DNA of 64,000 nucleotides from an uncultured Oxalobacteraceae bacterium. Its GTDB lineage: Bacteria; Pseudomonadota; Gammaproteobacteria; Burkholderiales; Burkholderiaceae_D. Position numbers and translations under genes: made by a program. Positions 1-64,000 of this stretch are shown in pieces; position 1 is the first letter of the stretch, and every line of letters begins with the position of its first letter. The notes under the pieces are model-generated. The model did no database searches. It saw nothing but the letters and a program-made list of their open reading frames with translations, and had not been told where the DNA came from. The stretch spans positions 4,095 through 68,094 of the forward strand of contig CBFGOU010000001.1 of the NCBI GenBank assembly GCA_965650445.1. The letters are read 5' to 3'.

Positions 1-178
1 AGGCGCCTTCGCGCACCACGCTGGCGTCGCCGCGGCCGCCCAGCGCCAGCTGCAGCGCATCGATCAGAATCGACTTGCCCGCGCCGGTCTCGCCGGTGAA
101 TACGGAAAAGCCGCTGGAAAACTCCAGCTCGATCGTATCGACGATCACAAAATCGCGGATGGTAAGGGTACGCAGCAT
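1..178 (-). CDS. recN: DNA repair protein RecN, 5' part (runs off window start)
   Basis: Manual translation from ATG at 178: [42 protein letters not shown]; RecN N-terminus with Walker A; follows NAD kinase as usual. Confidence 0.95.
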
Positions 179-206
179 TGACCTGATCTTTATTGAGGTG
201 GCGGGC

Positions 207-1106
207 TTAGCGCAGCTTGCCTTCGCCCGACGGATATTCGTTCCAGTGCAGTTTCTCGCGCAGGGTATCGTAATAGCTCCAGCCTTCCGGATGCAGGAAG
301 GTGATGTGGTGCGGCGAGCGCGAAATGACGATCCGGTCGCCGTGGTGCAGACTGGCAAACGTCTGCATGTCGAAATTGACGCTGTTATCGCGCCCGCTGA
401 CGATCTCGATCACGATCTCGCTCGAATCGGGCACCACGATCGGCCGGTTCGACAGCGCGTGCGGGGCGATCGGCACCAGGCCGATGCCGCCCAGGCTGGG
501 GTGCAGCAGCGCGCCGCCGGCCGACAGCGCATACGCGGTCGAGCCGGTCGGGGTGGCGATGATCAGGCCATCGGAACGCTGGTTATACATGAAGGCGCCG
601 TCCACCGTCACTTTCAGCTCCACCATGCCGGCCCCGGCGCCGCGCGCCACCACCACGTCGTTGACGGCCAGTCCGCAGGCGATCTGGTCGCCGTCGCGCA
701 TCACGCGGCCTTCCAGCAGGGTGCGGCGCTCGGCCTTGGTCTTGCCGCCGAGGATTTCACCCAGCACCGGCAGCATGCGGTCGAGCGCAATATCGGTCAT
801 GAAACCCAGGCGGCCCTGGTTGATCCCGATGAGCGGCACGTCGTACGGCGCCAGCTGGCGCGCGATGCCCAGCATGGTGCCGTCGCCGCCCATGACGATG
901 GCGGCGCAGGCGACCGCGCCGATGGCGGCGGCGTCCAGCGCTTCCAGGCCCGGCAGTTTCAGATGGGCCGCCGTCTGCGCTTCCAGGACGACGCGGTAAC
1001 CGGCCGCCTGGAGGAACCCGACCACGCTGTGCACCGGCTCGGCGATGCCGGCGGTGTTGTGCCGCACGGCGAGGGCGATGGTTTGTTGCGGTTGCGTGGT
1101 GGGCAT
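207..1106 (-). CDS. nadK: NAD(+) kinase
   Basis: [20 protein letters not shown] and [14 protein letters not shown] motifs; start placed at MPTT (1106). Confidence 0.95.
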
Positions 1107-1248
1107 GAAAATCTCGGCGGTGAACGACACGCAGCAGATTAACCGATTCTTGCTGCTTCTGCCATAGAGCGGCCCGCCGTTCAATTGAGCGACCGCCTTC
1201 CGCCGTGCGGGATACCATTCTCACAATAGTCGATGCAAGGAGAATCCC

Positions 1249-1548
1249 ATGGTGACCGAGACCCGCGACCGTGCCCTCAATACGGACGCCAAGATCAGCA
1301 ACGACGGCGTCAAGCGCCTGCCGCACGAGCGCGACGAAGCGCCCGAAGGCCAGGACACTTCCCCGCGCGGCGTGATGAAGCAGGCCGCCTCCGACCTCGA
1401 GCAGGGCCTGGTCGATACCGACCTGCACGGCACGCGCGGGGTGGAAGCCAGCGTTCCCGCCACGCCCGGCCAAGCCAAGCCGCAAAGCGACGCCCACAAG
1501 GGCATGCGCCACCACGACTCCACCGTCAAGTCGCGGGGCGGCGAATGA
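1249..1548 (+). CDS. small hypothetical protein
   Basis: AGGAG RBS upstream; stop overlaps next ATG (ATGA at 1545-1548). Confidence 0.7.
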
Positions 1549-2852
1549 CGCCGCGGCGCCTGCTGCTGGGGGCCGCGCTGGCCATGGCCGGCCTGGCCGG
1601 CGCCCAGACCATGCCGGTGGGCTTCGGCCCCAATCCCACCCTGCCTGCCCCCAGCAAATCGCTGTTGCCGACCATGAACGTGGCGCCGGCCGATCCGTGG
1701 CCGAAAGGCACGGCGCCGCTCGCCGCGCCGGGCTTGCGGGTCACGTCCTACGCCAGCGGCCTGAACCATCCGCGCTGGCTGTACGTACTGCCCAATGGCG
1801 ACGTGCTGGTGGCCGAAACCAACAAGCCGCCCGCGCCTGACGAAGGCGGCGGCATCAAGGGCGCGGTGATGAAGCACGCCATGAAAAAAGCCGGCGCGGC
1901 GGTGCCCTCGCCCAACCGCATCACCCTGCTGCGCGGTGTCGGCCCGAACGGCGAGGCGGCCACCCGCAGCGTGTTCATGGACGCCTCCAACGGGCTAATG
2001 TCGCCGTTCGGCATGGCCCTGGTCGGCAACGACCTGTATGTGGCCAATGCCGACGCCGTGGTGCGCTTCCCCTATCAGGAAGGCCAGACCAATATTTCCG
2101 CCAAAGCCGTCAAGGTGATGGATTTGCCGGCAGGCATCAACCACCACTGGACCAAAAATCTCGTGGCCAGTCCCGACGGCAAGCTGCTGTATGCCTCGGT
2201 GGGCTCGAACAGCAATGTCGGCGAAAACGGCATCGACAAGGAAGAAGGCCGCGCCGCCATCTGGGAATTGAACATCGGCACCGGCAAGTCGCGCGTGTTC
2301 GCCAGCGGCCTGCGCAATCCTGTCGGCATGGCCTTCCATCCCCAGAGCGGGGTGCTGTGGACCAGCGTCAACGAGCGCGACGAGCTCGGCAACGATCTGG
2401 TGCCGGACTACATGACCTCGGTCAAGGATGGCGCCTTCTACGGCTGGCCGTACAGCTATTTCGGCCAGCATGTGGATGACCGCATCCAGCCGCAGCGGCC
2501 CGATCTGGTGGCCAAAGCCATCAAACCCGACTATGCACTGGGCGCCCACACCGCCTCGCTCGGCCTGGCGTTCTACGATGGCGCGCTGCTTCCCTCCTTC
2601 AAGAACGGCGCCCTGATCGGCCAGCACGGCTCGTGGAACCGCAAGCCGGCCTCGGGCTACAAGCTGATCTACGTGCCGTTCGCCGACGGCAAACCGAACG
2701 GCGCACCGCAGGACGTGCTGACCGGCTTCCTCGGCAAGAACGGCCACGCCTACGGGCGGCCGGTCGGGGTGGCGGTCGACAAGGCCGGCGCGATCCTGCT
2801 GGCCGACGACGTCGGCAATATCATCTGGAGGGTGGTGCCCGCCGCCAAATAA
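1545..2852 (+). CDS. PQQ-dependent sugar / L-sorbosone dehydrogenase family protein (secreted)
   Basis: Signal peptide [13 protein letters not shown]; [48 protein letters not shown] motifs. Confidence 0.9.
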
Positions 2853-2944
2853 TGTCAAGCCTGCGATGTGCGCTCCCGTACAGAAAAACGGAACGGGGGC
2901 GCGCAAGATGTCTCTCACGACAAACCAAAGCGCAGGAGGACATC

Positions 2945-3373
2945 ATGATCAAACGTTCCGGTAGCGCCGTCTGGAGTGGCGGCCTGAAAGATGGAAAAGG
3001 ATCGATTTCGACCCAGAGCGGCGTGCTCGACAACACGCAATACGGCTTCAACACCCGTTTCGACAACGGCCCGGGCACCAACCCCGAAGAACTGATCGGC
3101 GCGGCGCATGCGGGCTGCTTCACGATGGCGCTGTCCGCCCAGCTGGGCGAGGCCGGCATGACCGCGCAAAGCCTGAAAACCACGGCCACGGTGTCCTTGG
3201 AGAAGGACGAACAGGGCTTTGCGATTACCGCCGTGCACCTCAATCTCATCGCCCACATCCCCGGCGCCAATCAGGAAGCGTTCGAAGCGGCCGCCCTGCG
3301 CGCCAAGCAGAATTGCCCGGTGTCGAAGCTGCTCAACGCCACCATCACACTGGACGCGCGCCTGGAGAATTAA
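2945..3373 (+). CDS. osmC: OsmC family peroxiredoxin
   Basis: GTNPEELIGAAHAGCFTMAL and CPVSK; AGGAGG RBS. Confidence 0.95.
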   Translation: MIKRSGSAVWSGGLKDGKGSISTQSGVLDNTQYGFNTRFDNGPGTNPEELIGAAHAGCFTMALSAQLGEAGMTAQSLKTTATVSLEKDEQGFAITAVHLNLIAHIPGANQEAFEAAALRAKQNCPVSKLLNATITLDARLEN

Positions 3374-3486
3374 GGGCCGCCCGGCGGCCGGTGCGCAGGT
3401 CGCTTAGAATCGCAGTTTGTTCCCGCACTCTTTCATGAGTGGCGGTGCGATTCTCCACGTACTAACGACAATTACAGGGGTTTATA

Positions 3487-3906
3487 TTGAAGTACCTGCA
3501 CACGATGGCCCGGGTCACCGACCTCGAGGCCTCGCTACGATTTTATCGTGACGCCCTCGGTTTAGAGGTCGTCCGCCAGCGAGAGTACCCGCAAGGGCGG
3601 TTCACGTTGGTCTACCTTGCCGCCCCTGGCGACCGAGGCGCTGAACTGGAACTGACGTATAACTGGGATCCGGAAGAGTACGCCGGTGGACGCAACTTCG
3701 GCCACCTGGCCTATGAGGTCGAAGATATTTACGCGGCGTGCCAACGGCTGGTCGATCATGGCATGACGATCAACCGTCCGCCGCGCGACGGCCACATGGC
3801 ATTCGTGCGATCGCCGGATAATATTTCGATCGAACTGTTGCAGGCCGGTGCACCTCTCGCACCACAAGAGCCATGGGCGTCGATGCCCAATACCGGGGCC
3901 TGGTGA
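3487..3906 (+). CDS. gloA: lactoylglutathione lyase (glyoxalase I, VOC family)
   Basis: [30 protein letters not shown]; TTG start. Confidence 0.9.
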
Positions 3907-4079
3907 TCAAGCATGCGCGGCTCTTCGGAGTCACGCAGCGAATCGACGGACGCTGGCCGCTGCGCAAATCGCCCCGGCATGACGGGGCCGTTCCCGTTGC
4001 TCTTGACAGACGGTCGTAAGAATTTCGTCATGTCACCGCCACGTGTGGAAGACCTTATAGTTACCACCAGCCTCAGATT

Positions 4080-4106
4080 CGTCGTTCCCGCAAAGGCGGG
4101 AACCCA
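4080..4106. repeat. REP-type palindromic element
   Basis: CGTCGTTCCCGCAAAGGCGGGAACCCA hairpin; reads WVPAFAGTT on the minus strand, typical of this REP class. Confidence 0.7.
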
Positions 4107-4320
4107 TAACCCGGTTGAGTAGGCAGCATTGGAATCCGCAGCGGAAACGTATTTCACCCCCTTGTTTTTTTCGCTAAACTACACTGCAATACCACCGCTA
4201 ATGTAGCGCCGAAGGCGGTCTCGCCGGCACGTACGTGTACGCGGGATAAGCCATGTTGTGCATCATGTATACCGTCATCGACAAATCCTCCGGCACTCCG
4301 GGGACACCTGGGAGACGAGG

Positions 4321-7300
4321 ATGACGCATCGACTGCGAATCCTTCATGTATCAGACTTACATGAACGCGTCGCTCTCGATTCCATGGATGACGAGCGCAA
4401 GCGGCGGATCGAACTCGGCGCTGCCTCTCGATACCGCGTCCTCGACGAAAGTAGTCTTTACGACAGAATTGCCGAACTGCGGGCGGATGGCCCGATTGAC
4501 CTCGTCTGCTTCACAGGCGACATCGCGGACTGGGGACTGGCCGAAGAATATGCCGCCGCCTCCGGGCGTATCAGGCGCATCCTCGATGCATGCGCTACAT
4601 CGGTTCATGCGCTCTTCGTGGTCCCGGGAAATCACGACGTCGATCGAAGCCGCAATCCCACGGAGTGGAAAGAGTTTCGCGATTTCACCACACGTTACGC
4701 CGCCGAGGTCGGCCGATGGATGGCCGCTCCGCATTCAATTCCCCTTGGCGCTAAGGCCGAGTGGCGGGAAGCGGTGCTACGTCGTAGCGAGAACTTCTGG
4801 AACTGGGTCGCCAACGATCTCAAACGAACGGCGCTCTCGCCCGCCGCCAGCGCACATCACGCACTCGGGTACAGAAATACGGTCGCGGTGCGCGACCTGC
4901 CGTTTCCGGTGCACGTGATTGGACTCGATTCGGCTTGGCTTGCAGGGGACAATCACGATAAGGGAATGCTCAGGCTTACCGCCGAACAGATCAGAATGCT
5001 GGTCCACGAAAAAGCGTACCCGCTCAAAGGCTTCCGGCTGGCGCTCGTTCATCATCCGTTGGCAGACCTTGCCGACCAGATTGGCGCGACGCACAGACTC
5101 TCCGAACGCGTGGACCTTCTGCTGCACGGACATCAGCACGAAGCGCTCGCCATGTCGATTGCCGATCCGCAGCGATCGCTTCCGGTGCTTGCGGCGGGCT
5201 CGCTCTATGAGGGCGATCACGAAGACAGATACGACAACGCGTTTCAGTGCATCGATGTGACGCTCGATGATACCGGCCGCCCGCTTGCATACGATGTCAC
5301 TTTCCTCGCGTGGTCTGAACGCGGGCATTGGCACCGGTCAAGCGCGTTTTATCACACGGATTCCAATGGCAAGCTCCACGTCGACGTTCCACACCGAAAG
5401 CCGGCGACCGCTGATGACCGTACCGGAACCGGTGAAAGTGCGAAGTTACCTGCTTCCAGATGGCTCGACGGTTTGCACGCTACCCCACTGTGGCGGAGCG
5501 TATCGCACGCGCCTTTGCCACTGGCGCGCCGCATCAATGTTCTCGTGTTGCGAGCACAAGCGATCTTCGATTGCGCCCTTGAGCGCGTGCCCGACGAACG
5601 ATGGCGTGATGCCGAGAGCCCCCTGCGCGTTCTGCACCGCCTTGATATCCTTCTTGGCAATGGCGAGGCGCAACTTTCGCCTGCGGAAGCGGCACTCACA
5701 TGCATCGCGCCATTCGTCTATGAGGCTGTTCTGGCGGCGGGCCAGGTAATGCTCGCGGCGGAAGGCGACCCTCTCGATCCTTTGAGGAAAGGCGACAATC
5801 CCGGGGCGAAGCCTGCCTGGTCCGCGTTGCGCAATGCAATCCGCTCCGAGGAGGCAATGATGAGCCGGCGCGAGCGCCTGGTTCAGCGTGACATGCTGGA
5901 GGCTGCACAGGATCTGTCGGGGTGGCAACTGAACCAGTTCCTGCACTCGAGCGGCGAGTTATGGGACTTCGTGCCGCAGGCGGGGGAACGGGCTGGCGGC
6001 TGGATCAACAAGACCCTTGACGAGCTCTTTGCCCCCTCGCCCGCGCCGGACGAACAGGACGACCGGATACGACAGATCATCAACGGAAGGCGCGTCGTTC
6101 AGCTTTCCCGCTTTCTCTTCGCCTCGTCTCAAGAAATTGAGCTCGCGCGTGCCCCCGACCGCGCCAATCGACTACTCGACGAGGTGCGCGTGGGCGACTC
6201 ACCCGACGAATGGCGGCTCAGGGAGCCGTTGCTCGCGCACCTCGTTTCGATTGCCGCTGCAATGGAGGCCGACCCTCGGCGGCTCGACCCGGTGCTCATC
6301 GAGCATGTCGGGATGTCGTCCGGTCTGGTCGCGACATCCCTGCGCCGACAGCTTCGGAGCATTACCTGGAATCGTGTTGGTGACGACTTGGTGATGAACC
6401 TGCACTGCGAACATGAGGCGATCGATTTCGCAGCACAACATCTGGTGGAATCGCTCGAACGGCACAATCAAAAGTTGAAAGAAACCGACACCGTCGGCGA
6501 ACCGCTCAGAAGCGCCCTGCCCGCGCACTTCACCGACAAAGGCATCCTGCCGATGACCGATCGAAGCGGCCGCCCCGTCTACAGGCGGCCGCATCTTCAG
6601 GTGACGCTCGATCAAGGGCGCATCCTGCATCTGCTCATGGGAACCTCACTGTACGGCAATCCCGAGTTGGCGTTGCGCGAACTTTACCAAAATGCCCTCG
6701 ATGCGTGCCGCCTGCGCCGGGCGCGCGTCGCCTACCTGAAAGCGTCAGGTGAACGCATCGACGATTATGCCGGCAGGATCATATTCGAAACAGGCGTCTT
6801 CGAAGGAAGAGCCTTTGTGCAATGTGAAGACAACGGGATCGGCATGGGAGAACGTCATCTCCGCTCCTTCTTCGCTCAGGGTGGACGGCGCTTCTCGGAT
6901 AGTCACGAATTTCATGTCGAAAAGGCTATTTGGAACGAGCGCGGCATTCAGTTCTTTGCCAACAGTCGATTCGGAATCGGCGTGTTCAGTTATTTCATGG
7001 TCGCCGACGAATTGATGGTTCAATCGAAGCGGCTCGGGCTCAATGGGGAAGATTGGGAAGCCGGCGTGCGTGCACACATCGTCGGAGGGAGCAGCCTGTT
7101 TCGAATACAGCATGCCGACGATGTGCGAGGCGGAACCCTCGTGCGGCTGTATCTTCGTGACCCGCACATCGTTCACGACCTGACTGAACGTATCTTGGAT
7201 TGGCTCTGGCTGCCCGAGGTCGAGGTGGTATTCAAGAGACCCGATCAATCGGGATCACGCCTGAAAGCCGGGCAACCAACGCCGGGGTTTGTAGATTCGG

Positions 7301-10269
7301 TCACCTCATTGGTCCCGGTGCAGCAAAGCCTCGACGAACGCGGCCATGCGCGGGTTTTCTGGGTAGTTTCGCCACGCCTGGGCATGCCGCAATCATACGG
7401 CTTGCTAGTCGACGGCATTCGCACCAACAATGCCAGCCAGAGCGAGGTACCGCATGCCATTGTCAATCTGAATGACGATCTGGCGCCAGATCTGACGGTC
7501 GACCGCTCGCGGGTGACCTCCTGGGAGAAAGGATTTTCCTATATCGCCAGCCTTATCCGGCAGGGCGCGTGGCGCGAACTCTGCCAGCTTCCAGAGCTGG
7601 ATCTCATATCCCTCGAAGAAATGTTCCGCGCGTGGCCACTTCCGTTATTGCCGCTAGACAAGGCCTGGCGCTGCGGTGAAATCGGGCAGATCGCGCCTGC
7701 ATTGCAAACCGATTCGTATGACCTGAACGACGACACGCAGCTGCACCGTCTTGCGCGTGCCTCCCTCGGCGTTGCGCCCGCGCTGGATGCGCTCATCCTC
7801 AATCTGGCCGGACTGCGCGTGACTTTCCGCAACGAAAGGCATGGATCCGATGTGGAGCAGGATGAACCAACGGACGCGAATTGGCGACTTGCCGATTCGG
7901 TACACGGCGCAGCGTTCGCGCGACTCATCGCAGCGCGCGCGTTGGCACTTGAGAAAGCTGGCGTGAAACTCTTGGGGCAGTACCCGCTGCTTGCACAGTT
8001 CGCGCACGAGAACAACTGGCGCGATCAGCCCACGCTGGGTTTGATCCTTCTTCAGGACCATTTGCGCGCGCCGGCCAACGGCTCGCTCAAGATCCTCGTC
8101 GCGGAGTTGCTGAAGATCAGTCACCTTTGGTCGCTCAGGCTCGACGAGGTGGCGACTCTGGCACGGCACCTCGCGCCGCTTGAGATTCTGCTCCCTGACC
8201 TGGAGCGTTTTCCCGAGAACGCCGTGCTCACTCAAGGACAGACAAGCCTGCTAAAGGCGGTCTTCGGCGCCACACCGTGGAGCGACTCGATCGCCCTTGG
8301 CGCAGTCATTGCAGCTTCCATCGCGATAGCGATGCCACTCGATGAAGTGTCGACGGTAGCCCGTGAACTCGCCGATTTCGGCATGGATGTGCCCTGTCCC
8401 TTGCCCGATACTTCCGGTCTCGCGTTAACTGAACAGCACCAGCTTCTGTTGTCCACCGATCTATCGCGCAGCGGCCCATGGCTCGACACGCTCTCTTTGC
8501 AGCACCTGCTGTCTGCGGAGAATCGCTTGCATATCCCGCTGGACCGCGTGCACGCGTTGGCCAGCCAATTGGTGGCGCTCGGCATCGAAGCGCCCGATCT
8601 AAGCAGCTTTCTGCAAGACAGCCGTCAACGCACACTCTTGTCGCTAGAGCTGGATGGCCAATCACCGTGGCACGACAGCTTGTCCGGCGCCCATATCGTT
8701 GCCGCTGCCGTGAAGTGGTCGACATCACTTGCGGAGGCGGCCGAGGTCGCGCAAAAACTGGGAAAGCTCGGTGTTGCCTTGCCGCAAATCGCTGATCCCC
8801 TCCCATCGTTTATTCCCGACCAGCGTTCTCTGACCCTGACGACATCACGATGGTACGACATTGGCGACAACGATCCCTCCCGCGTGAGTCTTGCAAGGGT
8901 GCTGCGAGCGGCGGCCAGCTGGACTATGCGAGTGGGCGATGTCCTGGCTCTGGCACGCCCATTGATGTCGATCGGTGTCCAGATCTGCGAAGTGCCGGAC
9001 TGCGCAGGCGATTTCGTTCCTGAGGCGCGGCATCTCATGCTCCTGTCCGTTCATCTGGACGCCGCGGCGATCGACACCAGCGTCATTCCCTCATCCCGGC
9101 TTGTATGTGCAGCGATCGAATGGCGGCTATCCGTCCGCGAAGTCATCGAACTCGTGCGGCCCCTTGCGGGCCTCGGCATCGCGATCCGCTACCTCGACGA
9201 CATCGCCACTGCTTGTCCGCCAACGCCAATGCAGGCATTGCTTATCTCCCGCAATCTCGATGCCGGGCCGCCATGGCTTACCTGGATTTCGGCGGGGCAT
9301 GTTCTGGAAGCGCGCGTCAAACTGCAGCTTGACGCGCAGGAGGTGGCGCAAGCTTGCCATTCGCTCGCTGCCATGGGGTTCGAAGTTGCCGATCTGAATC
9401 ACGATGTTGCCAGACCTGTCCCGACTCGCCTTGTGCAACTGCTCTCCGAAGACCTGGATGGCAAGAGTCCCTGGGCGGGGAAAATCGATGCCGAGCGCGT
9501 GCTGCGGGCCAGTGTTCTCTGGCACAAGCCGATCGGGTACATCGTCGACATGGCGCGCCCGTATGGCGTACTGGAGCCGGCGCTGTGCCAGCTCGATTCG
9601 TCATTGGCCGCTTTCGAGCCCGAGCAGCGACACCTGGACCTGATGTCTGCGGACCTCAACGGTCCCGGCCCGCATGTGACGGCGTTGCCCGTCGGTCATC
9701 TGCTCAAGGCGGGCCTGATGTGGGCAATCAGCCTGCGGCAAGTCTACGAGCTTGCCAAACCGCTGGTGCAACTGGGCCTCGCAAGCTTGCCTGAACTTAG
9801 CCCCGCGCAACAGGATTTCGCGCACAGCGAGCGGCACGTGTTTCTGCTATCCGCAGATCTGGACGGCAGAGCGCCATGGGTAGAAAAGTTCTCCCCAGCA
9901 CATCTGTTCGAAGCCGCCCGCAAGCTGTCCTGGCCGCTTTCGAACACGCTGAACGCGGCTGCACGACTGCAGGCTCTGGGCATCGCGATGCCGGCAAACG
10001 GCGTGCTGGCATTCGAAAAGAGCGAGCGGGCCAGCCAATTGCTCGATAGTCTGCATTACGGGCAGCGCCGCGTATGTGCATGGAACATCGTCGACCTCGC
10101 CATTCTTCACCACACCGATGTTCTCGACTATGCGCAGGCGTTGCCCTTGCTCGTCGAGATGGATGTGGACGTCAGCGACGCGCTGCAATTCGTCAGCTTC
10201 TGTGGCAAGCTTGGCCCCGCCAGGCCTTGCTTACCCGGCCCATTCAATCCGGATGACGCCGCATCGTGA
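4321..10269 (+). CDS. Calcineurin-like metallophosphoesterase + helical domain + HSP90/GHKL ATPase + about 10 C-terminal helical (wHTH-like) repeats
   Basis: SDLH, GDIAD, PGNHD, HHP, GHQH; RELYQNALDA, DNGIGM, SRFGIG, GGT; repeats LLSxDLDGxxPW...LxxLG from about 8040 to 10000; GAGG RBS before ATG 4321. Confidence 0.85.
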   Translation: MTHRLRILHVSDLHERVALDSMDDERKRRIELGAASRYRVLDESSLYDRIAELRADGPIDLVCFTGDIADWGLAEEYAAASGRIRRILDACATSVHALFVVPGNHDVDRSRNPTEWKEFRDFTTRYAAEVGRWMAAPHSIPLGAKAEWREAVLRRSENFWNWVANDLKRTALSPAASAHHALGYRNTVAVRDLPFPVHVIGLDSAWLAGDNHDKGMLRLTAEQIRMLVHEKAYPLKGFRLALVHHPLADLADQIGATHRLSERVDLLLHGHQHEALAMSIADPQRSLPVLAAGSLYEGDHEDRYDNAFQCIDVTLDDTGRPLAYDVTFLAWSERGHWHRSSAFYHTDSNGKLHVDVPHRKPATADDRTGTGESAKLPASRWLDGLHATPLWRSVSHAPLPLARRINVLVLRAQAIFDCALERVPDERWRDAESPLRVLHRLDILLGNGEAQLSPAEAALTCIAPFVYEAVLAAGQVMLAAEGDPLDPLRKGDNPGAKPAWSALRNAIRSEEAMMSRRERLVQRDMLEAAQDLSGWQLNQFLHSSGELWDFVPQAGERAGGWINKTLDELFAPSPAPDEQDDRIRQIINGRRVVQLSRFLFASSQEIELARAPDRANRLLDEVRVGDSPDEWRLREPLLAHLVSIAAAMEADPRRLDPVLIEHVGMSSGLVATSLRRQLRSITWNRVGDDLVMNLHCEHEAIDFAAQHLVESLERHNQKLKETDTVGEPLRSALPAHFTDKGILPMTDRSGRPVYRRPHLQVTLDQGRILHLLMGTSLYGNPELALRELYQNALDACRLRRARVAYLKASGERIDDYAGRIIFETGVFEGRAFVQCEDNGIGMGERHLRSFFAQGGRRFSDSHEFHVEKAIWNERGIQFFANSRFGIGVFSYFMVADELMVQSKRLGLNGEDWEAGVRAHIVGGSSLFRIQHADDVRGGTLVRLYLRDPHIVHDLTERILDWLWLPEVEVVFKRPDQSGSRLKAGQPTPGFVDSVTSLVPVQQSLDERGHARVFWVVSPRLGMPQSYGLLVDGIRTNNASQSEVPHAIVNLNDDLAPDLTVDRSRVTSWEKGFSYIASLIRQGAWRELCQLPELDLISLEEMFRAWPLPLLPLDKAWRCGEIGQIAPALQTDSYDLNDDTQLHRLARASLGVAPALDALILNLAGLRVTFRNERHGSDVEQDEPTDANWRLADSVHGAAFARLIAARALALEKAGVKLLGQYPLLAQFAHENNWRDQPTLGLILLQDHLRAPANGSLKILVAELLKISHLWSLRLDEVATLARHLAPLEILLPDLERFPENAVLTQGQTSLLKAVFGATPWSDSIALGAVIAASIAIAMPLDEVSTVARELADFGMDVPCPLPDTSGLALTEQHQLLLSTDLSRSGPWLDTLSLQHLLSAENRLHIPLDRVHALASQLVALGIEAPDLSSFLQDSRQRTLLSLELDGQSPWHDSLSGAHIVAAAVKWSTSLAEAAEVAQKLGKLGVALPQIADPLPSFIPDQRSLTLTTSRWYDIGDNDPSRVSLARVLRAAASWTMRVGDVLALARPLMSIGVQICEVPDCAGDFVPEARHLMLLSVHLDAAAIDTSVIPSSRLVCAAIEWRLSVREVIELVRPLAGLGIAIRYLDDIATACPPTPMQALLISRNLDAGPPWLTWISAGHVLEARVKLQLDAQEVAQACHSLAAMGFEVADLNHDVARPVPTRLVQLLSEDLDGKSPWAGKIDAERVLRASVLWHKPIGYIVDMARPYGVLEPALCQLDSSLAAFEPEQRHLDLMSADLNGPGPHVTALPVGHLLKAGLMWAISLRQVYELAKPLVQLGLASLPELSPAQQDFAHSERHVFLLSADLDGRAPWVEKFSPAHLFEAARKLSWPLSNTLNAAARLQALGIAMPANGVLAFEKSERASQLLDSLHYGQRRVCAWNIVDLAILHHTDVLDYAQALPLLVEMDVDVSDALQFVSFCGKLGPARPCLPGPFNPDDAAS

Positions 10270-10817
10270 ACAGGACGACCGTGCCAGCCCCAATAGCCGA
10301 GAAGGCCGCACAGCAGCGCCTCGCACGGGCGGCAAGGTACTTCATGCATTCCCCGGTGCCGATTCCCGAAACGACGCTCATGGCGCTGCGCAACGCTGGC
10401 GTCGACCCGAGGGTCGCCAGGATCAACCTGGAGTCGGTCAAGGCCATCCTGCGCATCGAAAAGAGATGGTCGAAAGCGCGCACCGTGCAAGCCGAACTCG
10501 AATACAAGCGGATGCTCACGTTGCTGCTTTGGAATCCGGGTCTGCCACATCCAATCGTACCCACCCGGCTCGTGGACGAAATCTGGCACAGACATATACT
10601 CGATACACGTGCATATCACCAGGACATGCAGGAGCTCTTCGGCGAGTATCTGCACCATTTTCCGTACCTTGGTTTTCAAAATGAAGAGAGCCTCCGACTG
10701 AAAAACGAGGCATTTGAACTTTCGTGCCAGTTGTACGAGCGGACGTTCGGCGAACCCTTCTCGGCCTCCACCGTCAAACGCCTGGCAGTGCAAACGACAA
10801 AAAGGAGCCGTACATGA
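10266..10817 (+). CDS. GRDP-like (glycine-rich-domain-protein-like) conserved His-motif protein
   Basis: PTRLVDEIWHRHILDTRAY...FGEYLHHFP motif; GTG start overlaps upstream TGA. Confidence 0.7.
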   Translation: MNRTTVPAPIAEKAAQQRLARAARYFMHSPVPIPETTLMALRNAGVDPRVARINLESVKAILRIEKRWSKARTVQAELEYKRMLTLLLWNPGLPHPIVPTRLVDEIWHRHILDTRAYHQDMQELFGEYLHHFPYLGFQNEESLRLKNEAFELSCQLYERTFGEPFSASTVKRLAVQTTKRSRT

Positions 10818-11482
10818 AAGAGCGAGAGGTGATTGCGTCCAAGACGCTGGCCAGTGCACGCAGCCTGTTTGAAGAGACACTCGCACGCGAATCATCCAGG
10901 CAGAAATGGGAGCGCTTGTTCGTCAAATATCCGTACGCGTTGACGACCTTGCTGCCTCTGGCCGTTTACCCTGAGCACATCGTTCCAAGCGAATGCAGCG
11001 GTGAACTTCCTGTCGATATGGTTTTCTATTCACGTGACGATGGCGTTGCGCGTTACGGCGCGGTCGAACTAGACAGCCCAGGGGTGCTCGCCGAAGCACC
11101 AGCCCGGACCAGGATCGCAGGCCTGGCCGGCGACTCCGGGAACGCCATTCTCGAATTGCAGAGTCGAATTGTCCCAGGCAAAGAACTACATCATTCGAAG
11201 CGGAACGTCGTGTGTGTGGGTAACCGCTCGATTCTTTTTTTCGTCTTCGGTATTGAGGACGATCTTTACCCAATGCTTGTGGCGGAGTGGGGGCGCGAGG
11301 GGGCACTTCCCCGAACGCTTCAACTCGTGCCCTTCGAATTCCTGCGCCGGCTTTTTACCTTGAACGTGAAACCCCAGATCCTGCTCCTCGGACCCGACCG
11401 CCGGCAAGGTACCAACAGCGCAGAGTTCAGACTCACACCCGAACCCGAAATCGACGACTTGAGCAGCACGCGCTGTGGCTAG
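10814..11482 (+). CDS. hypothetical protein resembling a degenerate Shedu/DUF4263 PD-(D/E)xK domain
   Basis: QKWERLFVKYPYAL, VDMVFY...AVELDSP, LQLVPFEFLRR resemble DUF4263 blocks; AAGGAG RBS; ATGA overlap. Confidence 0.5.
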   Translation: MKEREVIASKTLASARSLFEETLARESSRQKWERLFVKYPYALTTLLPLAVYPEHIVPSECSGELPVDMVFYSRDDGVARYGAVELDSPGVLAEAPARTRIAGLAGDSGNAILELQSRIVPGKELHHSKRNVVCVGNRSILFFVFGIEDDLYPMLVAEWGREGALPRTLQLVPFEFLRRLFTLNVKPQILLLGPDRRQGTNSAEFRLTPEPEIDDLSSTRCG

Positions 11483-11619
11483 ACGGAGGGTATTTTCGCT
11501 ACTTGAGTGAGGTGGTTTGCAGCGCCATCCGCACCGCCGCCGCATATGCATCCGATTCCTGCCCACGCCTCAGATCACCATGCTAGAGTTGGTCACCATC
11601 AACATGTCCGTCAACTCTC

Positions 11620-13077
11620 ATGCATGCAACTCGCACTCGACTCGCGGCATCGCTCGCCCTGCTGGCGTTCTGCCTGCCCTCCTTCGCCCGCGACACGCTC
11701 GAAGAACGCATTGCGCGGGTAGAAAACGGATTGCGTCCGGCTATTGCCATCAAGGGCCGGGCTGCCAACACGTCAAAGCTTGCCGACCGCATGGCCGCCC
11801 TCAAGGTGCCGGGTGTGAGCGTCGCGGTGATTAACGGCGGGACGATCGAGTGGGCGCGCGGATACGGTCTGGCCGAAGCCGGCACCACGCGCATGGTCAC
11901 GCCGGACACCCTGTTCCAGGCCGCCTCGATCAGCAAGCCAGTGGCGGCGATTGGCGCGTTGCGCCTGGTCGAACAAGGCAAGCTGTCACTGGACGAAGAC
12001 GTCAACGTCAAGCTGCAAACATGGAAGCTGCCGCCGGGTGCGCAAAGCGCCGACAACGCAGTCACATTGCGCAAACTCCTCAACCACAGCGCGGGCACAA
12101 CCGTGCATGGCTTTCGCGGCTACGCGCGCGGCGAGCCGGTGCCGACGCTGATTGAAGTACTGAACGGCACCAAGCCAGCCAACTCCGCCGCGGTCCGGGT
12201 CGACACCAGGCCGGGCGAAACCTGGCGCTATTCGGGCGGCGGGCTGAGCATCGTCCAGCTGTTGATGTCTACCGCATCGGGCAAGGACTTCGCGCCGCTG
12301 ATGAAAGACAGCGTGCTCGATCCTCTGGCCATGAAACACAGCACCTTTCAGCAGCCGCTGCCACCGGCCTTGCATGCGCAGGCGGCGACCGGCCACGATC
12401 AGCAGGGCGCACCAATCAAAGGCAAATGGCACACCTACCCGGAGCAGGCCGCCGCTGGCCTGTGGAGCACGCCGTCCGACCTGGCACGCTATGCGATCGA
12501 ACTGCAAAATGCCAGTGCGGGCAGGTCGAACAAGGTGATTTCCGCAGCGATGGCCAAGCAAATGCTCACGCGCCTGAAGGGAGATTACGGCCTGGGTATC
12601 GCCGTCGGCGGTGCGATGAATGTGCCGACCTTTAGCCACGCCGGCTCCAATGAAGGCTTCAAGGCGATGCTGTTCGCCTACACCAGCACCGGCCAAGGGG
12701 CGGTCATCATGACCAACGGCGACCTGGGCGGAGCGCTGGTGCCCGAGATTTTACGCAGCCTTTCAGCGGAATACGGCTGGTCCGATTACCGCGTCAACGA
12801 ACGGGTTCTCGCCTCCGTCGACAGCAAACTGTACGCCGCCTATGCCGGCAATTACCGGGTCGGTGGCGTGCCGATCACTGTCACCCGCGAAGGCCAGCGC
12901 CTGTTCATCCAGGCGCCACCGCTGGGCGCCGAGCGTGTCGAACTGTTCCCCGCCAGCAATACCAGCTTCTTCGCCCTGATCGAGCAGGCCGAATTCAGGT
13001 TTGAAAAGGACGCCGCCGGTGCGCAGGAACTGGTCATCAAGGCTGGCAACACCATCCGGGCAAAGCGCGTGCCGTAA
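11620..13077 (+). CDS. serine hydrolase (beta-lactamase/AmpC family) with C-terminal DUF3471-like domain, secreted
   Basis: Signal peptide; SISK (SxxK), LLNHSAG, YSG, HAG motifs. Confidence 0.9.
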   Translation: MHATRTRLAASLALLAFCLPSFARDTLEERIARVENGLRPAIAIKGRAANTSKLADRMAALKVPGVSVAVINGGTIEWARGYGLAEAGTTRMVTPDTLFQAASISKPVAAIGALRLVEQGKLSLDEDVNVKLQTWKLPPGAQSADNAVTLRKLLNHSAGTTVHGFRGYARGEPVPTLIEVLNGTKPANSAAVRVDTRPGETWRYSGGGLSIVQLLMSTASGKDFAPLMKDSVLDPLAMKHSTFQQPLPPALHAQAATGHDQQGAPIKGKWHTYPEQAAAGLWSTPSDLARYAIELQNASAGRSNKVISAAMAKQMLTRLKGDYGLGIAVGGAMNVPTFSHAGSNEGFKAMLFAYTSTGQGAVIMTNGDLGGALVPEILRSLSAEYGWSDYRVNERVLASVDSKLYAAYAGNYRVGGVPITVTREGQRLFIQAPPLGAERVELFPASNTSFFALIEQAEFRFEKDAAGAQELVIKAGNTIRAKRVP

Positions 13078-13317
13078 AAGCGCGTGCCTTCAACCGGGCA
13101 GACAGCTTATTGCGCAAGCGTCCCGATGGCGTCGCTCCCATGCCGCCCTGAAACTATGCACAAAATGTAAGCATTCCTCAAATTAAATTTTCCAAAACTC
13201 CACTCTCACATGGTTTAAATTTTGTCAAAGCGAGCTCACCCATGCGCGCTAACGTCGTCATAGGCCGCGAACGAGCCCTGCGGCCTAAATCTCAGCGGCT
13301 CGATGAGGAGAAGCATC

Positions 13318-13815
13318 ATGGGTACCGAGAAAGACAATGACGATCACGACAAGGACTGCCACGACAAGCATGACAAGTGTCGTGACCATTGCCACGATCA
13401 CGACCACGACCACGACGATTGCAAGAAGAAGGACGACTGCAAGAAGCGTGACTGCGACGACTGGAAGTACAGCGAGCACTACAAGTATCGCGAGTACACC
13501 AAGTATCGCGAGCACGACGACGACAAGTGCCACGACGACCACAAGAAGGGCCGGCACTACCAGTCGCACCACATCCACGAGCTGGAAAAAACCATCAGGG
13601 CCCTGGCCGACGCGCTGGCAGCCCTCGGGCGCGGCGCCCACCTGCATGAATTGCTGCGCCTCATACATCAGCCCGGATGGACCACACCGGCCGAACTCGC
13701 CTTCGTCAATGCGATCCTCGACCACATCAGCGTCGACGTGCGCGCGCTAGACCGGCTGCAAGCCGATCTGGTGGAAGCCAGCAGGAAAGTTGTGAAAGTC
13801 CGGGACCGCGACTAG
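13318..13815 (+). CDS. His/Asp/Cys/Lys-rich protein with helical C-terminal domain
   Basis: GAGGAG RBS; low-complexity HDHDHDDCKK N-terminus; C-terminal IHQPGWTTPAE. Confidence 0.7.
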   Translation: MGTEKDNDDHDKDCHDKHDKCRDHCHDHDHDHDDCKKKDDCKKRDCDDWKYSEHYKYREYTKYREHDDDKCHDDHKKGRHYQSHHIHELEKTIRALADALAALGRGAHLHELLRLIHQPGWTTPAELAFVNAILDHISVDVRALDRLQADLVEASRKVVKVRDRD

Positions 13816-13880
13816 GCGCCCTGCCGCCCGCCCGCACCCGAAGGGCCTGGCATGTTCCTGGCCCGCGGGTGCCGGCGGGT

Positions 13881-15239
13881 TTATTTCGCCAACAAATTAT
13901 TCACCGGCACCAGATCAGCTTCGCGCAGCGAACCGGCGGCCGCCTTCAGGCGCAGACCGTTGACGATGGTGTCGTAACGCGCCCGCGCCAGATCGCGGCG
14001 GGTCGAGTACAGCTGGCGCTGGGCGTTGAGCACGTCGATATTGATCCGCACGCCAACCTGGTATCCCAGCTTGTTCGATTCCAGCGCCGAGGTGCTGGAC
14101 ACTTCCGCCGCCTGCAGCGCCTTGACCTGCGCCAGGCCGCTATTGACGCCCAGGAAAGCCTGGCGCGCGCTCAGTGCGGCGTTGCGGCGCGTGCTCTCCA
14201 GATCCTGGCGGGCTTTTTCTTCCAGCGCGATGGTTTCGCGCACCCGGCTGGTCACGGCAAACCCGCTGAAGATCGGCACGTTCCACTGCACGCCGATCGC
14301 CTTGCTATCGGTCGTACCGGCACCGCTGAGCTGGCCGCTGACCTTGTTGCGGCTGGCGCTGGCGATCAGGTCCAGGGTCGGATAATGGCCGGCACGGCTC
14401 TTCTGGATTTCGCGCTTGGCCATTTCATAATTGAGCTGGGCGCTGGTCACGCCATAGTTCGCGCTTTCCGCCGACGACACCCACGGATCGATCACCGCAG
14501 GTTCGGGCGCGGCCAGCACCACGCTCGGCTTGAGCGGCGCCAGCCCGGACGGCGCGCTACCGATGATGGCCTGCAAGGCGCTGCGCTTGTTTTCCAGATC
14601 GTTCTGGGCGGCGTATTCCTGCGCCACCACCAGATCGTAGGCCGCTTGCGCCTCGTGGGTATCGGTAATGGTCTGGGTGCCGACTTCAAAGTTGCGCTTG
14701 GCCGATGCCAGCTGCTCGGTGGTGGCGGTCTTTTGGGCGCGGGTCAGTTCGAGCGTGTCCTGCGCGGCCAGCACGTCGAAGTACGCCTGCGCCACGCGGG
14801 TGATCAGGTCCTGCTGGGCCTGGGCGAAGGCGGCTTCGGCAGCGGCCGCCTGCAGCTTGCTCTGCTCGTAAGTCTGCCAGTTAGCCCAGCGGAACAGCGG
14901 CTGCACCAGCGAGATGGTGGCCTGGCTCGAATGGTTGTTCACGCTGCCGCCCAGGACGGTCGTGCTGGTGCCGTTCGGCAGCAGGATCGTCTGGCCCTCG
15001 TTGAACGGCGAGGAATCGGTATCGTTCTTGGTGTAATTACCGCTGGCCTGCACCGATGGCAGCAATTGCGAACGCCCCTGCGGTACCCGCTCGCGGCCTG
15101 CAGCCAGCGATGCGCGCGCACTGGCGTAGGCAGCGTCGTTGGCCAGCGCTTGCTGGTAGACCTGAATCAGGTCCGCGGCCTGTGCGTCCAGCGTCAGAAA
15201 AGCGCTGGCAATCAGCACGGCGAGTAGGGGTTTCTGCAT
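13881..15239 (-). CDS. tolC: TolC family outer membrane protein
   Basis: Signal peptide, ADLIQVYQQAL, VAQAYFDVL, YQVGVRINIDVLNAQ. Confidence 0.93.
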   Translation of the reverse strand: MQKPLLAVLIASAFLTLDAQAADLIQVYQQALANDAAYASARASLAAGRERVPQGRSQLLPSVQASGNYTKNDTDSSPFNEGQTILLPNGTSTTVLGGSVNNHSSQATISLVQPLFRWANWQTYEQSKLQAAAAEAAFAQAQQDLITRVAQAYFDVLAAQDTLELTRAQKTATTEQLASAKRNFEVGTQTITDTHEAQAAYDLVVAQEYAAQNDLENKRSALQAIIGSAPSGLAPLKPSVVLAAPEPAVIDPWVSSAESANYGVTSAQLNYEMAKREIQKSRAGHYPTLDLIASASRNKVSGQLSGAGTTDSKAIGVQWNVPIFSGFAVTSRVRETIALEEKARQDLESTRRNAALSARQAFLGVNSGLAQVKALQAAEVSSTSALESNKLGYQVGVRINIDVLNAQRQLYSTRRDLARARYDTIVNGLRLKAAAGSLREADLVPVNNLLAK

Positions 15240-15319
15240 TGCATTCTCCATCGGAGTCATCAAAAAAGTTAAGAAACAAAAAACCGAAGTGGTTCCAATC
15301 CCGCCGTACCGAGCCGCGC

Positions 15320-15643
15320 TCAGTACTTCGGCATTGCGCTGTCGACCTGCACAGCCCAGGCGTGCACGCCGCCTGTCAAATTAGTCACGCTGGTGAAGCC
15401 ATTGCGCTCCAGGAAAGCGGCAACGTTTGCGCTGCGTGCGCCGTGATGGCAGATGCAAACGATCTCGGCGTCGTCGTCAAGCTCCTGCATCCGCGCCGGA
15501 ATCGAATTCATCGGAATCTGCACCGAGCCGTCGATCTTGCACGTCTCAAATTCCCAGTTCTCGCGCACGTCCAGCAGCAGCGGACGCGGGCGCGCCGGGT
15601 CGGCCAGCCAGGCGGCCAGTTCGGGGGCGGTCACGTGGTTCAT
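15320..15643 (-). CDS. rhodanese-like sulfurtransferase
   Basis: LLDVRE, CHHGARS, NLTGG. Confidence 0.92.
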   Translation of the reverse strand: MNHVTAPELAAWLADPARPRPLLLDVRENWEFETCKIDGSVQIPMNSIPARMQELDDDAEIVCICHHGARSANVAAFLERNGFTSVTNLTGGVHAWAVQVDSAMPKY

Positions 15644-15653
15644 GCCGTGCCGA

Positions 15654-16307
15654 TCAGAACGTGAAGTGCGAAGGCTTGACCGCGGCCTTCAGGTATTTCA
15701 CATTGGTCTCGAACACTTTGACGGTGTCGTAGGCGGTCTCGGTCACGCGGGTAATGATCTGGGCCGACATGGCGGGCGCCTGGCCGATGATGGCGGCGAT
15801 GCGCCCGCCCACCTTCACCTGCTTGAGGAACGCTTCCGGCAGCACTTCGAGCGCGCCGGAAATGACGATCACGTCGTACGGCGCGCCGCGGCCGAAGCCT
15901 TCGGAGCCGTCGGCTTGTTCAACCGTGACATTGCTAACGCCGGCCTCGCTCAGATTCTTCTCGGCCATCGCCTTCAGTTCAGGCAGGATTTCGACGGTGG
16001 TCACGTGGCGTGCCTTGTGCGCCAGCAGCGCGGCCATATAGCCCGAGCCGGTGCCGATTTCCAGCACGTTTTCGTGCTTTTTAACGCCCACTTCCTGCAT
16101 GATGCGCGCTTCGAGCTTGGGCGTGAACATGGTTTCGCCGGCCGCCAGCGGAATTTCGGTATCGACAAAGGCCAGGTTTTGGTAGGCGGCGGGCACGAAT
16201 TGTTCGCGTTTGACCACCAGCAGCAGATCGAGCACATCCTGGTCGAGCACGTTCCATGGACGGATTTGCTGTTCGATCATGTTAAAACGGGCTTGTTCGA
16301 TATTCAT
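15654..16307 (-). CDS. pcm: protein-L-isoaspartate O-methyltransferase family
   Basis: ARFNMIEQQIRPW, VLEIGTGSGY, APYDVI. Confidence 0.92.
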   Translation of the reverse strand: MNIEQARFNMIEQQIRPWNVLDQDVLDLLLVVKREQFVPAAYQNLAFVDTEIPLAAGETMFTPKLEARIMQEVGVKKHENVLEIGTGSGYMAALLAHKARHVTTVEILPELKAMAEKNLSEAGVSNVTVEQADGSEGFGRGAPYDVIVISGALEVLPEAFLKQVKVGGRIAAIIGQAPAMSAQIITRVTETAYDTVKVFETNVKYLKAAVKPSHFTF

Positions 16308-16468
16308 CTTTTGTACTCGGCGGAAAAATAATAATCCGATATTTTATCGTTGAACGGCCATGGAAGGCACATCTTAACGACATGGCCCTATAGAGGGAGG
16401 AAATTGCGACAGTCTGCAGTTTGGAGGGAATGAACGCTCGAAAACGCCGACTTGGCGTTTTTGCCACA

Positions 16469-17119
16469 TCACTGGGCCGGCGCCGGGTTGGCGACGATCC
16501 CGTGCAGGGTCACGTCGAGGAAGGTATTGATGTAGACGACAGGGTCGAGGTCGGGCACGCCGCAGACACCCTGCAAATGCTTCCAGGTCACCAGCATGAG
16601 CAGCGGCGCGATCAGCACGCTGACCATGGTGCTGACGTCCATGGGGCGGAATTCGCCGCGCTCGATGCCGCTTTTGAGCATGCCTTCGACCAGCACCGTC
16701 CAGCGCTGGATCACTTCCTCTTGGTAAAACTGGGCCAGATCGGGAAAATTGCCGGACTCGGCCATCATCAGCTTGACGATGCCGGACGCCTTGGTGCAGC
16801 CGAAGCTCTCCCACCAGCCGCTCATCACGCTGCGCAGCAGCTCGGCGCTGCCGCCTTCGAAGGCGGCCACTTCCAGCTCGACTTCGCCCAGGCGCGGCAC
16901 GATGTTTTCGCGCACCACGGCCTTGAACAGGTCTTCCTTGTTCTCGAAGTATAAGTACAGGGTGCCTTTGGACACCCCTGCCCGCTTGGCCACATCCTCC
17001 AGCCGCGTGGACGCGAAACCGCGCTCGACGAACAGGTCGAGGGCTGCAGTCAGCAATTCCTGCGGGCGCGCGTCTTTACGGCGTTCCCAGCGGCGCTTTA
17101 ACTCGAGTGGGCATTGCAT
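16469..17119 (-). CDS. TetR/AcrR family regulator
   Basis: GFASTRLEDVAKRAGVSKGTLYLYFENKEDLF HTH; heads the pcm-rhodanese-tolC operon. Confidence 0.95.
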   Translation of the reverse strand: MQCPLELKRRWERRKDARPQELLTAALDLFVERGFASTRLEDVAKRAGVSKGTLYLYFENKEDLFKAVVRENIVPRLGEVELEVAAFEGGSAELLRSVMSGWWESFGCTKASGIVKLMMAESGNFPDLAQFYQEEVIQRWTVLVEGMLKSGIERGEFRPMDVSTMVSVLIAPLLMLVTWKHLQGVCGVPDLDPVVYINTFLDVTLHGIVANPAPAQ

Positions 17120-17132
17120 CGGGTCGATTCCG

Positions 17133-17181
17133 TAACTTACTGGCGAGTCATTAATATAGACGCGCGGTTGAGCAGCGTCAA
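17133..17181 (-). promoter_or_regulatory. sigma70 promoter of tetR with adjacent imperfect inverted repeat (probable TetR operator)
   Basis: Minus strand TTGACG (17181-17176), 17-bp spacer, TATATT (17158-17153); imperfect IR TAACTTACTGGCGAGTCATTA at 17133-17153. Confidence 0.65.
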
Positions 17182-17191
17182 GCCAGTTCGT

Positions 17192-17272
17192 TGTTCCGTC
17201 CTAATAGAACCTCGAACAGAACAATAGAGCCTTGAATGGGTAAAAGCCGCCAAACAAAAGAATCGTGAATAG
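17192..17272 (+). repeat. tnsA-proximal transposon end with three TnsB-binding repeats
   Basis: CTAATAGAACCTCGAACAG (17201), ACAATAGAGCCTTGAATGG (17221), ACAAAAGAATCGTGAATAG (17254). Confidence 0.8.
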
Positions 17273-17395
17273 CTGATGACCATGTTTTTGCTGACCAGCA
17301 ACAGGGGCGAAGCACCGAGGATAGTCGGTTGACAAAGGAGATTTTGTGTCCATAAAATATCAATTAATAGAACTACTAACTACCGAGACTAGAGT

Positions 17396-17836
17396 ATGAG
17401 CCCGTTTTCGACGGCATTCCGAGAGTTGAGGGTATTCTGCGGCCGGCGCCAGGCAGACTTTGCCGAACAGCTGGGCTATGAGCAGAGCTACATCTCCGCC
17501 ATTGAATTAGGGACGAAAGGACCGCCGACAGAGGCGTTTATTGAGCGACTCGTCGAGCGCCTCAATCTCGACGACGGATGGGAAAGCCGCCTTCGAAACG
17601 CACTGGAAGAATCGCAGCGCAAGATCGTGCTTCCCAATGAGGCGAGCGAAAGCGTCTTCCGAATGTTCAACGAACTGCGACGCCAGCTTGAAACGCTTCA
17701 CCCCGCCCAGATCGAGCTGATGCAAATGGCTTTACGACTCCCCCAGTCGATGTCACAGCAACCGTCCAAAGCAACCTTTCCTCCTCGGCGACGGATCGCG
17801 CGTAGCAAGGAGACTGCGGATTCCACGCCTGAATGA
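17396..17836 (+). CDS. XRE-family HTH regulator at the head of the tns operon
   Basis: QADFAEQLGYEQSYISAIELGTKGP. Confidence 0.85.
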   Translation: MSPFSTAFRELRVFCGRRQADFAEQLGYEQSYISAIELGTKGPPTEAFIERLVERLNLDDGWESRLRNALEESQRKIVLPNEASESVFRMFNELRRQLETLHPAQIELMQMALRLPQSMSQQPSKATFPPRRRIARSKETADSTPE

Positions 17837-18011
17837 CCACAACCGCACGAGTTGCCCTTACAGTCGGCTGAAAGTTCCTCCAACACTGCCATAACCAGCG
17901 CTATATCTATAAAAGTAGAAGTTTATACGTCTAACGTTTGTATTTTTACAAACATTGCTCTATGATGAACATGGGGTTTTCAGCAATGATGCCGTAGAGA
18001 CGGGAGCGGCT

Positions 18012-19010
18012 ATGGCGGCAGCAACTTTGAGGAGCAATAGTGCTGAGTTCGACGAGTCGTCCGACCACTGGATTTTGCCAACTGAACCGACACCAAAGAG
18101 GCGTCGGCCGGCGGCAATGACCTATGCCAAGCTTCGCCAACGTATCCAGTTGGGGCACGGAACGGGGCACCGTGATCGATATCTGCCATGGCTGACTTTG
18201 CGCCGAAAAAATGTCTCGCCAAATTCGAATCAGGTGGTCTCGTGGATGCCGCCGCTGGGGCGTACCGCGCATTACTTCTCGGCAGGCGAGTATCACACCG
18301 CCTTGCTGCTGCTGTGGCTAGGGGTACACGACCTCCGGGAGCAATTTCCCCTTTGGCCCTCCCCACATCCCCACCCGCTTTACGGGTCGCCACTGCTCGC
18401 CGGCTCTTGCGATCGCTGGTCCGAGGGGTTGTTGGCAATTGCAACGAAGTCAGGGATCAAGCATGGCGTTGAAGTCGGAACGCGAGTGCCCTACGTTGCC
18501 AGCCTCGATTTGCTTGCGACAGTTTCGCTCCGGAGCGGGCCTGCGCTCATGGCCTTTTCTTCCAAGCCCATCGAAAAGGCGAATGCAAAGGTCTCATGGC
18601 GCACCCTCGAGCGTTTGGAACTTGAACGGCGTTACGCCGAAGAGATTGGCGCATCTTATTTCGTGTCGCATTCGGCCCTTATCCCACGCTTGACGGCTGG
18701 GCAACTGGAAAGCTGGTTGGATGCGTCGACACTTGCTTCGGCGCCTGAGCTTGCGTCCTATGTACCAAGCTTTGCCGAGTGCATAAACGCAACCTCGCGC
18801 GATCCGCTCAATGTAGCAGTCAAAGCGGCCGCGAGGAATCTGTCCCTCCCGCTGGATGTCGCTTGGTTTTTGTTCAGACACTGTTGCTGGACCCAGGCTA
18901 TCGACATTGATCCATCGAAACGCATCTTAACGTCGAAGGGGGCGATTCCGGGCGGCCGCCATTTGCGGCAACAGTTGCGCAAACGCCTTTTCGGGGAGAC
19001 CTGGGAATGA
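18012..19010 (+). CDS. tnsA: TnsA-like endonuclease (start uncertain, 17955-18117)
   Basis: GHGTGHRDRYLPWL, HYFSAGE, DLREQFPL, LDLL, TLERLELERRY. Confidence 0.85.
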   Translation: MAAATLRSNSAEFDESSDHWILPTEPTPKRRRPAAMTYAKLRQRIQLGHGTGHRDRYLPWLTLRRKNVSPNSNQVVSWMPPLGRTAHYFSAGEYHTALLLLWLGVHDLREQFPLWPSPHPHPLYGSPLLAGSCDRWSEGLLAIATKSGIKHGVEVGTRVPYVASLDLLATVSLRSGPALMAFSSKPIEKANAKVSWRTLERLELERRYAEEIGASYFVSHSALIPRLTAGQLESWLDASTLASAPELASYVPSFAECINATSRDPLNVAVKAAARNLSLPLDVAWFLFRHCCWTQAIDIDPSKRILTSKGAIPGGRHLRQQLRKRLFGETWE

Positions 19011-21412
19011 CCGCCACTACCATTGAAGTCGGAAGCGTCCTGATTGCAACGTCCGAAGCCTCTCCCTTTGTCGGCGGGCCCCATCGTGTCCTGCAGGTAG
19101 CGCAACGACTCGATCGCGTGCTGCTTATCCCTATTCCACTCGGCCCAAGGCTTACTGAAGGCAATAAGCTGGTGAGCTATTACGCCAAGGGATTCGTCTC
19201 AAAAAAGCTAAGCCTGCTAGAGCATTGGCTCGAAATGAAACATATACAGACGACGAGCATTGCTGTGCCAGATCATTGGTACATGAGCGACGAACAGCTT
19301 CGGCAGTTATCTCCGCCTACGTCCACGCACGGCAAAGATTCGCAAGACTCCATACGCTCCCCTCTTGAAATCAAACGCGACTTCAAGTGGATGCTGATTG
19401 CTCCGCTTATTCCTTCGGAGAACGGCCCGTCAGGACTTCGCCCACCGGATCTTGCGGGACTTGACTCGCTCGTGCGAAGCCGAGCGCGCGACGCCAAGGT
19501 TAGCCCGGGCCAGATATTTGACGCACTCCATCGCTTCTATGCGTTCGGTTGCGTCAAAAATGCATTGTTGCCGAACACGACTAACAAATCGGGGGCTCCG
19601 GGTACGCCGCGGCGAGCAAAAAACGGGGTGAAGCTCGGTAGAAAAAACGCGGCGGTTAAGGCCGGGCACATCGACCAGGCGGGTTTGGCGCTCACCGACA
19701 AGGATGTCCAAAATCTGGAGGATGGCTATGCGTCCTTTGTCATTCCTGGAACAACGGTCCCACAAGCGTTCTTGTCAATGAGCGCTGCGTTCTACAGCAA
19801 AGGGCATTCCATCAAGCACGGTTACGCGGTGCCCGAACTGTATGAGGCAAATGCGCGCCCCACAGAGCGCGAATTCCGGTATCACGGCGAACGCGGAAAG
19901 GATGCGCATGGAGCGGCTCGGCGGTTAATGGGGGAAGGAAAGTGGGCACGTGATTATCGTCCGCTAATCGGAACGGCCCGCGACGGCATCACAACAATTG
20001 GCCAGGTCGGCTCCATTGACGCGTCGCCTGTGGATGTGAACTTCGTCTCCTGTAGCGACCCTAGGCAAGCAATTGGCGTAGGACGGGGCATTTTCGTACG
20101 GGATGGGTGGCTCGGCCTTTACCTGGGATTTCACGTGACGCAGGACGGACTTGGCACCGACGACGCAAAGCTTGCAATTCTAAGGGCAGCTACCGACAAA
20201 TCCGCAACACTGAAGCGCTACGGACTCGACCTCCCGCCAGAAGATTTTCCGTCGATTTTCTTCTCGAAATACCTGTCGGACAATGGCGAGCTGCGTAGTC
20301 TGGACGGGATGCATTCTATCGTCGACCAGCTTACCTCTCGTATTGAATTTGTTGCCAGCGGCCGTGCCGATAGGAACAGTGCATCTGAATCCGGCCACCA
20401 CTCGCGGCACCGCGGTTTCGACCATCACTTTACGGGCTCTACAAAGGGGAAGGTAGCACAGCGCGGTGAGCCGCTGGCGATATCGAAAGCACTGATCACG
20501 AGGTTCGCGTATACGCGACTTCTGCTGCTATGGACACATTGGGCAAATACCAAACAACTACTGCCTCTTCACATGGTTCCTACCGAAATGCAGCGCGAAA
20601 TGTCGATGCAAGGAAAACCGATCGAACGAACCCGCATTGCGATTTACCGATGGGCCAAAGCAAATGGGTACGTGACCTGGAAGCCGATGGAAGCCAGCTT
20701 TCTGCGAGCCCACCTCTTGCCCAAATTTACCGCCAGCGTCCAGCGTGATGGCTTGGTATTGCACCGGCCGAACCCCGGTAAAGCAGTGGAGCTGATGCAT
20801 GGTGCGAGATTCAACCACGAGTATCTGGCGCTCTCCGGCATTATTCGGGACGCTGTAAAACGTGGCAAGAAGCATATTGAAGTCAGAGCGGACCCGGACG
20901 ACTTGAGTCAAATTCTCGTCGTTGACGGTAAGGGAATTCATATCATTCCTAATATAAAGGACGACATTCTCTTCATTCAGGAAGGTGGCGTCGCGGACCT
21001 TTGCGCGATCAATGACAAAGAGAAGCAGGACGGCGTACTTGCCGCCTCTCGAATCGATCAGGACGCCATTGAGCAGCAATCGTTCCGCAAGGAGGCGGAG
21101 GCGGAAGCGCACGAGGCCCAACAAGCTGCGGTGAGGCAATGGGGCCCCCAAGGCCGATCAAGCACAAAGCGTGAGGGTGTTCGCTTGGCGAAAAAGGTGG
21201 AGCAACGCAACCAGTACGACAACGAGGTGCGTCGCGCCGCTGAACAGCGTGCAGCGCCTGAGGAGGCCGCAGTGCCCGCTGCTATCCAGGAGGTCCACTC
21301 ACCCCTGCCAGATTCACCGGAACCACCTCACTCCGTATCGAACCGAGGCAACGAACTGATGGAAATGCGCATGCGCCGGCTCACAAGTTTTACCAGCGAA
21401 AGAAAGCATTAA
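19007..21412 (+). CDS. tnsB: TnsB-like DDE transposase
   Basis: IDASP, YLSDNGE, NSASES candidate DDE residues; DPDDLSQI C-terminal motif; ATGA coupling to tnsA. Confidence 0.8.
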   Translation: MTATTIEVGSVLIATSEASPFVGGPHRVLQVAQRLDRVLLIPIPLGPRLTEGNKLVSYYAKGFVSKKLSLLEHWLEMKHIQTTSIAVPDHWYMSDEQLRQLSPPTSTHGKDSQDSIRSPLEIKRDFKWMLIAPLIPSENGPSGLRPPDLAGLDSLVRSRARDAKVSPGQIFDALHRFYAFGCVKNALLPNTTNKSGAPGTPRRAKNGVKLGRKNAAVKAGHIDQAGLALTDKDVQNLEDGYASFVIPGTTVPQAFLSMSAAFYSKGHSIKHGYAVPELYEANARPTEREFRYHGERGKDAHGAARRLMGEGKWARDYRPLIGTARDGITTIGQVGSIDASPVDVNFVSCSDPRQAIGVGRGIFVRDGWLGLYLGFHVTQDGLGTDDAKLAILRAATDKSATLKRYGLDLPPEDFPSIFFSKYLSDNGELRSLDGMHSIVDQLTSRIEFVASGRADRNSASESGHHSRHRGFDHHFTGSTKGKVAQRGEPLAISKALITRFAYTRLLLLWTHWANTKQLLPLHMVPTEMQREMSMQGKPIERTRIAIYRWAKANGYVTWKPMEASFLRAHLLPKFTASVQRDGLVLHRPNPGKAVELMHGARFNHEYLALSGIIRDAVKRGKKHIEVRADPDDLSQILVVDGKGIHIIPNIKDDILFIQEGGVADLCAINDKEKQDGVLAASRIDQDAIEQQSFRKEAEAEAHEAQQAAVRQWGPQGRSSTKREGVRLAKKVEQRNQYDNEVRRAAEQRAAPEEAAVPAAIQEVHSPLPDSPEPPHSVSNRGNELMEMRMRRLTSFTSERKH

Positions 21413-22908
21413 TGAGTAGCGAACAACGCTTGCCACAATCGTCCTCCGACAACCCCTTCCTGGAGCCTCTTGAGACAATCCTGTCCACCGATAATTTGGA
21501 ATGGCGGCTGCAGAATAATCCACTTCAAAATGTGGACACTGCAGCACTAAGCATTCAAGCACGGCATGACTTACTTGATCGTCTGCCGGAACAGATGTTC
21601 GAGCCAACGATGTCGTCAATCGACACGGCTACGCGGCTCTACCGTCTTATTCGACGGGGATACGCGTCCAGGAATCCGACTGAAGTGGCAACGCGGGTTA
21701 ACGCTATGGCCATCGCCCGTTTCGCTGGGTTAGAGATGAGCAAGCTGCCTTGGCTGCCTAGTTCGGCCAAGGGAATGCGCATCATTGGAATAACCGGCCT
21801 CGGGAAGACGTATGAAGTTTTCCGCGCGCTATCTCAGCTACCGCAGAAAATTGCACACGGACGATCACCCAGTGCGGGCTGGACCCACATGATTCAAGCA
21901 ACTTGGCTATACGTTCCGATGAGTCATGACGGGTCGCTCGGCGGCCTGCTTCTTCAAATTCTCACATCGTTAGACGAAGTGATCGGAACCTCCTACAGCA
22001 GTAAAGGTGGATTTGCTAGCCTCAGCAATGAAAAACTGGCGGTTCACGTTGGGATCATTCTGAACAACCATGGCGTTGGCGTATTGGTCATCGACGAATT
22101 GCAGCATCGCAATTTTTCGGGCGGTTCCCGCGGCGGACTGGCCGCCACGTTCTTCCTGCGGCTGCTCAACTTTGGTGTTCCTATCGTTCTGATGGGGAAT
22201 CCAAAGGGAATGGACGCACTTGACGCCTTCTCACAAGACATGCGCCGTGTTGGCGCCGGTGGCAGCATCCATATGCATCCTCTGGAAAAAGATGAGTTCG
22301 ATTTTGCCAACATGCTGGCGCCGGCCCTATGGCGTTACAACGTGATGCCAGAACCATCGCCTGTGAACGATTTAGACGGCGCGATCCTGTTCAAATATTG
22401 CGGAGGCATACGCGATTACGCGGCGCGAATCCGCGTGTGCTCACAACGCCTTGCGCTCGACCTAAACAAACGCTTCGTCACAGAAGAGCACATGGAACAG
22501 GCGTTCATGGGCCCTGACTTCAGCCCCGGTGAACGCGCGCTGATAGCGGGCTTCCGAGATAAAAATCCTCTTCTGCTAAGCAAATTTGATGACATACCGT
22601 GGGAGGACTATGCGGCCAAGTGGGGGCTGCTCCCATCAGGTGAAGGCGCCAGTTGTGGTGACCTGCCGAAGCCGGTTTCTACCCCGCCTGTCACGGCAGT
22701 GAAAATACGCAAGCCGGTAGCACAGGTGGCGGCGGCGGCCGCAAAACGAAAGCGCACGCGAAAGGCAAATCAAGACGCCGACAACACCGCGTTAAGGGAA
22801 ACGCTGGATTCGGAGGATATCCGAAACGACGGACTTAAGGACTACCTCATCAGCTCGATAAATGCTCTAAGGGACAGCGATCACGCTGCTGCACCAGAAC
22901 GTCTTTAG
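21412..22908 (+). CDS. tnsC: TnsC-like AAA+ ATPase
   Basis: NPFLEPL, Walker A GITGLGKT, Walker B VLVIDELQH, VPIVLMG. Confidence 0.9.
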   Translation: MSSEQRLPQSSSDNPFLEPLETILSTDNLEWRLQNNPLQNVDTAALSIQARHDLLDRLPEQMFEPTMSSIDTATRLYRLIRRGYASRNPTEVATRVNAMAIARFAGLEMSKLPWLPSSAKGMRIIGITGLGKTYEVFRALSQLPQKIAHGRSPSAGWTHMIQATWLYVPMSHDGSLGGLLLQILTSLDEVIGTSYSSKGGFASLSNEKLAVHVGIILNNHGVGVLVIDELQHRNFSGGSRGGLAATFFLRLLNFGVPIVLMGNPKGMDALDAFSQDMRRVGAGGSIHMHPLEKDEFDFANMLAPALWRYNVMPEPSPVNDLDGAILFKYCGGIRDYAARIRVCSQRLALDLNKRFVTEEHMEQAFMGPDFSPGERALIAGFRDKNPLLLSKFDDIPWEDYAAKWGLLPSGEGASCGDLPKPVSTPPVTAVKIRKPVAQVAAAAAKRKRTRKANQDADNTALRETLDSEDIRNDGLKDYLISSINALRDSDHAAAPERL

Positions 22909-22916
22909 GAACAACG

Positions 22917-24701
22917 ATGCTCAATACTACGGATAATTCGTCCAATACAATGCTGCCGTATTTCCCCGCGGGCTTTCCCGACGAGACCATAGGATCTCGA
23001 ATCAGCCGCTACCATATTCTTCGTGGTCAGCCGACTATTCAAACAACGTACGGACAGCTGTTCGATCGACTCCCGTTCAGTTCAAATGCAATGGTGCACC
23101 CGCATCTTGACAGGCTCGCCAAAAAGCTCCCGGGGTCGGCTGCGCACAACCTGATGACGCTGCACGCGGAGAGTACTCTCGGTCCGCTTTTCCAACGTTT
23201 TGCCGGCACAAGGCTCGATAGCACGACCACCGTGAGAGGGAACGATGCGCCGCTCCCTAGTCGCCCCAGGCGAATCCGTGGAGACAGCCGCCTCACGCAC
23301 ATCTGCGCACAATGCTTGCGGGATGATCAAACGTCGCTTGGCTCGCCCTATATCCACAGATCCCACCAGATACCCGGTGTCACATCTTGCTGGCGCCACG
23401 AAACTCGGCTGCTTGACCGGTGCCCATTCTGCCGGTGCCCGTTCGCACGGCCAAATGAACTGATTCTTTCCGCATGGCTGGGATGCGCATGTGGCTCATC
23501 CATCGCCGAGCATGTGCCAACCGAGCCATGGAGTCCTTCGGAAATCGAGAGGGAATTCGCAGAGTTCACAAGACAGCTCCTGGCCTCCGAAACGGTTCCT
23601 CTATCCGCGAGACAGCTCGTCGCCATCTACAAGCACAGGGCGCTTGAACTTGGCTATGGGTGGGGCGACCAGAAGATTAACCGCAAGCGGTTATTTGACC
23701 ATCTCGAAAAATTCTTCGGCGAGGCCCTGCTGGGGAAGATGGACCCGGCCTACGGGAAGGGAAAAACGAGCGGCTGGTTTCACCTACTGACACCAAGCTC
23801 CAGTCAAGAAACCCCTTTGAACAGGCATCTTATATTTGTATATTTTCTATTCCGCGATCCGTCGCTTTTCTTATCCCGCTCCGTTGCTGCCGCCAATACT
23901 GATCTCAGCATGTTCGCTGACACTCACGCTAGCGATCCCAATGTTCAGAAGGGTGTCGTTGGCGACACGCAGCCAAATGATCCTGCCCAAGTCCTCTTTG
24001 CCGAACTGACCGAGGCCGCTCAGCGTTTTGGCTATGACACTCAGCAATTGTGGCAATACCATTTCAGCGCCATGAAACGACTGGTGAAACTGATGCCAGA
24101 GGCGAGCACAGTGCTGGATGCTTATTTTCGAAAGACCAAAGAGAAGGAAGTGCGCACAGCGCTAGCAGCCTTCAAATCGCGCGAACGACTACGCCGAACC
24201 GACGTCAAGTGGTCGGACGAAATCACCGCGACGGCGCCTCGCCTTATCTGGAAGGATATAAGGCCGGTAAAGATTACCAAGCATCAGCTTCTCAACGGCG
24301 GATCCATCAAGCAAGCTACCTGGCCGGTACCATCGAAATACCCGTTGACCTGCGTCGCACTCAACCAGAAAGCAGAATCGATGTGGCATTTTTATGCGCG
24401 GCGAATGCTCTGGACCTTGCAAGCGTTGAACGATCCACACACGCCAGCGCACAAGATAATTATCCTGGCGGCGCTCGAGGTTAATAAAGCGCGAGCGGTC
24501 CTCGCGTTCTTTTCCGACGCGCCTCGCGGGGGTGGGACTTCCATGGAAATAATCAGGGCAATACTGAAAGGCAGGGGTATCGGTACGGACTGGAAGGGAC
24601 CGTGCCCAGAGCAGGAGTTCTACCGGGCCGGGAGGGCCTACAAATTGCGAACCTCACGCTGGGGTCCAATTGGTGGAAAAGCAGGGGATACCGACAAATA
24701 G
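22917..24701 (+). CDS. tniQ: TniQ/TnsD target selector (long, 594 aa)
   Basis: PDETIGSRISRY, CAQC...HRSHQIPGVTSCWRH, CPFC, CACG zinc motifs. Confidence 0.85.
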   Translation: MLNTTDNSSNTMLPYFPAGFPDETIGSRISRYHILRGQPTIQTTYGQLFDRLPFSSNAMVHPHLDRLAKKLPGSAAHNLMTLHAESTLGPLFQRFAGTRLDSTTTVRGNDAPLPSRPRRIRGDSRLTHICAQCLRDDQTSLGSPYIHRSHQIPGVTSCWRHETRLLDRCPFCRCPFARPNELILSAWLGCACGSSIAEHVPTEPWSPSEIEREFAEFTRQLLASETVPLSARQLVAIYKHRALELGYGWGDQKINRKRLFDHLEKFFGEALLGKMDPAYGKGKTSGWFHLLTPSSSQETPLNRHLIFVYFLFRDPSLFLSRSVAAANTDLSMFADTHASDPNVQKGVVGDTQPNDPAQVLFAELTEAAQRFGYDTQQLWQYHFSAMKRLVKLMPEASTVLDAYFRKTKEKEVRTALAAFKSRERLRRTDVKWSDEITATAPRLIWKDIRPVKITKHQLLNGGSIKQATWPVPSKYPLTCVALNQKAESMWHFYARRMLWTLQALNDPHTPAHKIIILAALEVNKARAVLAFFSDAPRGGGTSMEIIRAILKGRGIGTDWKGPCPEQEFYRAGRAYKLRTSRWGPIGGKAGDTDK

Positions 24702-24719
24702 CCTCAGCATCGGCCAGGC

Positions 24720-25919
24720 ATGTTGATAACCCGCCTACCCATTCCGTATACCGACGAAACGCTCTACAGCGTTGCAGCGAGGACGCGCCGTGCAAATGCG
24801 GCAAGAGATGATCGCGACGCATGCCGAAGCCTGTTTGGTCCGTCACGAACGATGCGCGTGTCAGAGTTCCCGGTGAATCTTCTGCACTTTTGCGCTGCCA
24901 CGAATGGAATGCTTGGCAATCCGCTAGAGGTCCTTGACGCGATGACGGTGACAGGGTTCTATGATCGGGTGGGAGGTCGGCCATGGCGAACTGGCAGTTC
25001 GTGCATTCCCGCAATAACAGCAGGATATGCCTTATCGACTCTATCCAACGGCACCCTTTGGCTGTGGCGAGCATGTGCACAATGTGTGAAATCGGACCGC
25101 GCCATCCATGCGACAGCGTATTGGCGGCGAGCACATCAACTACCGACTTCATTTTTCTGCGTGCTACACAATGCGCCACTGAGCGCATCGGTGGCAGCTG
25201 TGAAAGAACGCCACAACCGATTTCTTCTTCCCGACGAAACGCGACTCGACGACACGTATGCGCCCCTCGCACGGACCAAGGATGACGAAGCGCTAATGCG
25301 GCTGACCACGCTAGCGGTTGATGTCCTGCAACATATTGGTGCCCCGGTCAACGCGACAGCAGTGCATGCAACCATACTTCGTGCACTCGACAATCGCGCA
25401 CTGCTGACGGCTTCCGGCGCTATCCGTCAAGAGCCATTTGCCAGGGAATTCTTTCGACACTACGGATTCTTGAATCAACATCCGGAGTTTGCTTCTGCAG
25501 TGTCAATTACCGGCATCAATATCCTTGCGCGAAGCCTCCGGGGCGTCAATGCATGGAGATCGGCCACGCACAATATCCTGCTCATCGATTGGTTGTTCGG
25601 TTCCTGGCCGGCGTTCCTTGACCAATGCTATTGGCAATCGGTGATGGATTACCCGGGCGAAGAAACGGAACTGGCTTTGCTCTCAAATCCGCAGACGCAA
25701 ATTTGGTGGAAGACGCAGAAAAGCGTTGATCTATCAGAGAAACATGCCCATCGGCGGGCTTGTTTGGATTTTCTGAGCAAGCAAACACCCGCCCTGCGAA
25801 ATGTCTTCGCTCGCACTGCGCCCAAATCGTTCAGGTGGTTACTACGATACGATCCGGAATGGTTGGACCAGCATTGCCCGACTGCAGTAAGCCGCCCGGT
25901 CCAGGCCGAACTTTTTTGA
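24720..25919 (+). CDS. tniQ: second TniQ/TnsD-like protein (399 aa)
   Basis: PYTDETLYS, CAQC...YWRRAHQLP...CVLH; TnsD-like C-terminal WLLRYDPEWL. Confidence 0.85.
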   Translation: MLITRLPIPYTDETLYSVAARTRRANAARDDRDACRSLFGPSRTMRVSEFPVNLLHFCAATNGMLGNPLEVLDAMTVTGFYDRVGGRPWRTGSSCIPAITAGYALSTLSNGTLWLWRACAQCVKSDRAIHATAYWRRAHQLPTSFFCVLHNAPLSASVAAVKERHNRFLLPDETRLDDTYAPLARTKDDEALMRLTTLAVDVLQHIGAPVNATAVHATILRALDNRALLTASGAIRQEPFAREFFRHYGFLNQHPEFASAVSITGINILARSLRGVNAWRSATHNILLIDWLFGSWPAFLDQCYWQSVMDYPGEETELALLSNPQTQIWWKTQKSVDLSEKHAHRRACLDFLSKQTPALRNVFARTAPKSFRWLLRYDPEWLDQHCPTAVSRPVQAELF

Positions 25920-26218
25920 GAGTCGGCAAGGACCACAAGGAGTTGAAGACACCCGGTACAGCGATCGCGCGCCGCCCGTGGCTCGCATGCGGATCGGCAT
26001 CATTCGCTGGTCCGCGCACGCCTAGAAAAACGCCTTCAGCTGTTCATACAGCGCCTATGCGCCAAGCCCGGCGTCCGCCGGACCGGCACCGGCCCGTTCG
26101 CCGCACCGAGGCTTGTACTTCGATTCGAGCAAGGGTTTGCAGTGCCTGCCGCCAGCCTTGTTCCAGAATTTTCTGGCGCAGGTCCGCTTGGTCGTCGGCG
26201 GCGCCAAAGCGTGCGCCA

Positions 26219-26539
26219 CTACCAAACCGCCCGACATGTCTTCCATTGCATTGCCCAGCGGTTCAGGTTCTTCATGATTTTCTTCGCTGGCACCTCGGGC
26301 GTGGACGCCTCGGCAATCGCTTTCAATACGACGGGAAGCGGAATCTCGTCCAGCAGCGCCATCAGGTGGGGGTGATAGCGCAAGGGTGCTTCCCCCGTCC
26401 GCAGGATGTGGGCCAGTACCTCGGGCGTAAGCAAGTCGCGATAACTAGTGCTGGCGCTGCGCGCGCAACCGCCAGCGCGCTTTTCATTCCGATCGACTTC
26501 AATTCTGTCGCCTCCAAACCAAGAATATCCATGACCATC
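26219..26539 (-). pseudogene. frameshifted remnant, probably the C-terminus of an HTH antitoxin-like protein
   Basis: MVMDILGLE... switches frame into ASTSYRDLLTPEVLAHILRTGEAP...MALLDEIP; the ORF following it is short and degraded. Confidence 0.35.
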
Positions 26540-26861
26540 TTACGCTTGGCAAAACCAAGTCGTTGAGGTCCTGCTCTCCACTTGGTTAATGGCTATGCTT
26601 CGTCGCCAGCTCATGCTCGGCGCACCGCCTGCTGTCCTCCGGCCATCGTGGCCGAACTTGCCGTGTTAGCGACCTAACGGTCACTGTGGAGCGACTGCTC
26701 TCCCCACTTCCTACAGACAAGCAAATCCGGCGGTCAAAGCTACACATGGCGCCCCCTCGAGCGCAAGTCAAGGAATTTTTGATATGCTGTGCTTCCTTGT
26801 CGCCCGGAGGGCCAGCATTCACGCCATCGCCGACCCAACAGAGCCTTCTAAGAGTCAAGAA

Positions 26862-29800
26862 TTGAGCAAATTGCCCGGGAAACCTGCAGATCATACTGGC
26901 GGAAATCCGTCGTTGGACGGCTGGCACTACCAATGTGACGTATCCGTGTTTGCGGCGCTGGATCTGCTGGTGGTCAACCGTGTCGCCAAGGTGCTTCAGC
27001 TCGAGCCTGCGACACAGGAAGACCTGGAGGCGGAGCTTGAAGTCCCGCAGGTTTCGTCATCGGCTGTCGTGGACGGCGAACGCCTCGTCGTCCAAGCCAA
27101 ATTGCGTCGTACCGGCCAATGGACGCCCGCCTCACTGCGCGACTTGGTGGAGCACGGGGAGAAGCGCCCGTCCGCATTGAAGTTGTTGGAGGACACGAAG
27201 GTCCGGTACGTGCTGTTCACTAGTGCCGACGTGTCGGGAACGCTCGGTGCGCTGCAGGTCGATGCCCTGCTGGAGCGCCCCGGCGGCGACGACCTGCCGG
27301 CTGATGTGTTCCCGCCCACGCTCGTCCAAGCGGCGGCAGGCCGGTTCGCGGTGCTGGCTCAATACAACGAGGCGCGCGTTGTCGAGAAGATCGACGCTTA
27401 CTTACTTAGTCCTCTGAGCATCCCGAGAGAGCGCCACGAAGCCTGTCGCGAAGATCTCCGCAAAGCCGCAATGGCGGGGATGCGAATAGGCTACGCCTGG
27501 CCCAGGGGTGATGTGGAAGCCATTATCAAGATGCATGGTGGCTCCATCCCGTCTGAGCGCGACCGCAAGTTTGTCCCGCCCACGAACTGGGGCGACATCG
27601 TTGCCCAGATGGACAAGCGCAACGCCATCGTCATCACAGGGCCGTCGGGCACGGGCAAGACCACCGTGGCCAAGGCTCTCTACCAACACTACCGTAGCGT
27701 CGTGCCTGGGATCAGCTATGTGGAACCTGGAGGTCCTGGCGAGCTGAAGGTTCGGCCAGACGCCGGCCCTACCTTCTTCTACGTGGAAGATCCGTGGGGC
27801 AAGTATGAGATTGGCACCAACACGGCGGTATGGACAGTTGAGCTGGAGGAGCGGCTGCTGAAGGCCAGTGCCCAGCAGAAGATCGTGGTCACCAGCCGTA
27901 CCGATATCCTCGCCGCGACCGTCGGAAGTCAGAGCGACTTCCTCAAGCAGTGGGAAGTGCGGCTGGAGGCCAAGCACTACGGCGACAAGGAGCTGGGTAG
28001 GATGTACGAGGAGCTCGTCCGCCTCCTCGGCTCCAGTATCTTGCAGCTGGCAGCCATCCGTGCCAGGGAACGCGTCCTGCAAACGTTGCGGACCCCCTTC
28101 GAGATTGACCGCTTTGTGGCACTGCTGCAAGCCGGGGCTATCCCTGCCGACGAGAACGAAGACCAGTTCGTGTCGCGGATCCTGCACGAAACCCAAACCC
28201 GCGCCATCGAAAACGAGGTCGAGTTGATGGTGAAGGCGCGCCATTACGAGAAGGCAGCAGTGGTGCTGTGGGGTCTGATGAGCACCCGACATGGCGTGCG
28301 TCGCCAAGACTTGCCAACCATCCGGCGAGCCATCAGCAAGCTGGATCCGGCATTCGGCCCTGGGTTAGAAAGGCTCGTGAACGATCTAGTGGCCGGCGGC
28401 AGTCTGCGCCAGCCTAGCAGCGACGTCACGTATACCCACCCCCGTGTGGAGCAAGGCCTCATCCGTGTGGTGCGAGCCAACCCTGAGGTGACAGAAGTCA
28501 CCCTGGAACACCTGCTGACGGCTCTCGTCCGCATGGGCAACACTGGGAACACCCAGGCCGTTGAGACAGCAGTGCGACTCCACGCTTTCATCAAGGATTC
28601 CGACCAGTCCCTGTACGAGGTATCTCATGAAGTCCAACTCACCATCGACATTTGGCTGGAGGACGCGCTCAGCAAGGACCACGACGACTACGTTGGCCTG
28701 CTGCGCCTAGCCTGCATCGCCGGCTCCCGCGCATGCATCCCCGCTGAAGTCGCCCGGTGGTTGCGCCCTGTGACCACCGGCAAGCATTTCTTTATGCGCG
28801 ATTGGAAGCTCAGCAAACGCAGCGACGAATGGTACATGACGGTCCGCAACCATCCGCTCACGCAAGATGTTTGCGAGCGCTTCATTCGACTCGGCCTCAC
28901 CGTGGGCACCCGAGGCTATCCCGGCCGAATGGCCGAATACCTCGATACCATTGCATCGGGTCTGGATGCCGCTTGGCTAGACGCGGCGAAGATGATCGTT
29001 CATCGCGGCGAAGAAACCAATGCGATCACTGTCGGGTTCGGTGCCATGCGGGCCATCGAGAACCGCGAACCGCTGCTGCAACTCGCGCTCGCCGCACTCC
29101 GCGAGGAGGTTGAGGCGCTAAAGACGTACTCAGATCCCGAGCACTGGCCATTTATTGACGGCCACTACAACGGCGACTGGGAGCCTCTCGACGGCCACAC
29201 CGACTACTACTACGCCGCACGCGAACTGGTCTCTGCGTTCGCGGAGGCGACCCGTCGCGACTCGGGGTGGCACGCGCTTGCCGAACACAAGGATGCGCGC
29301 GCACTTGCCAGTGAGTGGTTTGATGCCATGGAAAAGGCCTCGGGCGCAGATGCCGGCGATGATGAGTTGCGGCGTCTGCTGGAACTGGGTAAAGGGGAAT
29401 ACCTTGAGCAGCGAATCTGGCGACTTTTGACGGAGAGGTGGCGCCCATCCTTCGTGGTCTCCCTCCGCGAGCGACTGCTTTCTGGCGACGAATCAGCGCA
29501 TCTGCGCGAAGTCGCAGCGCGCTGTGCCTTGGAACACGCGCCGGACTTGTTGACCGAAGTGGCCAAGGAGCTTTTTGATAAAGGCCAGACGGTACGGTTG
29601 CTGGAACTGGCGCACGACGCCAAAACCCACACTAAGCGCTTCGGCGTCAGGGGTAGCCAACACCTGGCCTACGATGCGTTCGAGCTGCGCCTGCCGGCGC
29701 CCTTCGGGGAGCTTGCGGCGGCGTTCGCGCCGTTGGACGATATCCAGGAAGTGCAACTCACCGACGCTTCACTGGATGGGTTGATTCCTCTGCTCGGAAA

Positions 29801-30836
29801 GCACCAGGGGCCTCTCCGTCCCCTGCTGATCTGGCTCGCCGCGACGAATGGGCGAGCCACGGAAGCCGTGCTGGAAGAAGCATTGCGTGAATCCTTGCTG
29901 GCAGAGGAGGCAGACCTGACTGTTCGCGCCGCCGCTGCGGCGGGTTGCTGGAGGCTGGTGAGGTCAGCCTTGACCCACCCGCGTGCGAAAGCCCGCCAGC
30001 GTGCGCTGAATCTCTTCGCTGCTTCGGAGCATGGGATCATAGATGACATCGTTGCCCTGGCGAACGACCCCAGCGCATTCGTCCGGCGTTCGCTACTGGA
30101 TTTGTTGGCGAAGCAGCCCGAACGCCACGCCGCTGCCCTGGTGAAGTTGTGCGAAGACACGTGGTCTTATGACTCAGTTCCAGCGGGTGAGGCTCAGAAC
30201 TTCCCTCTCGCTCAAGTCGCCGCTCGGGCGCTGGCCACGTTGACGTCCGTGCCACCTGAGCTGACCGGCGCCATCGTCGAGGCTGCCCTGGAGACGGATG
30301 ACGTGACCGTCACCGAAGTACTGCTGGACTTGCTGGTCGAACGTGGTGACGAAGATGCGTTGCGCGAAGTGATCAACCTCGTCTTCACTTTCAAACCAAC
30401 TTGGGCCAGTGTGCAGGCGGCCTCAACGATCGCTCGGACTAAGCGCAACTTGCCTGCTGAAGGCCTGAAAAAGGCCGACCCGCACTGGCTGGGCAAATCG
30501 AACCCCTACCTGGCAGCCCAGACGGTCGAGGCTGTGGGCAGCATCGCGGACAGCACGCAGGTCCTTGCTGTGGCCAAGTCACTTGCAATCAGCGAAGATC
30601 GGCGGGTTCTTTTGATCCCCCTGGCCATCGGGGCTGAACGCCAGTCGGTTGAACTCGCCAACGAGGTGCTCAGCAAACTGCCGCCTGATCATCCGGCCAT
30701 CCAAGTCCTTGACACGTCGAAGCATCCGCTTCCTCATGACGCGCTGGATCAGCTCGGCAATGCGCGCACCGTGGAAGCCGTCCACTGGCTGCTCGGTGAC
30801 CGCATCGCCGAGCGTCCATCAGTCTTGGTACAGTAA
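26862..30836 (+). CDS. PD-(D/E)xK nuclease + nSTAND3-type NTPase + HEAT-like repeats (Avs/STAND-like defence protein); start uncertain (26784-26871)
   Basis: GWHYQ...EPATQEDLE...VQAK nuclease pattern; GPSGTGKT; FFYVEDPWG; IVVTSR; helical C-terminus with DPSAFVRR. Confidence 0.7.
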   Translation: MSKLPGKPADHTGGNPSLDGWHYQCDVSVFAALDLLVVNRVAKVLQLEPATQEDLEAELEVPQVSSSAVVDGERLVVQAKLRRTGQWTPASLRDLVEHGEKRPSALKLLEDTKVRYVLFTSADVSGTLGALQVDALLERPGGDDLPADVFPPTLVQAAAGRFAVLAQYNEARVVEKIDAYLLSPLSIPRERHEACREDLRKAAMAGMRIGYAWPRGDVEAIIKMHGGSIPSERDRKFVPPTNWGDIVAQMDKRNAIVITGPSGTGKTTVAKALYQHYRSVVPGISYVEPGGPGELKVRPDAGPTFFYVEDPWGKYEIGTNTAVWTVELEERLLKASAQQKIVVTSRTDILAATVGSQSDFLKQWEVRLEAKHYGDKELGRMYEELVRLLGSSILQLAAIRARERVLQTLRTPFEIDRFVALLQAGAIPADENEDQFVSRILHETQTRAIENEVELMVKARHYEKAAVVLWGLMSTRHGVRRQDLPTIRRAISKLDPAFGPGLERLVNDLVAGGSLRQPSSDVTYTHPRVEQGLIRVVRANPEVTEVTLEHLLTALVRMGNTGNTQAVETAVRLHAFIKDSDQSLYEVSHEVQLTIDIWLEDALSKDHDDYVGLLRLACIAGSRACIPAEVARWLRPVTTGKHFFMRDWKLSKRSDEWYMTVRNHPLTQDVCERFIRLGLTVGTRGYPGRMAEYLDTIASGLDAAWLDAAKMIVHRGEETNAITVGFGAMRAIENREPLLQLALAALREEVEALKTYSDPEHWPFIDGHYNGDWEPLDGHTDYYYAARELVSAFAEATRRDSGWHALAEHKDARALASEWFDAMEKASGADAGDDELRRLLELGKGEYLEQRIWRLLTERWRPSFVVSLRERLLSGDESAHLREVAARCALEHAPDLLTEVAKELFDKGQTVRLLELAHDAKTHTKRFGVRGSQHLAYDAFELRLPAPFGELAAAFAPLDDIQEVQLTDASLDGLIPLLGKHQGPLRPLLIWLAATNGRATEAVLEEALRESLLAEEADLTVRAAAAAGCWRLVRSALTHPRAKARQRALNLFAASEHGIIDDIVALANDPSAFVRRSLLDLLAKQPERHAAALVKLCEDTWSYDSVPAGEAQNFPLAQVAARALATLTSVPPELTGAIVEAALETDDVTVTEVLLDLLVERGDEDALREVINLVFTFKPTWASVQAASTIARTKRNLPAEGLKKADPHWLGKSNPYLAAQTVEAVGSIADSTQVLAVAKSLAISEDRRVLLIPLAIGAERQSVELANEVLSKLPPDHPAIQVLDTSKHPLPHDALDQLGNARTVEAVHWLLGDRIAERPSVLVQ

Positions 30837-31184
30837 AAGCAATGCCGGCATCGTAGGAGCCACGCAACTCAACGCGAAACATGCTCAGGTGCTGCGGCAA
30901 AACCTGGGGCACCTCCCCGCGCCCCAGTGGCCACATCCAAGGACTGCACCACCGATGCCCCCAGCCGTCGCGTCAAACATGGTCGGTTGTCACCATGATA
31001 GGCGCTATGTTCTCTCCCCGAAATTGGTCTGCCGTCATATTGACGATGTTATCGCCGCGCTGCAACCAGACATGGGATTTTTTTCATATGTTCGCCGCAC
31101 CTTCCGGTCAGTGGTTCAAATCCGGCTTCTCCTTGCTCCATGATTTGATTCCAGCTTTCCGGTAGCCAGAGCCTTCGCTTCCCC

Positions 31185-31612
31185 TCTTCCAGGAGGCGGC
31201 GGAATTTGAGCAGCGTCGTCGCGTCGGGCGCCGAATCATGGGTGAGGTCGACGCCGACAAAATTACGGACCGGGACGATGTCGTAAATCGCATCCTCGAT
31301 ACCCTCGTCCGACAGCCCGAGACATTGCTGGGCGATGTACATGCGCAGCATGCGTTCCAGACCGATCGGCGGCCGACCGCGGCCATCCCCGGCCGGATAG
31401 TAAGGCAGCAGCGCGGCAACCAACGCGGGCCAAGGCGTGGCCGCTTCGTTCTCGGCGAGGAAGCGCTCTCGCCGCGTCGGCTTCTTCTTGTTGGCGAACT
31501 CGACGTCCGAAAAGCTGGTTTGTTTCATCGTCGCGGGACAAAAAATGGATGCGTGATTGTGCCACTTCGCTTGGGTGACCGGTGGTGGATCGACGATTAA
31601 ATCAGTGCTTCC
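31185..31612 (-). pseudogene. truncated IS5-family element (one end plus transposase N-terminus)
   Basis: MKQTSFSDVEF...PDATTLLKFRRLLE then diverges; end GGAAGCACTGATTTAA at 31612. Confidence 0.85.
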
Positions 31613-31616
31613 CTAG

Positions 31617-32830
31617 GGAAGCGCTGAACAATTCACTTTCGGGCGCGAAAGTGACCTGAACTGTCCGCAGAATTTGGCACACGCGTTTTCTGATCGAATC
31701 GAACGTGCACGGGTGGCAAATTTGGCCGATTCGGTCAGGTGTTTTTCCCGCTTTCCGACCTCAGGACGCAATCTGGGTGTACTGTCGTCTCAGGAATCTG
31801 CGCGCCAGAACCAGATTGGCGAATCCAAACAGCGTGAACAGCTGCGCGGTGTTTTTGGCCAAGCCGCGATAGCGCGTCTTGCGATGCTTGAACAGGCACT
31901 TCACGACATGGAAGCAATGCTCAACTTTGGCGCGCACGCTGGCCTTCGCCTTCTCCAACTTTTCCTGCGCACGGCCAAGGGAATTTTTGGTGAGTGTCTT
32001 GCGCAGCCCGGGCCGCATGGCAGTGTGCCAGTCGACCTGCTTGCCCGCGTTCTCGGGGCGCTTGGCAACACCTTGATAACCGGCGTCTCCCAGCACTGCC
32101 TTCTCGCCTCCGTGCAGCAGCGCGTGCGCTTGCGTCACGTCGGCCACGTTGCCGGCTGTGCCAACCACCGTGTGCACCAGGCCGGTGGCCATGTCCACAC
32201 CCACGTGCGCCTTCATCCCAAAATGCCAATCGTTGCCCTTCTTCGACTGGTGCATTTCCGGATCGCGCTCACCGTCGCGGTTCTTGGTCGATGGCGGCGC
32301 CGCGATCAGCGTCGCGTCAACGATCGTCCCTTCGCGCATCATCAAGCCCTTGCCAGCCAAGTGGCCGTTGATTTCATCGAAGATCCGGCGCGTCAGTTTG
32401 TGCTGCTCCAGCAGTCGGCGGAACTTCAACAGCGTCGTCGCGTCCGGTGCCGATTCGTGTGTCAGGTCAACGCCGACAAAGCCACGAATCGCCTGGCTGT
32501 CATAGATCGCGTCTTCAATGCCCTCGTCCGAAAGCCCAAAGCATTGTTGGACGATATACATGCGCAGCATCCGCTCCAAACCGACCGGCGGACGGCCGCG
32601 TCCATCGCCCTTCGGGTAGTACGGCAACAGTGCAGCAACCAACGCCGGCCATGGCGTCACCGCTTCGATCTCGGCCAAAAACCGGTCGCGCCGCGTCACC
32701 TTCTTCTTACCGGCAAACTCGGCTTCGGAAAAACTCGCTTGCTTCATGATGGGCACGAAAAATTTGGATGCACTATTGTGCCAGTTCAGCCTACCCCGAT
32801 GGGGCGTCGAATGAATAAATCAGCGGTTCC
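31617..32830 (-). mobile_element. IS5-family insertion sequence, 1214 bp
   Basis: IRs GGAAGCGCTGAACAATTC and GGAACCGCTGATTTATTC; CTAG duplicated at 31613-31616 and 32831-32834. Confidence 0.93.
31761..32756 (-). CDS. IS5-family transposase
   Basis: IVDAT, GMKAHVGVD, GDAGY, RAKVEH. Confidence 0.95.
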   Translation of the reverse strand: MPIMKQASFSEAEFAGKKKVTRRDRFLAEIEAVTPWPALVAALLPYYPKGDGRGRPPVGLERMLRMYIVQQCFGLSDEGIEDAIYDSQAIRGFVGVDLTHESAPDATTLLKFRRLLEQHKLTRRIFDEINGHLAGKGLMMREGTIVDATLIAAPPSTKNRDGERDPEMHQSKKGNDWHFGMKAHVGVDMATGLVHTVVGTAGNVADVTQAHALLHGGEKAVLGDAGYQGVAKRPENAGKQVDWHTAMRPGLRKTLTKNSLGRAQEKLEKAKASVRAKVEHCFHVVKCLFKHRKTRYRGLAKNTAQLFTLFGFANLVLARRFLRRQYTQIAS

Positions 32831-33008
32831 CTAGGGCGAGGATCTTTGGCATGCCTGACACTTGTCTTGAAAAAAAGTGTTAAGCAGGGACGCTCCGCTT
32901 GTAACGGTTGACATGATATTTGAGACTAGCTGGGCAAAAAGTGAAAATTAGTGAGCATCTGTTAGGAAAAACGGTCGATAATCTTCCATCTTTCCAACGG
33001 GATACGCG

Positions 33009-35417
33009 ATGATTGAATCTATCGATGTTGAGAGGTTCGGCTCCTACAGCGCTTTCGCTTGGGGGCCGAACGTACTAGACCAGCAAGGGCGAGCGGCTAC
33101 CTTCCGTAAACTGAATATTCTGTATGGTCGAAATTACTCCGGAAAGACCACATTATCTCGAATCGTGCAAAGCATCGAGAGAGCAAGGTTACCGGAAAAG
33201 TACGCCAATCCAAAGTTTCGAATTAAGACGTCCAGCGGCGTCGTCACCGAAGCGAATATCGCAGACACGAATTTATCGGTTCGAGTTTTCAATAAGGATT
33301 TTGTAGATCACAACCTGTCATTCCTTCGCGATAGCCAAGGAACAATTCAAACGTTCGCTATTCTGGGGGAGCAAAACACTGACTTACTAGCTGATATTGC
33401 GAGTGTTGAGGCTGAGCTTGGGAGTGTGGAGGCGCAGACCGGCTTTAGGTATGAGTTTTACACGAGTCGCCAACTGGTGGACAGAACAAAGAAAGAGTAC
33501 GACCAGTTGCAGACACAACTGGATCAGAAGCTCGTTGAAAAGGCCAACAAACCTCAAAGCGGTATCAAGCACAACCCGATCTATCGGGACCCAAACTACG
33601 ACATTAAGAAAATGCGGCTCGACGTCGGCACGGTACTACAGTCAAATTTTGTTCTCTTGGCTGAAGATGCTGTCGCGACGAATCTAGCGTTGTTGGAAGA
33701 GAGTCCGATGCCTGATATCGGGAAGCCTGGTGCGTACCGTGCTGCGCTTCGTGAGATTTTTACCAAAGCATCGGAGCTAGTCTCCCGGCAAATTTCACCC
33801 ACAGCGCCAATTAAGGAACTGCTCGAGAATGGGGCGCTTCAAAGCTGGGTAAAAGCAGGCATTGAACATCATAAGGATCACCGGAGTGACTGCGCATTTT
33901 GCGGCAACCGACTGCCAGAAGATATTTGGGCGAAGCTTGAAGCGCATTTTAGTAAAGAGTCGCAAGTTCTTGAAGAACAGATCCAACATACTTTGCGCGG
34001 CATTGAGGCGGAGCGTGTGAGGCTGGCACGGCATACGAATGTCTCGGTAAATCAGTTCTATCCATCTCTACGCGATGAAGTCACCGTCGTGCTCGACGAG
34101 TTGTCCAAGTCACGGCAACATTACGTGGAGCAGCTGGACGTCATGGTCGAGGCTTTGCGAACGCGTGCAAACAACATTTTTAAGCCGTCTCAGCTTTCAA
34201 TCAGCGCCAACGCAGATGATGCGCACGCGGCCGCTCTGGAAACTTTGGAAGTGCTGATTGACGGGCACAACAAAAAAACGAATTCGATCGCGGCAGATCA
34301 ACTCGCGGCGCGCAAGAATTTACGATTGCGGGAAGTATCAAAGTTCATTTCTGACATTGGGTATCAGGAATCAGTGAAGAATTTGGAGGAAAAAAAGCAA
34401 GAGGTAAAGGTGCTTGAGGAATCCCAGCAAAGGCTTGTTGAAGTTGGCAAGGGTAAAGCCAAGCGTCTTGATGACCTCCGAATGCAGTTGCGAGATGAAC
34501 GACAGGGTGCTCAGCGAGTGAACACCTATCTCAATCATTACTTTGGTAGCCAAACAATTCGCCTAGACGCCGTTCAAGATGAGGACAGCCCGAGTGTGTA
34601 TCGCTTCAGGATACTGCGTGGAGATGAGGATGCACACAACCTAAGTGAGGGCGAATGCAGCTTGATCGCCTTTTGCTATTTTTTGGCCAAATTAGACGAC
34701 ATCGACACCAAAGGTAAAGAACTCATCATATACATCGACGATCCGATTTCCAGCCTCGATAGTAATCATATCTTCTTTGTATTTAGTTTGATTCACAAAG
34801 TATTGATGTCCCCTCTAGTTGATGAAAATGGAGCTCAGATTCGAAGCGCGGCCGGTAAGTTAACATACCGGTTCGTTCAGATGTTTATATCCACACATAG
34901 CTTGGAATTTCTGAAGTACCTAAGGCGCCTACCATTCGATAAAAATGAACGCGAAAGCTTTATGGTAATGCGGAGAGATCATTCAAGCGTGATTAGTCTC
35001 ATGCCACGTCATCTGAGGACTTATGTTACCGAGTTGAACTTTCTGTTTGGGGAAGTTTGTATTTGCGCCGACCCCGCTAACATCGCGACGCACTATCAGG
35101 CGTTCTATGGATTTGGTAACAACCTGAGGAAATTCCTAGAGGGATACCTATTCTTCAAGTATCCATCGGATAGTTTGGACTACGACAAGCGCGTGCACCT
35201 CTTCTTCGAAGATGGTTCTGTCGCAGAGCCTCTAGTGCAAAGGTTGACCAATGAGTTTTCCCATCTTGGTGAATTTATTGATAGGGGCACTGTACCCATA
35301 GATGGGGCGGAAATTTCATCGCTGGCGAAGTTCGTGCTCGCAAAATTAAAGGCGTCCGATCAGCAGCAGTACATACATTTTCTCGAAAGCGTCAGCGCAA
35401 CAGACCCACTTGAATGA
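33009..35417 (+). CDS. RloC-like AAA_13 ABC-ATPase with zinc hook and C-terminal HEPN
   Basis: GRNYSGKT, CAFCG, LSEGE, IDDPISSLD, STH, NNLRKFLE and RLTNEFSH. Confidence 0.8.
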   Translation: MIESIDVERFGSYSAFAWGPNVLDQQGRAATFRKLNILYGRNYSGKTTLSRIVQSIERARLPEKYANPKFRIKTSSGVVTEANIADTNLSVRVFNKDFVDHNLSFLRDSQGTIQTFAILGEQNTDLLADIASVEAELGSVEAQTGFRYEFYTSRQLVDRTKKEYDQLQTQLDQKLVEKANKPQSGIKHNPIYRDPNYDIKKMRLDVGTVLQSNFVLLAEDAVATNLALLEESPMPDIGKPGAYRAALREIFTKASELVSRQISPTAPIKELLENGALQSWVKAGIEHHKDHRSDCAFCGNRLPEDIWAKLEAHFSKESQVLEEQIQHTLRGIEAERVRLARHTNVSVNQFYPSLRDEVTVVLDELSKSRQHYVEQLDVMVEALRTRANNIFKPSQLSISANADDAHAAALETLEVLIDGHNKKTNSIAADQLAARKNLRLREVSKFISDIGYQESVKNLEEKKQEVKVLEESQQRLVEVGKGKAKRLDDLRMQLRDERQGAQRVNTYLNHYFGSQTIRLDAVQDEDSPSVYRFRILRGDEDAHNLSEGECSLIAFCYFLAKLDDIDTKGKELIIYIDDPISSLDSNHIFFVFSLIHKVLMSPLVDENGAQIRSAAGKLTYRFVQMFISTHSLEFLKYLRRLPFDKNERESFMVMRRDHSSVISLMPRHLRTYVTELNFLFGEVCICADPANIATHYQAFYGFGNNLRKFLEGYLFFKYPSDSLDYDKRVHLFFEDGSVAEPLVQRLTNEFSHLGEFIDRGTVPIDGAEISSLAKFVLAKLKASDQQQYIHFLESVSATDPLE

Positions 35418-35439
35418 TCAATCTGCACAAGGAATTTAA

Positions 35440-35940
35440 ATGGTTTTCTACTTCGCGTACGGTTCCAATATGTCGCTTCCGCGTCTCCGCAAACGAGTTC
35501 CGTCTGTCGCCAAAATTGGACATGCCAAGCTTTGTGGATATTCATTGGCCTTTGACAAGGTAAGTAAGGACGGATCTGGCAAGTGCAATGTCGTTGCGAC
35601 GGGCGTCCCGCAGGACTTCGTTCACGGCGTCCTTTATAGTTTAGAAGACGCGGAGCTGACGCTGTTGGATAGGGCAGAGGGAGCCGGACAAGGATACATA
35701 CGACGCGCATCAGTAGTTCAGATGCCGACTGGTGAGGAAAGAATTGCCGAGTGCTACTTTGCGACGAATGTGGATAGAGGTCTGACGCCGTTCACCTGGT
35801 ACGTTGAACATGTTTTGCATGGGGCTAAGGAGGCTGGGTTACCGAAAGACTATATTCATTGGATTGCCAACGTGTCTTCGCAGACCGACCCCGATATAGC
35901 GCGGCACACAGAGCAGCTATCGATCTATAAGCGGAGCTAA
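35440..35940 (+). CDS. gamma-glutamylcyclotransferase (AIG2/GGCT-like)
   Basis: YFAYGSNM, VHGVLY, LDRAEG, GLPKDYI. Confidence 0.85.
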   Translation: MVFYFAYGSNMSLPRLRKRVPSVAKIGHAKLCGYSLAFDKVSKDGSGKCNVVATGVPQDFVHGVLYSLEDAELTLLDRAEGAGQGYIRRASVVQMPTGEERIAECYFATNVDRGLTPFTWYVEHVLHGAKEAGLPKDYIHWIANVSSQTDPDIARHTEQLSIYKRS

Positions 35941-35970
35941 TCTGCTGACGTTTGTGATTCAGGAATCCAT

Positions 35971-37272
35971 ATGCGCGCGAGACTGCTTCCTCCATACGAC
36001 CACTACTCTGGCAATCTACTTTGGCACAAGCCAGAGGCATCCCAGCGGGGCGCGCAGCTGGCTGAAGGCCTGGAGCGCCTTCGACTGCTGGGTTATTGGG
36101 CGAGTCCTTTTCCAGAAGACGATGGGCTCACATTTCGTTGGTTGCATGGAGAGAAGTCACGGAAGGAGCTTTTGAATGATTTTCAAAAATGTTTTGGTGC
36201 GTGGACTATTGAGCTATCAAGTTCAAAAGACGGCAACGCAGAATTGGCAGAATTGAGCGCTGACGACACTGTACTTTGTTGTACGGTGATTGTGCCGATT
36301 GAAAAGGTTCACTTAGAATCGACAAAGGAGATAAGTCGCAATTTTCATCTGCGTTGTAGTTCAGAGTTTGATGTTTACCTGGACACACGTCTCAGCGATC
36401 ACGAGGGCCCCTATCTTCAGTTTGACGCCGACTTGCGGCAGAAGGACCTCTTACTCTTAAGAAGACGAATTGAACACGACAATATTGTAATCAGTCACTG
36501 CCTGGGATTGGCCGAGGGGGCAATGGACCTTGTTCGCTTTCAGTTCAGCTCTTTTGTCCGACCCGAGTTCACCCCAAACCCTGCCGGTCAGCTTGCTGAT
36601 GGGACTTATGCAGTCGAGATCGTCCCTCCCTCCCAAACGCACTTAAAGCCTATGATCTTGAGAGGCATCGTGCGTCCGATGGGGGCGTCGAATAATTGGT
36701 TGGGACCGGAGGTAGACACCGTTCTTAGCCCTGGTTGTGGACGCCTAGCAGAGATTGTTGAAGGACGAGAGGATCCGGTAAGTAGTAACGTTAAAACCGC
36801 CTTGCGGTACTGTCGACAGGCCTTCTACACACTGGGCGAAGAGTCCCGGTTTCTTAGTTTGATTTTCGCTTTAGATTGTTTATTGTCTCCACCCCACGGG
36901 TTGCAGGCCTGGAGGCATAGAGTGTATGTGGCGGCAATTATTTCGAATGGTAGGGAGAGCGCCTTTGAAGATATCCTCGAGCAATACGATGAGCTCTACA
37001 CTGATGTGCGCAATGCGCTTGTACATCGGGGAAAAGACTTCTACGAGCTTGGACGATCTTCATCTCAATGCTGTGAGAGAATTCACGACTACGTTCGCGC
37101 GGTCGTAGCTGTGATTGAGGCGGAAGATCTTTCTTCACTAGACGACCTCTATGCCTTGGCGAACATGTGGGCGGGCAGTCCTGGGTATGCTCAACGAGCC
37201 TCTGCTGTCATTGCGCGAGTATCTGCTCGACGCGGCAAAGCTATCCCTACTTTCAATTGGACGTCACTTTAG
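35971..37272 (+). CDS. protein with C-terminal Apea-like HEPN domain
   Basis: RFLSLIFALDCLL and LYTDVRNALVH (RxxxxH). Confidence 0.7.
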   Translation: MRARLLPPYDHYSGNLLWHKPEASQRGAQLAEGLERLRLLGYWASPFPEDDGLTFRWLHGEKSRKELLNDFQKCFGAWTIELSSSKDGNAELAELSADDTVLCCTVIVPIEKVHLESTKEISRNFHLRCSSEFDVYLDTRLSDHEGPYLQFDADLRQKDLLLLRRRIEHDNIVISHCLGLAEGAMDLVRFQFSSFVRPEFTPNPAGQLADGTYAVEIVPPSQTHLKPMILRGIVRPMGASNNWLGPEVDTVLSPGCGRLAEIVEGREDPVSSNVKTALRYCRQAFYTLGEESRFLSLIFALDCLLSPPHGLQAWRHRVYVAAIISNGRESAFEDILEQYDELYTDVRNALVHRGKDFYELGRSSSQCCERIHDYVRAVVAVIEAEDLSSLDDLYALANMWAGSPGYAQRASAVIARVSARRGKAIPTFNWTSL

Positions 37273-37420
37273 GATGCTATGAAACGACGACTCATCATTT
37301 TTTGTTTCTGGCCTCGTCGGCCGTATTCCTGTACGCCGGTTAGTGTACCCTCTGCTAAGGCCAAGTGATGACACATATCCTCGAACTCATCCCATGCGTG
37401 CGGCATGCCCCACTGAATTT

Positions 37421-38326
37421 TCATAATTGATTTTCCTGTGTAAGTTCCACCAGTGCTCGTTTAAGACTGAGTTGTGCGCGTGACTGATTTTCGTAAGCAG
37501 AGCAGGCGGCATCTGAAATTAATTGAACAGCTTTAGGCGATGCGGTTGCGATCCCACTGGCCAGCTGCTTAACCACGTTGATAGTTGCTGTTCTTGCCTT
37601 TGGATTGGACACAGCTAATAGGCCACCGACAACGAGCGTTAGCTTGATCCAATCAGGCAAACGGGAGTATGCGACTGCGAGTGAGCGGGCCGCCCGGCAA
37701 GCAGCGCTGATGCTTGCGACTCCAGCTATCACCAGACTTGTTCCTGCTACTTTGATGGACATCTCAACTGCGGCGCTTCGCGAGTAGTCACGGAGGTAGA
37801 AAATACAGTCAAGTGAAACTCGATGGCCGCCCATCGCTGTTATATGCGGATCTTTGCTGAGTATGCCTATCGCATCAATGGTTCGTTGAAGCGCGACAAA
37901 TGGAGCGTCATCAGGATCGACTCCCGACAGCAATTCTTGGGTGTACAGCGGATCAGGTACAGCGAGCTGGATGTACTGCTTGAACTCATGCCAATGCTCG
38001 AGCATTATCTGGGGATCGACTGCAAGGTCTATCGAAACAACGGGAATCTTTTCCAGTACCTCATCAAACAATGCCGGGGGCGCAAAGAGCTTAACGGTGT
38101 TGGCGTCAACGACTTCTACGAGGCCAGATTTTGCCTTGGGATCCCTACGCGAGCGCGTTAGCCATAACAGCTCTTTGATAACGATATTTGTATCAATGAC
38201 GAGACTGAATTGTGCTAATAGACCAAGATCAAGGTTCAGGCGGCGTAGATGTTCAATTGACCCGCGCAGGTGAGCGAGACTATCAGAGCGTATGTTGTCA
38301 AAAAGGGTAGTCGAGTCTTGAGTCAT
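37421..38326 (-). CDS. PIN-domain protein with C-terminal hydrophobic helices
   Basis: VIDTNIV, DPDDAPFVAL, SKDPH; hydrophobic LVIAGVASISAA and LTLVVGGLLAV. Confidence 0.75.
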   Translation of the reverse strand: MTQDSTTLFDNIRSDSLAHLRGSIEHLRRLNLDLGLLAQFSLVIDTNIVIKELLWLTRSRRDPKAKSGLVEVVDANTVKLFAPPALFDEVLEKIPVVSIDLAVDPQIMLEHWHEFKQYIQLAVPDPLYTQELLSGVDPDDAPFVALQRTIDAIGILSKDPHITAMGGHRVSLDCIFYLRDYSRSAAVEMSIKVAGTSLVIAGVASISAACRAARSLAVAYSRLPDWIKLTLVVGGLLAVSNPKARTATINVVKQLASGIATASPKAVQLISDAACSAYENQSRAQLSLKRALVELTQENQL

Positions 38327-38369
38327 CTCTCTTGCTCATCAAACAATTATGATCGAAGTGTGTAGCTGA

Positions 38370-38579
38370 TCAGTCTACGAGGCCATGGTAGCGACCGACC
38401 GCACCTACGGCATCGACAAATTTTTTTGCCATCTTCAAGTTCATAATTACAGTCTTTCCATCGACAGTCAGATAAATGCTGTCTTCTCGATAGAAGGAAG
38501 AGCGCCCAAACTCAACGTCCATTGATTCTTTGCCCCCCTGGTCCATGATGTTTTCCTCAAAGTACATGGTTGTCGCCAT
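38370..38579 (-). CDS. small hypothetical protein
   Basis: GGAGG RBS; MATTMYFEE... 69 aa. Confidence 0.65.
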   Translation of the reverse strand: MATTMYFEENIMDQGGKESMDVEFGRSSFYREDSIYLTVDGKTVIMNLKMAKKFVDAVGAVGRYHGLVD

Positions 38580-39050
38580 ATTTACCTCCAAATTTAGTTG
38601 ATATTAAAGAAAATGCCGCTGTTGTTACTATAGCGAAAATTATACGAATGGTCATAGCGACATCGCGATCCTTTGCAAAAATCACGATGTGGTGTGGATA
38701 TTGCCTTTAGACCAGGGGAAATCCTGGTAGGACGGACTTTGAAGTACAGTCAATGCGGATTTGAGAGTACGCTTTCACTATGGAAAACGAAGCCTAACCA
38801 ATGGTTTATGCTCTGAATTATGGGCTGTTTGACCGCATGAGCAGTATGTGGGAATCCGCACATGGCCCGCTAAGGAAGCACTGATTAATTCATGAGGGCG
38901 GACTCGGCCGTGAGAAAAGACGCCCTGCGGCGTTGCAAATTCTCGCAATAGCTCGCTATTGCTGCGAACTTGCGCCTTTCCGGACCCCTTTTTCACGGCC
39001 GATTCCATCCCTCAGAATAAATCAGTGCTTGCCTAAATTTCCCATCTGTG

Positions 39051-39066
39051 CTGTATAAAAAACCAG
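39051..39066. promoter_or_regulatory. LexA (SOS) box-like site
   Basis: CTGTATAAAAAACCAG fits CTGT-N8-(A/C)CAG with an AT-rich spacer. Confidence 0.55.
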
Positions 39067-39153
39067 TAAAATAGCGGCTCGTTCGTTCGTGACGATCACG
39101 GTGTAAAGAGTGATCCTCGGACACGTAACCTCTTGTTGAGAGCCGTGGGCTGA

Positions 39154-39243
39154 GTTGACGAAATTGATTATTTGCACAAAAATCTGGTTGACGATTTCGG
39201 AAATTTGCACCAAACTCAGGTTGACACATTTACGAAAGTGCAC
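39154..39243 (+). promoter_or_regulatory. three phased operator-like repeats GTTGAC-N13-TGCAC, 33-bp period
   Basis: GTTGAC at 39154, 39187, 39220; TGCAC exactly 19 bp after the start of each. Confidence 0.7.
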
Positions 39244-39245
39244 AA

Positions 39246-39845
39246 ATGACTCTCCTCCTGCCTACCGACTTCAACAAAAATCTGTCCGCCGACCGTTTGG
39301 AATTCATTGCCGGTCTGCTCTTGGATGAGCTATATGCCACTGAAGATGATCTGACCAGGTCAACCGATAACGGGTACACGCGGGGGTGTACGACGTTTAT
39401 GCGTCAGCGAAATCGGATTATTGCTGAGGCTCTGTCTGGGCGCCAACCTTGGCTGACAGTACCCAATCCTCGCAATGACTTAGTCTTCGCGATCGGCGGC
39501 GTTCCTTGTCGTTTTAGCAATGATGATCCTGCAAATCCGTCCAAAGATGCTGTATTAGTTGCAAATCGGTATCAAATGGATTTTCTCGACTTTGCCCCCG
39601 CTTCGGACGCCGCCCGCTTTTGCTTTGTAATTGATCGCGGCTATACCGGTGCAGATGACCCGAGAGTAGAGTTTCTAGGATTCACTGCTGACAACACGTT
39701 AGCTTGCCGCTGGGTGTCCGGCACTGTTCGAATCTTGCGAGTTGAAGGCCAGCAAGCCCTGCCACAAGCGATTGACGTTGCGAAACCTATCGTTGCTCCA
39801 AAGCGCCGCGACGACGGAGATATGGCTGAAGAAGTGGTTAAATGA
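39246..39845 (+). CDS. hypothetical protein coupled to the XRE/ImmA gene (putative toxin or effector)
   Basis: 199-aa ORF with ATGA overlap with the downstream gene. Confidence 0.7.
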   Translation: MTLLLPTDFNKNLSADRLEFIAGLLLDELYATEDDLTRSTDNGYTRGCTTFMRQRNRIIAEALSGRQPWLTVPNPRNDLVFAIGGVPCRFSNDDPANPSKDAVLVANRYQMDFLDFAPASDAARFCFVIDRGYTGADDPRVEFLGFTADNTLACRWVSGTVRILRVEGQQALPQAIDVAKPIVAPKRRDDGDMAEEVVK

Positions 39846-40975
39846 GTAACTTTGTTGGAAGTAATTTACGACTAATTCGCCTATTTCACGGATTGTCTCT
39901 TGCAGACTTAGGCGAACGAGTTAGTGTGTCTAAACAGTTTTTGAGTAGGATTGAAAACGGTGGCGAGTCAATTGCAGCCTCTTTAGAAGATGCTTTAGTT
40001 GCTGAGTTAAATGTTCTTCCCGATTTCTTTTATCATGTCGATCCGAATCCAATTGCAGACGAACAATGCCATTTTCGTAGGCAACTTACGACTAAGGTAG
40101 TTCTTAAGCAAATCGCCCGTGCTAGGGGAGAAATTTTGAAGCGCCTTGTGGGTGTTCTGGATGAGCATGTTGAGCTTCCAAAGTATCAGGTCGCGGAAGC
40201 GGATCCTACACATGCTGAATCTATTGAACGCGCAGCGGAGAAATTTCGAACAGCATTTGCTCTTGGTCTCGGACCGCTCAGCAATGTAACTCGAATTGCC
40301 GAAAACGCCGGTGCCGCAGTACTGAAAATAAGTGGCCTTGCGAGTGAAATTGATGCAATTTCGTTTGCCACTAAGCGGCCTATCATTGCGTTGAATGATA
40401 CAGGTCGTTCGGTCTGCCGCGAACGATTTGGTGTTGCGCACGAGTTGGGCCATTTCTCGTTGCACATCGGAGTTTTGACTGGGGATAGGTTGACGGAGAC
40501 TCAAGCAAACCACTTCGCTAGCGCGCTGTTAATGCCTAGAACTACATTTGCACGTGAATGCACTCTTGCTATTAGAGGATCTCGTCTCAACTGGACCGGT
40601 CTTTCCGATTTAAAGCTGCGATGGGGTGTTTCTAAGGCGGCTATTCTTTTTAGAGGTAAGCAACTTGGGGTCTTCAGTGATGAGCAAGTAAAAACTGGCT
40701 ATATTGGTTTAAATCGTCACGGTGAAGCTGCTCAAGAGTCTGAGGATAATCTTATGGTAAGCGAAGAACCGGAAGTCATTGTCGACGGCTTAAAAGTGAT
40801 GAGGGATCACTTTGGGATTCCCGCAGCGGCTATAGCGAGAGAGATGCGCGTTCAGCCAAGTCTACTAGAAAGTTTGCTGCCGTTGTCTGTCGCTGCAAGA
40901 ACAGAAAACGTGCTTGAGTTCCGTCGCTCGGCCGTCGTTGGCCGGGAGCGGGAGCTTACAGTGCAGAACATATAA
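39842..40975 (+). CDS. XRE HTH + ImmA/IrrE (M78) metallopeptidase fusion
   Basis: HTH LADLGERVSVSKQFLSRIENG; RERFGVAHELGH (HExxH); ETQANHFASALLMP. Confidence 0.92.
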   Translation: MSNFVGSNLRLIRLFHGLSLADLGERVSVSKQFLSRIENGGESIAASLEDALVAELNVLPDFFYHVDPNPIADEQCHFRRQLTTKVVLKQIARARGEILKRLVGVLDEHVELPKYQVAEADPTHAESIERAAEKFRTAFALGLGPLSNVTRIAENAGAAVLKISGLASEIDAISFATKRPIIALNDTGRSVCRERFGVAHELGHFSLHIGVLTGDRLTETQANHFASALLMPRTTFARECTLAIRGSRLNWTGLSDLKLRWGVSKAAILFRGKQLGVFSDEQVKTGYIGLNRHGEAAQESEDNLMVSEEPEVIVDGLKVMRDHFGIPAAAIAREMRVQPSLLESLLPLSVAARTENVLEFRRSAVVGRERELTVQNI

Positions 40976-41003
40976 AAATAGCCCCCTCAAAGGGGCTATT
41001 TTT
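40974..41003. terminator. bidirectional intrinsic terminator
   Basis: AAAAATAGCCCC-loop-GGGGCTATTTTT between convergent genes. Confidence 0.8.
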
Positions 41004-41215
41004 TATTTGTTTCGGTTCACATTATCTGCCTTGGAGTGGTCAGGATTGTCCCGAACATACTCTCTACCATTTATTTTTACGACATGAGTGTCCGGATGAA
41101 GTCCTTTCTTTACCTCTCTCACAGCCTCCACGCGCGGAACTGCTTTTCGGTTGCCGATTGCGTAGGTTTCATTGCGACCGCCGGGGCCGTCGTTGTTTCC
41201 AATAATTTTTGTCAT
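41003..41215 (-). CDS. small DUF3892-like protein
   Basis: C-terminal GREYVRDNPD...DNVN; GAGGG RBS. Confidence 0.6.
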   Translation of the reverse strand: MTKIIGNNDGPGGRNETYAIGNRKAVPRVEAVREVKKGLHPDTHVVKINGREYVRDNPDHSKADNVNRNK

Positions 41216-41415
41216 TTCTGTTCCCTCTGCTTGGATGAAGGTCATCAAAAAAAAGCAATTACTTGGTGAGTTGGGTCACCGAGAACTAGTGTACCTCGAC
41301 TTTGTTGTTGCTACTTCTTTTTGCCGATAGTACAAGTGATGCGAGTGCTGGAACGGATTCGGAATCCATAAGTCGGTGTTCGACCAGCAATGGTAGGCAA
41401 ATCATCTCCTTGGCG

Positions 41416-41775
41416 TTATTTGACTGGATGATGCTTCCATGCCGCGATTTCCATTAAGATCGCGCTGTCGCCGTCATCGTTCCATACGGCCGTTTTAAGC
41501 CCCCAGTACAGTTTATGGATAACGGAACCATTCGGCGACGTAATAGTGTCCGACGTACCTGGTCGAGTGAATATACGCACGTACTCTCCAGCTTTCACTT
41601 GCTTATCCGGGAACCAGTAGACGTGCCGCAACTTATTGGATACGGTGTTTTCCTTGGTATAGGTGCTGTCCGTCAGCAGATATTTTCCAATATCGCAGTC
41701 CTCTGTCGCTTGCAGGTCCGCAAACTCTTTATTGTAGTCACCGTGGCTTTGAATAGAAACGAATTTCAGTTTCAC
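41416..41775 (-). CDS. hypothetical beta-sandwich protein (lamin-tail-domain-like)
   Basis: YWFPDKQVKAGEYV...YWGLKTAVWNDDGD pattern; GTG start after AAGGGG. Confidence 0.55.
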   Translation of the reverse strand: MKLKFVSIQSHGDYNKEFADLQATEDCDIGKYLLTDSTYTKENTVSNKLRHVYWFPDKQVKAGEYVRIFTRPGTSDTITSPNGSVIHKLYWGLKTAVWNDDGDSAILMEIAAWKHHPVK

Positions 41776-42780
41776 TACGTTCCCCTTTAAATAAATGTCA
41801 CTACTTAGTGGCAAGGGGAGTGTGGGGATGGTTGTGAGGAAATCAATAGGCCGCAGGAAAAAAGCATTGCGATATGAAAATGGTTGTTTTTTTTTGCAAG
41901 CTGAAATAATACGCTCATTGAGTACAGGACTGTGAGGTGAACAGTTTGGTTTCTAACTCCGGAAAAACCATGAACCGGGGTCGTTGTCGCACGCCGAGCG
42001 CGCCGCGGCGCGTCGCTACCGCTGGCGCGCCCCCTTGCCGCGCTGGAGCACGATGCTCAGCGAGGCCGAGGTGCTGTTCGAAAGTTCTCCGCATCGGATC
42101 GCACTGTTGGCTGCACTGCGCGATCTGTCGCCGCTCGCTTCGCCGGCGAGTACCATGCATTGGGCGGCGTTGCTAGCCCAGCAAGGCGTGCCGGTGGGCG
42201 TCGCGATGGCTGCGCTGGTGCGACTGGGCATGGCGGAGTGACGGCCAGGCCAGCTGTGAGGGCGCGGCTCCGCCCGGTCTCCGCGACGCACCGCGGGCGT
42301 ACCGATAGCGTATTGGCGGCGCCGTTGCGAAAGACGCAGACGGGTAGGATGCGAAGCTCAGAGGACCTTGGCGCATGCCTCGGTGGCAGGTCGGCTCGGG
42401 ACGCCGAGAACACCGTGCCGCATACGGGTCAGACCTGCAGGCGTGGACCTTTCAGACTGCCCTGCCCGCGCAAAATGTCGTCGAGCGGCCGCATGGCGCG
42501 CACCAGTTGCCGACAAGCGCCGCGGGCGCGCCGGTGGCAAGCATGATATAGATGATGCGCACCAGCGGGCGGCCGGTGCACGGGTCGACCTGCACCTGAT
42601 CAACAGCTGAATCCTGCGCCGGCGCCGCCTGCGCGCAGCATCCGGTCACCGCGGTGGCAAGGACCTGACTGCGTAAGGGAGCCGCCGCCGAGTCACGCAA
42701 ATCGCCACTGTCATTTCGGACCAGTGCGGCTGTTCGGGGGACGGGCCATGCGTTCGCGTAGACAGCTCGCCGGCAATGTC

Positions 42781-43509
42781 CTACAGGTCAGCATACCGCG
42801 GCAGTAGATCCTGATCGACCAGGCGCACTTCGATATCGTTGGCGATCTTCACATGTGCCGGGTTCTCAATCGAGAACGGTTCGTCGATGACGCTCACGAC
42901 GATGGTGCCTAGCTGCTGCTTGCTGTCACCCAGAACCGGCATGAGCATGCGCGCCTCTGGCACCAGTTGGGTCGTGAGCACCGTAGGAAGATAGATCATC
43001 CAGCCCACCCCGGGGCGGTCCTTAAAGACCTTCTTTTCAACATACCAATGTGGGCTGAATGTCGCAAATTGCGCAGGCCATAACGTGGCGACCGATCGAA
43101 GCAATGCGGCTCCCTGTTGCCAATTTGAGACCTTCGGCGCATCGGTCATCTGGAACGAGATCGCGTCCGGCCGATTGAGCGTGTTGACCCGCGATGCCAT
43201 GCTGGCGCTGTCCTCGTCGGCCTCTGCGCCGTTCCATAGCGCGATAGATCGGCTATTGGTGGCAAGCTTCGTCTTTTCCCTCACCACTGCCAACGCCGCA
43301 GTGGTCGGTCCGTTGGAATCGAACGCCTCGTACAGGAGTGCATCGGCCTTGCTCTTGCTCGATGATAGGTACCAGCGCTGTAGAAGCGGCGACCATGGAG
43401 CGACCCAGCCGGCCAGCCGATGCAATTCGGTGAATTGAAGCTCGACGGGAATGAGCTGGTCCAGATTCCGGCGGAACTGAACATCAAGGGTGAGTAATTG
43501 TGGCGTCAT
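42781..43509 (-). CDS. Imm52-like immunity protein
   Basis: VFKDRPGVGWMIYLP...ANDIEVRLVDQDLLP; coupled to Tox-REase-5. Confidence 0.85.
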   Translation of the reverse strand: MTPQLLTLDVQFRRNLDQLIPVELQFTELHRLAGWVAPWSPLLQRWYLSSSKSKADALLYEAFDSNGPTTAALAVVREKTKLATNSRSIALWNGAEADEDSASMASRVNTLNRPDAISFQMTDAPKVSNWQQGAALLRSVATLWPAQFATFSPHWYVEKKVFKDRPGVGWMIYLPTVLTTQLVPEARMLMPVLGDSKQQLGTIVVSVIDEPFSIENPAHVKIANDIEVRLVDQDLLPRYADL

Positions 43510-44144
43510 GGTCGGAAGAGTACCTCGATGTCTGGATAAGCTGCTTGAATGATGCCGGAGAAATAGCGGAAGCTGATCGGTTCCATGAAATACCACTTCA
43601 GAACAACGGGCGGCCGCGGACGAGCGACCGCGCCCTGTGCCAGGGCCTCCTCGATCAACTCCTCCTGGCCCTCGCGCCACCACTGTTGTGGTACACCGAA
43701 CCGCGTGAAAAATTGATCGTAGCGCGCCTTCGCTTCTTTTAAAAGACACTCGCTGGAGTCAAAGCCATCAAACTTGATATTCATCCAGTTCCATTCGAGG
43801 ATGAAATTGGGGCCGGACGGCATGCCGCCTATCCGAATCTGATAGTCGACCCACGGCTGGCGGACAGCGAAGTTGCGCTGCCAGAATTCTCCATGATCGG
43901 GCGGGCATTCGTCGCATTTTTTGTCCTTCGTACAGTCCTTCGTCATCGTTTGTGGATTGGCTTTGGCGAGAGGCGACGCCTTCGCCTTTTCCGCCTCTTC
44001 CTGCCTGTGCAAAGCGTCGCTGGCGGAGCCTACGAGGACTGCGGCGCCGACGCCGCCCGCCGTGGCGCCTGCCGCGGGAGCGGCCTGTGTCGCCAAGCGC
44101 CTCACCACATCGAGAAGCTTCGGACTAAGGACTCTGGCCATCAA
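43506..44144 (-). CDS. Tox-REase-5 nuclease toxin
   Basis: CDECPP, YQIRIGG, FDGFDSSECLLKEAKARYDQFF, LKWYFME. Confidence 0.88.
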   Translation of the reverse strand: MMARVLSPKLLDVVRRLATQAAPAAGATAGGVGAAVLVGSASDALHRQEEAEKAKASPLAKANPQTMTKDCTKDKKCDECPPDHGEFWQRNFAVRQPWVDYQIRIGGMPSGPNFILEWNWMNIKFDGFDSSECLLKEAKARYDQFFTRFGVPQQWWREGQEELIEEALAQGAVARPRPPVVLKWYFMEPISFRYFSGIIQAAYPDIEVLFRP

Positions 44145-44497
44145 CTACTCCTTTGCGCTGCCAATAATTCGCTCCTGAACACCGCCACCATGTCGTCAAA
44201 CCGTTGTTCTGGTGTGGCGCCGGCCATCATCAAGTAGGAAGCGATGTACGTGTCGTCGTGAAAGCCTGGATAGTCGGCCGCGGTATACATGAACTGGACA
44301 ACGTGGGGGCTTGATGTGAACCCCGCTCGGTCGGTAAAGGCGCGCGCCGCCTGCATGCGCGCCTGCACGCTATCCTTGCCCGGCCATTTGGCCATTTCAG
44401 GACGACCGGCAAGAAACTGATCGCACACTGCAGTCACAAAGGAGGCGGTGTCGCGTGCTTTCAGCTGGGCCCACTGTCCCTCGTCGAACGCAATCAT
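44141..44497 (-). CDS. hypothetical accessory protein of the effector module
   Basis: ATGA overlaps at both ends; MIAFDEGQW...PEQRFDD. Confidence 0.7.
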   Translation of the reverse strand: MIAFDEGQWAQLKARDTASFVTAVCDQFLAGRPEMAKWPGKDSVQARMQAARAFTDRAGFTSSPHVVQFMYTAADYPGFHDDTYIASYLMMAGATPEQRFDDMVAVFRSELLAAQRSS

Positions 44498-44985
44498 GCG
44501 CGCCTCCCGATCCAGGCGCGCTGTCCCCTGTGCAGCAGGTGCCATTCGTGAATATGTCCAAAGAAGTCCTGCCGCTGTTCGATTGAGAGTACCTCGGCCA
44601 GGCTGACCAGGACACGCGGATCCCAGAAACGCAACATTGTCGTGCGCCCGTCGGGCATCGTCGCATCAAGGTTCAGCTGCAGCAGCTGCGCCAGGCCTTG
44701 TGCACTTTGGGGCGTGATCAGCCAGGAGACTGCGGGAATCTGTCGCTCCAGGGCGGCCAGGTCTTCCACGCAGGCGCGGCCGGCCTGCTCAACGTCGATC
44801 AGCCATGGACCGGCATGGGAAAGGGAGGCGTCGGGAGTGCCGTCAAAAAGCGAATAGAAGGCCGCTTGGCGCGTTAGCCACATTCCCCGGCTGGAGTGGT
44901 ATTGGGCGCCGTCGACGAGGGCGTAAAGCCGCATGGAGTCGGTCTGCTGGCGTAGCTCGGCAAGGCGTGTCATCACGTCGATCAT
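44494..44985 (-). CDS. DUF4123 T6SS effector chaperone
   Basis: LYALVDGA, AGPWLI, LRFWDPRVL. Confidence 0.9.
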   Translation of the reverse strand: MIDVMTRLAELRQQTDSMRLYALVDGAQYHSSRGMWLTRQAAFYSLFDGTPDASLSHAGPWLIDVEQAGRACVEDLAALERQIPAVSWLITPQSAQGLAQLLQLNLDATMPDGRTTMLRFWDPRVLVSLAEVLSIEQRQDFFGHIHEWHLLHRGQRAWIGRRA

Positions 44986-44988
44986 GTG

Positions 44989-45405
44989 TCACTCGCGGAT
45001 GACGGTGGCGGTGCCTGCCGCTGCGGCCTTCAGCAAGCATTCCAGACACACACCGGACTTCGTCGGCATTGCAATCGGTGCGGCAGCCGCCATTATTTCC
45101 GCAGCTTCTTCAGCGGCTGGATTGCCGAGCGAGCTCTGGTTGTCCCAGGTTGTCGTGATTTGGCTCGACAGAAGTTTGGCGCCGCAGGCCGTGGTGTCCA
45201 GATGCCGCGCATAGCCGTTGCCGCCGCCGTCGACGAGATCGCTCGCGCCTGCCGTGATCGGGAACATCCCTTTGCACTTCGGGCACACCGTCATGTCGCC
45301 GATGCGGGCCACGCACTTGCCGTTGATGTCGAAGGTGAGGTCGGCTGTGATAACGGTGCCGCCGTGACTCGTTCTGTCGCCCATGACGATAAGGGGTAGG
45401 CTCAC
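44989..45405 (-). CDS. PAAR-domain protein with C-terminal extension
   Basis: GDRTSHGGTV, ARIGDMTVCPKC, TACGAKL; C-terminal CLEC. Confidence 0.9.
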   Translation of the reverse strand: MSLPLIVMGDRTSHGGTVITADLTFDINGKCVARIGDMTVCPKCKGMFPITAGASDLVDGGGNGYARHLDTTACGAKLLSSQITTTWDNQSSLGNPAAEEAAEIMAAAAPIAMPTKSGVCLECLLKAAAAGTATVIRE

Positions 45406-45699
45406 ATGCATCTCCTGAACTGGTTGTGAAATAGCATTTATGGCAAGGTTATCAGAAAATACCTCTCTTGGGTGGGCCTAGCGGAGGTGTGAATCTCGTG
45501 CGCAATCTCCTGACGGGTGCGCACGCACGTGGCTTCAACGTGCGCGCCACTTCTTTGTCCAGGGTGGCCAAGGTAATCGCCACGCGCGCCTTGTGGTCCA
45601 GGCTGTTGATACGCGTACCGAGCGCGATTGCGCCATGCTAAATCGCCATCGCGCCTGGTTGTAAATAATGCATGGTTCATAACCAACCATGAGACAAAG

Positions 45700-46929
45700 A
45701 TGAACTACCTATCGATCATCGCCCTGCTGGCCCCCCTTGGGGTGCTTACCTACGGCGGCGGCGCCAACGCTGGCCCGCTGTTATCAACCCTGGTCCCGCC
45801 GCCCATCGCGGCACCGGCCGCACCATCCTCTGCGCCGACGCTGCGCGTTGTCGGCCGCACGCTTCAAGCGTGTCAACCACAGGCCGGCAGCAACGTACCG
45901 CTGTGCCGCAATGGACGGCTTCCAGCCGAGTTCGGCACCATCACTCGCACCGTCACCCTGGCACTGCCACCCAAGCCAGCACTAGCGACGTCGCGATTCT
46001 CATCACCTGACGAGCTGGCGGCTGGGGCAGACTCCACTCCGTTGATTATGGTGTTTGAAAGCGCCGGACAAGCGATCGTCTGCACCGCAAGCGGAGCGAT
46101 AGTGTGCTCCCGTGTCGCAGCGCCTGTCCCGACGGGGGGCGTTGTCGATGCCCTGTTACTTTCGGACGGCTACACGGCATTCACCTACACGCGTGCGCCA
46201 GGTGTCACCGGCGCTCCAGACCCGCAGGGGCAGGCGGCGATGCGGTTTCAGGCAGCAGTGGACGCCGCGGCGACCGCCGTACGCCAGTTCCTGAGCGCAC
46301 ATACCAACGCGATCGAACATGTCGACGATTATTACGAATACGATCCGGTGCTCGACCCCGTTCCCTCGCCCGGGGATTCGGGTGGTGGAGGGTATTTCGT
46401 CCCGGTCGTCGTCATTTCTGCGCCTCTCCCGGACCCGATCGATCCGGGCCCGTTCTTCGTCACCAGTGGCGACGGAAATATCGGCAATTTTCCACAGCTG
46501 CCGCCCAGTTACGCGGCTGAGGACCTGGCGGCGGTGCTCAATCCGTGCGTGATCAGCCCAATCATAACGGTCTGCGTGCGTGGCAATCGTCCGCCGCCGC
46601 CCGATGAGGTACCGCTGCCAACAGGGCCCATGCCCTGGTTCCCGCAAAGCTGGTGCGATGCATTTCACGTGCTTTGCAGTACAGGCCAGGAACCCCGTGA
46701 TAATGACCGAGGTGCCAACAGCAGCACGAGTGGGAAGACGCAAGCTGAACTCGACCAAATCTGCACGGATATCAACATAGTCGAAATCGACGTTTGCAAG
46801 GCTAACTTTTCACCGGCGAGGTATCCCCGCGAGTACGCGGTCTGCAAGTCAGAAGCAGACGAACGCATGTTCGCATGCTTTCGAACAGCATCAGAATTGA
46901 CCGACAATGGGGCGCATGTTGCGCCGTGA
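45700..46929 (+). CDS. secreted Pro-rich protein with Cys-rich C-terminus
   Basis: Signal-like MNYLSIIALLAPLGVL; paired cysteines. Confidence 0.65.
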   Translation: MNYLSIIALLAPLGVLTYGGGANAGPLLSTLVPPPIAAPAAPSSAPTLRVVGRTLQACQPQAGSNVPLCRNGRLPAEFGTITRTVTLALPPKPALATSRFSSPDELAAGADSTPLIMVFESAGQAIVCTASGAIVCSRVAAPVPTGGVVDALLLSDGYTAFTYTRAPGVTGAPDPQGQAAMRFQAAVDAAATAVRQFLSAHTNAIEHVDDYYEYDPVLDPVPSPGDSGGGGYFVPVVVISAPLPDPIDPGPFFVTSGDGNIGNFPQLPPSYAAEDLAAVLNPCVISPIITVCVRGNRPPPPDEVPLPTGPMPWFPQSWCDAFHVLCSTGQEPRDNDRGANSSTSGKTQAELDQICTDINIVEIDVCKANFSPARYPREYAVCKSEADERMFACFRTASELTDNGAHVAP

Positions 46930-47001
46930 GTAGCCTTTTCACTCCAATCTGGGTAAAAAACTGACTGGAGTGACAATTGATTAGAGAGCGAGAATTTTGC
47001 C

Positions 47002-47421
47002 ATGAAAGAACCCAAATTGACGGTGGGCCTGATAGAACGCGACGAACGTCCGGTTCTAGTCATTTCCCGAAACGACAACGAAATGCTTAACCAGAGAACA
47101 TGGGAGTTGGCCAAGCTTGCCGAAGAAGGCTACATGGGCGCATGCGACCACGTTGGCCTCACTGTGTTACGTATGCTTGAAATTGGCCACCCGCAGACAT
47201 TCGCCCCGTTTCCTGCGCTCTCACGACCGCCCGGACCCATCATCACAACGTTCGACTTGATCTCGCACTTGCACCATCAATCGTTGGTCGACCGCACCCG
47301 TCGTTACGTCGCCACGATTGACGCGCTGATGGAGCACCACAAGGATGAACTGGAGGACACGAGTCTGCCCGTCCAGTGGCCGATCTTTCGTGCCCATCTC
47401 CTGCGCACGTATTCCGACTGA
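47002..47421 (+). CDS. hypothetical protein
   Basis: 139-aa ORF with globular composition. Confidence 0.6.
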   Translation: MKEPKLTVGLIERDERPVLVISRNDNEMLNQRTWELAKLAEEGYMGACDHVGLTVLRMLEIGHPQTFAPFPALSRPPGPIITTFDLISHLHHQSLVDRTRRYVATIDALMEHHKDELEDTSLPVQWPIFRAHLLRTYSD

Positions 47422-47750
47422 TCACGTGCGGCACTTCGCCCACCTGTATGGAAGACGAATTGGCGCGTATGGCCCAACGCACATACGGAGAGGATTATGA
47501 AAGCCGCGGCTCGTCTCCTTACGACGGTCGCGCTTGCCATGAATAGGACGGATAGCCCAGCGCGTCCAAGTCAACTCTAGGTCGTTCGCCAACCCGGCCT
47601 GTCGCCACCAACGGTGATTCACCCGATGCAGTCGTGTACCGCTATGTGTCAGCTCGATCAGGATGCATTCGTCCAGGATGAATATCCGTTCCGTCCGGCG
47701 AGGTCAAGAGCGAAGTCGGGCCGTTCCGTCCTGGTCAGCTGGTGCCAAGT

Positions 47751-48500
47751 TCAAAGTCCTGGGCAGGAAGCCAAGTCACGAGCAGCAATATATGTGATGG
47801 CAGTGGCTCTAGCTACGGAGTTCAATTGGGACACTCCTTCAATGCCCACAGTGCCGTCATCTTCATCGGCAATGAGATAGCAACTCGGGGACAGGGGCAT
47901 GACCATGTAATCTCCGAATGTATCGGGCAGCGCAAACTCCCCTTCTCTGGCACGGACTAGACCCCAGCGCTTATCTGCCATCGCTTCGGCTTGGCGATCA
48001 AGGGCGAGTTGCACGAGGGGACCGGCGATCATGCGCCCCGGAACCTTCCCATCAGCGGTTATTGTGATGATCCCATAGTGCTCCCCCTCATCCATCGCCT
48101 TTGTCGAGACCGACCGCTCTGACGCCGCGCAAATCCTTAGGTCCGCCAGCGGATTTTGAGCGCGGTGGTGACGAATCCGCCACAGGCTATACATTTCTGA
48201 GACCGCTGAATGTGCGGCGCTGTCTAGCTTCGCCGCGGCACCGCAAAGGATGTCCTTCGTAACAATCCCGAATTGCCGCTCGATGCCAGACATGATTTTG
48301 TTCTCGGATCTTTGGTCCCATCCACGACGTACGACAAAAATATCGGCGTTCGGTCCTAACCGCCTTACCGCACCCGTGCGGAGGTTCAAGACTTGGAGCA
48401 GACGATCATTGCCTGCAAATCGAGTCAACCCGGCTCGGGGATAGCTATGCTGCTTCGTTGTAATCTGAAGAGGACGGGAGCACATTTTCAAGTTACTCAT
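47751..48500 (-). CDS. DUF4238-like protein
   Basis: N-terminal KQHSYPRAGLTRF; C-terminal FALPD...MPLSPSCYL. Confidence 0.5.
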   Translation of the reverse strand: MSNLKMCSRPLQITTKQHSYPRAGLTRFAGNDRLLQVLNLRTGAVRRLGPNADIFVVRRGWDQRSENKIMSGIERQFGIVTKDILCGAAAKLDSAAHSAVSEMYSLWRIRHHRAQNPLADLRICAASERSVSTKAMDEGEHYGIITITADGKVPGRMIAGPLVQLALDRQAEAMADKRWGLVRAREGEFALPDTFGDYMVMPLSPSCYLIADEDDGTVGIEGVSQLNSVARATAITYIAARDLASCPGL

Positions 48501-48669
48501 GCTTGCCTGTTAATGACGACCACGGCGCGATAGCTGAGGCACATATTGTCGCGCTTCGTCCGCGTGGGATGTAGGTATCGAGCTTGTTCATCGGGTGCGG
48601 ATATCTATCTGGGAGCAGCGGACTTCCTCTGGCAATTAGCATCTTCTGCTTGAGGCGCAACGGCTTCAA

Positions 48670-48855
48670 CTCGACAGGTGCCGATTCGCCCGTGACGGTG
48701 CTCTCGTCAACGGAGGCTACGCCTTTGATCACCTCGACATCTATCGGAATCACCGTCGCCCGCCTCCACCAGGATGACATGTCCCTTGCGCAGTTCGCCG
48801 CCGGCTACGGGCAGCCAGGTGGTGCCGTGCTTCGGCGCGGCCAGCTTCTTGCCAT
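48670..48855 (-). pseudogene. kdpB: fragment of kdpB (P-type ATPase actuator domain), frameshifted
   Basis: KKLAAPKHG...ELRKGHVILVEAGD in one frame and VIPIDVEVIKGVASVDESTVTGESAPV in another. Confidence 0.7.
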
Positions 48856-49694
48856 CACACTCTGTTACAGGGGAGATGAGTTTGAATAATACCGAGCGCC
48901 TTCTTAAACTCATGCTCGTAAAGGTCTAATGATCCGCGACGAATATTTTCAACGGCGGCGCGATGAATATCCACGCTGGTCTGGAATTCAACGACGCCGA
49001 AGCGCTCCGCAATGTCCTCAACGGCCGCTTTGCCCCACGCGTCTTCGGCCATGCCATCGGGGTGCAGGACTATGCTATGAAAATAGCCATTTTCCGCGCG
49101 CTTCGTCCCCGAGAATTGCGGCGAAAATCTGACGGCCAGAAGGGCTATTGGCTGTAGCCCTTTCAGCTCCTGCATCGCCTCGGCAAATGCCGCGCATCTG
49201 CCGAATGTATACCGCGCGGCATCGTGGGCCGGAATACACGGCTGGGGTCTATGCGGGATTGTGGCGAGGTAGCGAGAATTGGCCTTGATCGCTGCGGTAG
49301 CGCGGGTAATTTTCGTTTCGTCTGGCTGCCACCGCAAAGGTAACTGTCCTAGCCTGGACTCCTCATAAAATCGAGTTGTAACGCCGCCGGTGCCGGTTGC
49401 GACTCTCTGAACGAGCTTGACGATGGTGCTTTGATTGAATTCGCTGATTGTTTTGACACCACGGACATCAAAGATACTGTCTCGATTGTCAGCCACATAA
49501 ACCCTGAGTGGCTTTAACTGGTCGAGAGGAATATTGGCGTGGAGAGTGGTTGATGTTGACCACCAATCCACATGAAGCAGCCAGCCGGTCATGCGCGCCA
49601 AGGCTACCGCGAAATTCACGCAATCTTCGGCCTCCCATTCGGCAATGAGTTGCTCCCCAAAACCTTCGCTTCTCTGCGCTTTCGCTTGTCCCAT
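48855..49694 (-). CDS. hypothetical protein with two papain/transglutaminase-like repeats
   Basis: DCVNFAVAL...FDVRG and GRCAAFAEAM...HSIV...EDAWG. Confidence 0.6.
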   Translation of the reverse strand: MGQAKAQRSEGFGEQLIAEWEAEDCVNFAVALARMTGWLLHVDWWSTSTTLHANIPLDQLKPLRVYVADNRDSIFDVRGVKTISEFNQSTIVKLVQRVATGTGGVTTRFYEESRLGQLPLRWQPDETKITRATAAIKANSRYLATIPHRPQPCIPAHDAARYTFGRCAAFAEAMQELKGLQPIALLAVRFSPQFSGTKRAENGYFHSIVLHPDGMAEDAWGKAAVEDIAERFGVVEFQTSVDIHRAAVENIRRGSLDLYEHEFKKALGIIQTHLPCNRV

Positions 49695-50363
49695 TCGTTA
49701 ATCCTCATTGGTTCTGCAGCCAAATGTTTTGGGCGCCAATATTCACTAGGTAATTTTACATTGAACAAGTCCGAACTTCTTAGAGGTTGCCCAGATCACG
49801 TCGGCGGCGCTCTTGTCATGAACTGGGCTGTGTTGGGGACAGCGCCTATGCCTGTCTCACCACCTTGCACAGTGAGGCTATAAGCTGGGCAAGTTTCCGG
49901 CCCCGCCTGATTTCCAGGTTCTTCGGAGAACGATCGCCGCTGTGTAGGCTTACGTTTGACCTATGGTACGCTGTCTTCTACCTACTAACTAGATTGGCCC
50001 AGCGATAGCTCTCGGCATACCTTTGACATAGGGTCAAACGTGAGAATTGGAATTTGCAAGTCATATCAAGTGGTAATTGACTAGTCGTGCGCGCTTTAGT
50101 GAAGCGGGTGACAATTGGCTTTCATAGTCTGTTGACAAGTACTCCAAGTTGTGGAGTCTACACATGAGAACGCCGATTTGGATGAACCCGGAACTTTGGG
50201 ATGCGTTCTTGGCGGCTTGGACAGACCAAGACGGAAGGATACGGTGCATTGTGCAACGCTGGACCGCATTGGTAAGGTACTTTCGTCCTATACTCTCTTG
50301 GTCTGGGCTCACGGAATGAGCTTGAACAAGCGGTGGCAGGGTTGTCGTACCCAAGGGAGATAA

Positions 50364-51338
50364 ATGGACCGAAGCGAGCGATTGCACAAGATCGATCAAC
50401 TGCTTACTACGCGGCGTGTGGTCTCCATCGCGACCTTCCTGAACCAGCTGGAGGTGTCGCTGGCGACCTTAAAGCGGGATCTACACTACATGAAGAATCG
50501 CTTGAACGCGCCCATCGTCTTCGACCGGGAGGCGGATGGCTATCGCTTTGACGTCCAGGCGCCGATCGGGCCGGCCTATGCTCTGCCGGGGCTATGGTTC
50601 AACGACAGCGAGCTGCACGCACTCCTGGCCATGCAGCAGCTCCTGGACGAGATCGAGCCTGGACTGTTGGGGCCGCACATTGCACCGCTACAGGCCAAGA
50701 TCCAGCGCATCCTGTGCTCGTTGGATGATGCGCCGGACGAGATCGCCAAGCGGGTGCGGATAATCGCGCTCGGCCGGCGTAAGATACATGTGCAGGGATT
50801 TCAATCGATTGCTACGGCGACCGTTCGCCGCAAACGACTCCGAATCATGCATTGGAATCGCGCCAACAATACGCAAACCGAGCGTATCGTCTCGCCGCAG
50901 CAGATCGTCTATTACCGCGATAATTGGTATCTCGATTGCTGGTGCCACTTGCGCAAGGACGTCCGCAGCTTCGGCATTGATGCGATCGAATCGGCGGAAC
51001 TGCTGGCCGAGCCGGCTCGGGAATTGCCGATCGAGGCACTGCGCGACCTACTCAGCAGCGGCTATGGCATCTTCGGTGGCAGCACGGTGCATTGGGCTAG
51101 GTTACGCATCGGCCCGACGCGCGCCCGCTGGGTCGCCCGCACCGTCTGGCACTCCGAACAGAAGGCACTATTCGACGAGGATGGCCATTATCTGCTCGAG
51201 ATTCCTTATACGGACGACCGCGAACTCATCCAGGACATCCTGACCCTGATGCCGGACGTCGAGATTCTCGGCCCAACAGTCCTGCGCGAGCGCGTACGGT
51301 CGATATTGCAGACCAGTCTTAAGTTGATTGATCGGTAG
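50364..51338 (+). CDS. YafY/WYL-domain transcriptional regulator
   Basis: N-terminal wHTH LEVSLATLKRDL; NWYLDCWCHLRKDVRSF; WCX-like C-terminus. Confidence 0.93.
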   Translation: MDRSERLHKIDQLLTTRRVVSIATFLNQLEVSLATLKRDLHYMKNRLNAPIVFDREADGYRFDVQAPIGPAYALPGLWFNDSELHALLAMQQLLDEIEPGLLGPHIAPLQAKIQRILCSLDDAPDEIAKRVRIIALGRRKIHVQGFQSIATATVRRKRLRIMHWNRANNTQTERIVSPQQIVYYRDNWYLDCWCHLRKDVRSFGIDAIESAELLAEPARELPIEALRDLLSSGYGIFGGSTVHWARLRIGPTRARWVARTVWHSEQKALFDEDGHYLLEIPYTDDRELIQDILTLMPDVEILGPTVLRERVRSILQTSLKLIDR

Positions 51339-51638
51339 CGTCCGGGCGAATTGCCGGCAATTGTCTCCGACAATGTCCGCATACATAAAAGGTTTCAGAT
51401 GGCAACTTTATGTGGCGTTAGCGCAGCGCGTCCTGATAAAAAAAGCTTGCAGGTTGCGCAAGGAAGAATCGGTCTTGGCACACGCGACGCTGCCCGCCAA
51501 GTCAGGCAGGACAAGGCATTCTAGCTATGTGTACAAAAAAGTATATATATAGAAAAAGGTATAGATAACCTTAATTCACCTGGTAAGTATGCAAATGTCA
51601 TTTGCGGCAACACCATACAACGGCCGACCATGGTGGGA

Positions 51639-52607
51639 TCAGCGCGCATCCATGGCCTGCGCCAAGATGCCGGCAATCTCGGTGCGCAACCGCGCATCGA
51701 GCATGAACACTTCCTGGAAGATCCGCGCGCGGTTCTTCTTGAGCTGCGCGAACAGCGGCACGGTCGGTATCGCTCCCCACGCCGTCTTGGCTGCCCGCGC
51801 GGCATCGAGATAATCCGATGCGAAGCTTGGAACGAATAGCCGGAGTTCCCGCCCGAGCGCTGCGGCCATGTCATGGCCAATCTGCACGCCCTCCGGATCG
51901 AAATCGCCGAAGTGCAACCATGGAGTTCTGGGTAGCATCCTGAGCAGCGAGACCGCCGCTTCGATATCGGCGCCTGGGGCGTAAATCACGAGCGTGGCAT
52001 GATCGACGGGAAGATCGACGTAGGCTCCGATGTTTTCGCACGTGATCACCAGTTGGGGCATCGTGTGGCACAAGCCCTGGATCTTCATCCAGCCGCGCTC
52101 GGGAATGGCGCACTCGTACGCCCGGCGAGCGCGCTCGCTGAAGTCGACGATAGTGCCATCCTCGTCGAGGCCGGCCAATCCTTCGTTCGGCCGGAATCGC
52201 AGCACCCAATCTTTGGTGAGCACGACAGGAGCGGCCACCTTGGCCAAATGCTTGGGCCCAAGGCCTACTGCGGCATTCCAGTTTCTCCGGTTGATCATCG
52301 CGGCCGTCGCGGAAACCTGCCGGCGCAACATTGGGAGCGCGGCGATATCCGACGGTTCGAATGGCGAACGGTCAAGCCGGCGCAAGAGTGCAAAATCTTG
52401 CTCCCACGTCGGCAGCATCGCGGCCAGCCGCTCCTTCATGCTGGAGAAGGCAGCAGGACGTGCCGCCCAAGTCGATTGCCGGGTAGTTGGCTCGATCCAG
52501 CGAGCCGTGCTCAGACGCTGGATCAAATCACGGTTGCGTACGCCAGCCTTGGCCTCGCGAGTCTCCAACAACCTCGCTAACAGGGAAATTTCAAGGTCAT
52601 CCATCAT
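51639..52607 (-). CDS. jetD: JetD/MksG-like Toprim nuclease (DUF2220-type C-terminus)
   Basis: ITCENIGAY, HFGDFDPEG, QE motif; ATGA overlap with mukB. Confidence 0.8.
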   Translation of the reverse strand: MMDDLEISLLARLLETREAKAGVRNRDLIQRLSTARWIEPTTRQSTWAARPAAFSSMKERLAAMLPTWEQDFALLRRLDRSPFEPSDIAALPMLRRQVSATAAMINRRNWNAAVGLGPKHLAKVAAPVVLTKDWVLRFRPNEGLAGLDEDGTIVDFSERARRAYECAIPERGWMKIQGLCHTMPQLVITCENIGAYVDLPVDHATLVIYAPGADIEAAVSLLRMLPRTPWLHFGDFDPEGVQIGHDMAAALGRELRLFVPSFASDYLDAARAAKTAWGAIPTVPLFAQLKKNRARIFQEVFMLDARLRTEIAGILAQAMDAR

Positions 52608-55600
52608 GCTGTCCCATGGGCGTCCGGGTCAACAACACGCACGGCGCGGATGATCAACCGCTCATCGGGATCGAAGCGCCGCGCGAGCGCATACAGTTGG
52701 CAGCCGTATTTCGGTTCGATCGCCGGCGCGGTGACAAGTAGCTGGAATTTTTCACGCTGGGCAAATTCGACCAGCGATGCCTGGCCGGCGGAATTGAGCC
52801 GGCTGATTTCATCGACGGCAAACAAGGGGCGGATCTGGCTGACCTTCACGCCTTCGCCGCTCGTTTCGCCGCGCGCTGCGAGCGAACGCGTTAGCATGAG
52901 CGCCACAGCTAGGCCGCCGCCGATTGCCTCCGTTCCCGACAAGGATACAGCCGGGTTCCACGATCCGGTGCGTCGCCGCGCCTGGATCACTAAGTCGACA
53001 TAGTTGCGGTAATCCAGCAACTGGTCGCCGTCGAACTTGCCATGGATATTCTGCAGCTCGAAGAATTCGTTCAGGGCTTCCTGAATCGGCCTTTCACCGG
53101 CGAGCAGGGTGGGTTGGTCGGTAAGCTGTTCGAGCAGATCCAGCATGCGCCGGCGTGGAATCAGGGTGATTTGAATTCCGGTGACATTGCCAAATTCGAT
53201 CGATTGGCCGAACTGGCTGAGCTTTTCGAGTTTCGTCTTCTGGCTGCGCACGCTCGTGCTGATGTTTAAGAGCAGATTGCGGGCGTTGATGCGCAATTCA
53301 TTCTCCTGCCTGGCCAGATCGCTGTCGAGCGTAGCGCGTCGAGCCAACGCATGTTCAATCAGATCGTCGTCATCCATGTCGGCCACGTCCGTGCTGACGA
53401 TCTCGCGCACGGCTTTCATCAGCTCAGGCCAAATGCGGACGATGCTGAGCCGGTCCTCTGCATTGACTTCCAGCAGGGACGGCATGCTGGAGACCAGATC
53501 GCCGCCGAGGGCATTCTGCAGCTCCGACATGCGCCTAGCTTGCATGCCAGTGACATTCTTGGGCAGCTCATCGGCCGGATTCGATTCCTGTTCGAAACGG
53601 CCGAGGCTCTCACCCAGAAAGTCGGCGGCCAGAGCGTACTCTTGCCGACAATTCGCCAACACTGCCGAGGCCTTGGCCAGCGCTTCATCGATGTTCTCGA
53701 TATTGTGCGCGATGCGCGACAAAGCGTCTCGCTTATCTCCAACAGTGCGCCGCAGCTCCTTGAGCTGCGCATCGAACGGCGAACCGATTTCGGCGATACG
53801 GTCGGCCAACGCGCCATGGGCCAGTTCGATAGCGGCGTAGTCGGACTGGCATTGCCTCCATCGCTTGCCGGCCTCGTCCGATGCCATGGCAATCGCGGCC
53901 GGATCGCCCCGGTGATCGAGATAGAACCCGATCACGTCCCGGTTGCTCCAGAGTGTTGTGCGTTTGCCTTCGCTCTCGTCGATCGCAAGCAGCGTCGTGC
54001 TGTGCTTTTTCGTTAGCACCTCCAATTGAGTAGCGATGGCGGCTTGCCGCACCTTCCTTGCCTCGTCGCCAAAAGCTGGCACCTTGTCGCGGTTCACGAC
54101 GACATGGCCTTCGGCAAGCTCGGCGATGACCCAGTGGCCGGCCTGTCTTGTCGCCAGCGGCTGTGGAACCGTGTCGCCCAGCCAAAATATGTCGGGAAGG
54201 TCGGTTGACGGTGTCAATCGGGTAATGTCGTCCAATGACACGCCGACTAGGCCGTCAACGAGTCCGCCGAGTGACGCTTCGTACTCGAGCGCTTGCTCAA
54301 GTGGCAAGTGGCGCAACGACTGCTGCAATGTACGTGCGCCCAACTGCGCGGCCAGTTGTTCGGATCCATCCGAGGCACGTCCTGCTGCAAGGCGATTGGC
54401 TTCCGCCTGCAGCTCGCGCATGGCCAGCTCTACCTCCACGGTGCGCGTCTGCAGGCTCCGGATATTGGCCTGGAGCCTTCGCTCCAATCCATCGAAGGAT
54501 TCGCTGACGTGTTTGTCGCAGACGGATTTCCAGAGCTTTTGGCCGGCGTTATAGCGACTCAGCTCGCCAGCCGCATGATCGGCCTTTTTTCTTGCCTCGG
54601 TCGCGGCGGTATACAATTCGGTCTTCTGCCTGCCGAGATCCTTCAGTTCGGCCGAAGCCCGTTTCAACGCATTCGTTTTGGACTCTTCAGTGACCGCGAT
54701 CATGTCTTCTGCCGACGCGACGGACGCTTGGAGTTCCTGGCGCGTCAATTGCCAGTTCGCGTGATCCATCTTCTTCACACGGATGTCCTCCGACGCGACA
54801 TGGGCGTCATGGCGGATGCCGTCGAGCGCAGTACGCACCGCCAGCTTGCCGACGCCATAGGTCGACTGGAGTAACGTTAGCTCGCGCGTGGCGTCCGCCA
54901 CGGCCCGCCGCGTCTTGAGCATTTCGTTCGTGCATTCCTGGAGTCCCTGCACGATATCCCGCAGCTGAGTCGGCGGCGGAAGAAGGTAATCCTTGAGTTT
55001 ATGGATGATTTCCTCGGACAAACCACCGCGAAACGTCGCCTCAAGCAACTTTGCATACAGTCGGCGGTCGGCGAGATCGGTCATCGGGCTGGGCAAGACA
55101 CCAGCCTGGTAGAGCAACTGGCAGTATTCGCCGACGCTGCGGCAACTCAACAGGTCGACCCCGCTCCCGGCAAGGTGCCGTTTGAGCGCCGGCAGGTCAG
55201 GGTAGACGATGGTATCGCCCTCGGTCACACACATCAAATCCTGGATGCCAGCACCTTCGGGCGCATTCCGGATGTGCCAACACTTGAAATGCGCCTTGCC
55301 ATCCTCGGCCTCCACTTGGATGCCGACAATAAGTCGTTCGTCATGGCGAGTGGTGATCTCCAAGATAACGTAGGCGTACCCGTATTGGGGATCGATACGA
55401 CCGAGCAACGTATCGGTGCCCGTCGCTTGACTATCGCGCACGTCCGAGATCGGCTGAATTTCCATGACGCGACGATCCGGCAGCAAGGCATACACCAGCG
55501 TCATAAGCAGCGTGGATTTGCCGGCGCCAGGTCCACCCACCAGTCCCGTCATGAGCCCATGCAAGGTCAGCGATTCGCACCCCATGATGCCGCGCCAGCC

Positions 55601-55639
55601 GATATAGCCGACACGCTCAATTCTCGCTACTGTCGTCAT
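52604..55639 (-). CDS. mukB: MukB-like SMC ATPase (1011 aa)
   Basis: GGPGAGKST, LLDYRNY, LSGTEAIG, VDEISRL, QLLVTAP; coiled coils; start after AAAGGGG. Confidence 0.85.
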   Translation of the reverse strand: MTTVARIERVGYIGWRGIMGCESLTLHGLMTGLVGGPGAGKSTLLMTLVYALLPDRRVMEIQPISDVRDSQATGTDTLLGRIDPQYGYAYVILEITTRHDERLIVGIQVEAEDGKAHFKCWHIRNAPEGAGIQDLMCVTEGDTIVYPDLPALKRHLAGSGVDLLSCRSVGEYCQLLYQAGVLPSPMTDLADRRLYAKLLEATFRGGLSEEIIHKLKDYLLPPPTQLRDIVQGLQECTNEMLKTRRAVADATRELTLLQSTYGVGKLAVRTALDGIRHDAHVASEDIRVKKMDHANWQLTRQELQASVASAEDMIAVTEESKTNALKRASAELKDLGRQKTELYTAATEARKKADHAAGELSRYNAGQKLWKSVCDKHVSESFDGLERRLQANIRSLQTRTVEVELAMRELQAEANRLAAGRASDGSEQLAAQLGARTLQQSLRHLPLEQALEYEASLGGLVDGLVGVSLDDITRLTPSTDLPDIFWLGDTVPQPLATRQAGHWVIAELAEGHVVVNRDKVPAFGDEARKVRQAAIATQLEVLTKKHSTTLLAIDESEGKRTTLWSNRDVIGFYLDHRGDPAAIAMASDEAGKRWRQCQSDYAAIELAHGALADRIAEIGSPFDAQLKELRRTVGDKRDALSRIAHNIENIDEALAKASAVLANCRQEYALAADFLGESLGRFEQESNPADELPKNVTGMQARRMSELQNALGGDLVSSMPSLLEVNAEDRLSIVRIWPELMKAVREIVSTDVADMDDDDLIEHALARRATLDSDLARQENELRINARNLLLNISTSVRSQKTKLEKLSQFGQSIEFGNVTGIQITLIPRRRMLDLLEQLTDQPTLLAGERPIQEALNEFFELQNIHGKFDGDQLLDYRNYVDLVIQARRRTGSWNPAVSLSGTEAIGGGLAVALMLTRSLAARGETSGEGVKVSQIRPLFAVDEISRLNSAGQASLVEFAQREKFQLLVTAPAIEPKYGCQLYALARRFDPDERLIIRAVRVVDPDAHGTA

Positions 55640-56255
55640 CCAGTTCCCCTTTCGTTCCAGTGTTCGAATGCGCATTGACGACGACACCACGTTCGACAAA
55701 CAACTGCAACGCTGCATCCCCTTGTGCGTTTTCGTGGCGTGCGATGTCGGCAAATCGGTGGATCGCCTCAAGTGGCTTGATAGCTGCACCTTTCATTTCG
55801 ATGAACCGCAGGTCCACGAGCAACTTGAGTGCGCGCCGGATTTCCTCGGTAATGGCAGTGTCCGCGGTCGTCTCGGTGCTGCGTGGCGCATAAGTACGGC
55901 GCAACGTCTCGCGTGACACCGACGTTTCGATGTCGCGAAAAAGTTGATTGGTGTTGATGAACCCGGAAGACCGGGTAATCTGCGGATCGCGCGCCTTGAG
56001 CGCAATGACTTCACCAAGGTGGACGCAGGATTTCGGCAAGAGCGTCGTTCGCAAAAGGCTGTCTTTCCCCGTGAGGTAGAAGCACCCGTCAGGATGCTGG
56101 TGCAACCCGCACCCGTAGCCTTCATAGAAGGAAGTCATCTCCCCGAAATGACGGCAGATGTAATCGTAGAAGCCAATGTCTGTGCGATTGATATGGCCGC
56201 CGCGACGCAGCGTGACGTCGATCTCGGCAAACGTTCGTTCATGGAAGATGCTCAC
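55617..56255 (-). CDS. mukE: MukE-like KITE subunit
   Basis: DVTLRRGGHI, FYEGYGCGL...PDGCFYL; GTG overlaps the mukF TGA. Confidence 0.8.
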   Translation of the reverse strand: MSIFHERTFAEIDVTLRRGGHINRTDIGFYDYICRHFGEMTSFYEGYGCGLHQHPDGCFYLTGKDSLLRTTLLPKSCVHLGEVIALKARDPQITRSSGFINTNQLFRDIETSVSRETLRRTYAPRSTETTADTAITEEIRRALKLLVDLRFIEMKGAAIKPLEAIHRFADIARHENAQGDAALQLFVERGVVVNAHSNTGTKGELDDDSSEN

Positions 56256-57577
56256 TTGGTGATCCTCACTTCCTCGATGCTGATGCGATTTGTCACGCGC
56301 TCCCACTGCCGCCTCCGGACGTCCAGAAGGCCGGTCTCGGCCATCAGCTCGATAAGCCAAGGGAAATGCAGCGCCAATGTCATGTCGGCTCCGGTGGCGT
56401 CGTGCGCCTGCTTAAGTAGCCGCGATGCATGAGCCTCTCCGTCCAACAGCGCTTCCATCAGATAGCGACGGAGCAGCTCGGGCAATTTGTCGGGACTGAC
56501 TTCCTCGTATTCACGCTCCTTGCTCAAGAGTTGCCGAGGCAGGCGCGGCGGCTCCCTTGGGGGCGTCTCGCGCATGTCGTCGCGCATCCGGACAAAAGGC
56601 TGCTCTCGGACGATCTCGAGCGTCCATTCCGGCGTCGCCGCGATCGCACGCTTCAAGGCCTCGGTGACGCGGCGATGACGGTCGATACGGATGATCGTTC
56701 GCAGGAAATCGTGGACCACGTTGTGATGCGCGATCCAGTCGGTGGTGCGCGCCGCGGTCCACTGCGCGATTTGCGTTAGCCGGCGCGACAGGTCATCGCA
56801 GACCTGTTCCACGCCGCGCGGATGATAGGGCGCTGCGAGTGTTGCGATCCGTTCGATCAGGGAGAAGGCCCGACTGGTAGACGCGACCACGATCTCCTGC
56901 AGATCGTCGATCGTATGGATCACGAGATCGAGCTTCTCCTCGCACAGGTCGATCGACGCTTCGCTTTCTTCGTTGAGCAACGTCGGGATGAATTCGCGCA
57001 GTGCGGCATGCTGGCGATCCAATTCTTTCTGGTGACGTTGGATTGCAATCAGCATCGCTTTCAAGGCATGCTGCATTTGCAGCACGACATCAAAGTGCCA
57101 GTCGTCGGAATCCACAGCATGCTCGGCAGCTTCGGCAATACGCGCCAGCTGCGTGATGAATGCACGGAAAATCGCGGTCAACGGCTCCCCGGAAAAGACG
57201 GACTGGCTCAAGTGCCAGTCTGCCACGGCATCGCCTAGCGGGGTGATTTGATACTCAGTATCGTCATTGACATCGAGCCGGAGCAAGTCGGCCCGTGTCA
57301 GGCATTCGGCCTCTTCGAGACGATTGAGGATCATTGTAAGACGCCGTTCGGCGCCTTGCGGGTCGCGCGGATCGAGCGCGTCGAGACGGCTCTGCAACGC
57401 CTGGATGGTCGAATGGGGCAGACTCAGCGCGATCTCGCTGCTCGATTCGATTTCATAGCGCATCAGCACAAGAAGGGCGATGTCGCGCGGCGTCAGTTCC
57501 AGCGAACGACCATCCTCGAGTATGGATTGGACAGCGTCAAGAATTTTTGCGCGATCCGGCGGCGGCGTATCGGCCAT
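56252..57577 (-). CDS. mukF: MukF-like kleisin (441 aa)
   Basis: YQITPLG, WHFDV, HNVVHDFLRTIIRIDRHR. Confidence 0.8.
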   Translation of the reverse strand: MADTPPPDRAKILDAVQSILEDGRSLELTPRDIALLVLMRYEIESSSEIALSLPHSTIQALQSRLDALDPRDPQGAERRLTMILNRLEEAECLTRADLLRLDVNDDTEYQITPLGDAVADWHLSQSVFSGEPLTAIFRAFITQLARIAEAAEHAVDSDDWHFDVVLQMQHALKAMLIAIQRHQKELDRQHAALREFIPTLLNEESEASIDLCEEKLDLVIHTIDDLQEIVVASTSRAFSLIERIATLAAPYHPRGVEQVCDDLSRRLTQIAQWTAARTTDWIAHHNVVHDFLRTIIRIDRHRRVTEALKRAIAATPEWTLEIVREQPFVRMRDDMRETPPREPPRLPRQLLSKEREYEEVSPDKLPELLRRYLMEALLDGEAHASRLLKQAHDATGADMTLALHFPWLIELMAETGLLDVRRRQWERVTNRISIEEVRITK

Positions 57578-57578
57578 G

Positions 57579-57875
57579 TCAGATCAGGATTCGGAAGTAA
57601 GCAGGATTCAACTTGTAGTGATACGACAAGTGAACACGGACGCCCCGTTGAAGGAGGCCGATCTTGCACAACCGCTGCATCGCCCGTCCCACGTAAGCCG
57701 CATTCGCGGCCAAGTCAGTAGCGAGCTGAGTCTGCGCAATAATGTCGCCCGCTGGCGGCAGGGCGCCAGCCAGATGCCAGAGCACGCCATGCTCGATCTT
57801 GCTCAACGGATATTGCTTCAGCATTCGCAATCCTCCTGTAGTTACGACCACATTCCGATCCGGCGCTTTTGCCAT
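57579..57875 (-). CDS. small winged-HTH protein (RepL/MarR-like) heading the muk operon
   Basis: QTQLATDL...VGRAMQRLCKIGLL...YKLNPAYF; GAAGGA RBS; stop 1 bp from the mukF ATG. Confidence 0.75.
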   Translation of the reverse strand: MAKAPDRNVVVTTGGLRMLKQYPLSKIEHGVLWHLAGALPPAGDIIAQTQLATDLAANAAYVGRAMQRLCKIGLLQRGVRVHLSYHYKLNPAYFRILI

Positions 57876-57887
57876 ATTTCCTTCTCC

Positions 57888-57931
57888 GTATATGTGCAAA
57901 TAAGTATATATATACTTATTTGCACATATAC
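57888..57931. repeat. perfect 44-bp palindrome without spacer
   Basis: GTATATGTGCAAATAAGTATAT|ATATACTTATTTGCACATATAC. Confidence 0.95.
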
Positions 57932-58445
57932 CCCAAACGCTTTGTCCCGTCTAGGTTTCCGGCTAGCGCGCTTCCTCTTTCATCATGTTGTCACGTGCCA
58001 GGTAGGACGTTTCGAGCTTGGGCAGGTGGAATATCGCGCTATTACCCGCACACGATAGCGCGCATCAGGCTCACCAGATGAGCTTGCAAAAAAATAATGA
58101 TCGGGCCGGAGAAATAGTGTTGCCTACTACGCAATAGATGACTTTGTTAGCCGTCAAATTGCGTGATACCTGCCAAGCTGAGATAAACGCGTGGCTGCGT
58201 CAAACTTCCCCGGCATGGTTGGAGCCTGTCTGCACGAGGTGGCCCCGTTCAACATCTTAAAGGGCGAGCTCTGCACTGTGCGGTTCCTCGCAAGCAACTC
58301 TCGCGAGCGCATCCCGATATTCGAACTTGACGACGGCAACGCGCCTTCCAACGTCGTCCGAACTCCTCCAATGAAGGTTAGTTCGCTGCTGCCACAAGTA
58401 CGTCCTTGCCCTATAATGACTTTCACTCGGTCCCAAGGAGGCATC

Positions 58446-58685
58446 ATGAAACTTAGCGAACGCGGCAATTTCCGAAGGTTTAGTTCTCCGACTATTTTGC
58501 GCGGCGATACACCTTTCATGGGCGCGACTGTGCAGCAGTGGGATGATGTCTTTACCGGTAGCATGAGCAAAACGCTGATCGAAGTTAAAAGGCGCGTCAT
58601 GAGCGGCCCAAGGCGTGACGTCTCCCAAGCCATCACTTCTGACCTAGCCAGTTTCGCTGGCCGTCGTCTTGCTGGACACAAGTGA
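58446..58685 (+). CDS. small hypothetical protein
   Basis: AAGGAGG RBS before ATG 58446. Confidence 0.45.
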   Translation: MKLSERGNFRRFSSPTILRGDTPFMGATVQQWDDVFTGSMSKTLIEVKRRVMSGPRRDVSQAITSDLASFAGRRLAGHK

Positions 58686-59068
58686 TAGCGACCATGGCTT
58701 GCAGCGGCATTTGCCCCATGTAGGCCGCCTCTTCGAAAACCGCCAAGCTCAAACGAATGTTTTACGTTTCTCGAAGTCGAGAATTTGTCGATGGAGAATA
58801 ACTAAGCCCAGCCGCCAGCGCAAGGACCACAACCATTGCAATCGCCGGTCTTGTTGCGTCGCCTGTAAGGATTTCCCCGAAACCGCAACTGGGATCCCAC
58901 GGTGTCGACAGGTCTGGGTTCAGATAATGTAGGCTTGCTAGCGCAACTACAATCCGTCGGCAGGATATCGCGCTGCGACAGTACAAATCCTCGCCTCCCC
59001 TATGCTTTGGCGGGCTTGGTGCTACCAGGTGGGCCAACGTCCCGCCCACTGACGTATGTATGTCCCAA

Positions 59069-59290
59069 TCAATCCGACGCGTGTTTCAACGATTTTCTCA
59101 CCCAGCCCTCCGCTTCTTCGAGATCGATAACGGCATCTTTCCGAGTAAAGTCTATGTGGAAAGATCCGCCGACGAAGTCAGCCGGTTGCACTTTCCACTG
59201 CACACCTGGGATAGCGTTCCACTGTCCAATTAGCTGATGCAGCTCGCTTGCGGTCCCATTAAACGAGACGGATTTCACACGCGTCGCCAT
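59069..59290 (-). CDS. small hypothetical protein
   Basis: AAGGAG RBS, 73 aa. Confidence 0.6.
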   Translation of the reverse strand: MATRVKSVSFNGTASELHQLIGQWNAIPGVQWKVQPADFVGGSFHIDFTRKDAVIDLEEAEGWVRKSLKHASD

Positions 59291-59683
59291 GTTTTCTCCT
59301 TTTTTAGTTCAACCGATATTGCCGTGTTTTCAGTACCTATTGATCAAAGTACGCTGCGCTGCTCAACAGGGACCGGGCAGGATCGCGTCGGCCGTGCTAG
59401 AGGCGCTCCACATGCGGATGTGCGCTGCTTGCTCTGCGATCAGACCGGGCCTTCGGTGCAGGCTTCGCTGGTCCCCCTGAAGCTTCGGAGGTAAAGAAAG
59501 CGCGATTGCCTGCTTTGATCAAGCCGAGATAACGTCCTGAATCAGAGTAGACGTTTTTCCTCACTCCATGCGGCAGGGCGTCCGCTACACAGGAAGGTCG
59601 AGATGAACTTCGTGCTCTCTTCAACCCACGCGGTAGGGGCGTGACAGTGTGGTCATAAATGTCGTGTAGTCCATGGCGTCCGC

Positions 59684-59971
59684 TTAGTTTACTTCAGGAA
59701 AGTCAGTCACTACTCTGCGGCCCAGCCGTGCTTCTACCAAAGCCACAATTGCAGGTTTTGGCAAACCTTCCCAAACCATCAGTTGGACCCCTTCGTCAGT
59801 TTTATCACCGCTTTTTTCGAGCAGGAAGATCTCTCGGTTGTAGTCATGGTGACGCAAAGCATCTGTGGGATAATCGCCGCTCAATTTGAACGACTGTCGA
59901 CCTGACATCACATTCCCTGGCAGATCGAACGTTTCGCCGTCCGCAACTCCACCAATGTGCAAAATGTTCAT
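59684..59971 (-). CDS. small hypothetical protein
   Basis: AGGAG RBS, MNILHIGGVADG, 95 aa. Confidence 0.6.
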   Translation of the reverse strand: MNILHIGGVADGETFDLPGNVMSGRQSFKLSGDYPTDALRHHDYNREIFLLEKSGDKTDEGVQLMVWEGLPKPAIVALVEARLGRRVVTDFPEVN

Positions 59972-60222
59972 TTCTTCTCCTGTTCAGTCGGCACTGCGGC
60001 GATCCTTTAATCCCGCCGACGCGTCTAACACGGCATGGATACTACTGAAACTTTACTTTTGTTCGGAGGCGAGATTTTTTCCCTAGCGAATCTTTATGAA
60101 TTGAACAGCGTTGGCTAGTTACCGCCTGACAGAAATTCATTGTGAAGCGATCGGACCAAGATCAAGCCGTCGCTCTGCATGAAATCAGTGCTACGCCGAT
60201 CAGTGTGCCAGTGCTGGCTAGC

Positions 60223-60371
60223 TTGTTCAAAGTTATATTGTTCACGGTCTCCTGATCCTCGCATGTTTGCGCCGACTATTCAAGTTCTCAATGACAGCTG
60301 TACATCCGTCTGCTATACACAAGTCCTTGATTTTGCATGGCACCTATTCAAGGCTCTTTTGTGACGAAACA
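60223..60371 (-). repeat. distal transposon end with TnsB-binding repeats
   Basis: Minus strand TGTTTCGTC ACAAAAGAGCCTTGAATAG (60362-60344); further copies at 60294-60276 (weaker) and 60241-60223. Confidence 0.8.
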
Positions 60372-60584
60372 TTCGTTGTTCCACCTGGAACTCGCTATGC
60401 AACGCAAGCCTTCGAATACGCAACCAACAAGCTCATTTACCCAACATTTCCAATAGTAAATGTTGCAAATTAAAGATTTCATATTTATAATATTTGTCTT
60501 TAGATAAAGTTTCAATTAATTCCCTCTTGCGTGAAGTGCAATCAGCACGCGGAGTCACCAACCAACCTTCAGATACTGGCCTGA

Positions 60585-63329
60585 ATGCTGATTTCCCCTG
60601 CCCCTCGCTTCCCGCCGTGTGCAATCGAAACGCCGGTGTTGGGTCGGGCTGAGTCTAAGTACGTACACTCGTGGGAACAGGCGTTTGAGTTGGGTCCTGC
60701 AGAGGTCGGAGGCAAGGCATGGAGCATCGCCGCCTTACGCCGTTACGGGTTCTCCACCCCGAACGGATTTGTCATTTCAGCAACCCTGGCTGACGAAGTC
60801 ATCAGTTCCGCGGCGGTATCGCGAGCCATTGGGCAACTCCCCCCGCCGCAGGAGCGAGATGTCGGCAACCAAATCATTCATGAAAAGCTTGCGGCCGTCA
60901 CTGCGGCGATCTGCGCTCATGAGTTGTCGCCAGTGGCACAGTTCGAGATTCAGCGCGCACTTCTGGACAGCTGCCTGGCGGAAACGGCCTGTGTCGTGCG
61001 CTCATCAGGACTCATGGAGGATGGTGCTGCCTTTTCATTCGCCGGCATTCACGAAAGTTATCTCAACGTCAGCGGATGGGAGGACATTGCGAAGGCAGTG
61101 CTCCGCTGTATGGCTTCGCCCTGGCTCGACAAAGCGGTGGCCTATCGCCGGCAATTCAATTTATCAGACGATGGCGCCCGGCTCTGCGTGTTGGTCATGC
61201 CCCTTGTCGACGCCGATGCGGGCGGGGTGGTGTTCTGTGCTTTGCCGGCTACCGGCAGTCGCGACACTGCGGTCATTACCGCCAGCCTGGGCCTTCCGGC
61301 GTCAGTGGTCAATGGTGAATCCCAATGCGACCGCTATGTCGTCGACACCGCTTCCTTGTTCTGCCATTCCCACAGCGCCGATATCGCGCATCAAACTCAT
61401 GCAACCCGTCCGGCGACCGACGGCGGAGTGGAAAACGTTGCGCTGGCATACGGTACGGGCAAGCGGGCAGTACTCTCAAATGCGGAGCGCCTGCGTCTGG
61501 TCGAGCAGTCGCTTCAGATTCAAAGCGCACTGGCAACGGGCGACGATCCTTACGACATTGAGTGGGCAAAAATCGGTGGCAATTTCGTTTTCCTGCAAGC
61601 GCGCCCCATCACGGCCGTCGAGTATGGAACCCGTGTCCCGTCTGGGAAGTTGCCGCCGCTATGGTCGACCGCTAACCTCAAAGATGCATCTCCTGGCGTG
61701 CAGACTCCGCTGGGGAGCGATCTCATGCGGGTTGTCTTGCGCGACATTTTGGTCACGCCATTTCGCCTCGTGGGCTACCGCGCAGCGGCGACGATCTGCT
61801 TTTCGAAACTGTTCTTCGGGCGCCCCTATTTGAACATGGCGGCCTTGCAATGGATCTATTACGACGCCTTCGGCATCCCTCCGCGCGACCTGAACAATGC
61901 GATCGGCGGGTATCAAGGTGAGCTCTTCGATCCGAACAGGATGCTGGTCGGTTTGCGCACCGGCGCGGTGCGTTTTGCCCGTCGTATTGTCCTGATCGCC
62001 GCCGTCATCGGCAGCGCCGTCTATTTTTCGCTTGCCAACAAGTCCATGGCTAGGGCCGCCGCGAAAGCCGGGCAACAAGTGTCGAACACCGTCACTAACG
62101 GGCAGCTGCTTGAATTTATCGGACGGCAAGCAAAATCGATAAAAAGAGCGGGCGCCCTGTTCCAGCTGATGAATTCATTCGCCGGTGCGGCGCACAGTCT
62201 CCTGTTGCTAATGCTGCGGCGCGCCGGGATCGATGCGCCGGACGCGGTGGCGCTACGGCTTATGGCCGGCGCCGGTGGCGTGGCGAGCGCGGTCTATACC
62301 GAGCACCTGTGGGATCTGGCCGAAGTCCTAAAAGGCGATCCCGTGTTATCGCGCGTGGCGACCTCGCCGATCGGCGCAGCGGACTTGCGCCAGATATTAG
62401 CTACCCTCCCTGACGATCATCCATTCCGGCTCCGCTTCTCGGCCTTCCTTGAGGAGTTCGGCCACCGTGGGGTGTATGAGATGGAGATCGCCAATCCGCG
62501 CTGGGCGGAGGATCCGACCTTCCTGCTTGAGAATGTGCTTCTGCTTTCTAAGGAGCAGCGTCTGCGGCAGCCGGCACCGCAAGTCGCGGATCAGGTAATG
62601 ACTGAACTTGGCCTCAACAGCCGCTGCCTGACCGGGCTGGCGTTGAGGCTTCTGGCAGGCTGCGCGCGACACGGCGTGCGCTTGCGCGAGAACGCAAAAT
62701 CCCTGTTGGTAAGGGTTGCCCAGCCAATGCGCATAGGCTTTCTGGAAATTGGCGAACGGCTCGTCAAACAAGGAAAGCTCGATACTGCCGACGACGTGTT
62801 CTATTGCTCCTGGTGGGAGCTGCTCGATGTGCTGCGCGACGGCGGCGACAAGCGCCCGCTCGGTTTGCTGGTCGGCGAACGGAAAACCCGGCGATCAGGG
62901 TGGACTGCCGTCCAGCCGCCGGATCTGCTAGGCGCGGTCGCGCCGCTGACACTTGCCCCTCACGCCACCGCCTCCACCGGCAAGCGCTTCCCGATCAAGG
63001 GTCGCCAACGCAAACTCCAGGGGGTCGGCGTCTCGTTCGGCGTCGTGGAAGGGGTCGCGCGCGTCATCTCGCATCCCGACCAATGCGGCAGGCTCGAAAG
63101 CGGAGAGATCCTGATCGCCGCCACGTCCGATCCTGCCTGGGCTCCGCTGTTTTTCCGTGCCTCTGCAGTCGTTCTGGAAATGGGCGGCCTATTATCCCAT
63201 GGCGCCATTCTGGCGCGCGAACTCGGCATTCCCTCGGTTGCCAATGTGCGCGACCTGCTTGATCACATATCAGACGGCGATCTCATCCGTGTGGATGGCG
63301 AACGCGGCCTAGTGTCAATTTTGTCTTAA
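60585..63329 (+). CDS. PEP-synthase/PPDK-like kinase (ATP-grasp + substrate domain + C-terminal His swivel; rifampin-phosphotransferase architecture)
   Basis: VGGKA, VRSSGLMEDG, SFAG, DIEWA, LQARPIT; C-terminal GGLLSHGAILARELGIP. Confidence 0.88.
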   Translation: MLISPAPRFPPCAIETPVLGRAESKYVHSWEQAFELGPAEVGGKAWSIAALRRYGFSTPNGFVISATLADEVISSAAVSRAIGQLPPPQERDVGNQIIHEKLAAVTAAICAHELSPVAQFEIQRALLDSCLAETACVVRSSGLMEDGAAFSFAGIHESYLNVSGWEDIAKAVLRCMASPWLDKAVAYRRQFNLSDDGARLCVLVMPLVDADAGGVVFCALPATGSRDTAVITASLGLPASVVNGESQCDRYVVDTASLFCHSHSADIAHQTHATRPATDGGVENVALAYGTGKRAVLSNAERLRLVEQSLQIQSALATGDDPYDIEWAKIGGNFVFLQARPITAVEYGTRVPSGKLPPLWSTANLKDASPGVQTPLGSDLMRVVLRDILVTPFRLVGYRAAATICFSKLFFGRPYLNMAALQWIYYDAFGIPPRDLNNAIGGYQGELFDPNRMLVGLRTGAVRFARRIVLIAAVIGSAVYFSLANKSMARAAAKAGQQVSNTVTNGQLLEFIGRQAKSIKRAGALFQLMNSFAGAAHSLLLLMLRRAGIDAPDAVALRLMAGAGGVASAVYTEHLWDLAEVLKGDPVLSRVATSPIGAADLRQILATLPDDHPFRLRFSAFLEEFGHRGVYEMEIANPRWAEDPTFLLENVLLLSKEQRLRQPAPQVADQVMTELGLNSRCLTGLALRLLAGCARHGVRLRENAKSLLVRVAQPMRIGFLEIGERLVKQGKLDTADDVFYCSWWELLDVLRDGGDKRPLGLLVGERKTRRSGWTAVQPPDLLGAVAPLTLAPHATASTGKRFPIKGRQRKLQGVGVSFGVVEGVARVISHPDQCGRLESGEILIAATSDPAWAPLFFRASAVVLEMGGLLSHGAILARELGIPSVANVRDLLDHISDGDLIRVDGERGLVSILS

Positions 63330-63396
63330 AGAGCGTGCTCGGCGCGCGCGCCTGCGCGAGCCCGGCAATTATTTTGTTATCACTAGAAGGGGCAGC

Positions 63397-63666
63397 ATGA
63401 ACAATTCGATTTCCGTAACCGAACAAATCCGCGCCGTGATCGCCAGCGAATTGCGCCTGGATCCCGCCAATGTGACCGACGACATGACGATCGAGATGCT
63501 CGGTCTCGACTCGCTCGCGTTTGCCGAGGTCGTCATTTCGCTGGAAAAGCACTTCGGCCAGTCCATCGATACCACTGCGTTCGTCGAGGACTTGGGCGAC
63601 CACACGACCGTACGGGAACTGGTTGTCATGTTCAGCAACGCCTTACAGGCAGAGGTAGCGCTTTAA
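63397..63666 (+). CDS. acyl carrier protein
   Basis: LGLDSL phosphopantetheine site; acidic, 89 aa. Confidence 0.9.
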   Translation: MNNSISVTEQIRAVIASELRLDPANVTDDMTIEMLGLDSLAFAEVVISLEKHFGQSIDTTAFVEDLGDHTTVRELVVMFSNALQAEVAL

Positions 63667-63669
63667 TTC

Positions 63670-64000
63670 ATGAAGTCAGCCCCCCTTCTGCCTCTCGCGG
63701 TCCGTTCTGGAATTGATAGGAGCAATCTTCGCGCTCTGCGTCAGTTGCGCAGGACAATTTATGCGAATGACCGCCACTGGGTCCCCCCATTGGCGTCGCA
63801 GGTCAAGCGCAGTTATGCGGCGGGGCATCCGTATCTCCGTTCTGGACAGTGCGAACTGTTCGTTGTCATGCTCGGCCCAACGCCGGTGGCGACCGCTACC
63901 GCGTTTTTCGACACGACAAGCGCTGCCGCGCATGGAAGCTGCACCGCCTATTTCACTGCCTTCGAATGCGCCGACGACGTCGCGGTGATGGACACACTGC
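63670..64000 (+). CDS. YghO / bacterial ceramide-synthase-like GNAT acyltransferase, partial (runs off window end)
   Basis: Manual translation MKSAPLL...IYANDRHWVPPL...HPYL...YFTAFECADD. Confidence 0.65.
   Translation, partial: MKSAPLLPLAVRSGIDRSNLRALRQLRRTIYANDRHWVPPLASQVKRSYAAGHPYLRSGQCELFVVMLGPTPVATATAFFDTTSAAAHGSCTAYFTAFECADDVAVMDTL

Follow-up and report, generated by a model that had tools for sequence, protein, structure and literature searches.

The window, by which we mean the whole 64,000-nucleotide stretch of DNA that was analyzed, contains a three-gene cassette that is real, rare, and conserved and that is probably a candidate defence system. Gene 1 encodes an effector-iHD-CE-Hsp90-like ATPase-wHTH repeat protein, gene 2 a tailless, helical GRDP-like/UCP032817-like protein (PF27765), and gene 3 a Shedu (SduA_C)-like protein that no longer has catalytic motifs I, III-Lys, and IV. 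It is very probable that the three genes form one functional unit, and a conflict or defence role is predicted to be likely. Our preferred reading, to which we assign a probability of roughly 45%, is that a captured GRDP/nuclease pair supplies a dead nuclease as decoy or adaptor, with gene 2 working at its tail and the Hsp90-type effector protein guarding it. For the GRDP-like and dead Shedu-like partners of gene 1, the papers searched gave no description; the gene 1 family was already known as predicted defensive.

The cassette and its genomic setting

The three genes lie on the forward strand at positions 4321 to 10269 (gene 1, 1982 aa), 10266 to 10817 (gene 2, with an alternative start at 10281), and 10814 to 11482 (gene 3). 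The ATG of gene 1 at 4321 is served by a GAGG ribosome site and agrees with the N termini of homologues. The first-pass annotation had described the genes as joined by GTGA (10266-10269) and ATGA (10814-10817) overlaps. Both can be read in the sequence, and the second carries an AGGAG site, but the first is uncertain: the public gene caller picked the alternative GTG start of gene 2 at 10281, whose AGGA site is better, and because the start is ambiguous between 10266 and 10281, the overlap between genes 1 and 2 may instead be an 11-bp gap. A metagenome contig that is 99.9% identical across 20.5 kb has the same three genes, and the assembly is therefore reproduced independently.

The cassette is a sporadic insertion. 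Its third-position GC content (GC3) is 0.65 to 0.70, versus 0.83 to 0.89 in core neighbours, and full-length gene 1 was found in none of the 60 relatives searched. The earlier description of an insertion among core genes has to be amended, since the cassette sits in a variable osmC-tolC interval in which the adjoining glyoxalase and serine hydrolase are accessory. In same-genus genomes, the distance from the osmC-side genes to tolC ranges from 0.5 to 10 kb, and the variable, mostly nondefence content consists chiefly of TonB receptors, glyoxalases, and two-component genes; we therefore rejected the interval as a defence hotspot. No mobility gene lies within the insertion interval, as had been noted. 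A separate Tn7-like element begins at 17396, 5.9 kb downstream of the cassette and past tetR, and the cassette was rejected as its cargo because the core genes tolC, rhodanese, pcm, and tetR intervene. Neither a tRNA nor an Rfam RNA that might serve as an integration site was found in the window, and promoter and terminator counts were no higher than chance.

Gene 1 and the conservation of the trio

The N terminus of gene 1 is a calcineurin-like phosphoesterase effector (aa 5 to 274; positions 4333 to 5142, forward strand) with a match to PF00149 (Metallophos; E value, 6e-11). Calcineurin-like effectors act on nucleotides. The five metal motifs that had been claimed for it are all present (D12-H14, GDIAD at 66, GNHD at 103, HHP at 244, and HGHQH at 269). 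In a genome of the same genus, this phosphoesterase family is also found fused to a STAND-TPR protein. The stretch of gene 1 that separates the phosphoesterase from the ATPase holds an iHD-CE domain (aa 381 to 744; positions 5461 to 6552, forward strand) that the first-pass annotation overlooked. It matches PF24401 (144.5 bits against a cut-off of 27; E value, 6e-42, versus 2e-22 for PF24391). By its sequence it is an inactive HD-type domain, with the HD catalytic His/Asp residues missing; they are substituted in all 14 aligned homologues, the positions having been placed by eye.

The Hsp90-like GHKL ATPase (aa about 762 to 948) together with the middle domain, in which Arg1062 is present, spans positions 6604 to 7920 on the forward strand (HtpG E value, 5e-16) and has 31% amino acid identity to the HtpG-like protein of the same genome. 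GHKL proteins are ATP clamps. The claim that all GHKL boxes are kept holds for the N-box (E787/N791), G1 (D837), and G3 (G938-T939); the G2 box, however, is the variant SRFGIG, which is common to the gene 1 family, versus GQFGVG in HtpG. Gene 1 was rejected as a canonical HtpG. The C-terminal part carries wHTH-HSP90-associated repeats, ten in all, divergent in sequence and each about 66 aa long (aa 1241 to 1902; positions 8041 to 10026, forward strand), counted with our own profile and in agreement with the earlier figure of about 10 repeats of roughly 65 to 70 aa. Five stretches of repeats match PF24410 (wHTH-HSP90_Na-assoc; 95.9 bits). The repeats and the middle domain are the least conserved parts of gene 1, with 20 to 38% identity to members of its clade. 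At least 787 relatives share the architecture, most of them with a caspase in front; scans with PF24410 and PF24401 in samples of 400 genomes found 0 to 2 more members.

A search that started from gene 2 homologues found the three genes, arranged from gene 1 to gene 3, in no fewer than nine different bacterial loci (the present one, L017, L019, L023 from Polaromonas glacialis, L119, L120, L121, L129, and one contig without DNA, in which the third gene is recognized by size and position only). Sequence comparison shows the genes to be tightly coupled, with intergenic gaps of -20 to +37 bp at a locus GC content of 49 to 71%. It also shows the effector to be swapped: the slot in front holds a phosphoesterase in two loci, a trypsin behind an S8 gene in one, and a caspase behind Pepco in four, and is cut off in two. 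The neighbourhood check thus found the partners kept beside a single clade of gene 1 homologues; in a quick tree of gene 1, the eight partner-bearing proteins belong to a single ten-member clade (SH-aLRT, 99), which also includes P0197 and P0200 (Roseateles); contexts were read for the eight. Three homologues outside this clade have no partners nearby (3/3), and most gene 1 relatives seem to be independent of partners. On the trees, the pairing with a Cys-Gly end and the loss of catalytic residues, both described below, each have a single origin, so that the nine loci represent retention and not independent events. Taken with the lack of a full PADLOC match and the presence of caspase and Pepco in the effector slot, conservation of the partners supports the proposal of a coupled three-gene conflict module.

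A tailless GRDP-like protein and a Shedu-like partner ending in Cys-Gly

The assignment of gene 2 as GRDP-like was borne out by PF27765, which was detected on a 98%-identical protein (P0001) and in 39 of 40 homologue matches. The GRDP/DUF1399 family spans bacteria and plants, and we know of no activity or biochemistry for any of its proteins. The predicted structure of gene 2 is a confident helical domain (pLDDT, 90) that aligns with the PF27765 cluster at a TM score of 0.70 and with plant GRDP at 0.60. Against solved structures it had no clear fold match (best Z score, 4.6), which is not proof of a new fold, and no usable match to a distant named relative came from an Atlas feature search. 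A cluster of invariant or nearly invariant His and Asp residues (D104, H108, H110, D113, D120, H130, and H131) is conserved at about residues 104 to 131 and, for that reason, suggests a putative metal site. Neighbours of other GRDP subfamilies include TauD, a radical SAM-TauD fusion, S9 peptidases, and CHASE sensors; because TauD and radical SAM genes adjoin these subfamilies, GRDP may serve as a carrier or leader domain and not as an enzyme.

Distal GRDP proteins usually carry a tail. Among 88 loci with a readable tail, a redundant sample about half of which is one freshwater subfamily, 83 have Cys following the domain, and 4 more show Ser-based repeats. The tails are of the CWHDC type or consist of repeated cassettes (e.g., AMCG, AYCS, AWCA, and AFSG), and one terminates in AKCG. 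The gene 2 clade (SH-aLRT, 99; nested three-gene subset, 85) is tailless, with no Cys after the domain in any member.

Gene 3 has no Pfam match of its own. PF14082 was found on 3 of 10 aligned relatives (best E value, 1e-7) and on P0049, and the Atlas neighbours of gene 3 are SduA clusters (score, 0.90). The family's PD-(D/E)xK motifs I (E), II (D), III (ExK), and IV (Q) run in the same order as those of Shedu, at R29 (I), D68 (II), E85-L-D87 (III), and E114 (IV) in gene 3. The earlier description of gene 3 as degenerate and Shedu-like thus stands: some of its relatives match SduA_C, and with motifs I, III-Lys, and IV missing we rejected it as an active Shedu. The loss of catalysis is selective on comparison of the sequences. 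Glu of motif I, Lys of motif III, and Gln of motif IV are absent in 8/8 three-gene members and are retained in 97 to 100% of the others and in all five members for which no gene 1 was seen (L021 and L028, where its absence is clear; L027 and L128, on short contigs; and P0043, included on its sequence). A conserved RPG loop is likewise gone in all eight three-gene proteins, which retain E85, R130, C134, G136, and the CG end.

The motif R130-x3-C134-x-G136 (positions 11201 to 11221, forward strand) includes two residues, R130 and C134, that are invariant among the GRDP-linked members and uncommon otherwise. Gene 3 ends in Cys-Gly-stop (positions 11474 to 11482, forward strand), as do all complete GRDP-adjacent sequences found through gene 2 (9/9) and none of the 142 other family members among the best 150 read of 329 representatives. 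Two further CG-ended proteins from the gene 3 search both follow a GRDP gene, one of them being a C-terminal fragment only. The 142 others retain E-x-K and are mostly longer; the one member whose context was read has no GRDP neighbour. In sequence terms, the tail missing from gene 2 is thus supplied in trans, and the earlier statement that two small partners modulate gene 1 understates the specificity with which genes 2 and 3 are paired. No gene 3 relative was found in viral contigs with the one pattern searched.

The fold model of gene 3, built from only 10 sequences (mean pLDDT, 78.7), had a best Z score of 2.9 against solved structures and no Foldseek match with an E value below 0.001, which is not proof of a new fold; a profile sequence search of the PDB gave no match. 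The three-gene members form a long-branched clade (SH-aLRT, 98) next to the two-gene forms, and the gene 2 tree nests alike, although the gene 3 grouping may partly reflect long-branch attraction.

This pattern of loss and retention bears on how the system might sense infection. A published hypothesis for the family, quoted in bioRxiv 10.64898/2026.09.30.754977 and shared by the first-pass annotation, is that the wHTH repeats sense the invader directly; applied here, the repeats would bind a phage molecule, and genes 2 and 3 would be damping or antitoxin accessories that keep the effector off. The rapid change of the repeats and the occurrence of distant gene 1 homologues without partners agree with this model, which we nevertheless consider unlikely for the present cassette: taken alone, it leaves unexplained why R130, C134, and the Cys-Gly end are retained while the nuclease residues and the RPG loop decay only beside gene 1.

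The conserved residues of genes 2 and 3 could also form a switch, in which C134 and C221 of gene 3 make a disulfide or metal site that gene 2 loads or reads, and oxidative or metal stress, whether caused by a phage or not, triggers dormancy or death. Two invariant cysteines in gene 3, the His/Asp cluster in gene 2, CxxxC-type spacing in other GRDP tails, and the adjoining osmC and glyoxalase genes would fit such a switch. However, Ser replaces Cys in some GRDP tails (AFSA, AWSA, and AFSG), which makes side-chain chemistry a better fit than metal binding; the other eight loci lack the osmC/glyoxalase context; and the effectors are typical of antiphage systems. We regard this explanation as decidedly improbable. 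It is more improbable still that genes 2 and 3, as a module of their own in decay, travel behind gene 1 by chance, for although the two genes do occur without gene 1 (L021 and L028) and gene 3 branches are long in the three-gene loci, the gene 3 reading frame is intact in all nine loci (216 to 235 aa at 23 to 40% identity), catalytic residues are selectively lost while the Cys motifs are fully retained, and order and tight spacing survive three effector swaps and the whole GC range.

Proposed mechanism and comparison with known systems

The capture of a GRDP/nuclease pair as a guarded decoy or adaptor would have proceeded as follows. In the first step, as the comparison of loci shows, a tailless GRDP-like gene was paired with a Shedu-like nuclease bearing the Cys-Gly tail that is usual on GRDP C termini; the pair also occurs as a two-gene module in which the nuclease site is intact. 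In the second step, which the comparison likewise shows, one lineage of the pair joined the effector-iHD-CE-Hsp90-wHTH gene, and there the nuclease residues were lost while R130, C134, and the Cys-Gly end were retained; the order of events is suggested by the quick trees. The third step concerns the present function of the pair: the His/Asp cluster of gene 2 would bind a metal, gene 2 would bind or modify the cysteine tail of gene 3, and the two together would serve as a decoy or adaptor held or monitored by the repeats and the iHD-CE of gene 1. We lean slightly toward an action of gene 2 on the cysteines of gene 3 and hold the decoy/guard logic as a tentative proposal.

In the final step, which draws on what is known of these families, infection would disturb the decoy, possibly through a phage anti-nuclease protein, phage DNA, or an altered state of the tail, and the Hsp90-like ATP cycle would then free the N-terminal effector. 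In the cassette described here, the phosphoesterase would probably degrade nucleotides and halt the cell in an abortive-type response. Pepco proteins are activated by proteases, and in the homologous cassettes the caspase would cut the Pepco pore-former. The chemistry and the antiphage role are thus what we infer for the cassette. The tail motifs and the TauD and radical SAM neighbours of other subfamilies hint at a possible RiPP-like modification of Cys/Ser-containing peptides. The further idea that GRDP/DUF1399 is a so far unrecognized metal-dependent enzyme modifying Cys or Ser in short C-terminal motifs, and that such a peptide-type post-translational modification at the Cys-Gly end of a decoy guarded by the Hsp90 protein arms or triggers the effector, is speculative and quite unlikely.

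At 7.2 kb, the cassette is a compact, clonable candidate defence system with clear mutational handles. Gene 3 offers the GRDP/DUF1399 family a folded, soluble candidate substrate in trans, and the natural two-gene (intact site) and three-gene (dead) forms would give a direct view of the passage from a defence enzyme to a decoy or adaptor.

As had been anticipated, no named system in PADLOC matches the cassette in full. Among the PADLOC/NCBIfam named systems, the phosphoesterase domain alone gives matches, weakly and under the cut-off where one exists, to the phosphoesterases of DS-8 (55 versus 790 bits), DS-9 (47 versus 420), and PDC-S60. Gene 1 has no full-length match above the curated cut-off to PDC-S60 or to a CBASS effector, and genes 2 and 3 have no PADLOC match. 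In the literature searched, we found descriptions of parts of the trio and not of the trio itself, the neighbourhood of which may be listed by Nicastro et al. 2023. These authors reportedly described predicted immune proteins of the Hsp90-like type that combine HD-CE/iHD-CE domains with wHTH repeats.

Plant NLR decoys follow a guard/decoy immune logic. The cassette would resemble them in retaining a defence enzyme that has lost catalysis next to a death effector gated by nucleotides, a resemblance of analogy and not of homology. By sequence, gene 1 is an additional member of the iHD-CE/Hsp90/wHTH family of predicted immune proteins (PF24401, PF24391, and PF24410) and has the complete architecture, including the swappable N-terminal effector, to which this small clade adds the two downstream genes for a GRDP-like and a dead Shedu-like protein. 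The preprint bioRxiv 10.64898/2026.09.30.754977, with reference to Nicastro et al., summarizes the family as Hsp90-like defence proteins that have HD or calcineurin-like domains at the N terminus and variable sensors at the C terminus.

The gene 3 family shares SduA_C homology and motif order with Shedu (DUF4263, PF14082). Shedu/SduA consists of one gene for an active nuclease, in most cases preceded by a sensor at the N terminus (Gu et al., bioRxiv 10.1101/2023.08.10.552793). In contrast, gene 3 has no N-terminal sensor domain, has lost motifs of the active site, carries a Cys-Gly end, and is coupled to two further genes; in every linked locus read, it stands behind a GRDP-like gene. With the GRDP-like/DUF1399/UCP032817-like proteins (PF07173 and PF27765; AtGRDP1/2 in plants), gene 2 shares the helical domain and the His/Asp motifs, but these relatives mostly have their Cys/Ser tail in cis, whereas gene 2 is tailless and the Cys-Gly end is on gene 3. 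Pepco-protease modules are experimentally shown antiphage death effectors (PMC12642450), which supports a defence role of the chassis; the main text of that paper makes no mention of Hsp90, wHTH, or Shedu. In four of the homologous cassettes, the same chassis goes with Pepco and a caspase in which both the His and the Cys motif are present; the cassette described here bears a phosphoesterase instead.

Genomic setting of the three-gene cassette

The interval between osmC and tolC (window 3373-13881) differs in length among genomes of the genus, ranging between 0.5 and 10 kb, and frequently contains TonB receptors, glyoxalases, and two-component genes. Upstream of the Hsp90-like ATPase gene lies a 110-bp intergenic element (window 4026-4135) that has no match in Rfam; a second copy with 90% identity was found elsewhere in the same genome (G000 contig C33, 12458-12567), and a partial copy is present on contig C416. 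An ORF of up to 170 amino acids (window 13303-13815), without a Pfam match, has a low-complexity N-terminal half rich in His, Asp, Lys, and Cys, a composition consistent with a possible metal-binding protein.

Adjoining tetR is a Tn7-like element (provisionally window 17396 to about 41000), whose genes encode an HTH protein, a TnsA-like protein, TnsB, TnsC, and two TniQ/TnsD proteins (22917-24701 and 24720-25919). Downstream of the latter, defence-like genes were found for an nSTAND3 protein (26784-30836), an AAA_13 protein (33009-35417), and an HTH-IrrE peptidase (39842-40975).

Other GRDP-like genes

The same genome contains two further GRDP-like genes (C74, 844-1701, and C351, 4064-4840), one with repeated AFCA cassettes and the other with a Ser/Gly/Cys tail. 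A widespread aquatic subfamily (loci L029-L075, L104-L110, and L113) carries a four-cysteine tail of the CWHDC type. A TauD gene often precedes these aquatic genes, and in one case a radical SAM-TauD fusion does so (L075, 6299-7780); the loci look like an undescribed peptide-modification cluster.

Relatives of the cassette components

In a genome of the same genus (G029), a phosphoesterase with 42% identity is part of a fusion protein that also contains a STAND NTPase and TPR repeats (locus L133, 5503-10233). At two other loci, L021 (10001-11268) and L028 (7651-8909), a tailless GRDP is paired with a Shedu-like nuclease that has intact catalytic motifs and a Cys-Gly C terminus, and the Hsp90 gene is absent beside them. 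This two-gene form is a candidate for a small system in its own right. The proteins P0047-P0190 constitute a large Shedu-like family with an N-terminal nuclease and variable C-terminal extensions, a domain order that is reversed relative to the usual layout of Shedu.

Follow-up and report, generated by a model that had tools for sequence, protein, structure and literature searches.

The question raised by this locus is what a Tn7-like transposon recognises when it has come to rest directly upstream of the promoter of a transcriptional repressor rather than at the 3' end of a gene or a tRNA. The window, meaning the whole stretch of 64,000 nucleotides from an uncultured Oxalobacteraceae bacterium that was analysed, holds a 43-kb Tn7-like element (17192-60371) with the gene order xre-tnsABC-tniQ1-tniQ2, and the features on which the argument rests are the following.

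13881..15263, minus strand: TolC-like outer-membrane efflux protein, host operon (Pfam OEP)
15654..16307, minus strand: pcm, protein-L-isoaspartate methyltransferase, host operon (Pfam PCMT)
16469..17119, minus strand: TetR/AcrR-family regulator, its promoter taken as the attachment site (Pfam TetR_N, TetR_C_11)
17133..17154: imperfect palindrome at +56 to +35 from the duplication centre, a putative TetR operator; relatives keep it in both their occupied and their empty sites
17153..17158, minus strand: tetR -10 box TATATT
17176..17181, minus strand: tetR -35 box TTGACG
17187..17191, plus strand: target-site duplication TTCGT, promoter-side copy, read in the sequence
17192..17272, plus strand: tnsA-proximal end, with TGT terminus, two adjacent repeats resembling TnsB sites (cores 17203 and 17223) and a degenerate third
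17329..17358, plus strand: internal sigma70-type promoter ahead of xre-tnsABC, kept in homologous elements
17396..17836, plus strand: XRE-family regulator (Pfam HTH_31/HTH_3)
17955..19010, plus strand: tnsA (Pfam Tn7_TnsA-like_N weak, E 5e-4, below the cut-off; homolog annotated TnsA)
19007..21412, plus strand: tnsB transposase (Pfam Mu-transpos_C; HTH_TnsB in homologs)
21412..22908, plus strand: tnsC AAA+ ATPase (Pfam AAA_22; TniB weak)
22917..24701, plus strand: TniQ1, 594 aa, TnsD-like, proposed promoter/operator selector (Pfam TniQ and TnsD)
24720..25919, plus strand: TniQ2, 399 aa, ending QAELF, proposed second-pathway selector
26784..59971: cargo, largely defence-like (STAND NTPase, PDC-S06-like AAA_13 protein, PIN, RmrA-like, WYL, and MukB/MukF/JetD-like, Wadjet-like, proteins)
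60344..60371, minus strand: far end, inverted partner of 17192-17219
60372..60376, plus strand: target-site duplication TTCGT, far copy, read in the sequence

The element opens with TGT at 17192 and closes with ACA ending at 60371, TTCGT abutting both termini on the outside. The termini form inverted repeats identical at 21 of 28 positions, and among the 111,222 28-mers starting with TGT in the whole 5.76-Mb assembly the 60371 end is the best partner for the 17192 terminus, the runner-up agreeing at 19/28. The tetR promoter, on the minus strand, matches the consensus at 10 of 12 positions, and the promoter scan found 2 sites against 0.4 expected in shuffled sequence. An earlier note on this DNA had placed the duplication 5 bp upstream of the -35 box with the core promoter intact and the tnsA-proximal end facing tetR, all of which holds: 17182-17186 are the five bases in between, setting the element end, with the 5-bp duplication added, 10 bp upstream of the -35 box; TTGACG, a 17-bp spacer and TATATT lie intact beyond the duplication; and tnsA (17955) stands at the tetR side behind xre. 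The same note had equated the TnsD site of Tn7 with the tetR -10/operator region, and the Tn7 TnsD footprint (+23 to +58) transposed to this locus indeed falls on 17166-17131, spanning both the -10 box and the palindrome at 17133-17154. From its position and symmetry this palindrome is a putative TetR operator, and it is likely the core of the TniQ1 site.

Reuse of the tetR promoter by related elements turns the single insertion into a site. Close TniQ1 homologs were gathered from proteins, genomes and metagenomes, and elements with a TniQ1 39-57% identical to that of the window gave 15 tetR-promoter junctions in several genera, the hosts of the relatives being assigned by inference to Massilia, Collimonas, Janthinobacterium and Undibacterium. 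Across these 15 junctions 10-15 bp (sd 1.7) separate the element end from the -35 edge, and 48-53 bp separate it from the centre of the operator palindrome; the distance of the end to a fixed tetR codon is 100-155 bp, or 100-114 without G292, in which the leader is about 50 bp longer and the insertion site stays put relative to the promoter. The tnsA end points towards the promoter in 13 of the 13 junctions that retain tns genes. The homologous elements are therefore not strewn over unrelated loci, an outcome that would have spoken against the proposal, nor do they keep a fixed distance to a gene on the other flank, the far flanks being unrelated from genome to genome. The proposal had also been cast in terms of tetR-pcm-tolC, of which the tetR promoter stands and pcm-tolC does not: tetR is followed by an RND pump in L098, pcm lies 5 kb away in L083, and these neighbours, taken with the ArsR branch described below, indicate that the constant is the repressor promoter/operator and not the operon.

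The junctions also record separate insertion events. Five-bp duplications of differing sequence flank the elements of the window, G249, G083 and G134, where both ends lie on one contig, and of G292, G329 and G230, where they lie on separate contigs. Near-identical elements sit at different offsets (12 in G230, 10 in G159 and G249), and near-identical promoters carry different elements (offset 12 in G010, 10 in L191), which together with the differing duplications points to independent insertions, albeit in hosts that are kin. Of 29 congeners of the host, 12 have a recognisable transposon end at 7-13 bp from the -35 box; the background rate of the same patterns is 0.3-0.7%. A promoter/operator-anchored attachment site is thus very probably real, as the earlier note had suspected when it favoured a promoter or operator over a gene 3' end or a tRNA; how a TniQ would read that site, directly or by way of bound TetR as the note also allowed, is weighed below.

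Two other anchors were considered and ruled out, one on the far flank, since far flanks share nothing between genomes, and one on the tetR coding sequence, against which G292 counts most and G329, G083 and G130 to a lesser degree. The far flank of the window itself, 60585-63989, resembles that of no relative seen. Away from tetR lie two ends of the Janthinobacterium group (L235, L236); ends were not located in the more distant elements L086, L115-L122, L186, L201 and L202; the contigs of P0020, P0033, P0021 and P0027 stop before the element end; and an IS-like sequence interrupts the element end in L114 and L185. The single-protein scan returned one distant match from genome contigs and none from viral contigs. 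Apparent duplications of 6 bp in G010 (L220/L225) and 7 bp in G002 (L221/L226) may have arisen as chimeras between insertions whose offsets differ, and an extra TGT stands before the end at L106:928 and L113:2418-2421, as if a new element had entered 3 bp into an older end.

The spot is shared with a second family of ends, built on a different 21-bp repeat and mostly starting CGT, not TGT, which accounts for seven of the 12 occupied congeners, the first family accounting for five. Second-family ends occur at the tetR site of G026, G034, G003, G016, G035, G004, G022 and G281, and in G159 one follows a first-family element; loci with such ends are L005, L006, L008, L014, L015, L021, L024, L270 and L271. 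A mini-element of G004 (L039:924-4642) has CGT...ACG termini and a 5-bp duplication. The transposase of this CGT-ended family was sought and not found; either two colonisations of the tetR site took place, or a related selector has been paired with a different TnsB.

A switch of target within the family separates the promoter/operator from the identity of the gene behind it. Five junctions (G134, L111, L265, L108, L109) sit before an ArsR/SmtB gene, followed in G134, L111 and L265 by a cation-efflux gene, the contigs of L108 and L109 ending earlier. In these five the element end lies 10-13 bp from a -35-like box and 47-50 bp from the centre of an inverted repeat of the 12-2-12 type, the kind bound by SmtB/ArsR repressors (PMC8790569), and the distance to the coding anchor varies little, at 105-111. 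The tetR and ArsR palindromes, aligned at their centres, have TGA-N8-TCA in common, tetR often showing T for G in one arm, and the operator centre lies 37-39 bp from the -35 edge in 19 of 19 junctions. ArsR-type TniQ1s group in a single clade (SH-aLRT 100) that falls within the tetR types, and a tetR-only clade is rejected in quick trees of TniQ1 (AU p 0.024) and TnsC (0.039). The ArsR site of L265 was predicted beforehand from the TniQ1 tree and confirmed on look-up, and among the elements seen no ArsR-clade member is at tetR and no tetR-type member at ArsR. In G134, which carries the ArsR insertion, the tetR promoter has a normal -35 and -10, a degenerate operator and no recognisable end. 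In genus g46 (L267, L269) the tetR operator has diverged while -35 and -10 persist, and one such host carries an ArsR-targeting element. Three ArsR-clade elements (L100, L101, L107) lie off-site: nothing there resembles an operator or a -35 box at the proper spacing, and two of the three are surrounded by short genes that lack annotation. Further out, the end of the outgroup element L113 (TniQ1 39%) lies just past the stop codon of an ammonium transporter gene (amtB-like, L113:2421), and the more distant ends L124:1320 and L234:1501 just past that of sodB (Fe/Mn superoxide dismutase), making these two 3' ends candidate further attachment sites. With few outgroups mapped, promoter targeting looks to have been derived from ordinary 3'-end targeting.

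The switch coincides with a change at one end of one protein. Residues 13-328 of TniQ1 match the fold of Tn7 TnsD (E. coli TnsD 1-318; Z 21.7, rmsd 3.4, 283 residues aligned), and beyond this part further helical domains are predicted, residues past about 430 having barely entered the fold search; a single-sequence fold of the C-terminal part, at pLDDT 38, was too poor for use. Near the C-terminus a conserved Arg/Gly stretch (residues 577-591, about 24645-24689) carries the motif LRTxRRGPIGG within the last 18 residues. The motif is present in 35 proteins of the tetR-type group, including every full-length TniQ1 from a tetR junction, and is altered only by a frameshift in L080; in 0 of 8 ArsR-clade TniQ1s is it found, these stopping or diverging right before it. 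Whole-domain divergence does not single out TniQ1, only its tail does: the tail divides the tetR and ArsR groups most sharply, and TnsA, TnsB, TnsC and TniQ2 hold no comparable region. The ArsR branch is the derived one and has lost the tail. In Tn7, TnsD binds +23 to +58, and removal of about 10 C-terminal residues abolishes its DNA binding (PMC2918618). The frameshift in L080 (13759-16737, G249) lies inside the tail and joins TniQ1 and TniQ2 in one frame of 992 aa.

The TnsD fold, the tail, the precedent of the Tn7 TnsD C-terminus and a shortened TniQ2 in L191 together point to TniQ1 as the protein behind the attachment pathway; the favoured mode, with a confidence somewhat better than even, is that it reads operator/-10 DNA directly. 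Through its C-terminal domains and tail, TniQ1 would make sequence-specific contact with the operator/-10 part of the tetR promoter and load TnsC over the spacer and -35 region; TnsAB would then place the element, tnsA end promoterward, at 10-15 bp upstream of the -35 box, duplicating 5 bp and leaving the core promoter whole. Conserved by the host for its own repressor and sigma70, this non-coding site would be a safe harbour much as the glmS coding sequence is for Tn7. In one lineage TniQ1 would have lost the tail and become tuned to ArsR/SmtB operators, which have the TGA-N8-TCA core in common with the tetR site and nearly the same -35 spacing.

With operator, -10 and -35 at constant distances from one another, the genomes cannot tell DNA reading from repressor- or polymerase-assisted reading, and both of the latter have to be weighed. 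The operator is presumably occupied by its own repressor much of the time, and TniQ1 might dock on that bound protein, the tail being a docking peptide replaced at the ArsR switch. Palindromic operators ahead of repressor genes in both target classes would suit such docking; the tail, conserved yet with pLDDT under 50 for most of residues 576-594, as docking peptides often are, could be such a peptide; and a precedent is offered by the Tn5053 family, reported to sense resolvase-occupied res sites (PMC11406308). Yet TetR and ArsR belong to unrelated families and the spacing still agrees within 1-2 bp, the switch is easier to picture on a common TGA-N8-TCA core of DNA, and TniQ1 is a full-length TnsD-type protein with helical DNA-binding-like domains of its own, while partner-dependent TniQs are typically short (PMC10293859), so docking is regarded as unlikely. 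A predicted complex of a TetR dimer with TniQ1 352-594 scored 0.00 and is uninformative either way. It is likewise improbable that sigma70 RNA polymerase, or its open complex, positions the targeting complex with operator bases only adding specificity. Strictly common to both target classes are only the -35, a 17-18 bp spacer and the -10; the element end always lies just upstream of the -35 box; and a host complex marking the spot might account for the presence there of a second end family with unrelated repeats. Sigma70 promoters by the thousand nonetheless go unused, the intact -35 and -10 of the G134 tetR promoter have drawn no recognisable end where the operator is degenerate, and, reasoning from Tn7 geometry, TnsC would have to load where polymerase sits.

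That TniQ2, or a TniQ1-TniQ2 pair, selects the site has little going for it beyond the company the two proteins keep: they travel together, both genes being present in all elements seen, and are fused by the frameshift in L080. A subclade without the last ~90 TniQ2 residues is still at tetR (L191), the ArsR branch has no specific TniQ2 change comparable to the TniQ1 tail, and the QxxLF end of TniQ2 points to a different job. Least credible, and already largely refuted, is an untargeted origin, whether an old insertion inherited, random insertion followed by selection, or recognition of the tetR 5' coding region. The hosts are related and kin are not independent, and the coding anchor of the ArsR class is nearly constant, both of which would suit it; against it stand the duplications and offsets that differ among near-identical elements, the different elements in near-identical promoters, the unmoved site behind the longer leader of G292, and the excess of end-like motifs among the 29 congeners over background. 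RNA-guided homing was ruled out separately, there being no array-like repeats and a longest element-target match of 14 nt; no cas families were found among the cargo proteins scanned, which were part of the ORFs.

The QAELF end of TniQ2 (about 25902-25916, plus strand) agrees at the key positions 1, 4 and 5 with the beta-clamp motif QL[S/D]LF (PMC3919608), and 37 of 44 full-length TniQ2 homologs end Q-x-x-L-(F/L/W), most others being near variants. The frequency of such ends among long host ORFs is 0.3%, and no member of the TniQ1 set has one; the subclade lacking the last ~90 residues, with a TniQ2 of 307 aa in L191, lacks the motif as well. Tn7 reaches replicating DNA via TnsE and the beta-clamp (PMC12153342). 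It is plausible at the level of the motif that TniQ2 provides a second, TnsE-like pathway linked to replication and the clamp, and the clamp-motif-like tail probably serves it. The TnsE profile PF18623 had no match in the assembly and none in the control genomes.

In every feature tested the element is Tn7-like and dual-TniQ, and it is not Tn7, a CAST or of the Tn5053 type. Its tnsABC and TniQ genes form an operon, its TGT...ACA ends carry repeated TnsB sites, 5-bp duplications are seen in the window and six relatives, and insertion is specific in orientation and distance. With Tn7 TnsABC+D it shares a TnsD-fold selector, the TGT/ACA ends, the 5-bp duplication, a recognised interval of about +23 to +58, and a fixed orientation in which the end with closely spaced repeats faces the recognised site. 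Tn7, however, reads the coding 3' end of glmS and inserts downstream (PMC2918618), whereas the junctions here lie at tetR and ArsR promoters and not at a glmS 3' end, the site being non-coding promoter/operator DNA with insertion upstream; there are two TniQs, and the spacing spreads over ~6 bp where Tn7-like glmS insertion is tighter, with 11/12 at one position. The dual TniQ-TnsD elements (PMC10293859; Tn7017/parE and the tRNA-homing I-B2 and I-D elements, PMC11406308) also have a long and a shorter TniQ in tandem, 594 and 399 aa here and conserved in homologs, and presumably two pathways. Their attachment sites are genes (glmS, parE, comM, yhiN, tRNA, guaC/yciA/ffs/rsmJ; PMC10293859, PMC11406308), and, unlike in these elements, no Cas array was found here and the shorter TniQ has a clamp-motif-like C-terminus and no evident partner gene. 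The Tn5053/Tn402 res hunters resemble the present family in aiming at protein-binding regulatory DNA, not coding sequence, but Tn5053 has one TniQ, lacks TnsA, is replicative and enters plasmid res sites (PMC11406308), while here there are TnsA, a long TnsD and a chromosomal repressor promoter. The QxxLF end of TniQ2 recalls the TnsE pathway, though TniQ2 is a TniQ-family protein and not TnsE, so that the likeness would be one of motif.

Protein-guided attachment sites of Tn7-like elements are given in the review and survey cited here as genes or tRNAs, save the Tn5053 res sites (PMC10293859, PMC11406308). No report of a promoter- or operator-, TetR- or ArsR-anchored Tn7-like site, and none of a TniQ with a clamp motif, was found in the literature covered, which includes few subscription papers. 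A promoter/operator anchor solves the safe-harbour problem in another way, and one may ask how some 40 bp of DNA can accommodate TnsD, repressor and RNA polymerase. In the tetR-to-ArsR switch, retargeting has taken place naturally between close relatives (TniQ1 45-50% identical) and is tied to a 15-residue tail, which makes the question of how TnsDs gain new specificities directly testable. Targeting of the tetR site would explain why the locus is a hotspot of defence and metal-resistance islands in these bacteria, and, Tn7-like elements being relevant to genome engineering, the site is a candidate neutral integration site, and the element a tool, for Massilia, Janthinobacterium, Collimonas and Undibacterium. 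A bolder and tentative reading, possible though doubtful as a whole, is that a TnsD-like clade left gene 3' ends for the operators of self-repressors and hops between repressor families, that occupancy by repressor or polymerase gates insertion so that an inducer (an efflux-pump inducer, zinc or cadmium) times the landing, and that TniQ2 independently gained a clamp-binding motif and takes the place of TnsE.

Several observations on the surroundings may be added. The same assembly holds a second, distant TniQ1 homolog (35%) at C8:22389-24044, and no close match to tnsABC lies in its vicinity. Across the tetR operon from the element, 4258-10269 (plus strand) encodes a protein of 2003 aa that combines calcineurin-like phosphoesterase, iHD-CE and wHTH-Hsp90 domains. 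Past the far duplication, the bases 60377-60392 open TGTTCC like the element's own end, 6-9 bases agreeing, and could be the decayed remnant of an earlier end with the same offset; beyond them, 60585-63989 contains a PEP-utiliser/PPDK-like gene and an acyl-carrier-like ORF with an AT-rich leader. Within the cargo, the MukF-, MukB- and JetD-like genes of the Wadjet-like cluster (51639-57899, minus strand) stand beside the WYL protein, and adjoining the cluster is a perfect palindrome of 44 bp (57888-57931).

What the first reader, a model, noticed from the sequence alone, without database searches (positions are those of the whole stretch)
51639..57875. MukBEF-like condensin fused into a Wadjet layout, with a JetD nuclease and a dedicated wHTH gene
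Seen: a five-gene coupled operon, wHTH-mukF-mukE-mukB-jetD. The SMC subunits carry motifs I recognise from enterobacterial MukBEF (DYRNY, LSxxEAIG, QLLxxAP; YxxTPLG; DxxLRxGxHI) rather than generic JetABC, yet MukB is 1011 aa versus 1486 aa in E. coli. Known: housekeeping MukBEF lacks a nuclease and is typical of some gammaproteobacteria, whereas Wadjet JetABCD cleaves circular plasmids. Inference: a mobile, short-armed Muk-type anti-plasmid system bridging Wadjet and MukBEF, with an extra fifth component. Muk-like Wadjet relatives may already be classified; I cannot check.
Basis: partly seen in the sequence, partly recalled or inferred. Interest (0 to 1): 0.8.

Follow-up and report, generated by a model that had tools for sequence, protein, structure and literature searches.

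The report
Short-armed Muk-type Wadjet nuclease operon
This is a real five-gene operon for a rare, untested relative of the plasmid-cutting Wadjet defence system whose motor proteins resemble E. coli's chromosome organiser MukBEF; it carries its own small DNA-binding protein and rides on a Tn7-like transposon, and two of its relatives already appear in a 2025 supplementary table.

Summary
On the minus strand, 57875-51639, five translationally coupled genes encode:
- a 98-aa MarR-like winged-helix protein (wHTH);
- a MukF-like kleisin (441 aa);
- a MukE-like KITE protein (212 aa);
- a 1011-aa MukB-like SMC ATPase;
- a 322-aa JetD/MksG-type Toprim nuclease.

The three SMC-complex subunits match only MukB, MukF and MukE among solved structures. 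PADLOC's Wadjet JetA/B/C models do not detect them. The nuclease has the JetD fold and invariant Toprim acidic residues.

The layout is conserved in about 16 loci from several phyla. The wHTH gene is present in 14 of 15 related loci that include upstream DNA. It is absent from long-armed Muk+JetD relatives and from true MukBEF.

The clade is not wholly new. Bürmann et al. 2025 (Cell, Data S1) list two members as "FEBG" Wadjet-group operons, on a long branch next to the clade that contains MukBEF. They do not mention the fifth gene or the short arms.

The host is a Massilia MAG that also has Smc and type I Wadjet genes. The operon is cargo of a ~43-kb Tn7-like element that carries other defence genes.

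Most likely function: a loop-extruding anti-plasmid nuclease, with the wHTH acting as autorepressor at the 44-bp palindrome. I class it as a new variant of a known kind, of moderate interest.

The parts
57888..57931 (.). Perfect 44-bp AT-rich palindrome (22-nt arms, no spacer), 12 nt upstream of the wHTH ATG; candidate operator
   Evidence: I4, 100% complementary. Palindromes of 38-58 bp sit at the same position in L003, L006, L007 and L009. An AATATT core lies within 90 bp upstream in 9 of 15 loci, against 12.6% of low-GC background windows.
57579..57875 (-). 98-aa MarR-like winged-helix protein, first gene of the operon
   Evidence: AF2 model with pLDDT 91.7. Foldseek top hits are the MarR, MepR and HpaR DNA-binding cores. 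15 of 19 family members give weak MarR_2 matches. A family HMM finds it in 14 of 15 short-family loci and in no long-arm or MukBEF locus.
56252..57577 (-). MukF-like kleisin, 441 aa
   Evidence: Pfam MukF_M, 6.7e-13. NCBIfam MukF equivalog scores 123 bits, below its 407-bit cut-off. Only MukF chains match in the PDB, at E 3.7e-26. The YQITPLG motif is present.
55617..56255 (-). MukE-like KITE subunit, 212 aa, GTG start
   Evidence: Pfam MksE 1.3e-20 and MukE 3.4e-13. Only MukE chains match significantly in the PDB (E 1e-9 to 5e-8; the only other rows are MPT synthase at E 0.5-0.8). The DVTLRRGGHI motif is shared with E. coli MukE.
52604..55639 (-). Short-armed MukB-like SMC ATPase, 1011 aa. 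Walker A at 35-43, signature LSGTE at 900, Walker B ...FAVDE at 944, MukB-type hinge at about 402-549
   Evidence: Pfam MukB_N and MukB_hinge. Only MukB chains match significantly in the PDB (E 1e-40 to 3e-20; other rows are chance-level, E >= 0.2), and no JetC. No PADLOC JetC hit. ATPase motif residues are invariant across 31 homologues. Relative to E. coli MukB, the missing residues all lie in the coiled-coil arms.
51639..52607 (-). JetD/MksG-type Toprim nuclease, 322 aa. N-terminal winged helix (1-66), CAP-like linker, Toprim domain (132-317)
   Evidence: Pfam JetD_C, 1.6e-6. AF2 model with pLDDT 96. Best fold matches are MksG 8b7f (Z 13.6), JetD 7til (Z 12.4) and Topo VI-A (Z 13.8). E191, N192, D235, D237 and E299 are invariant in 42 sequences.
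51519..51551 (.). Half-operator-like copy 3' of jetD: 82% identical over 33 nt to 57882-57914, and also part of a 64-nt, 72% inverted pair flanking the cassette
   Evidence: D3, I1. It was not found in the 3' flanks of 13 relatives. Its meaning is unknown.
51446..51462 (-). Terminator-like hairpin followed by a T-run, about 180 nt after the jetD stop
   Evidence: This is a consensus scan only.

Best explanation
The operon encodes a Muk-clade member of the Wadjet/MksBEFG group, an accessory DNA-restriction system rather than a housekeeping condensin.

Proposed mechanism, inferred from type I and II Wadjet:
1. A MukF-bridged dimer of MukB2-MukE2 motors loads on DNA and extrudes loops using ATP.
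2. On a small closed circle, extrusion runs to completion and the complex stalls.
3. The stalled complex licenses the kleisin-associated JetD-type Toprim dimer to cut the DNA.

The arms are roughly 180-190 residues per helix, or about 27 nm. That is close to type I JetC and less than half the length of MukB.

The small MarR-like winged-helix protein most likely represses the operon by binding the palindrome that overlaps the promoter region. This would keep a potentially self-damaging nuclease at low level.

The cassette travels as cargo of a Tn7-like transposon, alongside other defence genes.
For: Shown here:
- Gene order and coupling.
- Muk-type identity of the three core subunits. The only significant matches to solved structures are MukB, MukF and MukE, and no JetA/B/C appears. 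An exhaustive phmmer search of 1.84 billion representatives finds about 35 family representatives of ~1000 aa, then only ~1450-1530-aa MukB-length proteins, 340 hits in all.
- In my tree the short family is monophyletic (99*) and sister to the clade that holds E. coli MukB.
- ATPase motifs are intact and invariant.
- The nuclease has the JetD/MksG fold and invariant Toprim E, DxD and E residues. No invariant Tyr is present of the kind a Topo VI-A/Spo11-type enzyme needs.
- The nuclease aligns over most of its length (266 of 322 residues) with the MksG of a long-arm Muk system (29% identity, E 3e-31), but only in the Toprim core with type I JetD.

Accessory and defence context:
- The genome also has an Smc hinge and two type I JetB genes.
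- The system is found in 1 of 36 same-genus genomes.
- Its hosts span Beta- and Gammaproteobacteria, Nitrospirota, Spirochaetota and Gemmatimonadota, and the tree is incongruent with taxonomy.
- Neighbours include Rosmer RmrT/RmrA and a WYL regulator.
- It lies between Tn7-like ends with a 5-bp target duplication.

wHTH as regulator:
- MarR-like fold.
- First gene in 13 of 14 loci.
- Long palindromes 12-17 nt upstream of its start in several loci, and an enriched AATATT core.
Against: - No member of the Muk clade that carries a nuclease has been tested, so plasmid restriction is inferred from types I and II only.
- PADLOC Wadjet models do not recognise the core subunits. The JetD N-terminal region differs from canonical DUF3322, so coupling between motor and nuclease may differ.
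- The consensus scan found no sigma-70 promoter at the palindrome.
- The wHTH is translationally coupled to mukF and is strictly tied to the short-arm lineage. That would also fit a stoichiometric subunit.
- In L014 the wHTH gene lies after jetD.
Confidence: 0.7

Rival explanations
1. The winged-helix protein is a true fifth subunit or targeting factor. In this reading it would be a site-specific DNA binder that recruits, loads or blocks the short-armed Muk-JetD complex, for example by marking self DNA or a loading site. It would then be more than a transcription factor.
For: - It co-occurs strictly with the short-arm lineage and is absent from long-arm Muk+JetD and MukBEF loci.
- Its stop is tightly coupled to the mukF start in nearly all loci.
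- A half-site-like copy also lies at the 3' end of the cassette in the window.
- In L014 the gene sits at the 3' end of the operon.
Against: - The fold is a plain MarR-type DNA-binding core.
- The palindromes sit exactly where an autorepressor's operator would be.
- L002 keeps intact F, E, B and D genes but only a remnant of the wHTH.
- The 3' repeat is not conserved in relatives.
Confidence: 0.18
2. The complex is a chromosome- or replicon-organising condensin like MukBEF or MksBEF. Its Toprim partner would work as a topoisomerase-like or resolution factor, not as a defence nuclease.
For: - The core subunits are Muk-type.
- MukB is known to work with a topoisomerase, Topo IV, and JetD shares the Topo VI-A fold (established knowledge cited in PMC10123090).
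Against: - The genome has Smc.
- The system is found in 1 of 36 congeners, sits in a transposon-borne defence island and is horizontally scattered.
- There is no conserved catalytic Tyr for a covalent topoisomerase mechanism.
- NCBIfam MukB/F/E equivalog cut-offs are missed by a wide margin.
Confidence: 0.07
3. It is a defence system aimed mainly at phages or other invading DNA, or one that acts by abortive self-cleavage, rather than a sensor of plasmid circularity.
For: It sits among anti-phage genes (Rosmer; earlier notes of an Avs-like and an RloC-like gene). No experimental data exist for this clade.
Against: All characterised Wadjet systems act on circular plasmids, with little or no anti-phage effect (PMC10586767; 10.1101/2025.03.10.642339). 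The subunit set is the same here.
Confidence: 0.05

Closest known systems
Short 'FEBG' operons in Bürmann et al. 2025, Cell, Data S1: Nitrosomonadales MAG JACPEI010000091.1 (cluster 94) and Azonexus fungiphilus JAANMQ010000003.1 (cluster 288)
   Same: They belong to the same family. The Nitrosomonadales locus is my L004, with MksB of 1011 aa (46% identical to the window's) and MksG of 315 aa. In their head-plus-hinge tree the pair is sister (support 84) to the clade that contains E. coli MukB.
   Different: They are only listed, not described or tested. The operon model used there has four genes, so the wHTH gene, the operator and the short arms go unmentioned.
Long-armed Muk-type MksBEFG operons: Massilia sp. 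PAMC28688, Sorangium cellulosum So ce56, Bradymonas, Salmonella Paratyphi B SPB7, Vibrio natriegens, Burkholderia pyrrocinia pBPJTT, and a Geobacteraceae MAG (L025)
   Same: MukF/E/B-type core plus a ~320-335-aa JetD of the same subtype (29% identity over 266 residues to the Massilia one), in FEBG order.
   Different: MukB is ~1470-1530 aa with full-length arms. No wHTH gene was found. Two of the three loci examined have a WYL regulator nearby instead.
E. coli MukBEF
   Same: Homologous head, hinge, kleisin and KITE, with shared signature motifs. Heads are about 27-30% identical.
   Different: MukBEF has no nuclease, a 1486-aa MukB with an elbowed ~58-nm arm, and is the sole essential condensin of its hosts. 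Here the arm is less than half that length, a nuclease and a wHTH are present, and Smc coexists in the genome.
Type I Wadjet JetABCD / MksBEFG / EptABCD (E. coli GF4-3, P. aeruginosa PA14, C. glutamicum)
   Same: Same four-part logic (kleisin, KITE, SMC, Toprim nuclease) in the same gene order. Arm length is similar: about 27 nm estimated here, against 29.5 nm reported for E. coli JetC (10.1101/2025.03.10.642339).
   Different: JetA, JetB and JetC sequences are not detectably related by phmmer or PADLOC HMMs. A type I system from the same genus scores 1607 and 480 bits as a control. Type I JetD is ~400 aa with a DUF3322 N-domain, whereas this one is 322 aa with a different N-terminal region.

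Membership tests
Wadjet / MksBEFG group (broad sense, as in Bürmann 2025) | Co-directional kleisin, KITE and SMC-ATPase genes of the Muk/Mks lineage | tested here: met
   Two family members are listed in the published Wadjet-group table.
Wadjet / MksBEFG group (broad sense, as in Bürmann 2025) | Adjacent JetD/MksG Toprim nuclease with catalytic acidic residues | tested here: met
   Pfam JetD_C. Fold matches to MksG and JetD at Z 12-14. E191, D235, D237 and E299 are invariant.
Wadjet / MksBEFG group (broad sense, as in Bürmann 2025) | Restriction or cleavage of circular plasmid DNA | not testable with these tools
   Needs transformation and in vitro cleavage assays.
Wadjet types I, II and III (as defined by PADLOC-DB v2 models) | JetA, JetB and JetC recognised by the type-specific HMMs | tested here: not met
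   No JetA or JetC hit. JetB2 hits only at E 0.0029 over 50 residues. JetD1 reaches 2e-6 at best. The positive control, a type I system from the same genus, scores 1607 and 480 bits. DefenseFinder was not available.
MukBEF housekeeping condensin | Scores above the NCBIfam MukB, MukF and MukE equivalog cut-offs | tested here: not met
   283 against 699 bits, 123 against 407 bits, and 50.8 against 250 bits.
MukBEF housekeeping condensin | MukB of about 1480 aa with long elbowed arms | tested here: not met
   MukB here is 1011 aa. About 210 and 200 residues are missing from the N- and C-terminal arm helices relative to E. coli MukB.
MukBEF housekeeping condensin | No nuclease partner, and replacement of Smc-ScpAB in the genome | tested here: not met
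   jetD is coupled by an ATGA overlap. An Smc hinge is present in the same MAG.
MarR-family transcription factors (for the 98-aa protein) | Winged-helix DNA-binding core | tested here: met
   AF2 pLDDT 91.7. Foldseek top hits are MarR, MepR and HpaR at probability 1.0.
MarR-family transcription factors (for the 98-aa protein) | N- and C-terminal dimerisation helices (about 140 aa in all), and a Pfam score above gathering | tested here: not met
   The protein is only 98 aa. The window protein has no Pfam hit at E <= 0.01, and relatives score below the cut-off. It should be called MarR-like, not a MarR member.

The most novel reading that the evidence does not exclude
The winged-helix protein is a working fifth subunit. 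It would give a short-armed Muk-type SMC nuclease sequence-specific loading, self-marking or licensing at palindromic sites. That would make this the first SMC restriction complex with a dedicated site-specific DNA-binding partner, and a living intermediate for testing how MukBEF was domesticated from a defence system.
Probability: 0.15. Interest if true: 0.75.

Novelty: new variant of a known kind. Interest (0 to 1): 0.5.

Why it matters
MukBEF is widely suspected to be a domesticated Wadjet-type defence complex. Nuclease-bearing systems whose subunits are recognisably Muk-type are the closest material available for testing that idea at the bench.

This lineage is compact: 1011-aa SMC, 322-aa nuclease, 6.3 kb in total. 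It occurs in cultured strains (Thiobacillus denitrificans DSM 12475, Rhodoferax sp. U11-2br, Roseateles paludis, Azonexus fungiphilus). PADLOC's Wadjet models miss it, and PGAP labels its long-armed relatives as 'chromosome partition protein MukB/MukE'. Defence censuses may therefore undercount it, and genome annotation may mislabel it as housekeeping.

The conserved regulator-plus-palindrome module also gives a handle on how a self-dangerous SMC nuclease is kept in check.

Tried and rejected
Their nuclease status is known only for loci held as DNA.
- Petrushenko 2011 (PMC3179180) is not held.
- Searches for the wHTH upstream of long-arm systems gave nothing: hhalign on candidate small ORFs and the HMM over six-frame translations.
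- The word-indexed homologue search for the wHTH returned only 5 proteins, so I built its alignment from loci instead.
- No member of the short family was found in PLSDB plasmids. Hits there were only MukB on chromosomal or megaplasmid records.
- No Rfam family was found in 50000-60600.
- The consensus promoter scan found nothing at the palindrome.
- The 3' half-operator copy is not conserved in relatives.
- Polarity of the arm change is not resolved. My FastTree puts the short family as sister to all long forms. The published tree nests it among them at support 84. I did not run a slower IQ-TREE analysis.
- Considered and rejected: a Topo VI-A/Spo11-like topoisomerase reading of the JetD-like protein. 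There is no invariant Tyr in the CAP-like region.


Full report
**Anatomy**

ORF listing and direct reading of the minus strand show five tightly coupled genes.
- A 98-aa gene, 57875-57579.
- A 441-aa gene, 57577-56252, starting 1 nt after the previous stop.
- A 212-aa gene, 56255-55617, with a GTG start in a GTGA overlap.
- A 1011-aa gene, 55639-52604.
- A 322-aa gene, 52607-51639, in an ATGA overlap.

A perfect 44-bp palindrome (57888-57931) lies 12 nt upstream of the first ATG. A terminator-like hairpin follows the last gene.

**Identity of the core subunits**

Pfam gives MukF_M, MksE/MukE, and MukB_N plus MukB_hinge. NCBIfam's MukF, MukE and MukB equivalogs match, but far below their cut-offs.

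Against all PDB sequences, the three proteins match only MukB (E 1e-40), MukF (4e-26) and MukE (1e-9) with significance. They hit none of the solved JetA, JetB or JetC chains, even at E <= 1.

PADLOC's Wadjet JetA/B/C models do not hit them. A canonical type I system from the same genus scores 1607 bits (JetC) and 480 bits (JetD) as a control.

Walker A, the signature motif and Walker B are invariant across 31 homologues.

**Arms**

Domain boundaries, with Pfam coordinates shifted by 50 residues, come. They leave about 180 and 190 residues for the two arm helices. All large gaps relative to E. coli MukB fall in the coiled coil.

At about 1.5 Å per residue this gives roughly 27 nm. This is a rough inference. 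A preprint reports 29.5 nm for E. coli JetC, 41 nm for N. vireti JetC and 58 nm for MukB (10.1101/2025.03.10.642339).

**Nuclease**

The last gene matches Pfam JetD_C weakly and has no sequence hit in the PDB. An AF2 model built on 42 homologues is confident, with pLDDT 96.
- Its best structural matches are C. glutamicum MksG (Z 13.6), P. aeruginosa JetD (Z 12.4) and Topo VI-A/Spo11 (Z up to 13.8).
- E191-N192 (TCEN), D235xD237 and E299 are invariant. No Tyr is invariant in the CAP-like part. This fits a hydrolytic JetD-type nuclease rather than a topoisomerase.
- It aligns over 266 residues with the MksG of a long-armed Muk system (29% identity, E 3e-31), but only in the Toprim core with type I JetD. 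The nuclease has therefore co-diverged with the Muk-type motor.

**Family and phylogeny**
- The word-indexed search found 82 clusters of ~1000-1030-aa relatives.
- An exhaustive phmmer search over 1.84 billion representatives found 340 hits in all. About 35 were family representatives, followed only by proteins of MukB length.
- Genome scans returned about 17 loci with the same layout. Hosts include Gallionellaceae, Nitrosomonadales, Rhodocyclaceae, Thiobacillus denitrificans DSM 12475, Rhodoferax, Roseateles, Pseudomonas, Methyloglobulus, an Enterobacteriaceae MAG, Thermodesulfovibrio, Spirochaetia and Gemmatimonadaceae.
- In my FastTree, with type I JetC as outgroup, the short family is monophyletic (99*). 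It is sister to the clade holding E. coli and Psittacicella MukB and two long-armed nuclease-bearing systems.

**Prior knowledge**

Bürmann et al. 2025 (PMC7617805) built a Wadjet-group operon table and tree.
- Their table contains my locus L004 (Nitrosomonadales MAG; MksB 1011 aa, MksG 315 aa) and an Azonexus fungiphilus operon.
- In their tree file these two sit on a long branch. They are sister (support 84) to long-armed FEBG operons (Bradymonas, Sorangium, Massilia PAMC28688, Sulfurifustis, Plasticicumulans) plus nuclease-less E. coli and Endozoicomonas MukBEF.
- Salmonella Paratyphi B, Shewanella and Vibrio natriegens FEBG operons branch next outside.
- The main text says only that MukBEF, like several other members, lacks MksG.
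- Reviews already propose that MukBEF derives from Wadjet.

The evolutionary 'bridge' is therefore published in data form. The fifth gene and the short arms are not discussed in the passages I read.

**The fifth gene**
- Its AF2 model (pLDDT 91.7) is a winged helix whose best matches are MarR, MepR and HpaR DNA-binding cores.
- 15 of 19 relatives give sub-threshold MarR_2 hits.
- An HMM finds it in 14 of 15 short-family loci that include upstream DNA. It is first in the operon in 13 and after jetD in L014. L002 keeps only a remnant. It is not found in three long-armed Muk+JetD loci or in MukBEF loci.
- Palindromes of 38-58 bp lie 12-17 nt upstream of its start in L003, L006, L007 and L009, as in the window.
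- An AATATT core occurs within 90 bp upstream in 9 of 15 loci, against 2.5% of all windows and 12.6% of low-GC windows.

I read it as an autorepressor. Its tight coupling to mukF, and a half-site-like copy at the 3' end of the window's cassette (not conserved), keep a subunit or targeting role open.

**Context**

This identifies the genus as Massilia.
- The MAG also has an Smc hinge and two type I JetB genes.
- The short system is found in 1 of 36 same-genus genomes.
- Neighbours include Rosmer RmrT/RmrA and a WYL regulator.
- TnsA-, TnsB- and TnsC-like genes and two TniQ genes lie at 17955-25919.
- The termini are TGTTCCGTCC, starting at 17192, and its imperfect inverse, ending at 60371. They are flanked by a TTCGT duplication and share a 16-nt internal motif in inverted orientation.

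The operon is thus cargo of a ~43-kb Tn7-like element.

**Verdict**

This is a rare, uncharacterised, short-armed Muk-type branch of the Wadjet group with a lineage-specific regulator module. Function and mechanism are inferred from types I and II and remain untested.

Noticed in passing
window 17187-17201 and 60342-60376: Both ends of a ~43-kb Tn7-like element. The left terminus TGTTCCGTCC starts at 17192 and the right terminus ends ...GACGAAACA at 60371. A 5-bp TTCGT duplication flanks them, and a shared 16-nt motif AGAGCCTTGAATRGGT lies in inverted orientation. tnsA/B/C-like genes and two tniQ genes lie at 17955-25919. The whole cargo is a defence island.
   Followed up: partly
window 39246-40975: A Rosmer defence pair: RmrT (PADLOC 4.8e-36) and RmrA (2.7e-119).
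   Followed up: partly
window 50364-51338 (+); L025:5047-5937; L040:1408-2349: An HTH-WYL-WCX regulator lies convergent to jetD in the window. WYL proteins also sit beside two long-armed Muk+JetD systems, which lack the small wHTH. This may be an alternative regulator for the same kind of system.
   Followed up: no
window 51519-51551 vs 57882-57914: The cassette is flanked by related AT-rich sequence: 82% direct identity over 33 nt, or a 64-nt inverted pair at 72%. This is not seen in relatives. It could be a second operator, an insertion scar or chance.
   Followed up: partly
G000 contigs C298:319-798 and C553:1229-1705: The same MAG carries two DUF4194 (type I JetB/MksE) genes. One genome may therefore hold up to three Wadjet-group systems. 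20 of 35 congeners have DUF4194.
   Followed up: no
L040 (Burkholderia pyrrocinia pBPJTT, 76461-83855): A long-armed Muk+DUF2220 nuclease system sits on an 880-kb megaplasmid, next to SAVED, WYL and nucleotidyltransferase genes. PGAP annotates it as 'chromosome partition protein MukE/MukB', which is a likely systematic mis-annotation of defence systems.
   Followed up: no
L002:5874-6047: In a Gallionella MAG the wHTH gene has decayed to a C-terminal remnant (…HYKLNSGYFRII) while F, E, B and D remain intact.
   Followed up: partly
L014:5073-8065 and 9114-9392: In a Methyloglobulus MAG the wHTH gene lies after jetD, and the mukB-like gene is split into two frames (frameshift or assembly error).
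   Followed up: no
P0247 (1013 aa) in the tree: A second ~1000-aa MukB-like protein nests inside the long-armed clade. This hints at an independent arm shortening, or at a truncated gene call.
   Followed up: no
window 42781-43749 (-): An Imm52 immunity-protein domain gene lies among ORFs with no Pfam family. It may be a polymorphic-toxin immunity cassette within the same cargo.
   Followed up: no
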